A stretch of DNA of 63,622 nucleotides, counting the filler, from Hyphochytrium catenoides (lineage: Eukaryota > Protista > Hyphochytriomycota), in NCBI GenBank assembly GCA_900088475.1. It is 7 parts of 7 records of this genome, joined end to end, with 100 filler letters (N's around TTAATTAATTAA, not from the genome) between each part and the next. Parts side by side here need not be neighbours in the genome. Positions count along the whole stretch, not along the records: positions 1 to 26,459 come from FLMG01003400.1; 6 more parts are not named here. The stretch is one strand, 5' to 3'. The notes beneath the pieces were generated by a model, which had not been told where the DNA came from, did not search any database, and was given only the letters and a program-made list of their open reading frames with translations. Shown in pieces: positions 1 to 63,622 of the stretch. Each line of letters starts with the position of its first letter. Within the stretch, counting starts at the first letter, position 1. Both the position numbers and the translations under genes were made by a program.

Positions 1-1876
1 CTCTCTCTCTCTCTCTCTCTCTCTCCATCCAGATGTGGGAGGACCCAAGAACGACCGAACTGTCGTTACCCATCTGTGGTGCTGTGCTATGTAACTCTGT
101 GTGACGTTGTGACGTTGCGTCTTCTCTACCTTGTAGGAGATCAGGGGAAGAAGATGTGTGACCGTTGGGGAGATGATTGGCGTGCAGCCGCCCTCGCACC
201 TGTGGGGTCGACTGTTGACGGGAAAGATGAGATACGGAGAAGAGGTTGGAGCGGCGGGTTGCTTGTGATGGGTGGTCGCCAAGTCCAACAGTCGCCGCTG
301 TGGATCTGTCGAACCTAACACCGCTCATGAGGAGGAGCTGACAGCCAGTCATGAGTCTGATGAGGACGGTCACTGTTGTCTCTTCGTTTCGTTGAAGCCG
401 CAGCTTTATTCTTTCAGAGCTTTGGGGCCATCATCTGACCTTTTGGTTCGCTGTGAGGAGATAGTAGGAAGAGGAAAGGGATTTCAAGGGTGACTAGTTG
501 CTGTTCTTTCTCTCCCGCTCGTCATCTGTCTCCTCTCAAGAGTGCCATCTCATCAGTCACAAGCCAGGCAAATTTGCCAGACGACGAGGCTGTTCATTTT
601 TGCTGCTAAAAGGCCAAAGCACTCGATACACTACGAGAGACAGAGCGGCGAAGACAGGGATGTATGAGAGTGTACTGCCTGCGAAGTAGAGTGGTCTAGA
701 GATGCTACGAGCGAAGGAACACTCGACAGCATCAGGCGAGACATGATCGAGAAAGAGCAAGGTTCAAAAGCTCTTGATGTAGGTTGAGCGGGGGAAGAAA
801 GACCACTAGGGAGACACAGAAGTAGAAGAGTGAAGGTGGAAGTGAGAGGAAGAATTTCTTGTCAACGTCATTCATCTCATGCGTCTGCAGGAACGATCAT
901 AGGATGATGCCAAAAAGAGAGACATTCGAGAAGAGACGACAGAGAGAGAGAGAGAGANNNNNNNNNNNNNNNNNNNNNNNNNNNNNNNNNNNNNNNNNNN
1001 NNNNNNNNNNNNNNNNNNNNNNNNNNNNNNAGACAGCAGTCGATCAACATATATATATATATAGAGAGAGAGAGGGAGGGAGGGAAGAAAGAGAAAGACG
1101 CAAGCAGACCTAGAAAGTGCGTTCTTCAAATGATCCATCAGATGGACCGGAAGTTGATGAACCGCCAAATCGTCATTCGGTAGCCGTGAAGGCGGGTGGG
1201 AGAGCAAAGGAACAAGCAAGACGTCAGTCGACCTCGAAGTCTCATGCGCTTTACGGAGCCTGACTGGTCACTGAGGATGATGGTCTTATAGTCCTACGTC
1301 GATACGCAGCGAGAGAGAGAGAGAAAGAGAGAGAGACCCAGACTTCTCTAATAAAAATGACAGTTATCATCACCTCATGCTTGCATCATCAGTCAGCGGC
1401 AGCAGGAAACCATGTAAAGGAGGAGAGAGAGAGGAGACAGAACAGCAAGAAGGCGGATGAAGAGGGCAGAAGAACGGAAGAGACGACAGCTCCTTGTTAT
1501 TAGAAGGGATAAAGGACGGCTCATCAAAACATAGTCTAGTCCATCAGCCCCTGAGGGGCAAGACGGAGGAGCCTGCTCCAAGAGGAAGAACGACGGGGAA
1601 AGTGAGGAGGAGGACATGACATGACTGGAGAGAAGGGAGAGAGACAGAAGAGGCTTAGTCGTTGCCACTTTTGACGCGACGATGTCTTTCTTCTCCCACC
1701 CACCGGCTGAAGATAGCGGAGGAGTCAGAAGAACAAGATTCACCAAGAGGCTGCCACCAAGCCGTCGACTCTTTGGGTCCTTCGAAGGATAGAACTATAA
1801 TAGAGAGAGGTTGTCACCTTGAAGGCATCTTTCTGCAAATGGTTGTGCTGGTTGTCCAGGACGGCCACTTTGCCAT

Positions 1877-2441
1877 GAGAAATGCTTCAGACAGAGAGAG
1901 ACCAAATGAGAGACGAGGACCTTGGTGATGCGGCATAAGAATGAGGTAGAAAGAGAAAGGAGAAAGTAGTCTTCTTCTCTCCTCACTCTCTCGCCCATCA
2001 GCAGCAGCCAAAGAAGTAGTACTACCCTTTTGACAGGATTGTCGTCCTTCTGAAAGTTACCGTTTACCTTCCTACTATGTCTAATCACGCTGATGATCGT
2101 GGTCTTAGCAGGAGGCTAAGGATAATAATAGCCAACCTTCGCTTCTCTCTCTCTCTTCTCTTTCTAGTCCTCTTCTCTCCTATTTCCTGTCGCTTAATCC
2201 AGCGGTGACCTCTGCCTCTCTCCTCCAGAATGCTACGGACAGAGAGAGAGGGACCTAACGAGAGAGAGACCCTGGTGGTGCGACATAAGAAAGACGTAGA
2301 GTGAGGAAGGAGGAAAGGTAGCTTAGTCTTTTCTCACCACTCTCTCGCCCATCAGCTGCGTTTTCCTTCTATTAGACGCTCAAATCAGTCGCGCTGATGG
2401 TAGTAGTGTCGGAAGGACATAGCGATCACAGCCAACCCTTT

Positions 2442-2450
<9 letters not shown>
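1877..2450. repeat. Degenerate direct tandem duplication (copies ~1877-2150 and ~2226-2450)
   Basis: Collinear shared blocks: aatgct..gacagagagag, ccYtggtgRtgcgRcataaga, cactctctcgcccatcagc, cgctgatg, agccaacc followed by (CT)n. Confidence 0.75.
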
Positions 2451-2479
<29 letters not shown>

Positions 2480-2532
2480 ATTCTCTTCTCTCTGTCGCTT
2501 GCTCTCGCTTCTCTGCCTCTCTTTCTCCAGCT

Positions 2533-5310
2533 TTAAAGAAAGAGGACGTTGCCCACCTCGGTCGTGCTGTTGGCTGGAAGGTTGAAGAACTCCACGGGGC
2601 TGGAGCTGAATAGTCGCTTTAGCACCGAAAAGGACTGAATGACCGTTCTCATTAGGAAACCTCTCTCGGTCGCTGCTTTGGCGATGTTGCTGTTCACAAA
2701 GAGAGAGACTGGTTTGCTTCTTGGCCTTCCTCCTTTATTAATCTTGTCCTCTTCTCCTCTTTCAAGGCCATCATCTCTCTCCCTTTCCTGGTCCGTACGG
2801 AGTATGAGAGAGCTCCCCTTATTTGTCAGTTCAAAGCTCTTTAGAAGCTCTGCTAACTCTTGAGGCAACAATTCCTCGATCTCCTTGACCAGCACCACGG
2901 CCTCTCGAAGAAAGAGAGGAATATTGACCTCAGAGAGAGGCTCTGCCCAGCCATAATGTATAATGAAAGAGTAGATCTGCATCTCTCCGTCCACCACCAG
3001 AGCGCTGACCTTGTCTTCCGCGAAGACAAAAGGTTCAGAAGAAATCTCAATGTTGGCCAATAGCACGTACTGAGGCAGAACACCAAGCCTAGAGACAAGC
3101 TTAAGCATTGCCATGGGGATCTCATGCTGCTCTGGAGTGAGAAAGATCGCAATACCCGTGCCTCTGTTAATATGCTGTGAGAAGAGAGAGAGGCGGAGGT
3201 CCTCGACCGAACAGAGATCCGTCTTCAGCTCCGGACTCATCTCTAGGGCTATCTTCTTGTCTCTGAGGTACGCTTCATCACTCAGAGTCTTCCCTGCTTT
3301 CCAGATCCCCATTATGGACAGCAAAATAGTCGCGAGAAGCAGGGGAAACCAGCCACCGTCTGGAACCTTCAGGTAGGTCGCAGCAAGGAGTATGGCATCT
3401 ATTGTCCCTTGGAAGAGGAACATGGCAAGACAGATGAACCAGGGAAAGTGCCAGATGTAAGGCGCAACAAAGAAGCAGAGAATGATCGTCGTGATGAAGA
3501 AGACAGACGTAACAGCGCAGCCATAAGCGGCGGCGAGGTTGCTCGAGCTCTGAAAGGTCACAACTAGCGTGCAGCAGAGGACCATCAGCACAAAGTTGAT
3601 GGTGCCGATGTAGACCTGGCCCCTTTGTATAAGGCTCGTATGCACCACGTTCAGCCGGGGGAGAATCTCAAGGGCAGATGCTTGAGACATCAGCGTAAAC
3701 GCGCCAGTGATCAGCGCTTGAGACGCCACGACCGTAGCAAGGGTTGCGATGACCAGCATTCCATAGAAAACCACAGGAGAGCCACGGGGTACGGACCTCC
3801 AGAAGACCTGTTCGGCAATCTCTTGCTTCTCTGCAAGCGTTAGCCCTGCGTTGGGATTACTAACGAACTCTAAGATGTACGCGGCCTGACCAAGATACTG
3901 AAGGATAAGGCAAGGAAAGACCATGCAGAACCACGAGACGTAGATGGGCGAGCGGCCAAAATGCCCCATATCTGCAAACATTGCCTCGGCTCCTGTCACT
4001 GTGAGGACAATGCTTGCAGTGGCCTTCAGGCCCTCTCCTTTGGCATAATAGCCTTCGCTCCACCAGCGGACGAGAACGACCGGGCTAAACGCTCTGAGGG
4101 GCGCCGCTCCATAGCTTGCAAGGTTATAGACGCCGATGGCAGCGATGCTGCAGAACCATACAATCATGATAGGGCCAAACGCGATGCCCACTTTCTCTGT
4201 CCCTCGGCTCTGGAAGAGAAAGAGGAGGATGAGAATGACAAGCGCCACGTAGATAATGTACTGCTCAAAAGACGGGACTTGCACCGTTATCCCCTCTAGG
4301 GCAGCCAGGATAGAGATCGCAGGAGTGATGACACTCTCGCCCAAAAGAAGAGAAGCCCCAGCGCAGGTGAGACAGAGCAGCACTGTCTGTTGAACTGCGG
4401 AGAGCTTCTCCCTGACGCACATGACTCGTTGATAGAGAGCAAAGGTCCCGCCCTCCATGTTATAGTCCGCTCTCAAGACAAAGCCACAGTATTTGACGCA
4501 AACCACCAGGATCAGGCAGTAAAGCATGTTACTCAGCGCCCCCAGCACCTCGTCTTCGGTAGGAACTACGCCTTCGGTTATGACTTGGTGATGGATTACC
4601 TCCTTGAAGGTATACAAGGGACTGGTACCAATGTCTCCATAGATGACGCCCAGAGCGGCGATGGAGCGGAGAAGTAAGGTTAGCGATGGGTTACGGCCAT
4701 CTTCTGCCGCGTGAGAGTGCCCATCCGTGCCTTTATCTCCTCCTCTACTGACAGCCTTCTTCTGCTGAGTCTTCTGCTCCTGATCTTCCAAAGCTTTCTC
4801 TTCTCCTGCTCCCACTGGCCGCACGTCAGCGGAGTCAGCCACTCCTTCCAGAATAGGCTTCGACTCTCTTCGCTGCGGCGTACTTCGAAGAGCAAAGATA
4901 TCCCTGACATCCCTGTGTCTTTCTCCGCTCGTCGGGGTGTTGACCTGCTGCCACGAACGCCCAGTATTAGAGTTTAGAGTAGCGAAAGGATCGTTGCTGA
5001 AAGCCGTGCGTGTGCGCGTCAGGCTTTTCTGATTGACAAAGTTACGCGTGGAGCTTCCTCTGCGTGTGGAAGCCGAACGATAGGATCTGCCCGTCAGCAG
5101 CGGACCGGGCGTCACGGTCAGTCCACCAGCAGCGGTCAATGTGCGGGCAGATGTTGGAGGATGATGGGGAGAGGAGATCTGAGCGTAGGAGGCAACCGTG
5201 TGCGGCTGGCTCTCCGCAGATGGTGCAGCGGTGGAGGAGGAGGATGGGAACTCAGGCAGCGGAGCGACATCACTTAGCGCTTCGGGCCGCTTAAGGGCGC
5301 GGTTCCTCAT
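2533..5310 (-). CDS. kup: KUP/HAK/KT family potassium transporter, single exon, 925 aa, with ~210-aa low-complexity N-terminal extension
   Basis: Family motifs GVIYGDIGTSPLY, EGGTFALY, TPAISIL, GAEAMFADMGHF, GQVYI and KVPDGGWFPL; many hydrophobic helices; uninterrupted ORF ending in TAA. Confidence 0.96.
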   Translation of the reverse strand: MRNRALKRPEALSDVAPLPEFPSSSSTAAPSAESQPHTVASYAQISSPHHPPTSARTLTAAGGLTVTPGPLLTGRSYRSASTRRGSSTRNFVNQKSLTRTRTAFSNDPFATLNSNTGRSWQQVNTPTSGERHRDVRDIFALRSTPQRRESKPILEGVADSADVRPVGAGEEKALEDQEQKTQQKKAVSRGGDKGTDGHSHAAEDGRNPSLTLLLRSIAALGVIYGDIGTSPLYTFKEVIHHQVITEGVVPTEDEVLGALSNMLYCLILVVCVKYCGFVLRADYNMEGGTFALYQRVMCVREKLSAVQQTVLLCLTCAGASLLLGESVITPAISILAALEGITVQVPSFEQYIIYVALVILILLFLFQSRGTEKVGIAFGPIMIVWFCSIAAIGVYNLASYGAAPLRAFSPVVLVRWWSEGYYAKGEGLKATASIVLTVTGAEAMFADMGHFGRSPIYVSWFCMVFPCLILQYLGQAAYILEFVSNPNAGLTLAEKQEIAEQVFWRSVPRGSPVVFYGMLVIATLATVVASQALITGAFTLMSQASALEILPRLNVVHTSLIQRGQVYIGTINFVLMVLCCTLVVTFQSSSNLAAAYGCAVTSVFFITTIILCFFVAPYIWHFPWFICLAMFLFQGTIDAILLAATYLKVPDGGWFPLLLATILLSIMGIWKAGKTLSDEAYLRDKKIALEMSPELKTDLCSVEDLRLSLFSQHINRGTGIAIFLTPEQHEIPMAMLKLVSRLGVLPQYVLLANIEISSEPFVFAEDKVSALVVDGEMQIYSFIIHYGWAEPLSEVNIPLFLREAVVLVKEIEELLPQELAELLKSFELTNKGSSLILRTDQERERDDGLERGEEDKINKGGRPRSKPVSLFVNSNIAKAATERGFLMRTVIQSFSVLKRLFSSSPVEFFNLPANSTTEVGNVLFL

Positions 5311-7599
5311 GCTTTCGTTGCTTTCCCGTGTTGACCTTACTCGTCTGCCCTTCTTTCAGCTGTAGCTCCACAAGAGAGAGAGAGAGAGAGAGATGCTTCT
5401 AAGCTGGTCCTTAGGCTAGTCTGCGGGCCCAGCGCGATGACTGTACTTCAGAGCCTGAAGGACTGGGTGACAGAGCCGCAACAGGAGAGTTAGATGGACT
5501 GGCTTGACGCTTCTGTCTGGCTCTTCGTTGTCCGCAGGGAAAGAGAAAGTAGTGAAAGGGAAAGTGTCGGCAGGTGGTGGGGAAAGATGTTGGGCTTGAG
5601 GAGCGCTGATGAGGGANNNNNNNNNNNNNNNNNNAGAGAGAGAGAGAGAGAGAGAGAGGAAGAAGAGTTTCCTAGGACGAGAAGAGAGAGAGAGAGTCTT
5701 CACAACGAGGATTTTCTTAGGTTTATTAGACGAAGATGAGGCAACTGCAGGGAGAAACAGACATCAGGTTGTGAAAAGCCCCCTCTCTTTCTCGCTCTTC
5801 CCCACTCCCTCTCTGTATAACATCGTGACTGTTCTGCTCTCTCCTTTCTCTCTCTCTGCATCTTGCCCCTCATCCCACATTTCTCTTCTCTCTGCTGCTA
5901 CTCGTACTCCCACCTTTCGCTATCTCTTCCTCCTCCGCCTTTCCAATACTCTCTCGTCTCTCTCTCTCTCTCTTCCCTCTCTCTCCTCCCACTCACTCTC
6001 TCTGTCTGTCTGTCTGTCCCTCTCTTTCTCTCTCTCTTTCTCTTCTTCTCTGTCCCTGCCTCTCTCTCTGTCTCTGTCTCTCTCTATCTCTTCTCTGTCT
6101 CTCTCTCTCCCTGTGTCTCTAGCTCTGTCTTTGTCTCTCTCTCTGTCTCTCTCTCTCTCTCTCTCCTGCATTCCTTTCCCCTATAAATCTCTCTCACCTT
6201 ACTGGACATTTCTGGCTCTCTGCAGTCCCAGCTCTTGCACTGGAAGAGGGGAACCCAAGAAATTAACGCATATTTCTTTCAAGCGTGGTTTCTCTTCCTA
6301 CAAATCACTGAAACAATAGGGTGAGTGAAACCTACCTGAATCATTCACCGTAAGTTTCCTTGTGAGAATGGATTTCTGGGGCTGGGCGGTCGGTCTAAAT
6401 ATATCTTAGGCTTTCTGCGGGATGCGGGATGAGCGGAGGACGGCAGACTCCGCCTCGTAGTTCTTATACTGTTATAAAGCCTAAGGTAGCCTCCATTCTT
6501 CCAGGTTTATTGATTGGAGGCTTTCTCGTTCGCCATCGCTAATGTTATCTTAGAGAATCACAAGGGGCTGAGAAAAAGAATATATTAGGAAGATCATACC
6601 AGTTCTAAGCAGTTGATAACAAGTGAGCTATTAGAGATATGTGAACACAATGACAGTCATTCAGAGTGTAATCTAGCAGGGGGGTGCTAAATCAGAATAT
6701 ACTGGGAGAGCTGGCGCCTGACCCCATGCTGTGTGACACAAAGAGCCGCACTATGTGGTGCACGGGGGCCGCCTGCGCCAGCGCCAAAAGATCTGCGCTT
6801 GCGATCTCATTGTCAGCTGGGGACGGAGATCCCTCTGTCCTACCTAAGTCATTGGCTGTGTCTTCTAGGGCAGTGATGTCTTCTGATACCTCCAAATCAA
6901 TGCTAGGCAAGGTTTGGCCAGGCCTAGCAACCAATAAGGCGAGAGGAGAGAAGGTAGAGTTGTCATCATCGGTGATTATTACTTACCCCACCATTCACGA
7001 CTATCTGATAAGAATGGACGCCTCTGTTCTAGCGTCATCATATCTGTGAGCGTGGGACACAGCTGCTCCTCATCAGTTCCAGCGCTTTCTGCTACTATAA
7101 CCTTTAGCGAGGGCTTGCTTCTTGCTGACAGAAGACAGGAGTTGCGGTTACTACTCCTGCATTACTGCTAGTGACGTTCTTAGTTTAGCCATCGTCCAGC
7201 GTCTAAGGGGCAAGACGTGTCCTCATTCCTTAGGACTACCCGAAGAGCTACCATCAATCCCGTTTATAATCCATTGTGTCTCTTATGTATTGTTCTCTTC
7301 TCTGCTCGGGCATTCTTCCTTGATGAGCTTTTCTTCAGCATGCCGTCTTGGCGCTGCTGACCACCGTCCGTCCAGAAAGAAACGAGGTGCAGCTAACCTA
7401 GGTCTATAGTGCCCATACACTCAAGAAAGGACGGACGGAATCACTCTGGAGGACTCCTGAAGTGAAAAGACGTTACGCAGGTCTAAAATGAACAAACTAT
7501 TAGTTATCTTAGGGCTGAAACGACAGACCGACGGTGGAGGATGGGGCCTCTAAAAAATGGGGAGGGGCTGTCCAAGAAAAATAAGGTGTTGACGGAGAC

Positions 7600-9518
7600 C
7601 TAGAAGATCCCCACAATGCCTTTCCTTTCCAACTCTGTCAGGTCCTCGTGACTGAGCCCAAGCAGCTCCCCCAACACCTGGGCAGTGTGCTCCCCATGCC
7701 GTGGCGGAGGGAGCACGTAGGAAATGGGGTGACCCGAGAACTTGACAGGGTTTCCTATAAAGTTGAGCTCCTTACCACCTTGTTCATCGTCGTCGATGAT
7801 AGAGAAGGGTAGACTTTTAACTAATTGTCTGAAAGCAAAAGGAAGCGTGGACACAACGTTAGCTTGAGGGAAGAGGGACAGGTGTGAAAAGAGTTGTCGT
7901 AGCTGTAATATAAACGCCAAAGGAGTATAGGGGTTAGTTAGACCTAAAGTCAAAAGACACAGGGCTGTAGGCAAATGCCGCGACGAGGATAAGCCGGCTG
8001 GGGTACTTCTCACACAGGCTGATACCAAGCACTGGAGGAGAAATACACTCAGAGGACGAGTGAGGAAAGCTAACACTTGATGCTAGGGCACAGTCGGAGG
8101 GAGCTCTTACCTGTGCTGCACCTGAGGCTCAGCCAGAGCTTCTTTGATATCATTGATGGGCCCACAGGGTACTCCTTTCTTCTCTAGTTCCATAATCCAG
8201 TCCTCTCTCTTTCTTTCCTTCATTCTTTCATCGATGAGTCTATCCAACACCTTCCTATGAGCCACTCGAGCGGCATTGGTAGCAAAGCGCTCGTCTTGGG
8301 CCCATGCTGGCTGGCCAAGAACCTCGCAAAATTTTCTGAATTGGTCGTCATTACCAACAGCTAACATAATGTTCCCATCCTTCACGGGAACTGATCTGTA
8401 CGGCACAATGTTAGGGTGAGCAGTGCCCATTCTCCGCGGGGGTTCGCCCGTCATGAGGCAGTTCATGGCCTGGTTGGCTAGTGCAGCAATTTGCGTGTCT
8501 AGAAGGGATAAGTCAATGTGCTCTCCCTCAACAGGTCCAGAAGTTGAAAGAGAGGAAGATTGAAGTTTCTCTCTCTGCACGCGGAAGAGTGCTGCTAGGA
8601 CTGCGCTCGAAGCATACAAGCCTGTGAATAGATCTGCAACGGCCACTCCCACCTTCTGCGGCCCTCCTCCGGCTGTATGGCCACTGCCCTCACTCTCCCC
8701 CGTTATGCTCATCAGCCCGCTCATGCCTTGAATCATGGCGTCATACCCTGCCCTGTGAGAGAGCGGACCTGTCTGTCCAAAGCCTATTGAAGGCGGGTAA
8801 GTAGCCATATCTAAAGGTTCTAGCCAAAGAGAGACGAGAACAGGAGATCAAGTGGAAGAAAGGTCAAGAAGCAAACGAGCCAAAATGGGCAGGAAAACAC
8901 CATATTGAGAGAAGACAAGGGCGCCAGAAGGCGGGAGACAGGCTTACCAGTGATGGAACAATAGATTAACACAGGATTGACAGCCTTCAAGGACTCATAA
9001 TCCAGTCCGTACCGAGCCAAGCCTCCAACCTTGAAGTTCTCAACCAGGACGTCAGCAGATGCCACCAGCCTGCGGATAATGTCTTGTCCTTCCTCTGTCT
9101 TGATGTTGACCGCGATGGACCGCTTCCCCCGATTTGCACAGAGGAAGTACGCCGACTCCTCAGTTGTTCTTCTCCTCTTTCTCCCTCTTTGATCTCGCTC
9201 CTGACCGTCTTCAAGCTCCTTCCCCTTGTCGTTCTTCGAGGAGGCGAGAGAGACAAAGGGAGGACCCCACGATCTAGTATCATCACCTTTCAGTACTTCC
9301 TCAACCTTTATCACCTCTGCACCGTAGTCAGCGAGCAGTTGGGTGCACCATGGTCCTGCAAGGACACGAGATAAATCTAGAACGCGGACGCCGTGGAGGA
9401 GCCCCGGACGAGGAGCAGACGACGCACTACGCCGAGCTGACGACGTTAAGCCATGGTCACTCCTCTTCAGCAAGTGAGAGACGACCCTAGCGATCCCACT
9501 TTCAGTGAGACTTCTCAT
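7600..9518 (-). CDS. Class III CoA-transferase (CaiB/BaiF family, SUGCT-like), 3 exons, probable mitochondrial presequence
   Basis: Motifs [61 protein letters not shown]|FGQTGP, AGYD (catalytic Asp), [21 protein letters not shown] introns in matching phase (ACT G|gtaagc...caatag|GC; CAC AG|gtaaga...ttcag|A at 7828). First ATG at 9518. Confidence 0.95.
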
Positions 9519-10320
9519 CAGTCTAAGGTCCGCAGCCACTCTTCCTGCTAAGGAGACTTGAGCGCTAGTTGCTTAAAAGCTTCCACTCCTACTTGTCAGC
9601 GCGTCGCCAGGAGGGATATAAAGCTCGAACCACTGCGCGTCAGTTCTATCTTTGCCCAGGGTTTGAAGCGCTTTAGTGCCCTTCTGCTGGCGCTGTATCT
9701 GGCAAGGGCTTGCACAAGGTTCAGTTGACAAGAAGTAAGCGGCAGAGCGGAGGATAGCTTCCAGATGAGAAGGAAGCTGTCGAGCTGATGAGGTCAGGCC
9801 ATCACCTCATCAAGCGAGACTTCCTTCGTCATAAGGAAACTTTTTCTGGCTTTTCACGATCTACAACCTTTTGTGTTCAGAATGTTATCCATGTACATAG
9901 CAGAATCTGTACGACAAGCTATGATTATTCGGTATATATAGTTTAGCCTAGGACTTTGTAGACTGTGGACTTCCTAGTAAGAAAGCAGGACTCGTTGCAA
10001 TAATTGAGAACAAGAGGCCCGACAAGGTCAACAACCCTAGGCTTTGCCCATGCCAGGTAACTCCCACAGTTCCGCATTCTGCACACTAACATGCGTCACA
10101 GCCTCACACAATAAATAAAGATAAATAATAAACGACCAAGGATCTGGCAGCAGTCACTTTTCGGTGTCTGCGCAGTATATCAGTGCCACTATCCTCGATA
10201 GCGCTCACTGAGCTTATTAAGTTCGTTCCGACGGCAGCTCATGTACATATCACGCAGAGCCTGCAAGATAAGGCGGGGCAAGAATTGACAAATGTGAGCA
10301 TGCGACTGAAACGGGGAATA

Positions 10321-10881
10321 TCAGCTCAGCGTATGAAGACAGCAATAGCAAAATCGAATGACGGAAAAATAACCAAAATTGATATCCGGATGTAGATTAT
10401 GACCGTCACAGAGCCTGGCAAATCTTACCATGCAATCGCCGGTCATTGTCTGAAGCCGCAATCGTTGCTCAAGAGAAGTCCCATGAATCGGTCTGCAGCG
10501 CTGTGCAGCTTGCATGCAGAGCTTGTGGTTCTCAATTATTGTAGAGCATGAAGGTTGCGTGGATAGTGATCCAGTTTCTGACACAGAATGGTCGGTAGCT
10601 CGATTAGGAGGTGAGGCGGCGGAATGTACTTGAGTTTCAGTCTTCTCGCTGGCTCTTCTGATACCGTCAACATGGCTCCCATTAGTCGCCGATGCTCGAG
10701 CGGGACTTTGGTTGCTTAGTTGGGTATTATCTGGTTTTTCGGGTCCGCTCAGACTGGATGACGATGAAGATCGTCGACGCCCAATAATCGGAGCAAGGGC
10801 ATACTGGCGGCCAGCAGTGCACTCGTGATGAGGAGAAGAACTAGAGTCCCCTCCTCCACGGATGCTACCAGTGAACGACAT
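10321..10881 (-). CDS. Hypothetical Ser-rich protein or first exon, divergent from the PolX-like gene
   Basis: ATG-initiated 186-codon ORF outside microsatellite DNA, with a candidate donor TGCATG|GTAAGA. No recognisable domain. Confidence 0.3.
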   Translation of the reverse strand: MSFTGSIRGGGDSSSSPHHECTAGRQYALAPIIGRRRSSSSSSLSGPEKPDNTQLSNQSPARASATNGSHVDGIRRASEKTETQVHSAASPPNRATDHSVSETGSLSTQPSCSTIIENHKLCMQAAQRCRPIHGTSLEQRLRLQTMTGDCMVRFARLCDGHNLHPDINFGYFSVIRFCYCCLHTLS

Positions 10882-11145
10882 ATCTGTATCTTCTCTCTTG
10901 TGATGGCTTAAGCTAAAGCACTTATATCGTTGTTGCCTTAGATAGGATGTACGACTCTGGGACTTGGTCTAAAGTTTTCTGAAGAAGAAGCTTCATCAAT
11001 GACAAAGCTCTTCTGCGTATTTTAGTAATAATTCTGAAGCTTTTCTCCCAAAGATCTGGGAAAGTGCGGACGAAACGACATTGATCACCTGAAGCTCTCT
11101 ACTATTTGGAATAAATAGGATCTAGACAGGCCCTATTCCGTTATA

Positions 11146-11246
11146 GACTGTAGCTTCTACAGTCATATACTGTAGTGGACGGGATGATGACTAAAAGCGC
11201 TCTCCTCCTCTGATTGGCCAGAGACGTCTCAAGACAGCCAATCAGA
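11146..11246. promoter_or_regulatory. Candidate bidirectional promoter: inverted CCAAT boxes around an ACGT-core palindrome, plus an 8-bp hairpin
   Basis: TCTGATTGGC (11209-11218) and GCCAATCAGA (11237-11246) form a perfect inverted repeat around GAGACGTCTC (11221-11230). GACTGTAG-ctt-CTACAGTC at 11146-11164. Lies between divergent ORFs. Confidence 0.5.
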
Positions 11247-11726
11247 AAGGGTCAGGTCTGACCATCATCATTACAATTCTGATAATCGAACCTCCCACGC
11301 AATGATCATCGAGAAGAAAGCAAAAACATCAATAAAGCCCATATAGCTAACTAGGCTAACCATCATTCCAGATACTTCCGAAGTTGATAATGGGCCTCCA
11401 TGGCTTTCCCAAGAAATAGATTAACAGGGTTATTATATGCAATCAGCAAGAAGAAAGCTCTTCGCTCCACGAAGATCGGAGGCGCAATAATCTGCAGATC
11501 TAGCTGCAGTTCTGCAGGCAAAGACATTCTGCGGTCCGCCGCTGCAGATAGAGATGCGGCAGGCGCAGAGGGAACTGCTAGCTATGTGAGGTACACAGCA
11601 GTGGAGTAGTGTCTGCTTATCCGCTTGTATATGGCATGACAGGGAGAGGAAAGGGTTTGCCTCGAGAACGGGCCTTAAAGCAAGCCCAAAGCTCACTGGG
11701 AACCTTCCCGTGGTATTGACGCCAGA

Positions 11727-14700
11727 ATGGCCACTAGATCCCAGCGCCGAGATGAGTTTGTTGAGGCATTCGACGGCTTTCTCAGCAGCATTAAGGCCCC
11801 TGGCAACCAAAGGCCAGAGAATGGGGTGTCTACCGATGACATACTGGCGGACGCTTTACGTCAGTTGGAGACCCAAGTGCTCATTTATGGTACGTTTTCC
11901 CTGATGGTTTACTCCTGCAGAGGCCCATAGTAGAGGTTGACTCTTACGCAGATAGCGGCGAAGACATGGAGGGAGGAGGGGAAACGAAGGAGAAAGAGAA
12001 TTTAGGAGATCGCTTGAGTGCTGTCTCTTCGGGCACAGCGGTGGTCTCTGTCGCAGAAGATGTGGCGAGAGAGGACAACGCGAGGACGAAGATTGAGGAA
12101 GATGACCACGACAGCATTGAGGTGAGGACCTCTGTTCTTAACACCATTCTTAAGCCATTGAAGATTGCCACTGACGGTCGATACGCAGCTTCTTTCCGAG
12201 ACACAATCGCGGGAGACCCCACCCACGGCTGACGCAGTGCGCAGTCAACTCTCGGCCTCCCTGCACCTGGAGTTCCCCAGTAAGGCTTGTCAACCTTGTT
12301 TTATCGCCTCACAGCTCTTTTACCTCCTCATTATATTCCAGTCATATTACGCTATAAGGGCTCTCTCACACTACTACCTTCACCGTCTAGCGTCCCTGTG
12401 TGTCCCGATGTATGCCCCGTCCACGTGTTTCTGCTGAAAACATTTCTTTCTCTCTCTCACTTGTTATAGTTTCTTAGGGCATAGCCCCTCACTGCATGGT
12501 TATCAATGTACCTCGCAAAAGGTCAATTCTCTCTCTCTCTCTTTCTCCTCATCACCGCCTAAGGCACAACTATCGTCCACAGGAGACTGCAGCGAGGCGT
12601 TACTGTCGGGCACCTCGAACCGCCAGTCCATCCTGACACACACTGAAGAAAGTTTAGTATTCACCTATGGTCTTCGAGAGACTATGGAAGAAGAGGAATC
12701 GCATCGCAGTGCGCGTGACGAGAACTCTCTTCCACGAGCCTCAGGGCCAGGAGCACAGGAGGAGAGACAGGGAAAGGAGAACAGACAAGTAGACGCCCTT
12801 TGCCTAGATATAAGTAACAGGGAAAGTGCAGTCCTTAACACCGGCAGATTAGGGCAACGGTACGCCGTCCGGCCTCAATCCTTCTCAGTGGCTTCCTACA
12901 CTACTTTCTTACTACTAGTCTCTTTCTCGCCTATTCTGTTGCTGCTCATGGCTCTTGTCTTGGGGAGAGGCCACCGCGGCTTTTCCATTGCTCTTACCTT
13001 GCAGTCTGCAATGAGGCAGTATCTTATGCACCAAGCTTTTTTGGTCAAGCGCTGGTCCCATTGTCTCCTCATCTAAGGCTATTCTGACGATAGGCCATTC
13101 TTTGTCCAACCCGTTGTGCTTGCTCTCTCTATCAGTGATGCTGATCGTGCCCTCTCGGCCCTGGCCCAAGATGCATCGCTGAATCAACCTCAATTCCTCT
13201 TTGCGCTGGCAGTGCTAGACCGACTCGAATTCTACTCTGGGCAGTGGAAGAAGGAGACAAACAGCTACCTTGCCAAGGTATAAGAAACCCTAGCCTCTCC
13301 ATGCGTCCTCTCAGTCCTGCTCCTTCTCCCTCTACGTCCACCTCATGTCTAGCCCAATCCTACCGTTGATATTTGCCATTTAGATGATTTCGCCCCTTCT
13401 GATATCCCTGCTCTCACCTGCAGTATCTCTTCCTCTTTGTAGGCGTGTCGTATGGCGTTTTTCGCTCTGTCTAGGATCAAGGCCGAGCTCCTCCTTTCCT
13501 CTTCCGGTGGTGTGGGCCGACCCCATGACGAGAAAGACAGGGAAAGACCCTCCCTCTACACCGCAACTTCCTCATCCAGTCAGGCTAGATACGTTGGAGG
13601 AGCCAGCAAAACGGCAAGCAACAGCGGTAAAGCGAATGCGACATCTCCCGACCTTGATATCGAGAGGCGGTCAGCTGGTGGACGAGCTGTGGAAGGTGTG
13701 GCAGCGTGCGTTTGGAGCCTTATCGAAGCCAACTGGAAGAGGCACATTGGGAGCTCCCCCGGCCCTTACAACAAAGGTGGAAGGGCGACGACCAAAGATT
13801 CTTCTATGCTGCCTAGGAAAGGCTCTCCTTTCTCGGTTGTCACTGTTTTTTCTGTGCCGCTCTTTCTCATCTTCTTCTCCTTGCTCCCTGCTTTTCTCTA
13901 TCTCTACCTCGACCTAGAACTATTCACCTTCATTATTGCGTTTTAAATCACTGCGTCATGTTGGAGAGGCGTTGAACTACTTCTGAAAGGCTTTTCGCCA
14001 TTGACTTTCTGCTTCGGGCCTGACTCTAACCTAGAACTTTTCAGATGCAGCGCTTTACTCTCCTTGGGCGGATGATCCGCAGTACTTGCAGGCCGAGGTA
14101 AGTCAAAGTGAACTGCCCGCCTGAGTTCTTTGCTTATTGTCTTCTTCACGCGCGAAGCGGGGCTCCCTCTACCTACTCTTTCTTTCTTCTTCTCTCAACC
14201 CTCCTGATCCCCGTTTATCTCCCTGTATGCTGTTCTTCCATGGATCCGTATCAAGTCTCTTAACGTCCTGCCTTCTCATGTATCCGTTCTTCTCAGCTGG
14301 CAGCAACCACGCCGGGTGCTGGATGGCCCCAGGATCTAGACCACAGAGACTTAAAACGTAGTTGTAGAAGACAAAAGTATGAAGAAGCATGTCAGGTGAG
14401 GTGCTTCTCGGACTTCTTCTGCTTATTCCTTTTCTGGCGGCCCTTAGCATTCAATCGCCGTGCTCCTTTGCTTCGTTTAATTTCCTTGGGACTTCTACCA
14501 TGGCACGCTTGTTCTCACTTTGACTGTCAACAGGCAATCGGGAGTCGGTATCTGAAGCTTTGTGAAGCTCATCGGCAGTCTGCCCCACTGGGAGATCAAC
14601 ACCTGTAGGATCTTAACACTGTCGAGGCATTACTGCCTGTCTGCAGTCCTAGTTTTACTATTCCAACCTCTTCTTTCTTGATTCTGCAGCTGCATTCAGT

Positions 14701-15841
14701 ACCTCTTTCCTGTCTTCCTTTTCAACTGATCATCAACATGGATCCTGTCTTATCTCATCGATTCTGTTGCTCTCTCAGGTTGTACATTGCGCCAAAGAAC
14801 TATCACCACATCGTGGCAGCAATCCAAGCAGCTTTCGACAAAAGAAGGAGTGGCCACGGAGGTCAAGGACCAGCGATCAGTCCAAATAGCGGCAACGCAG
14901 GCAAAAAGGGGGAATCTCAATCTGTGAAAGTGTACAAATGCGGGCCCTTCCGCTTCCCTTTGACCCGCTGCGCCAATGTCATTGACATTATCATCTGGGT
15001 TCCCGATGAGAGACGGGAGTCCAAGCAGCAAGAGCCAAAAGAGGCAGAGGAGACCGTCAATAAAAGAGTAGAGTCATTATGCGCGACAAGGGTGGCGCTA
15101 GATGTGCTCCTGGAATCTAAGGTGTTGGAGAGTGATTATGCGTTCTATCCGGCTTTCTCCGGGGAAGAGGAAGAAGAGGAAGCAGGACGTAAAGATGGCA
15201 TGGAGGTAGGAGAGATCTTTGGGCTGATCTACTATAAAGGACATGGCAACCCGTTCATACTCCACGCTAGAGTGATTGAAGCAAGCGGAAACATAAGCAG
15301 GGTAAGTCTTCAGAATAGCAGAAGCTGTCTGTCCCATGCACTATTCCACGTCCTTGCATCACCTCTTTCCCTTGACGTCAACGATGGAGCTCTGTCTAAC
15401 GCGATACTCGTCAAATTATTCCTGGGGTTTGCGCCTGTTCTCTGTTTCTAAGAGACTTAACGAAGCCTGGCTCACGGCCCCGATCCCTTACTCGTCCCCC
15501 TCTAACAATGCTTCCATTCTTCGTAGGAACAACTCGGCATGCTGCTGCTTTACACGACGGGGCCCAGAGCATTCGTGGCTGATGTTGCCTCTCATATCCT
15601 TGAAAAGTTGCGGATGAATACCAAGACTCTGTCGCTGCTCTATTTTGATGACATCTGGAATCTATTCTGTGCTCTCTCCTCAGCAGACGGAGATTCTGTC
15701 ACTTTGAACGCGGAACCTAGCGGAGAACTGACAGAAGAGGACGCAGAGAGAAGCATCTTCTCGCGCATAGGTTGCCCCTTCATTCCTTTGGAGACTAGAC
15801 AGCTATGGACCTCTCAGAGAGGATGGTTAACCACATCGTAA
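11727..15841 (+). CDS. Divergent DNA polymerase X family (Pol beta/lambda-like) protein with substituted catalytic residues; multi-exon, 5' end uncertain
   Basis: Exons 13136-13277, 13443-~13835, 13918-13968, 14035-14097, 14297-14395, 14534-~14574, 14779-15301 and 15527-15841 join in phase. They give PolX elements in the correct order: 8-kDa helix NQPQFLFALAVL..KACRMA, HhH VEGVAACVWSLIE, HhH LLRFKSLRHVGE, QAIGSRY, CGPFRF..NVIDIII, EIFGL, LLLYTTGPRAF and ERSIFSRIGCPFIPLETR. Confidence 0.82.
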
Positions 15842-16530
15842 TTGCAATAGTAGGGAAATCCAGGGTAAGCAGTGAGGAACAATCGTTTTTCAAGGAAGGA
15901 GAGGAGACTTAGTGTGTGCCTAGTCTGAGAATCTCTCGTCTTCTCTGTACGGATATTGAGTCCGCGAAGAGAGACAAACAAAGTGACCATAGAGAAGCCA
16001 TGCTCTGGGAAAGAGAAGGAGTGACGAGCGTCCATAGAGAAGGCGAATGTCAAGGAAGAAGGCCTTGAGCGTCCTTCATTATCGCGATAATTATTTATTA
16101 TAAGAGTGATCCGCGACTCACTATTTACAGAACAAAACTTACGCTCTCACTTATTGGAAAGACTAGACTGCACAGACAATGAGTGCGAGAGAGAGAAGGA
16201 GGGAGGACGAGGAGAAGAGGCTACAATTAGCTCCTGCTAGCTCGGGCTTTGGCTTTCTTGGCTATCAAAGCTGCAGAGAGGTCGGTAGTAGGACACGAAA
16301 GGCAACAGACGGCAGAGAAACGGAGCAAGTGAATATCATTGGTCTCTTGCAGAACCATCCCAATCTCTCTTTTCATCAGCCCATTTCCTGGATCTTATAC
16401 ATGATCATCACGTCTCCCACAAGTACTCACTCTCGAGGGACGCGTCCTGATCTGCTAAGGTCCTCCACAACTTTTCCCTTCTCTCTCCGTCACTTCGGCC
16501 CAAGTTCGAGATACTCCTTCCTCGCTCATT

Positions 16531-19500
16531 TTATCCAGTTGCCCCATTGAAGGCTAAACTGTACTCAGTCCTACCTTCTAAAGTCGCAAGTTCCTGGGCA
16601 AGGATGACTCTCTGCAGATCTGTTTTTGCCAGCTCGACAAGCTTGTAGGCCCGGATGGTGATGTCATGGGCGGGCCCGTTATAGAGCTGAGAGTTGGCGT
16701 GGAGCTGTTCTAAGTCAGCCAGGAAGGCCGCGCGAGATGTGTAGGAGAAAGACTCAATCTTTGCACGTATCCTACTCAGATCCTGGGAATAGAGAGACGG
16801 GGTAAGGGTAAGCAATATTTGGCTCCTTAGAGCAAGAACCTGGAACAAAAGCACACCAGCGGAGAAGATCTGCACAAGGGTAGAGAGCACGTGGAAAGCA
16901 AACCGCTGTATCTCTTTTCTAGCTCAATATCTCTTCTTTGCGTCCTACCATGGGTGTCTTGACAATGGAATAATAGTCCTTCACGACGTTCCCATCCACA
17001 GGCAACCGGAACACCAAGGAGTTGGGATTGTTATAGACAAGGTGGAAGACCTGGATAGGTCAGAAAGATAACAATGACAAGAGAAAGTGAGCAAACAACG
17101 CTTGTCTAAGGTAGTAAATAGAGGAACGATGGAAAAATTGGGAAGGCAAGCTGTAACGGAGGAGAGAGAGAGAGAAAGCAAACAGGTGAGCCTTGCCTCC
17201 TCTAATCTAGCGTTCAGCTGCACTGTCGGCATTCGATAGGAGCTCTTTTTTTGCTTTCTCAATGTCTTTGTAGGCTTCTTGTACAGTTCTGCGGTCTCTT
17301 TAGCCTCCAGCAACCGCCGCTTCTTCATCTCTTGCTTATGTTTCTACAGCATGGCAACATGGTTCAACGAACAGAATTGGTAAGGAGGATTCTAGGTTCA
17401 AGCACGGATCACTGGAAGAGAATAATGTAACGCTGATGAAGCATTGAGGACAGATAGTGGAAGAGAGTGGACCATACCGAGGATGGAGGGATAATCAACG
17501 AGGGAGACAACCAGGGAAGAGAGCGAACGAACATAGAACTCAAAGAGTGAGGCCGTTCCAACTCCGAACGCGAGAACGAGGAAACGCGAGGGACAGAGAC
17601 AAGAAAAGGGAGAGGGAAACGACAGACGGACGGAGAGATAGAGGCGCACAGGAACAGATGGTAGCAAGATAATCTGAGGGCGTTCTGTACCTCCACATCC
17701 CTCTGCATGGAGGTGAGAGAGAGCGTCATCTCCTTCTTGTGATCCTTGACGGCATCTCGGTTAATTTTGAGCTTTAGCGGGTCATCAGCAACCCGGGAGC
17801 TGGAGGAGGGGCGCGGTGCAAGGCACGGATGTTAGTCCCAGCCAATGACGAGAGATAAACAGAGAGCTCGGGTCGTGTTAACCACTTAAAGCAGCTTTGA
17901 GTTAACGTACACAGCCTGATCGGCCTTGTAAAGTGGACAGCTTCTGTTGCTCTTCATGTGGCCCAGCTGTCCGCAGTTCGTACATCGGGTCGACTTGTCT
18001 CCAATATTCTGAAGGCAGCACGGGTATCGGCAAATCAAGAACACAGGCAAATCAAGAACATAGCGTTAACAGCAAGCGGAGATAGAAATGCGTAAGCAAC
18101 CAGTGTACGTCGAGGGATGAGAGCTATGGCATGAGTGAAGCAAGATAGATAGGTCAATCCCTGTGACCCATCTTCCCGTCAGAAACCATCTCTCTTGTTC
18201 TTCCTCTTGCTTCTTCTTCAACAGCCCATTCCCTCGCGTGTGCTGCCACTTAGCGAGTTCTTTGGCCTCACCTGAGATGGATTGCTGCCGTCCTCAAGTA
18301 CCTTCTGATACCATTCGTTACTCGTCTTTGTCTTTTCAAGCTGCTTCAGCTCTTCCTGTAGCTGTCTCTTTCTTCTCTTATACGCCTCATCGTCCAGCTC
18401 CATAGCCTCCGCCTCACGCTTCCGCTTGCGCCTACGATGATAAGACGACAACCAACATTGTCAGCTTAAGACGTCTATAAGGATCTGGAAGCCTCAAAGA
18501 CAGTTAGCTGTATGGAACTTCTTAAGAAAAGTTTCTCATGGCTACGTTAGAACAACTAGAAAGAGGAGGAAAAGATCTAAAGGCAGAGAAAGGCTTAAGG
18601 CAAGTATTGAAAGAGCATCCTGACTTTTCTTCGAGCGCTGCTCGTTCTGCTTGGTCTCTCTTCAACTTTTCCTCCCTCTCCTTCCTTTTGACATAGTCCT
18701 GTACATATCTCTCATTGAGTATGTACTGCACTCGAACACGTTCTGTGCCATCTTCTCGAATGATGCGGGTCGTCTTCTTGATGACCTACGGGAGCCAACA
18801 GCCAGGTCAGAACCATCGCGCAGAGCTTTCTTGCAGTGTAAAGGTTCCACTACCAAAGTGAAGAATGAGAAGCAAGGTAGGACGCTACTCTGCCATTCTC
18901 TTCTCACCTTGCGGCCTGCATTGGGGTTCTTACTGGGGGACTCCGCCAAGCTGCCTCCCGGCGTGCTGAATCCTGTACAAAAGTACGCAGAAGAATAAAA
19001 AGCAAGGCTCGGGAGAAGAACAACCGATATCCTCTCTATATCTCTCTCTTCAATGCGGTTTGATGTTCTCTTTGCTTCCTCGCTCCGGCTACCCATTACC
19101 CGTTCACTTTCACCTCAACCTCTTTGTTGGCGCTGCGCTAGTCTATGTAAGTGGTGCCAAACGCTAATCATGGCTCTATATGGCTCTCTTTTGAAAAGAA
19201 TATCTCTTCCTGTTGTCCTCCAGCATCTTCTCTCCTCTTTGCACTCCTCTCCTTTAGGACCAATGGACGACGTGACGCGCGCTTTTGCGCATGGACATTA
19301 CGCAGGACAGCCTCTCGCATCAATAACCCCTGAACCCGCATCAATAACCCCTGAACCCGCATTCTAGTAGCCAGCATACCTAGTCCTCCATCTCCCTGCG
19401 CGATGCCAGAGCCTGCTATCTGCTGCCTTAGTCTTGCGGAGTCCACGTCAGGCCTTCGATCGCCATCCTCTCCCTGCGCAAAGATCAAACATGGACGAGA

Positions 19501-22500
19501 GGATGAAAGGAGAACCGAGCGAGGAGGAGTCAAGGGCTGGCTAGACCTGCTTGGCGCAGAAGTGTATACCTGCTTCATGGACTCTTTTAGCAGCCTCAAT
19601 TGCACGGCGTCTTCCCTTTCATGCATTGAGCTTCCCGTGGTGACATTGATACCCTTCTTGCCCACCACCAAGCTAATGTCAAGAAAGAGACAGAGATTGG
19701 CAAGAACCGTAATGTCAGAACGGTTTAGGATGGGTCAGTTAATCGTAGCCCGGATAGGGTAAAGCATGTATCTTTTTCGGAGACCGCTGCTTGAAGTCCC
19801 TCACCTTTCATCCTCAAGGTCTGCCTCCAACTCGTTAAGGTCATCCTCACTCTCGCCTAACAAGAATGACGTGTCAGCCTCGTCTCTGGCTTGCTCTATA
19901 CGGAACAGAGCGTTTCCCTCCCCCAACGGACTTCTCTTCCAGCTTCCTTTTCCTTTTTGTTTCTTCGGGCCGTAGGCACTTCGTATACCTTCATCATCAG
20001 TCGTGTCTCTTCTCCCTTTTTCCTAAGCGACCTCTTTCTCCCAAATGTTCCGATCCCCTTACCTTCTGATTCTTCTCCACTAGAGAACTCTGTTTTATCG
20101 GAGCCCAGAGCCACCTGCAGCCGAAAGCCATACGGCCGTTAATACGCTGAGGAAGAATAACAAACCCTTGTTCCTGATGTTTAGCCCAAGACTACGCAGG
20201 GCGTAGCTGGAATAGTGCTACGGAGGTGCAAGGACATAGCTAAAATGCCTTCGCCCAGAGAAGTAGCTTCCTACCAGCTGCTTGAGGTACACTTTGTCAC
20301 ACTTGGCTAGGTATTCTTTCCTCTGTAAATTGGCAGTCTTCCTCCCGCCTCTGCTCCACTTGCTAAGCTCCCCTCCTCTGCCTCTCTGCGTCAAGTTGGT
20401 GGCAGCCTGACGGAGGACTGACACTCGGTCCCAACGCTTCAATTTCTTGATCTCTTCCTCACTAGCAATACACGTACACGCAAGGCCAGGACGTGAGAGA
20501 GAGAAGAGACTAAGAAAATTAGCGACGATGAAGAAAGACGAGAGGCAAGAAAGGACTTGACCTATATTGGAGGAAGACGAAAGAAGTGAAAGTAGCAGCT
20601 GGAGAGGCTCTCTCACGAGAATTTTTGCTTCCGAAGCTCTGCCGCCAGCCCCTTCATGGTTAGTTTTCGTAAATCTGCAGTGGTGCCCGTCACCTGGGCT
20701 CCATCAGGGAGTTCTCCGCCGCCACCACCTCCTCCTTCATCTTCTTCGTCCTCCTTCTTCCCTCTTCCTCTCGTAGGAACCGCCCTGACGAAGGAAAAGC
20801 CCTCTCCGATCCCGCTAGGGTCGCCAACACCTCCAATTCGCAGTATACCTACTCACAAGTAAAGATGAACAGACAGAAAAAGACTCAACAAAGGCCGAGC
20901 GGTCTTAACAGAGCTACTGGCTTAAAGTATCAGGCTAAGAAACGCTCATGGCAGCAACAGCACGGAGCCCCATGAAGGATGGTCAAGAGCTAGGCAGTAA
21001 ACTGTCTCCATAACATAAGAAGCGTCTCGTTCAAACGAATAGTCAGGTATAAGAAAGCATAGACCCCGAAAGACCTCTTGGAGTTTGCGCAAGAAAGAGA
21101 AGACAGGAGGAAAGGGACTTCCCACAGGGAAAGGAACAATCATCTATAAAGAGAGTGAAGCTCCCCGAGCAAACTGTCGAGGCTAAGTGACAAAGTCAGA
21201 AGGGAAAGGCATAAACGTCGGTCCTACCATTTCCTTGCAAATGACACTCCACGAAGTTGCTCGTGAGGTTCCACGGCGTGAGCCTCAGATGAGTGCACAG
21301 AAAACGCGCGACCTTCACTTCATCCTCGAGCCGTTTCACCATGCTGTCGGATCGCACCAGCGCGCTAGGGCTCCGTACTTTATTCTCCGTTAGAATCTTC
21401 GTAAGAGCTCTGATTCTTGTTTTGAGCGCCCGCTCTAGCTTGGTCACGATGTCCTCAATGTTATTCAAGAGAATGGAGTGCTGAATGCCAGCATCAAGGA
21501 GGCGCCTGTGACCTGCCATCATAGATTCATAGAGACAGACCATCTCTGGCGTAATCTGCTCTCGAATCTACAGCGAGGGGGTATGTGTCAGGTCAAACGT
21601 GCCTCGTGATGAGCTGGGGGAGCTAATGATTCCATAGATACGGTGGAGCTCAGCAAGGCGTGTATGCGGACTAGCATAATACCTGGTCTTCCTTTGAAGG
21701 TGGATCGTATGCTGCCTTCTTCCTCCACCAGCCATTGTCATTGCCCCCTCGATCAAATATTGCCATCTCCTTCATCTGCAGCGAAGCTCAGCTCATGTCG
21801 GTGACCAGAGAGGGCGAGAGAGTTGAAAGAGAACACGAAGATGTAACAGAACATGAAGCGGCAGGGAAAGCGTTGACTTCAAACAGCGTTTTAGCAAAAC
21901 CAATGCACGAATGGACCAGAAGACAACGTCATGCGCTCAGTGCTTGCATCGCAGTCTAGGCATACTGTACCTGCTTTCTGATAGCAGTCTGGGACTGACT
22001 GGGAAAGGATCTCCTCACATCCTCAATCCGCAATCTCTCGTCATCTCCGGATTTCTAGGTTTATCGCGAAGCATCAGATATAGGATGATGGATGGAAGCG
22101 GATATCTAGATGAAAGCTATAACATCTAGTGCAGTAGCCAATGCCCCAAGATTAACAAGGCCAGAGTGAAGGCTAAAATGGCGAAAAGGGGTTGCATTGA
22201 CAAGGTCGAGTTAGCAAAAGGCAGCGGAGGATGTTCTCTGTGACCTTAAATAACTTCAAGATGTGAAACTGCATGTAAGGCTTAATGAAACTTTGCGCTG
22301 GCTTGGAGTTCGGGGCTGGCACCTCCTGAGCAGGCTCTGTCTGTCCGCCAGTATAAATCTACCGGTTTACGTTGAGCCACGAGTCAGAGACCGCAAAATA
22401 AGGAGAGGAGAGACCCCTAGCTAGCAATGATGGCGGAGGAGGGTGGAACAGACCTTTGGAAGTTCCATGATAATGCACTTAGGAGGCCCGCCGATATCCT

Positions 22501-25500
22501 TCTTCTTCTTCCCCTTCTTGGTCGGGCGCAGAAGGAGAAAAAGGTTATCCCCATCAACGGGCTTGTGCTAGACGGGGAGAGTGGAATTGGTGAACTGTGG
22601 AAGTTGTCGATGTGGTGTCCTACGGAGCGAGAAAGAAGAACTGCAGACTGGACGAATGGGTCCAGGACACATCAAAGTTAAGCTAGACGACCTTTCAGTC
22701 CAACAGAGCGATAAATGACCGAGATAAAAATTTTGATCGACAACAGACAGGCTTACCTCAAAAAGTGGTGCCTTGTAAAGGTTGTTAGACAACGCAGTTA
22801 CTACCATGTTAGGAGGTATATCACCTATCAGTGGACTCTCATCCTTGTCTGTCAGCCGCATCAACACTCCTTCAGCGGGAGGAGGTGGTGGAGGCGGAGG
22901 CTCTGCTCCTTTCTCGGCCTCTCCTTGGCGGTAGTAGTTGAAGATATGCGAAGCCATACCCACGTTTGAGAGAACAGGCGGTGTCTCCTCGACATACTCA
23001 ATCTATAGGGAAGACACTATGAGAAGGAGAGTAAAGTATCTGGACACTCTGACCTGATGTTTGGTCATCGACAAGCGGGGAAAAGCTATGAATGCCGATA
23101 GATAGGTGGGCGTCACAGTCTCCTCTCCTCCCTTTCGCCCCAAAGGCGAAGAGGAGACATGTAGAGGTTATAAAAGTGTCAAACGGACCAAGATGAGACT
23201 CCCGTCTGTCGGATACAGATCTGAAGGCTTCTTGATGGTGTGATTGCCTTTCTCTCCTTCGGACCGGCGTTCCGCCTCCTGAAGTGCGCAAACTGGGAAC
23301 TGCCAGATAGAAGTCAGCCAAAACACCTAGTGCGCCACCAGGGAACCGTAGCAGGGTTACCGTCTTTCACTCATACCCATCTTCCTCTTCTTTCCTAGTG
23401 TAAAACCTTCACCGTTTAAGATAGGTCTTTCTTTTTCAATCGACACAGCTATGCCAACTATTTTCCACCACCAGGTCCCTGGTCTCACCATTTCTCCTCG
23501 TCTGAACTTCGCTCTTGGTCTGTGGAAGAGTCGAAGTTGCTCTCTGCTGAGCTCGGGCTTGGTGAGGATCAGCTTGGAGGCCACTATACTGTGGATTACG
23601 GTGTGGTGTGCCGTTGTCACTCTAGGAGCGGCGTGTTAGAGTCATGAAAAGAGCTCAGACAAATGTATGGCGATTGAGTATACACCACATAGAAAGTTTC
23701 GGAACGAGTTGTAGACTGTTGGAGGAGACTAAGCCTGCTTCTAGGCAGCACCCTGTCGCTTATACGCCCCCAGTGGCAGAAAACCAACCGCTGGTAAAGA
23801 GGGCGAGGAGTAGTAACCCAAATCTCCTTCATCAGGAGGTTCCACTGAACGATAGTAGAGCTGATAGGTAGGGGGTTGGGCAGACAGAAGACGGCGGTGG
23901 TGCATGTACCTGTGATCTGTTTTGTCCCCCATGTCCGTGGGGTCTCGGGCATCAGTTGGATTGATCTTTGACATCGCACTCTGTGTTCTCTCAATCTTTT
24001 CAAGCTTCGCCTTCTCCTTGGCCTTCCGCACAGTGTCCATTCCCACCTGCTTCTTAGGAATCTTAAAGACAGGTCTGAGGGGAAACAGGGGCAACAGGGC
24101 AATGGCGGATATGAGTAGAGGGAGTGTTATCTTGCGGTGTTTGAAAAGAGTGTCGAGCAATAACTGGGGAGAGAAAGCAGGGCAATCTAGTGCGTCTGCA
24201 CCACAATTGCAAAAACCGCGATTTACTGATAAACCAAACATCTTGAGAGTAAGAGCGAGTTTGGAATAAACGGAAGCCGAGAGCCCATTAGAGGTTTCGC
24301 AAGCACTAGGATATAAGAGAATAGGTTTGACACGAACACCAGGTCAGGGCCTGAAGCTGAAAGAAAGAAGGCAATCTTGCTCTACTTACCGGAAGGGCTG
24401 TGCATCGAAGGGCTCCAGAATCATACCCTTGTCATTCTCATTTAGTATTAAACGATGCTCCTCCCTCGCACCATCCTCCTCATCCCATAGAATCTCGTTA
24501 ACCCAGTCTCCACTGAGGAGATCGGTGTTTAAGACAGAGGAAAGAGAGGCTCCTTTTGCTTTTGCTTCTGCGTGTGTGCCTGTCCCTTGCTGGGCTGAGG
24601 TGGAGTTGCTAGCACCCAGTGCTTTAGGCGCTTCCATCTCTCCTGCCTTCTGCCCTTTCCCAGTGGAATCTTGAGCAGGAATGAACTCCCAGAGATGGTG
24701 CCTCGGTGGCGCGTTCACTGCTGTCTTCGTTATCAGTCTCATCATCATCCTCTCTTCCGCTTTGAGTTCTGCACCTATTGGGGCCGGCAAGGGTTTCATT
24801 GCAGGACTTGATGCACGCGACGCTCCTGGCAGAGTTATTGCTTCAGCAAGACGATCTCTCCTGTCTCTGTTATCTGGCACTTGACTTCCTTCATGCTCCT
24901 CATCCTCTTCCAGTGCCAGCTCATTCGACAGATTGCCATTCTGCTGGTTGCCGCCCTCCTCCTGAGCCTCATCATCCCATATAATGTCCTTCTCCCATTG
25001 CAGCTGCTGCACTCTCTCATACACTTGTTCACGACCAGTGATAGAGAGGGAAGATAGTGCAGAAGGCAGTTCAACAAATCCTGGATGAAAATTCTCTCCG
25101 GGCGTTTCTTTGCCATCTCTCTTGTCCTTGTAGAGGAGGTGCAAGGCTTTGGTTCCCGCCAAGTAGTGCACAGTATCACGGAATCTCCGATACTCCTCTG
25201 CCTGTTTATCTAACATTTCCTCTATGATGTGCAATGGGTACCCTTTGCCTTGTGAGAACCGTAGAACTTCGTCAGGCTCAACTTTCATGCCTCCAAGTCC
25301 TCCGTTACTGTTGCCAGAGAAAGAAACCCGGCCGTTGTCCTTGTCTCTGTCTAACTCTTCCTCTCTCGGTCCTCGCTTAGGACTTGAAGACTGGTGTAGA
25401 AGCTTTCTGAGAATGGTTCTGCAATGCCTGTGGTTCTCTGGGTCACGAAAAAGAAGTGATGAGAATGAGATGATAGGTTCGACTTCGCCAGACTTCCTGC

Positions 25501-26459
25501 TGAGAATGGGGAGGGAAAGACGACGCCCTTGGCTTGACGGAAGAAGAAAGGGTACGCTATCTTTCTCTTTCTCCTTCGGGCGTGCACTGGGAGGAGTATG
25601 CGGAGGATGTGCAGAGGGGTATGCCGGGCCTGTAGGCGCTAGGACGCGCGGCCTTTCTTCTTCCGTTTGCTGTTGTCGTTCATTGCGCACGGAAGGCGAC
25701 GAAGGGCTTCCTGCCCCTTCGCTTTCCATTTTTCCGACCTCTTGTGGCGAGAGGTCTACATCTTTTGCTGTCCCGTTCTCCCTTTTCCCATTGTCACGGA
25801 GAGACGGGGGAAGAGGGAGTGCAGAGGACTTCATGCTGTCAACCACGACGTCGAGCCCCACCGGAGGAGCCTCCGGAAGGGAGGAGAAGGCTGCGTTAGC
25901 TGGAAGAAGAGCAGGAGGAGGAAGTGTAGAGGGAGGAGACACCAAAACTCCGTCGTCAGCTGGCGCATCTTCTCCTCCGGGCTTGAGTTGGTCAGCTTGA
26001 GGCTCCTCTTTCCTACTTTTCTCTTCAGAGTTTGCTACTTGGACGCCCTTCCCAGCCTCCTTTTCCATAGTAGAGAGAGGTGGTGCTTGCTCCATACCTT
26101 CCTCTCTCTCTGAAGAAGTATGCAAGATGCTTCCCAAGCGGAAAAGAAAGGCAACCGGTTAGCGAAGAAAAGAACGCGGCAAGTGCAGAAGCTGGCAGCT
26201 TTAGAACCTCTCAGCCAATTACCTCCTGATTCCGGTTGCCGGATCCGAGGCAAAGCTATCGTCGTGGAAGCTGTCCATCCTCGCTGCTACCGAGCGAGGA
26301 CTCTTGAATTGCCCTCAAGGACTAAGGTATGGCCCCGGACCATCAGGGTCACGATAAGGAAGAGACCAGCACAGCTGCCGTGTGCTCTGCAGGCTGTGCT
26401 CGTTAAGTTCCTCTTCCATTCCTAGCCACACTCCTGAGCTTTCATAGCTTCCAAGGGTC
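16531..26459 (-). CDS. TAF1: Transcription initiation factor TFIID subunit 1; many exons, 5' end probably cut by the contig end
   Basis: Central-domain motifs NTDLLSGDWVNEILWD, LRLFHRPR, DLYPTDGSLIL|IEYVEE..VGMA, NNLYKAPLF, ITPEMVCLYESM, LTPWNLTSNF, GDPSGIGEGFSF, TGTTADLRKL. Zn knuckle CTNCGQLGHMKSNRSCP (~17930-17990). One bromodomain VFRLPVDGNVVKDYYSIVKTPM|DL..NSQLYNG. Confidence 0.95.
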
Positions 26460-26559
26460 NNNNNNNNNNNNNNNNNNNNNNNNNNNNNNNNNNNNNNNNN
26501 NNNTTAATTAATTAANNNNNNNNNNNNNNNNNNNNNNNNNNNNNNNNNNNNNNNNNNNN
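26460..26559. other. Artificial contig spacer N44-TTAATTAATTAA-N44 (also at 37224-37323, 49078-49177, 52061-52160, 60012-60111, 62276-62375)
   Basis: Six identical 100-bp blocks with a central 12-mer that places stops in all six frames. Confidence 0.98.
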
Positions 26560-27924
26560 ATACACTTCGTCATCTTCGCTTTCTCAGACAAGCAACCTTG
26601 ATAGCCGTCATGGACTGCTGCATAAGACAGGGTTCTGGATTGCAGGGAATCCGTGACGGACATATCAAAGGCCGAGAACTGATAGGAAGTCCAGACGCTA
26701 CGAAGCAACAAACCTCCAGGCGTCTGCATCGAGCCCGGAAGAAGGTGGCGAAGTTCGCAAGAGACCTCTATTCCTTGGTAGTTCTAGTAGTAGGTTTGAG
26801 GATGATGATCTTAGGGTTTCCTCGTTCATTAGGCGTCCCAAACGTCCTACCGTTAGAATAATGATATAAGACGAGGGTTAGGTTAGGGCTAGGTTCCTTG
26901 CTTTTGTACGATCATCTTAGACAGGCATAAAGAACATGGACTAGCATCTGCAGAACTATGTCTTCTTCTTCTGTCCCGAAGGTTTCTTGATGTCAGTGAC
27001 GACTCAGGCATCGACAGCTTCTTCATCCTCCAAAGCACTGAGCAACCGCTGGCCTCTGCGGCGGTGTGTAAAGAGCCGGCCTTTTCACATCTTATTAGTT
27101 CTTCAATCATTACTCTAGGAACCTCATTCTCCGCAGGGAAAGATTAATTAGCATGTAGTTCACAATGGCCGGGGCTGAGTGTGATGACGGCTATTCTCAT
27201 TCGACATTGTTCGCTGATAGAACTAGAAGAGATAAACAAGAAAGAGCGAGAGCGTAGAACTAGAAGAGATAATAGAGAAAAAGCGAGAGTGGATGAGAAA
27301 TGGGGAAAGAAAGAAAAAAAGGAATCAAAAAAGAAGAGCTTAGAAGAAGTACTTTGTCAAAAGAGAGACGGGGAAAAAGANNNNNNNNNNNNNNNNNNNN
27401 NNNNNNNNNNNNNNNNNNNNNNNNNNNNNNNNNNNNNNNNNNAGTCCACGCTGGCAAAAATGTTCATGAATAAAGTAGGGATAATGAGAGAGAGCCAGCC
27501 AGACAAGTGGGATAAGAGGAAAATACATCGAGCCCGTCCAGAAGAAATAGAAGACTAAACCTTTAGAGGAAACAGAAGAAGAGACTCTCGAGAGAGAAAG
27601 AACAACCTCAGACAAGTAATAGACCGAGAAGGAGGCTTAGAAGTCTAGAAAAAGAAGAAGGAGCGACGATGCCCTTTCTCCGTAGAATAGCGCCACTTAG
27701 TAGAGAAAACTCTGTCACAAGAGTTATTACAAAGAGGAAAGAAAGGCTGTTGATTTGGAAAGAGAAGGAAGAGAGAGAGGAGGCACTGACAGAATAGGGG
27801 ACACGAGAAACAGTAGGAGGAGGGAGGAGAAGAAAGCGAGAGCGAGAAGAGTTCAACGTGGAGTCCTGTATGTCCTGGTCCTNNNNNNNNNNNNNNNNNN
27901 NNNNNNNNNNNNNNNNNNNNNNCA

Positions 27925-29265
27925 CTGGCACGTGAGACCCTTGGTGTTACCTTCAAGTATGAATACTGGTCGGTTAACTCCTTTGATCCTGTGCGTGAGA
28001 GGAACGTTCCTATGGGCAGGCAGTGTGTCGAGAGAGACGAGCGCTTGTCAGGCTTCTCTGATGCTTATACATGCAGCGCCAACGGTGACCTCCAATTCAG
28101 GTCTTGCGACGGAGACTGTTCAAAACCCTTGGAAGATTGCCTGATCTACAGCACCATCCCCGTCACTCAGAATGGGACCAAATCTACTTCCGGCAAGCTT
28201 GTTAGTCGCTATACTTGGTCCTGTCCGTCCTCCGTCACCGTTCCCGGCCCAACGCCTGAACAACCTAGCGCTAAACGAGGAGAGTTCGTAGAGGAATACT
28301 TTGGCTCGTTCTGGACGTCTCCTGAGCTTTACAATACGTCCGGCCTTCCTGTAGAGGCGATACATGGCATCATCGCTAGTCCGACAACGGAGACAGGCAT
28401 CGTCCCTGAGCGTTGCTTCTCTGGCAACCTCGGATTTTGCAATCGCCACGGTGTCCTGTACAAGGCCTACTGTCTGAGAACAGACGACTGCAGCAGACCC
28501 ATCAGTGAAGGATGTTTCCTCAGAAGTGTCCATCTACCAGATACAAACGGCCCTTTGCAGGGAATCAGGGAAGGTCGTATGCCCTATAGAACAATGTGGA
28601 CCTGTCCATTCGACGTTGTCGATGAGGCGCAAGAAGAAGAAGATGCATCGAAGAAATACAACGTCACTGTGGAGGTCGTGTTGCCCAAGCGAGTACTTAT
28701 CGCTGAGATGGGAAAGACGTGCCAGGTAGCTGTAGACTATCTCCCAGACGTCTTGTTCATCGAGAGGCCGAAGTTTGGCTATTACTGCTCTAGCAATGGC
28801 GATCTAGAGATGTATCAGGAGGAAGCAGGAAGAAGCTGCGATGTTCTACAGCCTAAGCCTACGTCAGTTATTCCGTCGGCTCAAAACGGAGTAGTTGCGC
28901 CGGACGGATCCCGCTATATCTGGACGTGCAATTACTCTTCGACCTCTAACGAGCCTGCCAAGCTACACTACGAGCCACCACCTCATCGTGAGACGGGTAC
29001 TGTCCCATTTGGCGAACCCTGTCCGGTAGAACAAAATCGAGTGGATGGCTACGCTTACACATGCAGCTCCAAGGGTGACTTGGAGATCCGTAAGTGCGGA
29101 TTGTTCGCCTGCTTGAGGCCAGTGAGCGATTGTCCCGTGGAGCGCACGATCCCCGTCTCCTCGAAAGGCGTATTGATGCAAAATCTAGATTCCAAGCAGC
29201 CTGAAGCTGGAGCCCCAAAGAAAGAGTTTGTTTCTTATACATGGAACTGCCCGCCCTCAGTCTAG
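27925..29265 (+). CDS. Cysteine-rich protein with four copies of an ~80-aa repeat; N-terminus runs into an N gap
   Basis: Frame open from the gap (27883-27922) to TAG 29265. Repeated pattern C..(Y/F)xCSxxGDL..C..P..C..IP....G..(Y/M)xWxC. Confidence 0.85.
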   Translation: MARETLGVTFKYEYWSVNSFDPVRERNVPMGRQCVERDERLSGFSDAYTCSANGDLQFRSCDGDCSKPLEDCLIYSTIPVTQNGTKSTSGKLVSRYTWSCPSSVTVPGPTPEQPSAKRGEFVEEYFGSFWTSPELYNTSGLPVEAIHGIIASPTTETGIVPERCFSGNLGFCNRHGVLYKAYCLRTDDCSRPISEGCFLRSVHLPDTNGPLQGIREGRMPYRTMWTCPFDVVDEAQEEEDASKKYNVTVEVVLPKRVLIAEMGKTCQVAVDYLPDVLFIERPKFGYYCSSNGDLEMYQEEAGRSCDVLQPKPTSVIPSAQNGVVAPDGSRYIWTCNYSSTSNEPAKLHYEPPPHRETGTVPFGEPCPVEQNRVDGYAYTCSSKGDLEIRKCGLFACLRPVSDCPVERTIPVSSKGVLMQNLDSKQPEAGAPKKEFVSYTWNCPPSV

Positions 29266-32107
29266 TACAAAGTTGAAAAAGAGGCTACGAGGAGGAGGAG
29301 GACCACTGCTTTGAGAGCCATATCACATCGCATAGAAGAGTGAATTTTATTGAGTGGTAGCACAAAGGGCCTTGGAGAGTGAGGACAAGATTAAGTTAAT
29401 AATAAACTGGGAATCGGGTTAAGGTAGCGGTGGGCTTGTTTACTTCTTCTTACATCAGCAGGAGGAGCGGCTGTGATCTCTCGCCTCAGCAGCAAAGTAC
29501 CTACAGATGAGCGGGGAATCCATAGCAGTTGAGGCTCAAAGTCATCAGTTGAGTTAGCCTTTGTTCTTATATAAAAGCTGAACAGCACCGATCATAACTG
29601 TTCACACAGAGCTTGAAGCTTACCCTTACTACTCTTCAGCGGCAGTGTAATCGACCCTAGCGGCTCGATGAAAGGAAGGAAAAGCTCCAAAAACTGCATT
29701 GATGAATGTTTAGTCTGCTGACATTTATTATTAGAATCAGTCATCAGATGGGTGAAGGAAGTGGAGCTGAATGCGGGCTGCTACTAACTCGACTGGTCAG
29801 TCCTTGCCTTGAACCGTGCATTGAAGGAACTTCGCAGAATCCTTACTGCTCAGGGAGGAGGAAGAAGACCGATGGAGAAAGAGTGATGATGTTACTACTC
29901 TAGGGAAGGCCTTTTGAAGAGTGATTCCTACTACTTCTGCTCCTTCTTCCAGGGTCGGCCTCCTCCTTGCCTGTCTCCTCATCCTCTGCCCAAGCCAGCC
30001 CTGTTCCACCATCCTTCTCTTCTTACTACTTCCTTTCTTCTCAACACTGCGCTGTCCTTCTCCTCCTGTTCCCACAAAAGCTCCCATTATTTCTCGAGTT
30101 AGTCCGGCTGCTGCCCCTGTCGCTGATGATGGAGAATTCATGCACAGGAGGAAGAAGAAAGAGCTCCCCGTGCTAAGCCTTGCATCATCAGTTCCTACTA
30201 CTACTTCAATAAAGGTGCTATCCCTCATCAGTGATTCTGACTCCTCTGGCAGCGGAGGATGATATGCTTTCTCTCGACCGAGGACATCATCCCTACTCTT
30301 GCTGCCTTATAAAGAGTTCAGTGGAGTTGTTCGTCCTGCTCTCTGGGCTACTGCTTCATCGCTTCTTTGCAAGAAGATCAGGCAGTAGCCAAGTTCTTTG
30401 TCTACGAGTTTTCTTCTTCCCCTTTCTTCCTAGCATCACCATAAAATATCCCCACCATCTCCTCCTCGCTTCTTCTTTTTTGTCTCTCCTCTCTCTCTCA
30501 CTGTCGCTCTTTCTAATCTTCTTATAATTACCATTGTTAGGGTTAGGCAGGTCAATAGTGGTAGGAACAGAAAGACGCAAGAAGCAAACACGAGCGGTGT
30601 TGAACCATGAAGGGAAGATATATGGTGAGAAGAGATCTTTTCTTCTGAGAGGGAAGAAAGGTCTTCAGGTGATGGCCAGCGAGCATTAGGAGGAAACGTA
30701 AGGTACTGGTCTTCCTTCCTCTTTTTACCGATATCAGTGTCTCTCTTTCTTTCTGTCTCGCTATCTCTTTTTGTCTCTCTTCTCTAATTGTCGTCGCCAT
30801 CGCATCACGCACTACCACCAGTGAGAGCAGTAGTGGCGGACACCTTTTTTCGCCATCACTACTACTACTACTGCTCATTATTATCATTCAAAAGGAGAAA
30901 CAATGGCGTCGTTACTACCTCTTCACTACTGCCTAATGGGCTGCTGCTGCTGCTGAAGAAGTGGACCGAACGTTCTTAGAAGACGCTTCTTCCACCAGAC
31001 GTTGTTCATCAGAACTAACAACCTAACCCTAACCCTAAGCAGGAAGAAAAAGAGGGCTGCTGCTGCCGAAGAAGTGATGGCTTTTTTAGATTGCTGAGCT
31101 CAGTGACGGCCCTCGTTTTCTTCCACGGGGAACATGGGGGGTTCCTTGTTGACCAGCTTCCTGCGTGCTCTGTGTTCTTGGTGGTGCCACCAGGCGAGGT
31201 GCCAGGCGCCAGCACAGCTGTTAAATTGCCGCGCCTTTGTTATTGGAGAAAAGAAAATCTACTCCTCCTCCTGATCTGGACGGAGGAAGAACAATCGTCG
31301 GCTTGGTGGTTGGAGGAGGGACAGCTTCGCGACGTTTGCCTCCTTGTCAAGGGTGTTTATTTGGGAGGTGGCTGTAATTTAGCCTCACGCTGTGTCATCG
31401 TCGGCTTTTTTTGCTTGCTTGTTTGGAGGCGGAGAGATGATGGTAAATGGTGGCTGTTTCTTGGCTCTGAGATGAGGTAGGACAGGACCACGTTGCTTGC
31501 TGTTGATCATCATGTGCAAATTTCTTTTCTTCTGGATGGTGCCCACGTACTATGTCCCCCATAGCGCTGTTGGTGAGATCCCGGGAATAATTGTTGGCTT
31601 TCTGACGGTGCTAGAGGATGGGGCTGACCTCGCTCAGTGTCAATATCATCTTGCCCGCTCAGTCTCAGCCTCTGCCGCGTGCCCACAACAACCTGGAGAT
31701 AGAGGCAAGAAAGGGATGCAGAGCCACAGCAGCTGACTAGAGCTATGGAGTGCTATCTCCTCTTGCCTACAATAATAGATCTTCTTGTTGTCTTTCTGAT
31801 CAGCCCGTAAGAGCTCGTTGCTATCCAAATAGCTATATCCTGCACGAGCGATGCGGCATGTAAAGGCCCGAGTGGCAACCGCCATAGATTTGTCTCTTCC
31901 GTTACCGTTGAGCTTTCTTTGTGGATGATTGATGATCACCTCTAAGCATCAGATTTTTTAAAAATGCATTCTCATTTATAAAGTTAACTATCTTTGAAAT
32001 TAGAAAGAGTATTTAGAAATGTGGGACAAAGTCCTTTCAACAGCTGCCGCCTGCTCCTGCTCCCCACGCTCTCTGCTGTACTTGTGCTTCCTCTTCCTCT
32101 TGACAGC

Positions 32108-35100
32108 TTACAGGACCCCAATCTCTTCCAAGGTCAGACCAAAAGCCTGAAAGGACGCTTCTCTAAAGATCGCGGTCTCGTTGTATGGCTTTAGATAGTC
32201 ATTTCTAGTAAAAGTCGCGACAGTATTGTTGGTGTCCTTGCCCTGGTAGAGCTCGCGGTACGACGCCACGTACTTGAGCAGTTGATAGTTGTACTGCTCG
32301 ACAGACAACAGGGGAGGAAACAAAAGCGAGGAGAAATCTCAGTCTAATCTTCTCTGATACTGCAATGATGAGAAGTAGTAGGAGAATCGAAGTAGTAGGA
32401 GAATATATAATTAACAGATACAAAGCGGAGAGAGTATAGGGTGGATGAAGGAGAGTTGCGCGTTCGGGGAGAAGAGAGGAGAGGGGAAGAGAGAAAATTT
32501 TGTAGGCGTGTTCAGCACTTACGCCATTGTCGTTGCCAGTGAAGAAGATCGAAGGGTAGCTGGCGTCTGGCTTTACGTTCTCTGCTGGAGAGTAGCTCTT
32601 GGTAGCCTTCATCACCGAGGGTGACAGCAAAGACAGAAGATGAGCAGAGAGAAGAGTTATAGAACAAGCAACTGGGCTCGCTCGAGCGGCCTTCTGGTGC
32701 TGGTAAATAAGATGACGTTTAGCGTTTTACCACTTACAGTGAAAGTCTGTCGCTCGTGGACATTCCCATATTGTCTGATGGAATAGGTATAACCTAAGAA
32801 AGACGGAAAGAGAGATTTATCAGGCTAAAAACGGGGAAGCAGCCGACGAAGGCCATGCACAAAAGATAACGTAACGGGAGTTGCTGCTTGGGGTCCAGAG
32901 GTCAACAAGTAGAGAAAGAGCAATGAGGATATAGAGCAATGGAGAGAGCAATTATCAAAATGAAGGACATCTGACAGACAGAATGAAAAATAGGATTATC
33001 CATTGATTTGTAACAAAGGACAAGAGTTAGTCGACAGAGGTCATTATCCTTACCGCCAAGGTCGTGAGTGAAAGGGGACAGATCTCCGTTCTGAACCATT
33101 ACAGCCTTGACTAAGTCTGGCTCTTGGTTGATTGCCGCCATCATCACAAGGCCAGCTGGACGAGACAAGACAAGGAGGAAGGAAGGTCTTAAAGATGGCA
33201 GTGAGAGGCATCCTGCAGCAGCAGATAGATGGCCAAGAAATCACGGTATTGGGTCGTCAAACTCTTTCTCTTTACCCTTCTTCTCCTCCTCAGCCAACAA
33301 GAAGTGCTCCACATGTCTCGATCCCTCGATTTCTTCTTTCCTCGACCAAGGATCCTCAAAGAACGGCCTCTCAAATGACACAGGCTTACCTTTTGGGCCA
33401 CCAAATCCGTCGCCAATGTTAGTGACAGCGAGTTGGGACCTGGAGGTGACGCCAGTGTCGATCAGACTTCTAAGAACACCTTTCAGGTCCTCGATAGCGT
33501 TTGTCGTGTTTTGAGCATAACCAGCGGCACCCCATTCCTTGCTCAAAATTGCAGTGCCACGGACCACCGGAATGGCGATGGCAACACCGCGATTGAGCAG
33601 AGCAATTCTACATTAGAAAAAAAGGCGATTAACGGATGACGGACATCGAGAGATCAAACAAAGAGAGAGACAGCAACGGGCGTAGTCACGAAGAAGCACT
33701 ACTCTGGTTTCCTCTTTCTTCAAAGAACATAGGGCTGGTTCCAATAGCACACTTACTTTTTCTCGTCATAGAAGTATGCAGCGCCAAAAGAATCGTAACT
33801 ATTAGCGACTGGGAAGACAACGGTAGCTCGAGGCCGATTGGACTCGTCAACACTCGTCTTTCGCATGATGGTGACAGGGACCGTGACCGCCTCGGTGCTG
33901 CCGCTTGGCATGTAGGTGACGTCGCTAGGCTTCACATCATACTCCCGAGGGTTTATGATAGTCTTCGGCGAGGAACGCTAGTCATCGCAGAGTTAACAAT
34001 CGAAAGAGGGGTTAGGGTTAGGAGTTGAAGGGGCAACGTCGGTAGTTAGTATGGGAAGGACGATGGAAACGACAGTAATGGAAGGTAATAAATGCCACCA
34101 CAATGCACGAATCGTCTTCTCTGTATCAGCCTTGGGACATTAGAAAGGGCCGCCCGGAAGACAGCGAGGAGTAGCGAGAGAGGAGTGTAAAGGTAAACGC
34201 AAAAGAACGGTAAAGGGGGATACAGGCCACTTACGTAGACGAGCTTTGAGCTTGATGAACTAAGGTCCACTTGATATAAAGATGGCGGTGTGAGCTAGAG
34301 AGTTTTGAGACGGAACGACAGTGAGCCAACCCGAAAGAGAAAGGCAACCGTTAGCAAGATACGGTGGATCATTCGACACCACAGAGGAGGGACTATTGGG
34401 AGGAACATACCAGGCTCTCTGCGTAGACGCCAAACTGGTCGCTTATCTGAGGAGTGAAGAAGGAAGAATCTTGTCCGTGTATGATTGAGTTAGGACCGAG
34501 GGTAGGATCGATCGTAAAGAGAGGTGTAAGGCCCTCATCCTCCCGCAGGATCCAGGCGCTTGCAGCGGCACCTGAGGCACAGTGTTATTTAGCGGGAGAT
34601 CAGCCTTGTGGTTATAACAAAGAGAGAAGGAAGAAGTCCGGTCCAGAAAAGCCGTATAGAGCCGTGACAAAACTTGACAAGAACAGCTCAGGTTCAGAAA
34701 AGTAGAAGACGTAACTTTATCAAAAGGCATCAAAAAGATCTTACCCTGATAACCACTAAGAAGGCACCACGATGCTGAGCAAAACAGAAAGTTTCCTGCA
34801 ATAGATTGAGGAGGGATAACGGCTTCTCTCCAATTCTTCTCCGAGGGCGCGGCGAGGTCTCCTACGATGTAGCTCGTACCGAAGCCATACCAGGCATTCA
34901 ACTCGGCAGTATTCATTTGCATTAAATATTTTGACCCAATCACCTGGACCTGGTGGGGGAATGGAAATGTTGTTGAAAAGAAAGTGAGGCTTCGTTGCAC
35001 TCTAGCGCGTACTTTTGCCCCAACAAAGCGCACTGTAGGACAATAGGAACACTAAAAAACTTATGACAAGCGATAAATAGAAGCATCTTTTCGAGAGCAC

Positions 35101-36689
35101 TGCCCTTGATGACCCCAATAAGAAGCTTCTTTGCCCTCACATTATAGGCAGAAATACCCTTGGGGTAACGGCTGGATACGGTACTGTTGTTATCAAACCA
35201 ATAGTACTCCTTATATGTGGGGCCCTGAGGAGCCGTAAGGTCAATGTAGACAAAACCAGTCGAACCAGACCCTTCCTCCTTGAACTCCAGAAGTTGTAGC
35301 ACCATGTATCTGTGTGAAGAAGTGGCTCAGAACGACGTTTGCTAAGAAAAAGAAGACGCAGCAAAACGCTTTGCAAAGCCAAGAATTGATAGGGTCTCTA
35401 CAAGGAGCGGAAATCCTGCCAATGAAGAGTAGGCGGCTCCTTGTAAAGCTTCCATATATATTCTGTCATCTTTCTATCAGGTGTATTACCTGTCGGTGAC
35501 TTGGTCTATCGTCAGAGCAGCTAGTCCGGGATGCCGGTAGAGCTCCTTGTCGTCTTCCACACTTGTTCCTACGATATGGCTTCTGAGGACACCAGAGTCT
35601 TTGTCCACATAGAAGAACTCATTGTTGACCGTTGGCGACCATGCACTGGACCTTATAGACAGAATCTCGTCATACTTCTCACCGCCGAACACGTTGACGA
35701 ACCCGGCACTTCCATACTGAAAATGCAAAAATCAGTACAAAATCAAACAGAAACGGGGCTTATCAGTATGGTCCGGGCGTGGATTGTAGAAAGACCTACG
35801 TGGGATATCATGAATATCGTCCTATCCGCATTATGGAAAGACCCGGTGTATGGCCCTCTGATGTCCATACGACCCAAGATCTCAGTGACATCAGTCTCGA
35901 ATACCGGGCCATCGCCGTCGATAGGCTTCACCACCAGCGTAACCTTACTACCAGGCTTCTTTATGCCCGAGTCGAGGTAGTAGTAATAGTCTCCCGCAAT
36001 ATTAGCGTCAACGAGCGGTGCCTGTGAAAAGCAGCAAACAGAAAAGGGTTAGCCCCAACGGGCGTGCAAGTGCTTAATAGGTACAAGATTCCCCAATGGC
36101 GGTAGTGGAAGCAGAGAATAAATCAGATAGAACGAACAAGGAAAATCTTTCAAGAGCAAACCCTTAATGGGAAGAAGGGAGGAATCCGTTGTTGTCATCA
36201 TCAACCATGATGAGGAGACAATACCCAGAGAGAAGAGCACACTGTCGGCAGCAAGGCAAGTCCAAAGTCAGCTTGACGCCGAGGCAAGAGGCGGAGAGAG
36301 AGAGAGATACCCTGTAGGATGCCAACTCGTGCTTGAACGCCTCATGCTTATCCTTCTTTAGCTTCGCGAGCTCTGCGAAGTACTCATTCTCTCGTTGCTG
36401 AAACTCCACTGCATCAGCATCAGCAGGCTTCGTCTCATGCATCCAACGTTGCCAATGTCGAAAAGTAGAAATAGTTGTCTTTGACTGTCTCCGGTGGAAA
36501 CATGGGATTAGGTCCACGATCATCGTCCTCTAATTTTCCGTAGAGGAGGGTACTTTCCTTTGGAGGAGCGATCGGCGGCTTTGGTAGAGATAGTTCTCCT
36601 CTAAGGGCTCTATCGGCAGAGCACTTTGGCGCATAGAGTGCAGCAGAAAGGGCCACTGTCCTTGCCAAGCGAAAGATGGATATCCCCAT
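32108..36689 (-). CDS. Oligopeptidase B (peptidase S9A) homologue with predicted signal peptide; catalytic Ser and His absent; multi-exon
   Basis: N-terminal PPIAP..YGKLEDDDRGPNPMFPP..DNYFY matches the OPB-type GEDRGPNPMxPP..DPYFW segment. Catalytic-domain landmarks VPVTIM, NRGVAIAIPVVRG..KEW, SQLAV, GLVMMAAINQEPDL, QYGN, SYSPAENV, YPSIF, LKYV. GT-AG junctions checked for the last five exons. One frame break near 36450. Confidence 0.85.
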
Positions 36690-38714
36690 GGTGGATTGCT
36701 TTCGTTCTTCTGTTTGCAAGGCTGATATAGTTGACGACGATGATGAAGTTATTGAGAAAAGACCGTCGTAGTCCTGATTAACTGATGAATGGTGAATCCT
36801 CCAGGAAATTGATGAGTGATCGGTTCTCTTGACGAGATGGAGAAGGAACCTGTGGTTGGTTTCGGCAGGCCACACGACACTCACTACCCCACCCAAGGGC
36901 AAAGATTGGTCTCGGACTGATGCAGAAATGATGCTGAGCACGTCCGTTCTGCAGTCATCTACAAATGGTGCATTTGTGTGGCGCACAGTCGCTTGCCACA
37001 GAGGACAAGGAACGAGGGAAACGAAGGAGGTTCCACGTAGTAGACAAGGTTCCGGCCAGTCCTCTAGCTAGTGGCAGCTTGTTTTTCTTTGTAAGAAGTA
37101 CAACTATCCCGAAAAGACTGCGACAGTAGATATAAAAGGAAGGAATACTTTTATCTGTTTTTTATTTATATCTATGGATAATGTCTCCTGGTAGCGGTCG
37201 TTCTATCTTTTTATTTATATTCCNNNNNNNNNNNNNNNNNNNNNNNNNNNNNNNNNNNNNNNNNNNNTTAATTAATTAANNNNNNNNNNNNNNNNNNNNN
37301 NNNNNNNNNNNNNNNNNNNNNNNGGAAGGACGGACGGTCGGCCTCTACTATTATCCTCCTTCTCAGTCGTTGATTGCATGCCTTCCCCACCATCCTCGTC
37401 TCTAATCTGCGGGGCCTCTTGGACAAGCGTAAAGATTGTGTGCAAGTACTGCGGGGCAGAAGCGGGAAATGCGACAATTTAGGAAGAAGGCGGTACAGAA
37501 GTAACCAAAATCCCCCCACTCTTTCATCTCTCGGCGACAATTTTCAGGCAATGGATGAATACAGCTCTAGGGTAAAGTTGGGAATCTGGGCCTCTAGGAA
37601 TATTAACTAAGGCTTATGGGGTTTTGGATGAGAATAACTCAGAAGGATGGTGTTCGTCTTTGGGACGTCCAGAGGTCCGAGAACTCCATAGATAATATTC
37701 CTACGGTAGGAGGCCAGATTCGCAACTTTTCCCTAAAGGAACTAATTCTTTAGGTAACTCTTCGCCCTTACTATAAACAGCATTAATCTAACAACCACCG
37801 TGGCTTCGCTGCTCTTAGTCTGGGGCGGTGCCACTGCTGCTGGAGGTGTCGTCAACCTTGTTCTTCTCTCAACAAGCTCCGGAGGATGTGTGGGTGTCCT
37901 TCATCAGGAATAGCCTATTCAAAACATAAAGCAGCACCCTTCTCAAAGATGTGCTCAGGTTTTGGTGAACCATCACTACTTTACACCGCTTGTTCAAGGT
38001 TTCCTGGTTGGCCTGGCCGCTTCTGCGTCCGGTCGCCCTTCCTTTGCTGATAATCCAGAAACAACGGGCATTACAAGAAAAAACGACTCCCGTACAGTGC
38101 AAGGCCCACCTACGGCCTCACCGTTCCAGGAGCTAAAATAAGAAGACTCTAGTCCCTACTATTGCACTGTAGCCAGTTTTTGAACGAGAAGTTTCGTTTT
38201 TCACCGAAAATAGACGAAGCCTAGTACGATCTTTGGTAGTTGGTACCTTATGACTGAAAGCTATTTTTGGATCCCACGAAAGCAATCGTAAGACGTCGAT
38301 ATTACCCGCTACGACCGAAAGAAGTCATATAGAAGCCTTTTCTCATCACAATTGTGGCTCACCATACAAATGTTAGGACTGGGACGACTTCATCGGTAAC
38401 CCACTGAACTGAACGACCTGTTGACGCTGCGCTGGGATTGTTCCGTCCTTCTTCAGTCTCTGAGCCTGCTGAGGAGCTCATCAGGGCGCCGCACCATGGA
38501 CTGGTGAGCCGTCGTGATTGACCTTATCAGCAGCTCTTGATCTACATGCCTACAGGAGGGACAGCGGTGCGTGGGCCCTAGGAACGCAGCCATCTCTATC
38601 TTCTTGTTTGTCAGCTCTTCTTCTTTCTTGCTCAAAAGCGTCAAGCTTACCAAGCAAGACGTTTGCTCCAGCGGATGGTCGTCTCCAGGTCGACGACCGA
38701 GGAGGGCGCATCAG

Positions 38715-40805
38715 ATGCACTCGTCCTCCTCCTCAACGGCGGCTCAAGCAACAAATGATGATGAGGGCAGCCCATTGCCGGTCTCGAGTGTCCGTCGTGC
38801 CTCGCCGTCGGCGTCTGCTTCCGGACAGCCGCTTAGCGGTGCCGAGAGCGTTGAGCCTTGTTGGATTATTGCTCCTCATTATGATGGGAGAGAAACGGAG
38901 ATGGAACCACAGGGAATGGTGGTGGTAGACTTCAATGACTCCTTAGCACGGCGAATGTTTGGCCAAAAGGCACATCATCAGTACTTCCGGAGTCTAGGAC
39001 GATACCGCGTCCTCATCAAGCTTACCGGCCTCCTGTACAGCGTTGGGATTTGCGCTGCAGGGGTGGTTCCCATCATAGATGAAGCACATGGTGGTTACCT
39101 CTCTATATTTGCCTTGTTTGCCGTCATGCCGGGCACTCTCCAGCTCTTTCTGAGTACGAATACGGGGTTATTTCAGACGGTTCTCAAAAGCTCTCAATTC
39201 TGGAGTTTCGTGATCTCAAGCTTGATACTCTGGGCCACAGCCGGCCTCTTACTGGGCCGCACGCGCAGCATCTTCATCCTTGGCTTCGGGTTGCTAGGTA
39301 CCACGACTGGTGGGCTTGCTGATGCCGTTCACTATCGGTTCAGATCGAGCCAAAGCTCATTCTGGACGTTCCTGACCTGGGTTCTCTTGTTCTGCTCTAT
39401 GACTATCAGCATTGTCATGAAAGTCTTCCGCGGGGGAACCACGCTTCGGTGGAGGATCGGATCCAGAGAGCTTACTGGGGAGGACATCCTAGTCAATGCA
39501 GCTGCTACCGTTCTAGTTTGCCTGATCCCTCACATCAAGTTGTCCTGGCGGTGGCCGCGCATTATGGGGAAAGGAAAGTCTTTAAAAGCCCACTCAGGCC
39601 AGAAGAGGATACAATGCCCTATCATACAATGGCCATTGAAGCTACAGTTGACAACAGTAGCGTCTCGACCTTCAAAGCCTTGCAACGAGTCCGTCGCCAG
39701 CCCAGCAGGGCTGCCACCATCTGACGGAAAAGCTAGCGATCTTGGCGATTGCGTAGTTCCTTTAGTCATTGAAGTACCCACCAACACTTACCTCCACGCT
39801 GGGCAGACGCTGTTCAATCACCTGCATCATCTGCAGTTCTTTCGTGGGACGAAGTCAAGCCAGGGTGACAACTCTACACTTCCTACCTCCTCTAGTGGCG
39901 GGCATAAGTATTATTCCTGGTGCCGACGATCCTCTTTCCTGCATTGTTCAGCAACGCTTGGCGCTGGGCTCATGACTCTGGTTGCATTCTATCTAGGAAA
40001 GCTGAGCAAGGCATCTGATGTGTATGAGCTCTCTTGGCTATCACCAGCAGTGGCAGTTCTAGGCTTTCTATGGAGCACAGCTGTCTTCGTCTACTTTTTG
40101 ACGAGCTGGTGGAACGCCAGCCTGGTACGATGTATTTTGCGGACGTCCTTTAACTTCTGGTTCTTGGTTGGTCAGACACTGTCCTTACTTTGGTCACTGT
40201 CAGACGCTTTCTCGTATGATGAGCGCTCTCTAGCACTCTTGGGGTGGTGTCTTCTCTATGTCTCCTGCCTCCTTAGTGACGCGATCTTGCCTGCTCCATC
40301 GTCGGCTGGGGATACTACTCCAGGGCTGACCAAGCGCTTTCTAGGATTGGGCTTATTGCTGCCGTTGCTCGTAACACAAGGTTGGTTTCTTTATGACATT
40401 GTCTTTGCTGACGGCCTTCGGCATCTACGGATTCGCCGTGTTCTCCAAGTTAGCAAGCATTTCGAGGAAGGATCCCTAACTCCCGAGCAGCACATCGCAG
40501 CCATCCTGAACTTTAGCACAGATAGCTTTATCATCGCCAGGCAGACCACACTGATCTTCTTCTCCTTGCCGTACTTATACCATCTAGCAGTTCGCTGTGG
40601 CGGATGGAACTGGCGGCGGATGGCAGCGATCCATCCCTCGTCATCAGAACACAATGACCAGCTTTCTCATGTCAAGGTGCTTGCAAGCAGCCGTGACGAG
40701 CACTATTTATACTTTATAACTGGCTCAGTGTCCTACTGTGCACCCAGAAGGCAGACAACAACCAAGAAACCTAGAGTCCAATCAGTTGATCATCGATCTA
40801 CCTGA
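38715..40805 (+). CDS. Uncharacterised polytopic membrane protein made of two homologous halves, single exon
   Basis: Long open frame (38571-40805, first ATG 38715) with two hydrophobic clusters. Halves align: LFQTVLKSSQFWSFV..RTRS..ADAV versus LVRCILRTSFNFWFLV..DERS..SDAI. Confidence 0.85.
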   Translation: MHSSSSSTAAQATNDDEGSPLPVSSVRRASPSASASGQPLSGAESVEPCWIIAPHYDGRETEMEPQGMVVVDFNDSLARRMFGQKAHHQYFRSLGRYRVLIKLTGLLYSVGICAAGVVPIIDEAHGGYLSIFALFAVMPGTLQLFLSTNTGLFQTVLKSSQFWSFVISSLILWATAGLLLGRTRSIFILGFGLLGTTTGGLADAVHYRFRSSQSSFWTFLTWVLLFCSMTISIVMKVFRGGTTLRWRIGSRELTGEDILVNAAATVLVCLIPHIKLSWRWPRIMGKGKSLKAHSGQKRIQCPIIQWPLKLQLTTVASRPSKPCNESVASPAGLPPSDGKASDLGDCVVPLVIEVPTNTYLHAGQTLFNHLHHLQFFRGTKSSQGDNSTLPTSSSGGHKYYSWCRRSSFLHCSATLGAGLMTLVAFYLGKLSKASDVYELSWLSPAVAVLGFLWSTAVFVYFLTSWWNASLVRCILRTSFNFWFLVGQTLSLLWSLSDAFSYDERSLALLGWCLLYVSCLLSDAILPAPSSAGDTTPGLTKRFLGLGLLLPLLVTQGWFLYDIVFADGLRHLRIRRVLQVSKHFEEGSLTPEQHIAAILNFSTDSFIIARQTTLIFFSLPYLYHLAVRCGGWNWRRMAAIHPSSSEHNDQLSHVKVLASSRDEHYLYFITGSVSYCAPRRQTTTKKPRVQSVDHRST

Positions 40806-43624
40806 CTTTCTGTGCACTCCACCTCGATCTGCGAGACTTTGTCTTATATACGCAGAAGTAAAGATATGGCATCCCACAGACGGCAGTGCCTGGCGGTGGC
40901 ATGGGGTCATCATTATCATCATCATCATGTACGGACGAGGAAAACAAGTAGTTCTTTCTGCTTTCTTGGATTGCGTAAGAAAGCTTTCCAGCTCGTTCAC
41001 ATCGACAGAGCCGTGTCCATGGCAGGAAGAAAGAAAGAAACGCGATGTTCGCTCTACCTTATCTGCACAGGACGCCCGGGGTCTCTTTTCAACCACATTC
41101 TAGTTCAAACCGCGGATAGCTGCAAGAGGTACGTCTGAGGACTGGGCAAGCTCGTTCAACTGAGTCGGCCACTTAATCGCTCCTTCTACTGGCCCGTCCT
41201 CTCTCCCTTTGTAGGGACGTTAGGTCTTTTTGCCTGTGTCCATACACCTCCACTCATCTACGGCATAGACGCTGAGACTTATCCTTGAGAAGGAGACACT
41301 GAGAGGGCTTCTCCCTTTCTCGTAGTGGCCCAAATCTATCGGATAGCTTGCCCCGAGCAGCGGAGAAGTAGGTAGAGAGTCTGCTCCTAGGTTAGGGACG
41401 CTTTAGTCAGCTTCCAGCGGCGGAGGAGGGCAGTCGTGCAGTTGTTCGAGGCACTTCAAATAAAAGAGCAATAGACAGCTCCGCTGAGTGGACTTTCTGC
41501 GCATCCTTCTCTATTTGAAGCTGAGAGTCACCGTTTCTAGATTGTAAGGGGAACTTGACCTACGAGAAGCTGAGAAGGTTACTAAGAAGGGAGGAGGGTA
41601 ATGTAAGAGACCACGGACGGATCTGGGAGGAAGAGGGAGAAGGTGCTCTGTCTGTAGCTTGGTTATTGGCTGGCCTCAGTTCAGAGAAGCACCAAGCAGA
41701 GCAAGATTCGCGGGAACACGGGCAAGTAACAAAGTGTCTTCTACTTCAGAAAGACGTTTATCAACTGTCATACAGAGGAGGTGAGATAAGAGTCTCCGTC
41801 ACGAGGGAGTCCGTCCACCGGAGAATGCAAAGATAGGAGTAGTAACATGCAAGAGAGGTTGGGCCAACAGGCTATTTTCCTAAGAACATGCCAACAAGAG
41901 GAAGAGAACAGGAAGGAAAAGAAAGAGAGCATCCGTCGTCAGAGCCATTCGTTGACTCTTCGAGTGAGGACTACTCGTCCTGAGAATAATCTCAAAGTTC
42001 AGAGGCCGTATTCATCATACACCGGCCGATCCTCAGCCAGCGCATCAATTGGTAGATCAGTAGTTGAGGAAGTGCACGTATAACTTTAGGCTTCTTCTAT
42101 TATCCCATACCCTGACAGCCCTCCCGTGAATCTTCTGAGGTGAGAATTAGAGCGGTGTCAGCGATGTTAGCTGATAGACATACTGCTGAGCATGCTACTC
42201 TTAGAAGCAACGGAGGTGGAGATCTGCGTGGGGAAGTGTTCTCATGAATAGGAAGGTGGGAGGCTAAAGGATCATCATGATGTGAACTTAGCCAACGCTA
42301 ACGATGAGGAAGGTCCGAAGATTGATGCGCCCAAGGTCCATCTATTATCCTTGGTCGAACTCTCATCTTCTCTTCTTTCAACAGGCAATGTAGACAACTT
42401 CATGCTCCACTGTAGGCGGTCTCATTGTTAGCCATACAATCAGCCAAGCTAACAAGGCAGTCAGTCCTGATGAAGAAAAGGCTTGAACGGGTTGTTGTCA
42501 AAGAAGCAGGTAACGATGATTGGCAGGCTCTCTTCTTGTTCTCCTAGTAAGGCTCATCATCACGCCAGTCGTTTCTCCTCTCTCTACATGCGCTACCAAC
42601 TCATCCGGCGAACACTAGAGCTTGATGCGTGGCAGAGCGTCACAACTGTGGAATGGAGCTGACAAGCGCAACGCGGGCAGGTTGGATGAATGACAGCATT
42701 CGAGGAGGGAGGTTCAAAAGCTTATGATGCAGTCGTCGTACTTTACTTCCACAGATTGTGGTGGCAGCCTCAGCTCTCATCGCTAATATACTTTGTTCGT
42801 ATCTCTCTCAAACGATGAAGACTGATGATCGGGAGCGACGGAAGAAGGAGGAGAAGAGCGAGCAGTGATCGGGCCTCGTCAGTATCGCTTTCTCCTCTCA
42901 CTTCGTTGTACCATCATCAGGATAGGCTTGTGATAGCAATCTATAGATCTGAGTTGCTGGCTCCAAGAGAGATGATGACACTTAGCTCTCCTTTCTATAC
43001 GGGAGATCAGGGAAGCGGAAGCGCAGTGGTGGCAGTTCGGCGGGTACAAGGATCACATCTTCATCGTGGTCCTTGAAGCAGAGGAGCTCAACGGACAACA
43101 GACAGAGCAAATATCAGCAGCAGCGCAGTGGGACAGCCTGAGACGAAGAAGGAAAGAGAGTGCTCAGCTGCGCAGAAGTAAACTACAGGCAAATGACGGA
43201 AGAGAAGAGCTTCCTATAACCAAACGGCAGCTAGGAGCTCTCCTGAGATGCGATGGACAACTTGAAGAGAGAAATCTTCGAAGCTACCGGTCGAGCTATC
43301 CGCCGACCTGGAGAAGTGAGCAGGGGCTGTTGCTTGAGATCATCGCGGAGATGAAGCAGCTAGCTCTGATTGACTGGGCAAGTTTGGATGAATGAAGAAG
43401 ATGGATGGAGGAGGAGCGCGATGATAATATCCATGATGGTGCCGTTCGTTCAGAGCAATGCTGGTGAAGAGAAGAAGCGCCGCATGCAGCAGAGTGACGT
43501 TCCCTTTCTTCTGTCGTCAGATGGCATCCAAACTAGAAGATGAGGTTAGGATATCAGAGAACCTACAGAGGCTCTTCTAATCAATCGCTCTTCAGCTCTA
43601 GATTTCCTATTATCTCGCACTAAG

Positions 43625-43672
<48 letters not shown>

Positions 43673-44653
43673 TGAGAGAGAAAAGCGAAGTGAGAGAGAA
43701 AAGAGAGAGACAGAGAGACAGAGAGGCAGAGCGACAAATACCGAGAGAGACAGAGGGAAAGAGAGACACAGAGAGAGAGAGACAGAGAGAGAGAGACAGA
43801 GAGAGAGAGACAGACAGAGAGAGAGAAGGAAAGCAGCCAGCCATAGAGATCTAGGAACTATGAGTGTGAATGAAGATGCGTGACGGCTCTAGAAGAGGGA
43901 GATTTTTGTGGGATTGAGAATACAAATTGCTTCTATTCTGAATTAAGTGAAATTAAATGATAGAAACGCATTTTATTCTTAATAGGAATAGAAAGCTTTG
44001 GACCTACAGCTTGGGTGATGTTTTCAGTTGTAGTACGTGATTCTGTATCTGTCATGCCTGACAAAGAAATATACCTCTTATGACCTAGCTTATTTTGTAT
44101 CAGAATGCCTCGTGACTCATCACAAGGAAAGGATAAAGAGTTATACAGACAGACAGGGAGAGAGACACAAAGAAAACAAGCAAGAGAGATGAAAAATAAA
44201 GAGACAGAGAAATGAAGAGATGGCAACAGCTGCACAGCAAAGTTTGCAAGGGCAAAAGAAGGAGAGACAGGCGTTATTATTAGGCAGAAAGGCAAGAGAC
44301 AGGACAGCAAAAGGATGCGAAACTCAACTCATCTCTCTTCTTCTCTCTCTCTCTCTCTCTTTCTCTCTTTCTCTCTCTCTCTCCCTCTTTCTCTCTCTTC
44401 TGTCTCTCTCCTCCCTCTTCTCCCTCTCGGTCCTCTGTCTCTCTCTTTCTCCCTCTTCTCCCTCTGGGTCCTCTGTCTCTCTTACGCCCTTCTTTATCTG
44501 TCTCGCCCTGTTTCTCTGTTTCTCTATTCTTGTCTCCTCTTCTTGACGTCTGAAACCTTCCTCAAGTTTCTTTTACATAGCCAGCTCTCTCTCTCCTTTC
44601 CATTATTGTCAGTGCCGCATCATCGTCATCTGTCCCAGTCTCAAGTGTATATA

Positions 44654-44690
<37 letters not shown>

Positions 44691-44865
44691 TGCTGAGAGA
44701 GCTGTCAGTACGAGGTGGCCAAGTGCTTGCGATAGAAACATTTGAAAACGCACGAGCGGCGGGGCTCTGGACTCGTTCAGTCATTGAAGCGTCAAGGCAA
44801 GAGGCAGTTCTTTCTCTTTATCTCTCCTTCGAAGCCTGTGGAGCCGTCGACAGACCCAACAGGAA

Positions 44866-44896
<31 letters not shown>

Positions 44897-44906
44897 CTCG
44901 TGGGCA

Positions 44907-45742
44907 ATGACAATGAGCCAGGCAGAGACGGAGAAACATTCTGAAGGAAGACGAAAGAGTAGACGCACTTCGTACTCCGTCGACTCTTCCTCTTCAGAAT
45001 CTGAAGATGAAGAGTTCAACGCCATAGAAACGCGCCTGAAAAAAAGCAGAGAAGTCTCCAGACAATTGCTTCTTCTCTCTCCCAAGCTCACTCAAAAGCA
45101 GAGACAAGGGAAACAGCAGCAGGAGGAAGAACTGATAGAGAAAGAGCAAAAGAAAGAGAGAGAGAAGCACACTGCCAGGCGTACTGCCGGGCAAAGAATA
45201 GAAGAAGAGAGAGAGAAAAGGATTATGGCGTTTCTCTCTCCTCGGAGTTTCCCTACCGTCGATAGCGGAAGCGAGAGTGAGGACGAGGAAGAAGAAGAGA
45301 GAGACGGTGTTACTCCTCTCTCCTATCTCACTGAAAGAGAAAGCGACAACCAGACGGGAGAAGCTCAACAGAAGGCGGAGCTCGAAGAAATGGAGGAGCT
45401 CGCTATCTTCAGGAAGCTCCGTCTGATCTCTAAAAAGTATGTGGGTCCGGAAGAAGATGCAGACGCAGAGACAGAGATCATTGCGGATGAAGACTCTCTC
45501 TACGGCCCCAGAGGCGCCGCAGAGCCTTATAGAACGCGGCGGCAGGGGAAGAAACATCCAGCGCCGNNNNNNNNNNNNNNNNNNNNNNNNNNNNNTAGAG
45601 GAGAGAGCGGAGATGCGGGCACACCTGGAGAGGGAGAGGGCGTCTCTCCACCGCGGCAACACACAGAGGTCAAGACGGGGCTATCTCTGCAGATAGGAAT
45701 GAGGGCCTTGACAGAGGAGAATACGCAGAGTAGGCCAACAGG

Positions 45743-45774
<32 letters not shown>

Positions 45775-45836
45775 CATCACCAGCTGCTGTTCATGCCTCT
45801 CTTTTCCTCCCTTCTTACTGCCAATTCATCACGTAG
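44907..45836 (+). CDS. Hypothetical highly charged (Glu/Arg/Ser-rich) protein, spans an N gap
   Basis: About 310-codon frame from ATG 44907 with non-microsatellite codon content and two SESEDEE acidic patches. No domain recognised. Confidence 0.5.
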
Positions 45837-46067
45837 ATAAAAAAGAACCACGCACACCACCATCTTCCCACCTTTGTATCTCTGGCTCAGCACCTTCAAA
45901 CATCTAGCAGCCTTTCTCTTCTCTCTCTCTCAGACGCTGTCTCTTTCCTTATCTCCTTATTGTGACCGAAGGAAGTTTCCGGTCCAACCTTTTCTTCATT
46001 GAGAAACCTCCTTTCTCCATTCTGTCGCATCCTCCCCTTGGACCATAGTGGGTGCCCAAACCACCTT

Positions 46068-46114
<47 letters not shown>

Positions 46115-46130
46115 TCCCTTTTCTTTTGTT

Positions 46131-46606
46131 CTACTCCACAACGAGTCGTTTCTTCCCTCCCCAGGGAGAGAGCTTGGGATAAGTTATCTGTAGGATGGCG
46201 CCTAGCACCGCCACAGCCAGCAGCCCACCCACCAGCTCACTCACAGGCCGCAGCAGCTCTGCCAGCCGGACCATCTTCTCCGTCATCAGAGGAGAGAGAA
46301 CCTGCGCTTGAGAAAGATGCCGGTCACAATAGACCCAGAACCTTAGGAGAGAGGGAGAGAGAGAAAGAAGGCCGTAGAGAAAGAGAAGAAGCTGCGCCGT
46401 GGTGGCGATGTGACTCCATGACGAGGCATGAAGGCATTGACGGCAGAGAAGAGACGCTTGCCGGCGGACGGAGCGCTTGGTGGAAGCGCGAGAGATCTGG
46501 GGACAGAGGCCGTCTGCATGTTGGCTCCAGGGTCGGAGACACTTCCAGCAGAACTGGAGAGATGGGGAGAGAGCGAGAGAGCGAGAGAGAGCGAGAGCGA
46601 GAGAGC

Positions 46607-46640
<34 letters not shown>

Positions 46641-48681
46641 GAGACAGAGAGAGAGAGAGGATCGGGTGTCACGGTGAATAAGAGAGAGAGAGAGGGAGAA
46701 GATAGAGTTAGGGAGGTAAGGAGAGAAGGGACACGGGGTCAGAGAGGAAGAGAACCGCAGGGGAAGGAAGAAGGACACACTGAGAGGAAAAGCCGAAGAG
46801 AAGGAGAGAATGAGACAGGAAAAGAGAACAGGAGATGACGGTAAGACAAATAAAAAGAGTCGATGACAGAGACGGGAGCACGAGCAAAGAGAGCTGCTCG
46901 AGATAGATAGATGGTTAGAGGGATAGAGGGATAGAGAGATAGAGAGAGATAAAGAGAGAGAGCGATAGAGAGAGAGAGAGCGATAGAGAGAGAGAGAGCG
47001 ATAGAGAGAGAGAGCGCGATATATATATATATATAGATAGATAGATAGAGAGAGAGAGAGGAAGGAAGGAGATAGAAAGAAGGAGGAAGTGACGGACTTG
47101 GTACTGGCAATGTGTGCACGTCATGTGCTTGCATCCTCCCTGCTTCTGTATAGGCGCATTGCACTGTGGACACGTCTTCGCATGAAAGATGATCCTGTAG
47201 AGAAAAGGAGAGAGAGAGGCGAGAAATTGACATAAGAGAGAGAACAGCCGAACCGAGAGAGAGAGAGAGCACATCGGTGAAAGTAGTGTGGGTGGCCGCG
47301 CCAGCGAGTAGAAGGAAAAAGGAGGGAAGAGAGAAGAAGCGAGAGGAGCGTTAGAACGTAAACGAAGAAACAAGGAGAGACACACAACAAAACGTCAATC
47401 CAGAAGAAAAGAAGGGCGAAAGAGAAGATGAAAGCGGTCCAATCAAGCCTCCAGCCGAAAGTGGCTGCTGCTATTGAGAGGCGCGGGCGCGCAGGACAAA
47501 AAAGAGCGCAGACGAAATGAGCTTATGACACTGATAGTGCAGAGAAACCTCTTTCTTCTCTCTCTCTCACAGAAACGGACGCCCACGGTTTCTCTCTCTC
47601 TTTCTCTCTCACCATCTGCGCGATCTGTAGTCTCCTTCCTGTCGGCGCCGGGGAACCACATCCCAAGAGTATCCGCAGTCAGGGCATGTGACCGGAGGAG
47701 GCTTGAGAAACATAGAGGCTGACAATCTGTGGGACAGAGAAAGAAAGGGAGAGACTCGTTAAAGAGAGCACGAGCATGGGACATCCCCCCAACCCTGGAC
47801 AGAGAGATAAGAAGAGAGAGAGAGAAAGAAAGAGAGAGAGAGAGAGAAGAGAGTGATAGATAGTATCATTGAAGAGAGAACCGGACCGCCAGAGAGAGAA
47901 AAGGAGGGAGGAGGACTTTATATACCAATTACTCTCTCTCCCTCTCCCTCCCTTTCTCTCACGCGTCGCTTCTCTCTCTTCCTCCTCTCTTTCTCTCTCT
48001 CTCTCTCTCTCCATCTCTCTCTTACATGTTCGGTATCTGCAGCAGTATTGGGAAGGCTGCCATCACCCCGACAAGGACTACACCGAGGAGGTTGGTGCTG
48101 AAGCCCCAGATCAGGGCCAGCAGAACGAGAGTCAGGAGAAAGATTCGATGTAAGGCCGTCATTAAACCGTCAGCCAACTCGTAGAAAGACACGCCACATG
48201 CCTGCATGATGATGAGAGGTTGAGGAAAGGAGCAATCGTGAGCCGAGAGAAGAAAAGATGTGTGTACGTGTGCGTGAGAAAGAGAGAGAGAGAGAGAGAG
48301 ACGGAGAGAGAGAGAGAGAGTAGAGGGATAAAACAAAACATAGAGTTAGATGGAGAGAGAGAGAGGAGAGGAACCAAGGGGCCGGAAGAGTGAGAGGAAG
48401 ATAAAGGATTATAGCGCGAGCGAGAGAGAGAGGGAGACGGGAGGAAAAGCAGAGGGAAGGCGACTAATACAAATGAAGGAACTTAATCCAGTGGTAAGAG
48501 AGCACTAGCGAGAGAGAGAGAGAGAGGGCAAAAAAGGAAAGAAAGAAAGAAGAGAAAGAGAGAGAGAGATAAGAGGAAAGTTCGGAGAGACAGCACCTCT
48601 ATAGCAAACGGAACAGCAGATGAGGTCCAATGAAAGCAGAGAGCGCAAAAGGAGTAAACTTAAGGCGTAGAAAAGCCTGGC

Positions 48682-48715
<34 letters not shown>

Positions 48716-48965
48716 CTCTTTTCCTCCTCTTTCTCTGCCTCACCTGTTTGGAGAAGAATCCTCCTGAAGGACACTTGGGGCACTGGAAGAAGTCTTCCAT
48801 CTCTCTCAGCGCCGCCTTCAGCTTCAGCTCCGCCAGCCGCGCGCTCTGAGAGGGAGAGAGAAGCCCCTGCACCAGATCCGAAGGGAGATCTGACCCACAG
48901 TCCAGAGGACAGCGGAATTGAACTGTGAAGCTCGCGGAGGAGGAAAGGGAAGAGTCTATCCAGTT
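46131..48965 (-). CDS. RBR (RING-IBR-RING) E3 ubiquitin ligase with hydrophobic segments, 5' partial
   Basis: End of RING1 (FRCPLDCG); IBR fragments FQCPKCPSG and VTCPDCGYSW; RING2 KTCPQCNAPIQKQGGCKHMTCTHCQYQ|FCWKCLRPWSQH with the catalytic Cys retained. Exon phases are consistent; stop TAG 46131. Confidence 0.9.
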
Positions 48966-49463
48966 CTAGGGAGAGAGAGGGACACAGAGAGAGAGAGAGA
49001 GAGAGAACGAGAAGAAAAAGAGACAGGAGAGGGATAGGAAGAGAGGGGGAGGCAGAAAAAAAAAGAGAGAGAGAGAGNNNNNNNNNNNNNNNNNNNNNNN
49101 NNNNNNNNNNNNNNNNNNNNNTTAATTAATTAANNNNNNNNNNNNNNNNNNNNNNNNNNNNNNNNNNNNNNNNNNNNGAGAGAGAGAGAGAGAGAGAGAG
49201 AGAGTTAGAGAGAGAGAGGAAGTGGGATATGATATTGTGCTCTGCGAGTTGCGTTTTCTGAGAGCAAATAAAGTGGTGCACAAGTCTGATAGAAAGACCA
49301 AGAGTAGGACACTTTGCTCTGAGAACAATTGAGAACTGACAAAGGAAACGTAGAAAGTGAAAGAGACAGAGAGAGAAGAGAAGAGAAGAGAGAGACAGAG
49401 AAAGGGGAGAGAGAGAGAGAGCTGTTGGGGAGAAGGAGCCCGGTAGCTGGATAGACTGATCAC

Positions 49464-50593
49464 CTGGCAGTGACAATATACTCAGTTCTGGGCGTGACGA
49501 GAGTGTGGGTGACTGCGTCTCTGTGCATGTAACTCTTCTCATACATCTCCGCGCTAGGCAGCTGATCCAAGTAAACAGCAGCAAACTCGAGTGCTGGTGT
49601 GAAGCCGAAGAGAGAGAGAGAGAGTGGGCCCGCATGAGAGAGAGAGAGAGAGAGAGTGAAAGTAAGAGAGAGAGAAGTAGAGGAGAGAGGGAGTGAGAGA
49701 GAACACAAGAAAGTGTGTGAGAGAGAGAAAGGTAGAAACGGGAAGGAAGTGAGGAGGTTGAGAAGGGAGAAGTGAGCGAGGGATGTGTACAAATATATGG
49801 AAACAAGCGAGGGTGAGGCGAAGAGCAAGGCGTAAGAGAAATGAATTTGGTGACAAAGAGCAGGTAGATATAGAGGTCATTTGACAGACAGACAGTAAAG
49901 GCAACGCAGACAACAGGGAGAGTCATAGAAACAGAAATGAGAGAGAGAGAGAGAGAAGGAGAGAGGAGATATGCAGGAAGAGAAAGAGATCAGGGATGGA
50001 AGAGTGAGAGAAAGTTGGCGGAGAGAGATCCTGGCGGTGTCAGGTGCGGACAGCAGGATGACAAGGGAAGAAGTCAAAGACTGCAGAGTGAAAGAAGAGT
50101 TCTCAGAGAGGTAGACAGACCTGGCCAGTGGCTTTATGGGAGAGAGAAGGGAAAAAGAAGAGAGAAAGAAGGATGAGAGGAAAAAGAGAGTGGAAGGGAG
50201 AAGCACACCCACAGAACGAGAGAGAGAAAATAGAGAGAGAGAGAGAGAGAGAGACAGATAGATGAGAAAGTGGTACCACGAGAGTAGAAGACAATCGCTT
50301 GTGTGGCTCTTACCTTTGCGCTTCTTCTTCTTGGCGGGCATGGGCATGGGCATGGGCGCTGCCTCGTCATCGGTCGCGTTCTCTTCTCCTCCTCCGCCCT
50401 CATAGCGGTCAGGAGTCTTCTCCGGGTCTTCCTCTGAAAGCAACAGCAAACATTAGCTTCCATCCTCTCTCTCTGTCTCTCTCTCTCTCTCTGTTCCTCT
50501 CTCTTATATAAGAGTGCGCTCAAGATTTTCTTGACTTTCATCTTACTCTCTCTCTCTCCACTTACCTCTGTCTCTCTTGCTGTTCTTCTCCAT
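49464..50593 (-). CDS. PPWD1: Peptidylprolyl isomerase domain and WD-repeat protein 1, first three exons only (contig ends)
   Basis: Exons 50593-50566, 50433-50314 and 49593-49464 give ..[43 protein letters not shown], the conserved PPWD1/CYP71 N-terminal signature. Confidence 0.9.
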
Positions 50594-51374
50594 TTGACTC
50601 CTTCTTCAGCCCCCGACTTCTCTCTCAGAAGAACTAGCCTGCGACGGCTATGTATGCGGGTACGGATGAGCAGAGTAGCGGAGAGAGAGAGAGAGAGAGA
50701 GCCAAGGTCCAAACAAGAGATGCCTCCAGTCTGCCACCGGGTCCTAGATGCCGGTACACGAGCAGAAAAATGAAAGGCCAAGTGGTGATGTGAGCATGAG
50801 GAGACCCAGAAGAAAGAAGTAGACGATGGAGCTCAGAGGCAATGATGCCACTAGGCGGCAAGCAGCAGACGAAGGAAAGAGAGAGAGAGAGAAAGACGGG
50901 AAGGAGAGAGAGAGAGAGAGAGAGAGGAGAGCGAGCAAGCGAGTGAGAGAGAGAGAGAGAGAAGCCAAAAGAGAATGGCTTCGACACCTCTCAAAAGACG
51001 GAGAAAATCCAATCCAAGGGCAGCCGGCATCAAACACAGATACACCCTTCCCTTCAATCATTCCAATACAGGAATACCGCCTCCCATAAATTACTTATTT
51101 AGGGATAAGAATGTTTCATATTCAGCATATAACGTTCATGGGGAAAGTAGTTCTGATCCTATTACAGGAGAGAGACAGAGAGAGGAGAGGAGAGACACAA
51201 AATGCTAGGACAATTGAAAGCAGAGAGAAAGACAGAGATTCAAATAGACAGACAGATCGAAGAATGGAGCAAAAAGAATATGGGCGAGGGAAAGAGAGAG
51301 AGAGAGACAGAGAGAAAAAGAGCGAAAAAGAGAGACAGAGAGACAGAGAGAGACAGACAGAGAGAGAGAGAGAC

Positions 51375-51407
<33 letters not shown>

Positions 51408-51689
51408 AAGAAAGGTCATTGTAGATTACAGCTCAAGGTTGACGGGAAGAGTGAGGAAGAAGCCAAAGGATCATTCTCTTCCCGTAAGACCACGAGACGA
51501 AGGAAAGAGAGAGAAAGGACGTCTTGGTCTGGAAAGACAAAAGAGAGAGAGAAAGAGAGAAAGGAGGAGGCGCAAGAGAGTTGAGAAGGAAGGATATACT
51601 GGGAAAAGCGCGCCAGGGAGAAAGAAACAGAGTCGCTGGGTTCATAATCTTCCCTGGAAGCTCTATGAGCATCTTCTCTCCCTTCAAGG

Positions 51690-51821
51690 ATGCATCGCAG
51701 CCGACTCCTGCTGAGACCGTCTCTCTCTTTGAAGACACGCCGCAGCCCTCTCTCGACCGCCACCCCAGTGTGGAAGCGGCGTACAACCGCCCGGTAAGCT
51801 CTCGGCTCTCTCTCTCTCTCG

Positions 51822-51853
<32 letters not shown>

Positions 51854-52060
51854 TTCTTCTTTCTCACTTCTTTGGCTCCCTGACCTTTCTTTCTCTCTCT
51901 CTCCTCACAGGCCCATAGTTTCCTATGGGACTAGCTGTACTCTGGCTTTCTTCCTCTCTGCCAGTTTGCTCGAAGGCGATCCCAGGTCCCTCGCACAATG
52001 CATTGGCTGGGGAGGAGGAGAGAAGAAAGAGCCCGAGAGAGAGGAAGAAAAGTTCGTGAA
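51690..52060 (+). CDS. N-terminal fragment of a probable mitochondrial protein, 3' partial
   Basis: ATG 51690 with a GT-AG intron (~51794-51910) gives MHRSRLLLRPSLSLKTRRSPLSTATPVWKRRTTARPIVSYGTSCTLAFFLSASLL..AQC: an Arg/Ser/Leu-rich, acid-free leader then a hydrophobic stretch, open to the contig end. Confidence 0.5.
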
Positions 52061-52219
52061 NNNNNNNNNNNNNNNNNNNNNNNNNNNNNNNNNNNNNNNN
52101 NNNNTTAATTAATTAANNNNNNNNNNNNNNNNNNNNNNNNNNNNNNNNNNNNNNNNNNNNGCGAGAGAGGGAAGACTGGAAATGATAGGATAGAGAATTA
52201 CGGCAAAAGAGAGGCAAAA

Positions 52220-52258
<39 letters not shown>

Positions 52259-52347
52259 TGACAGAGACCAAGAGAGAAAGCGAGGGGTACAAGAGAGAAG
52301 GAGAGGGGAACAAGAGAGAGAGAGAGAGAACCATCACGTAATCTTAC

Positions 52348-52459
52348 CGCTGCCTTTCGATGGACCTCTCTATGTCTCGGACCATGTCCGCTCCGGGAAG
52401 AGTAAAGAAGTNNNNNNNNNNNNNNNNNNNNNNNNNNNNNNNNNNNNNNNNNNNNNNNN

Positions 52460-52493
<34 letters not shown>

Positions 52494-52797
52494 GAGAGGC
52501 AGAGAGAAGGGAAGTAAAGTAAAGAGAGAGAGAACGATAGATAGTCTGCGTACAAGAGACAACGAGAGACAAGGACAGAGAGAGAGAGAACGAAAGAGAG
52601 CGAGAGAGAGAAAGAGTGGGAGGGGAGAGACAAAGATAAAAACAGGGAAAGACTACCTAGAGCAGAGGAGACACAAGAAAGCGGTGAACCAATGAGAGGC
52701 AGAGAGAAATGTGAGAGAAGTAGGAAAAAGAGAGAGGCAAAGCGAGAGAAGGAGCTTTTCCCCACCTGAGCGGGGTCTGCTCATTGCTCTCCGCCAT
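52348..52797 (-). CDS. Possible 5' exons of an unidentified gene
   Basis: ACC ATG GCG start (MAESNEQTPL) with a following GT donor, and a second island FFTLPGADMVRDIERSIERQ|gtaaga within microsatellite DNA. Confidence 0.3.
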
Positions 52798-53166
52798 GGT
52801 TCCAGACCGAAGAGACAGCCTCCAGATCTCGTAGGGAGGACAGAGAGAGAGAGAGAAACAAAGAGAGAGACAGAGAAAAAACAAACTGAGAGAAATATTG
52901 GGCTGAGAACCAAAGAATTTTCTGGCAGGGAACTGAAGGATCGTGCTCTGCGTCCGGGACCTGATACCGGAAGGAGAAAACTCCAGAGTAGCTAGATACG
53001 GGAGAGAGAGAGAGAGACAGGAACAGAGAGAGGAAGAGAGAGAGAGAGAGAAGGAGAGTATCAAGGAAGCAAGAACTCTATAGGTAGGAAAACGTCTGGG
53101 GCCTGATGATGTGACACAGCGAGAAGCCGAGAAGTGAACGATGAGACGGTGTCAGATAGAGGATGT

Positions 53167-53231
<65 letters not shown>

Positions 53232-53474
53232 CCCCAGAAGATGATGAACAGTCAGATCTTTGCAGTCATCCGAAGCCAAGATCTACATTTATTTATAATC
53301 AAGACATCTTTATTCATAACGTTTCATTTGAATGGAACTATATTCTAAACATGAAGGCGGGATGTTGAAGGTGTGGCTTCTGAAGCTTTCAGCTCTTCCC
53401 TGCTGTCTCTTTCTTCTTCTCAGTGTGGGAGAGACACCAGGAAAGAGGAGCAGAAAACCCATGCGGAAGAGAGG

Positions 53475-53534
<60 letters not shown>

Positions 53535-53931
53535 GTCCCGCTATCTCAAGGAGGACTAGGAGGAAGGCGATCGATATGAAGAAGAGAAAGCAATAGATTG
53601 AAAGTGCCTGGAGAGCAAGAGAAAGGAGAGGCACGGAGGACTTTGTCTCCTGCTTCTCTCACTTCTTTTTCCTATTAGAAAAGACCTTAGCTAACCCTCT
53701 CTCTGTTCGATCTTTAACCTTTAAGCGCATCTCTCTCTCTCTCTCTCTCTCTCTCTTTTCATGTCGCTCCTCTAGGTAAGTAGCCTTTGAACTTGCAGGG
53801 CGAAAGAAAGAGAGAAACAGTTCCTTAGCTCTTAGAGTTTCCTTCTCTTTCTCTCTCCCTCTCTTTCTTTCTCTCTTTCTCTCTCTCTTCTCTCCTGCCG
53901 CTCCACCCTCTGTCTGCTATAGGGTCAGAAG

Positions 53932-59948
<6,017 letters not shown>

Positions 59949-60868
59949 CTGGAGAGAGGAGGGAAGAGAGAGAGAGAGACTGTCCAGATTCTGCTGGGTC
60001 GCAAAAAGAACNNNNNNNNNNNNNNNNNNNNNNNNNNNNNNNNNNNNNNNNNNNNTTAATTAATTAANNNNNNNNNNNNNNNNNNNNNNNNNNNNNNNNN
60101 NNNNNNNNNNNTCCTTCTCTCTCTCTCTCTCTCTCTTTCCCTTTCTCTCTCTTTTTCTCTCTCTCTGTGTGTCTGCGCGTGTGTCTCTCTCTTTTTCTCT
60201 CTCTCTTTCTCCCTTCTCCCACTTTTCTTCTCCTCTTTCTCTCTCTCTCTCTATTACTCTTCCTTTCTCCCCTCCCACGTCCTTTCTTCTCTGTCCGTCC
60301 TCCCCCTCCTTCTCTCTCCTCCTCTCTCTTCTCTCTCTCCTCCTCCCCTATTTCTCACTCTTTTCCTCTCTCTGTGTGTGTGTGTGTCTCAATCTCGTTC
60401 TCCTTCTTTCTCTCTTCTCTCCTCCCTTTCTTTCTCTCTCTCTCTCCAAATCTCCCTTTTCCTGTCATTCTCCCTCTCTCCCTCTCTCTCTCTTTTTCTC
60501 TAATTCCCACTCTCTCACTCTCACTCTCCTTGTGTGCGTGTGTGTCTCTCTCTCTTTCTCCCTTTTCTCTCTCTTCTCTTTTCCCCATTGCGTTTTCTCT
60601 CTCTCATTCTCCATTGCCCTCTCCCTCTCTTTCGTTCTCTCCCTCTCAATCAATCTCCCTGTCTCCCTCTGTCTTTCTTTTCCTTTCTTTTTTCCTCTCT
60701 CCCTCTCCCGCTCCTCTCACTCCCTCTTTCTCTCTTTTCCTCTCATTCTCTTCTCTTTCTCCCTCTCTCCCTCCCTCTTTCTCTCTCTCTTCCATTCCCC
60801 CGCTTCTCCTCTCTCCCTTCTCACGCCTCCCCCTCCTCTCTTTGCTAGCGCTGCTCTTCACCTCGATT

Positions 60869-60905
<37 letters not shown>

Positions 60906-62375
60906 TCCCTCCCTCCCAGTAGCCTCATCGGTCAGAAGTTAGCCTCTTTTTCTTTCCTTCTTCCCTGCACATTGACGCCGATTCTCTCTTCTCTTCTCTC
61001 CTCTTTCCTGTTCTTAATCGCTAATGCCAGCAGCAGGGTCCAACCACGCCCTCGGTTAGGAGAGAGTTTTACACCGCGGATGGCCCCAGAAAGTCCTCGT
61101 TCTAGGTGTAAGAAGTCTCCCGACGGGAGAGGAAATGTGGTCCTGCTGCCCTCCTCTGATCCAGCAGCTCTGTCTAACTCCTCTGACTGTAAGGCCAAGG
61201 ACTGACCACTGCAGATGAAGCTCCTCCTAACAGCGATGCCAGTCTTAGTAGTAACAGTTGCCAAGTGCAGGCGAGGCCGTGGTAGGTGTAGGGGCCAGCC
61301 TAGCAGTACGGCCACTGCCGCAGCAGGAGGAGGGAATAGTTTATTATCTGTAAGCTGACAGGACTGGAGAGGGACAAAGGAAGAGTAATAGTCAGCAGAT
61401 GACAGGAGTATCTTCCCACCCGTTCTATAGAAGATCAGGGCCATGCTTTGTCTCTGGATTGCAATGAGCTAACATAAGAAAGCAGGTCAAATATTGCATT
61501 ACAGAGATCATTGGATTTTCTCTTGAGCTCTAGAGATGCTGTACCTACCAGTAGGTCTAAGAACGGACACTGGGGACTAATCGCCCAAAGGCTGCGCTGA
61601 GCGAAAGGGCTAACTCCAGGGGAAGTTAAGCCGCAATTTGAAGCTGTGCTCAATGTGTGCCGACCCGTTGGTTAGCCAGTGTGTGGAGAAAAAGTAAGAG
61701 AGAGAGAGAAAGAAGGAAAGAGGGTTAAAGAGAAGGAAAGACGTAGCGGCAGAGAAAGAGGAGAGAGCCTAAAGAGAAGGAAAGAGAGAAGAAAAGAGAG
61801 AAAGTAAGTAGGATGGATAAAATAAAAGAGAGAGTGAGAGTACGAAGTCTCATTGGGTCTCGCTCTGTCGTTCAGACAAAGCACGGAGAGTGGCGAAACA
61901 CAAGGCAAAATATCTGTGTAAAACTGGGTCCTTCGGGCGTGGTTGGAGGATGATGGGAATAACCTCACTCGCTCTTCAAGCTAACTTCTTGCTCGGTCAG
62001 CCTCAGCCCACATACCGCCTGCCCAGAAGCCCGGCAGGGACAGCGTCCGGCACCAAAGGAAAGACGGGCACACACCTAGCGAATTAGACCTGTGCTGAAG
62101 TGCTCCCAGAACAGTCAACCACCCGCCCGCCGCCCATCGCTGCCGTTTGATCCAGTGTCGGAGGTAGAGAGTACGTGCTATGTCTTTAGTTAGGTAGAAA
62201 AGTGATAGCGCCTGCAGTTGGGGTGTGGGGAGGAGTATGTACTGCTCTTCTATCGGTTAGTTCTATGATGAGCTANNNNNNNNNNNNNNNNNNNNNNNNN
62301 NNNNNNNNNNNNNNNNNNNTTAATTAATTAANNNNNNNNNNNNNNNNNNNNNNNNNNNNNNNNNNNNNNNNNNNN

Positions 62376-62911
62376 AGAGTGATCCCAGCAGTGGGTGACC
62401 TGCAAGAGCTTATGTCCGCCAAAGTAGACAAGAGAGAAGCCATTGATAGAGATCTGTTTGTTCTTTATCAGCGGCAGCATCTCTCTCAACAGCGTGTTTC
62501 CCATCGATGCGTTGCTCAGGACGGGCTGGATCAGGCTCTCTGGATAGGCAAAGGTCCCTTGTAAGGTCCACGTGACTCTGCAGTGCTGAGCGTCTGGGAC
62601 CTGTGGCTCTACTTCGAACTTGGTGATGGTGAGGTCAGGGATGACCTCTCCGTTCTTGCTCCAGAACTCTCTCACGCTCTCCATCCCGCGTATCTCTCTC
62701 CCGGAGAAGCCTTGGATGAGGACAAACTCTTCATTCCAGATGTCATCTCCATTCTCTAAGAGTTCTTCCACGCCTCCACAGTTGATCGAGTTGACAAAGT
62801 TCTCCAGCGTGTTTAGCCGTTTACGACGGATCTCCTGAAAGTGAAGCATAAATATAGACATATAGACAGATATAGTACAGAGACAGAGAGAGAGAGAGGG
62901 ATAGAAAAAAA

Positions 62912-62943
<32 letters not shown>

Positions 62944-63622
62944 TGAGGAGGATGATGGCACGGCAATTAGATCTCTTTTGCCGGAGGATTGTGTCTCTAG
63001 AGAAGAAGTGCGGCCAACTTGCGACGATGAAGTCGGAGAAGAAAGACGCTGGGAAGGAAAGTGGAATAGGGAAGTCTGGGAGATAGGGGAAGAGAGAGAG
63101 AGAGAAGCGTAGAGGAAAAGTAGAGCTCTCTCTCTTGTTTGGAGTTTCTCCTCCTTAGGCCCAGCAAAGAATTCTTGCTACCTCTATGCCGGGATTCTGC
63201 ATGGCTCCTCTTCCTCCCTTTCCTGCCGCTCCCGGTCGAGCGCCTCCTCCTCCACTGACCAGCAGCTGCTGCATCTCTTTTGCGACATCGATGCCTTTCT
63301 CTGCCAGTATCTGGCGCAACGTCGCGATCTCTGCATGCAGATCATCGACCTCGTTCTCTAGCTCTTCTAATCTTAACTGTTTTCTCTTCCTGCAGCGGCG
63401 TACAGCTTCCCGATTCCTGAGCTTCTTCTGCTCTGCCTCCCATGCTTTTCTCTCTTGTTCTTTCGCTGTCTGCGCAACGGCGACCGTGTCCTCTTTCCCT
63501 AGCTCTGCCGCTAATTGTGAGGCACAATCGAGTCCTCCGCCAGCAGCTGCGTCTTCTCTTTGAGAGAGAGACGACGAAGCCGGAGCAGGAGGTCGCACAG
63601 CCGCGATTCTCCAAGGCTCTGC
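62376..63622 (-). CDS. bZIP transcription factor with a C-terminal SnoaL/NTF2-like domain, partial at both ends
   Basis: Basic region RNREAVRRCRKRK (N-x7-R) and Leu heptads LEELENEVDDLHAEIATL. Downstream exon from 62834: GREIRGMESVREFW..IPDL..VTWTLQGTF..KQISINGFSLVYF.GHKLLQVTHCWD. Confidence 0.85.

Follow-up and report, generated by a model that had tools for sequence, protein, structure and literature searches.

A probable pseudo-enzyme derived from a family X DNA polymerase in Hyphochytrium catenoides

Can a eukaryotic family X DNA polymerase (PolX) lose its active site and still persist as an intact gene? This question is raised by a locus of Hyphochytrium catenoides (GenBank assembly GCA_900088475.1) lying in a window of 63,622 nucleotides, the whole stretch of DNA analysed, which consists of seven parts joined by filler letters and along which all positions are counted. 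To our knowledge, the eukaryotic family X polymerases are regarded as all catalytic, and the literature searched held no account of a degraded active site in any eukaryotic PolX. Polymerase-dead PolX, with their inactivity demonstrated, are on record from prokaryotes only, where a PHP nuclease explains their retention (PMC9226535). Our study suggests that the H. catenoides gene is a probable eukaryotic PolX-derived pseudo-enzyme. If true, a member with neither an active site nor another catalytic domain would owe its retention to binding or scaffolding only, and would offer a naturally occurring separation of function for whatever PolX contributes without catalysis to end joining or base excision repair. 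The weight of this is modest, as the case is built on one sequence from one organism.

Gene model and reading frame

The locus was modelled as a plus-strand gene of at least eight exons with a predicted protein of ~570 residues, and it is probably an intact nuclear gene. The probable first coding exon, E0 (12684-12859), was recognized by its in-phase join to E1, its codon bias and the first in-frame ATG. It is followed by E1 (13136-13277), which has AG/GT borders and coding bias and is in phase and stop-free, and by E2 (13443-13776), which is likewise in phase and stop-free and carries a low-complexity insert. A linker exon with AG/GT borders, E3 (14045-14097), is in phase and shares a split GAT codon with E2; E4 (14297-14395), containing TPGAGWP, and E5 (14534-14604), containing QAIGSRY, are also in phase, and a CTG codon is split between E5 and E6. 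The palm subdomain, its active site degenerate, is assigned to E6 (14779-15301) on the basis of its phase and of Pfam, HMM and hhalign matches, and the same three methods assign the thumb subdomain (in Pfam naming) to E7 (15527-15841), which ends with the stop codon of the gene (15839-15841). An earlier note on this DNA had proposed intact splice sites and an intact frame, and the AG/GT borders, phases and lack of stops agree with this. It had also counted eight exons within 13136-15841; the exons in that span do join in phase and stop-free, but they number seven, with E0 lying upstream.

The donor GT of E0 is at 12860, and its leftover CG combines with T13136 to give CGT (Arg), so that phase is kept. 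A C+T-rich intron signature begins at 12860, directly after the exon; the C+T share of the introns is 65-70 %, whereas the exons are not C+T-rich. In-frame codon bias is the top of the six frames for most exons, E0 included, and stop-free runs of 174, 111 and 104 codons are found within the chain. The frame upstream of E0 is open from 12438 and the start of E0 is provisional. An optional in-frame GT..AG within E2 (13507-13674) encloses sequence of exon-like composition, low-complexity and acidic inserts are present in the predicted protein, and an insertion of ~12 residues spans the E5/E6 junction in comparison with the canonical PolX consensus. Possible further exons lie upstream of E0 at 11727-12279, where the ORFs matched no domain (BRCT included) and did not give one unambiguous chain in phase.

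Family assignment and active-site residues

The thumb exon was matched by Pfam DNA_pol_B_thumb (PF14791) with an E value of 3.1e-4 and 21 bits, below the 25-bit gathering cut-off, and its residues 7-91 align to positions 2-62 of the 63-position profile (61/63 positions). For the palm exon the top Pfam match was DNA_pol_B_palm (PF14792), with an E value of 0.099 and 13.3 bits against a gathering cut-off of 25, and residues 47-112 align to profile positions 23-82. Canonical reference PolX, checked in the same way, score 60-100 bits, compared to the 13-21 bits of E6 and E7. The palm and thumb exons matched an hhalign reference of 28 canonical PolX cores colinearly, with P of 0.0011 for E6 (A1 set) and 6.7e-5 for E7 (eukaryote-type PolX); against prokaryotic PolX, P for E7 was 2.8e-4. 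Across profiles, the shuffle tests returned 13/2000 (shuffles matching the real score of E6 with an HMM of 32 canonical PolX), 10/2000 and 0/2000 (shuffles reaching the score of E7 with the prokaryotic PolX HMM). The prokaryotic profile did not detect E6, and MAFFT --addfragments put this exon in the wrong place. Palm and thumb together are supported by three profiles (Pfam, the eukaryote-type set and the prokaryotic set), and the proposal that the gene is a PolX relative is upheld by matches that are adjacent and in order, though sub-threshold in Pfam. Single-sequence AlphaFold models of the single exons had pLDDT values of 38.9 and 41.5, which is too poor for fold comparison.

The neighbouring genes gave strong matches, to Pfam CoA_transf_3 (1.8e-57) and to K_trans relatives (E 1e-160), and the weak PolX scores are therefore specific to the PolX-like gene. 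The best relative of the neighbouring KUP transporter is 57 % identical (Logan contig, SRR33708443), followed at 30-34 % by proteins from plants, dinoflagellates and transcriptomes; a Toxoplasma-like coccidian genome, first suggested by composition, was rejected on these identities. Exact-sequence look-ups of ORFs from the window had no entry in the collection searched.

Descent from PolX is also indicated at the end of E7, where thumb homology is combined with a retained PolX C-terminal signature, ERSIFSRIGCPFIPLETRQ (15746-15802), which was aligned to both reference profiles. It corresponds to EeeiYkaLgLeyipPelRe of prokaryotic PolX, and the eukaryote-type profile gives a matching stretch. 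This structural signature, IFSRIGCPFIPLETR, has been kept despite the replacements in the active site.

Within the palm, both HMMER and hhalign place GPFRFP (14942-14959) onto GSYRRG, so that the triphosphate-binding motif G-S-[FY]-R-R-G has had its Ser, Arg and Gly all replaced, including the triphosphate-binding Arg that the earlier note had described as lost. The two methods likewise concur with its reading of the metal site, in which N-V-I-D (14975-14986) replaces G-D-x-D and the sole Asp of the DxD retained is the second (codon 14984-14986), the first being Val by hhalign or Asn by HMMER. The spacing from the retained Asp to Pro (D+6) is the same as in D-h-L-h-T-H-P of the A1 consensus. 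By eye, FILH (15254-15265) was aligned to the RRID strand, outside every confident profile alignment, and we assign the third catalytic Asp to its His with low confidence. The third acidic position may instead be Glu167 or Asp139 of exon 6, and a low-confidence hhalign run set Asp139 opposite the third Asp, a residue present in 55/57 prokaryotic PolX. Of the three acidic palm residues with which a functional PolX binds two metals, the first is Asn or Val here, the second is Asp, and no acidic residue is confidently located at the third. A low-confidence hhalign alignment, equating GRKD...LIYYKGH of E6 with RRID...LLYFTGS, was rejected, as the YFTGS-type motif in E7 is far better supported.

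In the thumb, the HMM and hhalign alignments place YTTGP at the position of YFTGS, as had been proposed, followed by RAFVADVA, the two together spanning 15551-15589. The steric-gate Phe is replaced in YTTGP, and the helix-N Asn and Arg, conserved in 53/57 and 56/57 prokaryotic PolX, respectively, are Val and Ala in F-V-A-D-V-A. GPFRFP, YTTGP and F-V-A-D-V-A stand where a functional PolX has G-[SG]-x-R-R-G, YFTGS and the helix-N Asn/Arg, all of which the reference sets conserve. The positions that the earlier note had given for these motifs were exact (GPFRFP and FILH as above, the Asp codon at 14984 and YTTGP at 15551-15565).

The N-terminal half was less informative. Exon-wise searches of this half with Pfam, NCBIfam, HMM and hhalign returned no 8-kDa or HhH signal, although these domains are split over several exons and exon-by-exon tests are weak for them, and E0 had no family match. 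By eye, E1 appears to sit where the first half of the 8-kDa domain belongs, GVAACVWSLIE (13695-13727, E2) resembles a degenerate HhH1 with a Leu codon (13719-13721) at the position of Lys72, TPGAGWP in E4 could be the HhH2 of the fingers subdomain, and QAIGSRY in E5 resembles the conserved Q-x-IGLKY of PolX. Both Lys72->Leu and D256->His are eye alignments only, because these regions lack profile support. The earlier description of a whole PolX core in order is supported for palm and thumb, its 8-kDa domain and two HhH motifs being putative and giving no exon-wise signal; the claimed loss of dRP-lyase activity is likewise putative, the alignment of the N-terminal half being statistically unsupported. 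The idea of DNA binding is weakened by the degenerate look of both HhH motifs.

Word searches with exon 6 and with exon 7 and a metagenome scan with exon 7 recovered no relative, and exhaustive phmmer with exon 6 against 1.84 billion representatives returned one spurious repeat protein and no orthologue. Neither phmmer against the PDB nor a scan of viral contigs for the PolX motif gave a match, a look-up of RNA runs listed none, and the Atlas look-alike search gave uninformative scores for both exons (0.79 and 0.84).

Interpretation of the locus

The best explanation overall, which we hold to be slightly better than evenly probable, is that an intact descendant of a beta/lambda-type PolX has become catalytically dead and survives as a non-catalytic protein. 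Its ancestor would be a Pol beta/lambda-type family X DNA polymerase, of which the palm and thumb are still recognizable as PolX. The profile alignments show replacement at the sites for the incoming dNTP and both catalytic metals (in DxD the first Asp, in GSxRRG the Ser, Arg and Gly, in YFTGS the Phe, in helix N the Asn and Arg), while the pattern of the hydrophobic core is maintained, as is the C-terminal signature. As these residues are replaced, polymerization is probably impossible, and two-metal nucleotidyl transfer would be beyond the protein. It may survive by binding to DNA at ends or gaps, or to repair proteins as partners, and might serve as the scaffold or regulator that the earlier note suggested. 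It would resemble the polymerase-dead prokaryotic PolX, minus any nuclease domain. The fuller reading is more tentative, and we place it somewhat short of even: a selected, spliced pseudo-polymerase that has lost its metal, dNTP and probably lyase sites, acting as a nuclease-free, non-catalytic repair factor and forming an independent counterpart of the polymerase-dead prokaryotic PolX.

Loss of catalysis could also have left the gene under relaxed constraint, drifting towards a pseudogene with a frame that is open by chance. Divergence of the whole protein rather than of the active site alone, N-terminal exons with no detectable PolX signal, and the low-complexity and acidic inserts are all consistent with this. 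However, eight exons keep their GT-AG borders and phase, the three long stop-free runs and the in-frame codon bias are still present, and drift sufficient to erase Pfam-level similarity should have brought stops or frameshifts, the chance of an open frame being (61/64)^174, or ~2e-4, for exon 6 alone. A long open frame despite such extreme divergence favours selection on the protein over neutral decay, and we regard relaxed constraint as unlikely. That the true mRNA is unlike our model, with other exons, splice sites or more 5' exons, so that some of the 'lost' motifs are artefacts, is quite improbable; the frame open from 12438, the possible exons at 11727-12279, the optional GT..AG in exon 2 and the insertion at the E5/E6 junction leave room for a different transcript, yet the GSxRRG and DxD sites fall within one long exon and YTTGP and helix N within another, where splicing cannot restore them.

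Even if the frame and exons are as modelled, the product might be a working nucleotidyltransferase whose metal site is non-canonical, formed for example by the retained Asp with His162 and/or either Glu167 or Asp139 of E6, and it possibly acts on another substrate. One Asp of the DxD does remain, there are His, Glu and Asp residues close to where the third strand is presumed to be, and the low-confidence alignment equates Asp139 with the third Asp. We nevertheless find such an enzyme highly improbable, because the triphosphate-binding motif, steric gate and helix-N residues have been replaced too, and single substitutions in the triad already abolish the polymerase activity of PolX (PMC9226535). 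It is more remote still that the PolX similarity arose by chance and the product is unrelated. Taken singly, the scores are weak, with Pfam giving 13 and 21 bits, under the gathering cut-off in each case, phmmer found no match in the PDB and the Atlas searches were uninformative; against this, adjacent exons independently match adjacent PolX subdomains in the correct order, the Pfam, eukaryote-type and prokaryotic profiles agree, shuffled sequences rarely or never attain the real scores (13/2000, 10/2000 and 0/2000), and the C-terminal signature agrees residue for residue.

Comparison with known PolX

Taking the gene as a non-catalytic descendant of PolX, it has the palm-then-thumb order of the beta/lambda-type eukaryotic enzymes, together with their C-G-x-F-R ... 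D-h-h-h-x-x-P strand pattern, the L-L-Y-x-T-G motif and the C-terminal E-x-x-I-F-x-x-h-G-x-P-[FY]-I-P-x-E-x-R. The size of the predicted protein fits a core of 8-kDa, fingers, palm and thumb, with no BRCT detected. It differs from these enzymes in lacking the first and probably also the third catalytic Asp, in the change of GSxRRG to GPFRFP, in the replaced steric-gate Phe and helix-N Asn/Arg, and in N-terminal domains that are undetectable. Among protists, the PolX cluster of the SAR ('Harosa') group, for example PolXa-d of Paramecium tetraurelia, combines features of beta and lambda, and the Paramecium enzymes are active, with the three Asp, the steric gate and the residues for dRP-lyase activity all in place (PMC12362244). 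This cluster is a possible ancestral group for the PolX-like gene, if the host organism belongs to the SAR clade, although the first Asp and the steric-gate Phe are replaced in this gene.

The nearest concept appears to be the noncanonical, polymerase-dead PolX of prokaryotes, such as those of Deinococcus radiodurans and D. gobiensis, and the earlier note was correct in stating that bacteria have PolX with a substituted triad (PMC9226535). [quoted passage not shown] The H. catenoides gene is, by contrast, spliced and eukaryotic, its N-terminal half is degenerate, and its product stops 12 codons past the thumb, so that the altered triad occurs without a C-terminal PHP domain. An altered triad, degraded dNTP motifs and presumed polymerase inactivity are nonetheless common to both.

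Exon structure and coding signal

The gene resembling DNA polymerase family X (PolX) includes positions 13136-15841 on the + strand, an interval in which a long ORF is absent on both strands; the earlier note had seen a fragmented ORF track here. Seven + strand segments with AG/GT borders (E1, 13136-13277; E2, 13443-13776; E3, 14045-14097; E4, 14297-14395; E5, 14534-14604; E6, 14779-15301; and E7, 15527-15841, ending in TAA at 15839-15841) could be joined in phase with zero stop codons. That note had placed eight such exons here; the in-phase, stop-free joining stands, but the interval holds seven, and the 'eighth exon' may have been an optional splice within E2 or an exon upstream. The gene must start upstream of E1, because 13136 is the third base of a codon. 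A probable upstream exon, E0 (12684-12859), is an ORF from the ATG at 12684 to a GT donor at 12860, in a frame open from 12438; its leftover CG and T13136 together form the codon CGT, which makes E0 an eighth exon in phase. The GT..AG pair in E2 (13507-13674, +) is in frame, has exon-like composition and could excise exactly 56 low-complexity codons as an exitron-like option, but is probably coding sequence.

This gene model is backed by intron composition and codon usage, both independent of homology. The six internal introns, together with the one proposed between E0 and E1 (all within 12860-15526, +), are 65-70 % C+T, unlike the exons, and this contrast is a good marker of exon borders and strand in this genome. 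Intron C+T locally exceeds 80 % at 13820-13900 (+, the coding strand), and exons are purine-balanced. Codon usage was scored as a log-likelihood, with three other coding regions of the window as the training set. The in-frame score was positive, and it ranked first among the six frames for E0, E1, E2, E3, E6 and E7. Further upstream are open exon-like pieces at 11727-11889, 11952-12232 and 12165-12279 (+), after which comes a C+T-rich stretch (12220-12540). The pieces at 11727-12279 showed no domain match, no BRCT and no unique in-phase chain to the PolX-like gene; they may be either its 5' exons or a small separate gene.

Palm and thumb homology and the state of the active site

All homology searches were run exon by exon. 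Against Pfam, E7 matched DNA_pol_B_thumb (E 3.1e-4; residues 7-91 on profile positions 2-62 of 63) and the top match of E6 among 24 736 families was DNA_pol_B_palm (E 0.099; residues 47-112 on profile positions 23-82), both scores being below the curated cut-offs. For an independent reference, canonical PolX genes were fetched by short degenerate DNA motifs, yielding 120 prokaryotic loci, all with uninterrupted PolX ORFs, and 120 loci of eukaryote/giant-virus type from metagenomes. An alignment of 28 uninterrupted eukaryote-type cores (A1) was checked by Pfam, which recovered palm in 28/28, thumb in 24/28, fingers in 23/28 and HHH_8 in 18/28, with E-values down to 1e-34. By hhalign, E6 matched A1 over 'SVKVYKCGPFRFPLTRCANVIDIIIWVPDERRES' (P 0.0011), and E7 matched both A1, with the whole thumb covered (P 6.7e-5), and the prokaryotic set (P 2.8e-4). 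With the HMMs built here, the real score was reached by 13/2000 shuffles of E6 and 10/2000 of E7, and with the prokaryotic HMM by 0/2000 shuffles of E7. The matches of E6 and E7 are colinear, at HMM positions 172-227 and 263-299 respectively, and the C-terminal signature ERSIFSRIGCPFIPLETRQ pairs residue for residue with EeeiYkaLgLeyipPelRe. On the profile matches, colinearity and this signature, descent from PolX is taken as established for the thumb and, on supportive but sub-threshold scores, as probable for the palm. Single-exon AlphaFold models had mean pLDDT values of 38.9 and 41.5; the order of secondary-structure elements in the low-pLDDT model of E6 (helix, two strands, helices, two strands) is compatible with a Pol beta palm but carries no weight.

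The earlier note had read a whole PolX core in order. Palm and thumb are statistically supported, whereas the exons assigned to the 8-kDa domain and HhH motifs gave no signal: exon-wise, E1, E2, E4 and E5 had no match in Pfam, NCBIfam, the HMMs or hhalign. Exon-wise tests have little power here, as these domains are spread over several exons. By eye against the canonical consensus, N-x3-F-L-x-x-L...Y-L-A-K-A spans E1 and E2, G-V-A lies in E2, P-G-A-G-W-P in E4 and Q-A-I-G-S-R-Y across E4 and E5, all without statistical support, and the proposed Lys72 to Leu replacement, which depends on this alignment, is uncertain.

Of the active-site substitutions proposed for E6 and E7 (+ strand), profile alignments bore out those of GSFRRG, D190 and YFTGS. 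C-G-S-Y-R-R-G has become C-G-P-F-R-F-P at 14942-14959 (GSFRRG to GPFRFP), and L-L-Y-F-T-G-S has become L-L-Y-T-T-G-P (YFTGS to YTTGP). G-D-x-D-h-L-h-T-H-P has become N-V-I-D-I-I-I-W-V-P, whose single Asp (codon 14984) sits on the second catalytic Asp, equivalent to D192; at the first, D190, hhalign places Val and HMMER places Asn. The next Pro lies at D+6 from the retained Asp, as it does in the canonical consensus. Helix N has changed from F-N-x-x-M-R to F-V-A-D-V-A. Of the 57 prokaryotic reference sequences, 53-57 have the third Asp, and the same range holds for each of the YFTGS residues and the helix-N Asn/Arg; A1 shows no variation at G, R, R, G, D and D, but these residues belonged to the search pattern. 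Enzymes of the Pol beta superfamily require the catalytic triad (DxD plus a third Asp) both to bind metal and for catalysis, and one triad substitution abolishes the polymerase activity of PolX (PMC9226535). The third Asp position falls outside every confident alignment; FILH (15254-15265) pairs by eye with R-R-I-D, the next Arg being kept, and a low-confidence hhalign run puts Asp139 at this position, with Glu167 one residue out of register. As both residues are nearby and the position is not confidently aligned, a non-canonical ligand may take the place of the third Asp. At the end of E6 (15215-15280, +), 'FGLIYYKGHGNPFILHAR' faintly resembles LLYFTGS..FN..R, a motif truly located at the start of E7, and is probably the preceding beta-strand pair rather than a duplication.

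Neighbouring genes and relatives

The neighbours, all on the - strand, are a single-exon KUP/HAK potassium transporter (2533-5310, 925 aa), a family III CoA-transferase of at least three exons (7600-9539; Pfam CoA_transf_3 E 1.8e-57 and 2.5e-49 in two exons) and a large, multi-exon TAF1-like gene (about 16531-26137) with DUF3591 pieces (21196-21543 and 22568-22963), a bromodomain (16531-16890) and an N-terminal ORF of 583 aa without family match (24386-26137). These genes score strongly in family searches, compared to 13-21 bits for the PolX-like gene; its weak scores are therefore not a genome-wide property, and the gene is unusually diverged. The best relative of the transporter, a 3.7-kb Logan contig (SRR33708443), is 57 % identical, and the next are proteins from plants, dinoflagellates and transcriptomes at 30-34 %. 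The genome is therefore that of a eukaryote lacking close annotated relatives, and not of Toxoplasma, which its composition had at first suggested. No ORF of the window was found in protein collections by exact look-up, and no relatives were found for E6 and E7 by word search, for E6 by phmmer or for E7 by metagenome scan; these blanks say little about lineage specificity, since the organism is unrepresented in protein collections. No Rfam families or tRNAs were found within the window. The assembly is a draft, with gaps seen as runs of N at about 930-1010 and near 5615-5635; microsatellite-like (CT)n/(GA)n sequence borders these runs.

Interpretation and comparison with known PolX

These sequences are best read as a gene derived from PolX in which the polymerase site has degenerated at several independent functional positions, while the frame, splice sites, core pattern and C-terminal signature persist. 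Divergence so deep takes a long time, yet eight exons are still open and in phase, from which we infer selection on the protein, as a pseudo-enzyme, and consider it unlikely that the gene is drifting neutrally towards pseudogenisation. A mis-modelled transcript is less probable again and could not rescue the motifs, which lie inside long exons. Slightly more doubtful is an active enzyme of non-canonical type, for which Asp139 or Glu167 could supply the third ligand, and chance similarity to PolX is very improbable. By analogy, the proposed pseudo-enzyme might bind DNA ends or serve as a scaffold, a reasonable suggestion that is weakened by HhH motifs that look degenerate.

In recent surveys of PolX from eukaryotes, the enzymes described are active and their triads intact (PMC12362244, PMC12828229). 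The limited set of literature searched held no account of a eukaryotic PolX that lacks the triad, which is absence of evidence, and our finding rests on one sequence. Among described proteins, the nearest in concept are the noncanonical PolX of prokaryotes. They make up 27.5 % of prokaryotic PolX, combine an altered triad with a degraded dNTP site and were shown to be polymerase-dead, yet they retain a conserved PHP exonuclease domain and an 8-kDa domain (PMC9226535). The PolX-like protein, in contrast, lacks a PHP domain and its N-terminal half looks degenerate, which places it outside that group; it shares with those proteins only the 'dead palm' state, as a functional analogue.

Follow-up and report, generated by a model that had tools for sequence, protein, structure and literature searches.

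A short piece of the Hyphochytrium catenoides genome raises the question of whether a bZIP transcription factor and a SnoaL-like domain are parts of one protein and, if they are, what the second domain does for the first. The piece occupies positions 62376-63622 of the window, the whole 63,622-nucleotide stretch of joined genome parts that was analysed. On its minus strand it carries one partial gene, truncated at both ends by the piece edge. A sequence-only reading of this DNA proposed that a bZIP exon and a SnoaL-like exon are spliced together into a sensor built like an aureochrome, with a chemical rather than a light input and possibly a redox gate. Domain searches, structural modelling and comparison with metagenomic homologues support the fusion itself, and they leave the proposed chemical input as one tentative reading among several.

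Exons, domains and the predicted splice

Translation of the minus strand gives an open frame that begins at the edge, at 63622, contains EQKKLRNREAVRRCRKRKQLRLEELENEVDDLHAEIATLRQILAEKG, and stays open over 155 codons until a stop at 63157-63155. Within exon A, no in-frame start codon occurs upstream as far as the piece edge. Exon A and one of the metagenomic homologues described below, P0003, share the N-terminal motif VR(P/H)PAP..LS..E in their alignment, which indicates that the frame of exon A is coding up to the edge. At the other end of the gene, alignment shows that the edge cuts off about 27 C-terminal residues of exon B that are kept in the homologues. Exons A and B were analysed separately, each as its own translation. 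The plus-strand ORFs of the piece have no Pfam match, and a long minus-strand ORF upstream of exon B proved to be translated CT repeats. The gene and its parts are laid out as follows.

63182..63622, minus strand: exon A, partial (5' end at the edge), 147 codons with the N-terminal region, the bZIP and a Gly-rich linker; from translation and Pfam
63299..63448, minus strand: bZIP domain, residues 59-108 of the exon A translation; from Pfam, with JunD, GCN4 and AP-1 as the best solved relatives by sequence
63389..63415, minus strand: basic-region core N70-REAVRRC-R78, read directly, with Cys77 at 63394-63392
63305..63361, minus strand: short leucine zipper, with L88, L95 and L102 at d positions and V92, I99 and L106 at a positions
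63182..63259, minus strand: Gly-rich linker V122-E147, coding with a donor at 63181 and intronic with a donor at 63259
62835..63181, minus strand: predicted phase-0 intron of 347 nt, GT(AGCA)...(TTTC)AG, with (CT)n arrays
62376..62834, minus strand: exon B, partial (3' end at the edge), 153 codons, NTF2-like/SnoaL-like domain; from Pfam, homologues, an AlphaFold2 model and fold matches
62466..62540, minus strand: insertion particular to the bZIP-linked subfamily, helical and about 24 residues long (exon B residues 99-123), a gap in the alignment of the oomycete relatives

Exon A encodes a canonical bZIP. It scores above the Pfam cut-offs for both bZIP_1 (41.8 bits, cut-off 27.6) and bZIP_2 (39.4 bits, cut-off 22.3), and bZIP families are its only Pfam matches, with nothing that would place it among ECF41-type sigma factors. 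Its residues follow the canonical spacing N70-x7-R78-x9-L88-x6-L95-x6-L102, and phmmer searches against solved structures align it with JunD, GCN4 and AP-1 chains, placing Cys77 opposite the basic-region cysteine of Jun. Scores, spacing and the placement of Cys77 together bear out the earlier description of a canonical bZIP with a cysteine in its AVRRCR segment. Judged by its basic region, which is of the Jun/GCN4/C-EBP type, the protein would be expected to bind DNA as a dimer. The zipper itself is short, with only three heptad leucines; K109 occupies the d position after these, with G110 directly behind it, and L88, L95, L102 and G110 are invariant across the aligned homologues. A zipper of three heptads is probably marginal for stable dimerisation.

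Exon B carries the Pfam SnoaL motifs ..PDL.., W..GT and G.S..F, and the fragment, truncated at the edge, falls under the SnoaL cut-off (22.7 bits against 28.4, E 9.3e-5), with 18.9 bits for SnoaL_2. The same Pfam family (PF07366) is passed by the homologue P0002 at 34.9 bits and by oomycete relatives at 36-48 bits. Searched against the PDB, exon B finds no significant match by sequence alone and none as a profile, where the best hit is 8ysb, a "predicted ester cyclase", at E 0.21. Language-model look-alikes of exon B are all SnoaL/NTF2 clusters (score 0.93). An AlphaFold2 model built from an alignment of nine relatives reaches a pLDDT of 86.9 and a pTM of 0.80. A Foldseek comparison, which the sequence-only reading had named as a check, identifies this model as NTF2-like (E 7e-9, probability 1.0, TM 0.66-0.70), with SnoaL-like cyclases, PhzA/B, ketosteroid isomerase and SnoaL2 among the matches. 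Solved NTF2-like/SnoaL structures superpose on it with Z scores of 14-15.7 and an rmsd of about 2 A over 111-129 residues, and ESM Atlas "ester cyclase" clusters with TM scores of 0.70-0.74. The SnoaL-like exon of the earlier reading is therefore upheld at the level of the fold, by model and Foldseek, and only marginally by its own Pfam score. As a model-based prediction, the assignment of exon B to the alpha+beta cone of the NTF2-like superfamily (three helices set against a curved antiparallel sheet), in its SnoaL branch, is solid. Within the domain, N18, W58, D67, W89 and F138 are invariant across the family. The insertion is modelled as two helices, at residues 99-105 and 111-123, with a lower pLDDT of 62-88.

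Between the two exons, three in-phase (phase 0) GT donors lie downstream of the zipper, at 63286, 63259 and 63181, and a phase-0 acceptor, TTTCAG|GAG, lies at 62836-62835 behind long (CT)n tracts. The intron from 63181 to 62835 is 70% pyrimidine on the coding strand, and its retention would bring the reading frame to the stop noted above. In composition, 63259-63182 resembles exon A and differs from the intron, being rich in purines (0.73). The residues at the end of this segment, NPGIE, align with NAKIE, NARIE and TAQIE of the homologues, and all three close homologues place W(N/T)A(K/Q/R)-I-E-D-(L/I)-R directly before the domain. Across the 63181/62834 junction, the predicted QNPG-I-E | E-I-R fits the homologue motif IED(L/I)R in both length and residues. 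The linker from zipper to domain measures 42-70 residues in the homologues, and with a donor at 63259 it would shrink to about 10.

The junction motif, the purine-rich segment and the length of the linker lead us to prefer donor 63181, whose GTAGCA is a weak match to GTRAGT. The alternatives at 63259 and 63286, both also phase 0, are less likely, since with either one the linker would be lost together with the conserved I-E that precedes the domain. Use of the second AG of CAGGAG as acceptor, at 62832, would remove one residue of the conserved IEEIR. The phase-0 GT-AG link that the earlier reading drew between the exons thus has its donor and acceptor in place and agreeing junction residues in the homologues, and 63181-62835 is the splice predicted from sequence.

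Fused homologues and the rarity of the architecture

An exhaustive HMMER search with exon B against 1.84 billion representative proteins recovers three close metagenomic relatives, P0001-P0003, with E values of 2e-44 to 6e-34 and 44-49% identity. P0002 (328 aa) and P0003 (430 aa) alike contain a bZIP, a short zipper and a C-terminal SnoaL-like domain, and each is one uninterrupted ORF on a genomic metagenome contig. Their loci adjoin the eukaryotic genes PX, ELMO_CED12 and FAM91; the PX gene lies upstream in both and is 41% identical between them, which marks the two loci as orthologous in two related organisms. P0001 at first appeared to contain the SnoaL-like domain alone, but its gene call begins at an internal Met. 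The ORF read from an upstream ATG (L011:352-1251) contains the basic region and scores 37.8 bits for bZIP_1.

The bZIP and the SnoaL-like domain therefore occur together in 4/4 known members of the subfamily, and the basic region RNREAVRRCRKRKQ is identical in all of them (the Hyphochytrium gene, P0002, P0003 and the L011 ORF). Joint occurrence in every member removes most of the doubt about pairing the exons, and because the homologues are fused in intron-free ORFs, the fusion does not depend on the splice prediction. The bZIP and SnoaL-like exons very probably encode a single fused protein, and the three intron-free homologue ORFs support what the sequence-only reading had proposed about both domains sharing one polypeptide. 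The aureochrome-like order that it described, with a sensor-type domain C-terminal to the bZIP, is likewise found in the gene and in its homologues.

Beyond P0001-P0003, the 1.84 billion representatives yield six significant relatives of exon B, at 23-28% identity. They include the nearest named relatives of the domain, with E values of 4e-5 to 6e-4: a Phytophthora nicotianae "SnoaL-like domain-containing protein" (the PPTG_16759 cluster) and Bremia lactucae hypothetical proteins (CCR75_000352). The oomycete SnoaL relatives have no Pfam bZIP. Their N-terminus is acidic and contains the motifs W-x-(E/D)-W and LD.FL..DF.EPF, and an RKRK-type basic patch lies ahead of the C-terminal domain; these acidic motifs and the basic patch suggest regulatory rather than metabolic proteins. 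The earlier caution that oomycete bZIPs might carry a related C-terminal domain is answered in part: relatives of the domain do exist in Phytophthora nicotianae and Bremia lactucae, and they come without a Pfam bZIP. Six further hits (P0004, P0005, P0006, P0008, P0011 and P0015) are spurious, being long repetitive proteins with many short-stretch matches and no SnoaL domain.

Other searches give a similar picture. P0002, searched by word index against 5.8 billion proteins, returns only P0001-P0003, and searches of this kind with each exon alone return no match, full-length relatives lying beyond the length window of the search. A metagenome scan with the exon B family alignment recovered only L007-L010, high-GC bacterial ORFs that have a long C-terminal region after their SnoaL-like domain and bear no relation to the fusion. 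Most look-alikes of P0002 come from Oomycota and Bacillariophyta and, like the relatives of the domain in Phytophthora and Bremia, suggest a stramenopile lineage; in the Atlas they include a large oomycete cluster of a 291-aa bZIP with PF27643 BZP1_C, a weak look-alike at a score of 0.83. Neither P0002 nor P0003 has a BZP1_C match in precomputed Pfam lists or profile scans, the presence of the model in either library being unconfirmed. The bZIP-SnoaL family may be remotely related to BZP1_C at the level of the fold. Full-text literature searches found no paper on a bZIP-SnoaL or bZIP-NTF2 fusion. The architecture is apparently very rare in current databases and undescribed, and a new domain architecture in poorly sampled protists is well supported. 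Domain shuffling onto bZIPs is not in itself surprising.

Proposed regulatory input and rival readings

The tethered NTF2-like domain quite possibly acts as the regulatory input of the bZIP, through a ligand, through self-association or through both. That the C-terminal domain is regulatory rather than catalytic is the firmer part of this reading and is probable. In the proposed mechanism, a Gly-rich linker of about 36 residues would tether the SnoaL-type NTF2-like domain behind the three-heptad zipper. The cone-shaped pocket, which in this fold is typically hydrophobic, would take up a small, probably hydrophobic, metabolite, the domain would self-associate, or both would occur. Either event would make the weak zipper dimer more or less stable and thereby alter DNA binding. 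In aureochromes, LOV acts likewise on the dimer stability and DNA binding of the bZIP.

The identity of the signal is the more doubtful part. Among the nearest structural neighbours of exon B are many pockets with a bound ligand (PhzA/B, ketosteroid isomerase, SnoaL2 and designed steroid binders), and by analogy ligand sensing by the SnoaL-like domain is plausible; a common fold alone is no demonstration of function. That a small-molecule ligand is the signal is a possibility we hold with reserve. Similarly speculative, and drawn from the same analogy, is a complete eukaryotic one-component chemical sensor, in which occupancy of the pocket would promote association of the domains, stabilise a sub-threshold zipper and so switch DNA binding on. 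A rigid allosteric coupling like that of aureochromes is made less likely by the linker, which is long as well as variable and is probably flexible.

Chief among the rivals is a role for the NTF2-like domain as a ligand-independent module for oligomerisation or partner docking, a possible but somewhat unlikely account. Proteins of the NTF2-like fold mostly form dimers or larger assemblies (NTF2, SnoaL, the CaMKII hub, G3BP), just three heptad leucines precede the conserved glycine here, and the 24-residue helical insertion of the subfamily could form an interface. In one variant, the domain would reinforce or specify dimerisation of the too-short zipper; in another, it would recruit a co-regulator. 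A simple extension of the zipper is nevertheless less obvious across a long flexible linker, and sequence similarity places the domain with the enzyme/ligand-pocket branch of SnoaL proteins. Homodimer prediction with two copies of the complete P0002 domain (P0002:144-328) scores 0.01, which speaks neither for nor against self-binding. A full-length fold model of P0002, built from a three-sequence alignment, was unusable (pLDDT 47.9).

Redox control at Cys77, as in Fos/Jun, could instead be the main input, with the SnoaL-like domain secondary. Oxidation of the basic-region cysteine of Fos/Jun blocks AP-1 DNA binding in vitro, and Cys77 both aligns with the Jun cysteine and is kept in 4/4 family members. 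The position is nonetheless cysteine in JunD/AP-1 and serine in GCN4 in the phmmer alignment, and a cysteine there is common among bZIPs, so that Cys77 is no special feature and its position predicts little. The three cysteines of exon B are not kept in the aligned homologues. The possible redox gating raised earlier thus retains a conserved residue in the right place and remains weak as an idea; we consider it unlikely as the main input.

A third rival makes the C-terminal domain an active enzyme of the ester cyclase, isomerase or epoxide hydrolase type, so that the protein would be bifunctional or would use turnover as its signal. The best profile and shape matches are indeed to "ester cyclase" SnoaL proteins, PhzA/B, ketosteroid isomerase and limonene epoxide hydrolase. 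Against this, the C-terminal His/Asp is not kept across the family (THCWD in exon B, HSYD/HSHD in two homologues, N in P0003 and L..N in the oomycete relatives), a pattern that suggests no conserved acid/base pair, and we know of no enzyme of NTF2-like fold fused to a eukaryotic DNA-binding domain. Active catalysis is, on this evidence, very unlikely. Equally improbable are separate mRNAs, with the bZIP frame ending at its stop and the SnoaL-like ORF belonging elsewhere or being a decayed copy: the poor fit of the donor to GTRAGT would allow for them, but the close homologues are fused in one ORF in three of three cases, both exons here are intact and in frame with junction-flanking residues that align with the homologues, and, outside the CT-repeat translation, exon B lacks a start codon.

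Comparison with known systems

To our knowledge, bZIPs with a built-in sensor domain are few, namely aureochromes, oomycete bZIP-PAS proteins and Yap1-type redox sensors. If the regulatory reading is true, the conserved fusion of bZIP and SnoaL-like domain would extend this set by a type that is gated chemically. Designed steroid and vitamin binders on the NTF2-like fold are among the structural neighbours of exon B, and, should ligand control be true, this small module of about 300 residues could become a compact ligand-switchable transcription factor.

In its DNA-binding half, the protein shares the contact pattern N-xx-A-(A/V)-xx-(C/S)-R with Jun/Fos (AP-1), GCN4 and C/EBP, and the valine of its basic region is presumably as in C/EBP. 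It differs from all of these in having a three-heptad zipper followed by a globular domain. The C-terminal half has the same fold as SnoaL "ester cyclases", PDB 3kkg, PhzA/B, ketosteroid isomerase and SnoaL2 (TM 0.66-0.74), yet only 8-18% identity to them, and the 24-residue insertion and the fusion to a DNA-binding domain belong to the Hyphochytrium protein. In the oomycete SnoaL proteins the domain is also C-terminal and follows a basic patch, but both the bZIP and the 24-residue insertion are lacking.

Aureochromes, the stramenopile bZIP-LOV blue-light factors, have the same order of an N-terminal bZIP and a C-terminal sensor-type domain, and likely the same logic, with the state of the sensor controlling bZIP dimerisation and DNA binding. 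Their C-terminal domain is LOV/PAS, whereas that of the Hyphochytrium protein is NTF2-like/SnoaL and has no flavin-binding motif; the exon translations have no PAS or LOV match in Pfam at E values up to 10. Aureochromes also have a defined helical linker in place of the long Gly-rich linker found here. Oomycete bZIP-PAS proteins (PsBZPc32/PlBZP32) similarly join a bZIP to a putative ligand-binding domain, which is PAS and not SnoaL. Apart from PsBZPc32, the 71 bZIPs of P. sojae have no extra predicted domain (PMC4046829), and PlBZP32 is the only bZIP with an extra domain among the 50 of P. litchii (PMC7273347). Neither survey reports a SnoaL-type bZIP (PMC4046829, PMC7273347).

The closest parallel in domain choice comes from bacteria. 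In ECF41-type sigma factors, a fused C-terminal SnoaL-like domain regulates in cis, both inhibiting the factor and being needed for its activity (PMC8999054). ECF41/ECF56 sigma factors, such as SigJ of M. tuberculosis, thus share with the Hyphochytrium protein the C-terminal fusion of a SnoaL_2 domain to a transcription factor. They differ in having bacterial sigma-2/sigma-4 domains and a contact with an RNA polymerase-binding linker, and their fusion arose independently, making them an analogue and not a relative. The Hyphochytrium bZIP-SnoaL protein is neither an aureochrome nor an ECF sigma factor, and its likeness to both is one of design only. It would provide a eukaryotic parallel to the bacterial SnoaL_2-fused sigma factors and, if the proposed mechanism is true, a chemical counterpart of the aureochrome light switch that was invented independently of the ECF41 proteins.

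Metagenomic homologues and their gene neighbourhood

P0001, one of the close metagenomic homologues of the SnoaL-like exon, is entered in the database as a "SnoaL-only" protein of 265 aa, but this call is too short. The true ORF (L011:352-1251) begins 34 codons further upstream and, because this extension takes in the bZIP basic region, P0001 is really a bZIP-SnoaL protein of 299 aa. Two further metagenomic orthologues lie on contigs L002 and L005, from compact genomes (GC 0.40-0.44) whose called genes look intron-free. In both species the bZIP-SnoaL gene has a divergent PX-domain gene upstream of it, with 41% identity between the two species, and this arrangement is conserved microsynteny:

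L002:1903-2574, PX-domain gene, divergent from the bZIP-SnoaL gene
L005:751-1485, PX-domain gene, divergent from the bZIP-SnoaL gene

Intron and N-terminal region of the Hyphochytrium gene

At the 3' end of the intron, CAGGAG (62832-62837, minus strand) forms a NAGNAG-type tandem acceptor. Both AGs are in phase 0, and switching between them would lengthen or shorten the beginning of the SnoaL-like domain by one Glu. The intron also carries repeats, which are microsatellites of a kind typical of introns and potentially polymorphic:

62852-62881, imperfect repeat of 8-10 nt
62879-62947, (CT)n/(AG)n dinucleotide array, 35 copies, 80% match
63091-63105, (CT)n/(AG)n dinucleotide array, 7.5 copies, perfect

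Far upstream of the bZIP, near the N-terminus, the window (63560-63600, minus strand) shares the motif V-R-(P/H)-P-A-P-..-L-S-..-E with the metagenomic homologue P0003 (residues 47-65), in which it is repeated twice.

Other SnoaL and bZIP architectures

In five distant relatives of the domain, oomycete and related proteins (P0007, P0009, P0010, P0012 and P0014), the acidic N-terminus has in common W-x-(E/D)-W and LD.FL...DF.EPF motifs, and a basic RKRK patch precedes the SnoaL domain. These elements resemble an activation region and a nuclear localisation signal and suggest a family of nuclear SnoaL-domain regulators that lacks a recognisable DNA-binding domain. Two bacterial ORFs of high GC (about 0.70-0.73), L007:57-1490 and L009:2776-4053, encode proteins of 425-477 aa with a SnoaL-like domain at the N-terminus and, behind it, a long stretch that contains an HGHxDH motif and looks like a putative metallo-beta-lactamase-fold hydrolase; this is a different fusion, unrelated to the bZIP-SnoaL gene of the window. 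The Atlas look-alike listing for P0002, another close metagenomic homologue, includes a large oomycete bZIP cluster (1514 members, 291 aa) with the C-terminal Pfam family PF27643 BZP1_C, a candidate for a cryptic NTF2-like fold, and these proteins are similar to the window's bZIP-SnoaL protein in size and layout.
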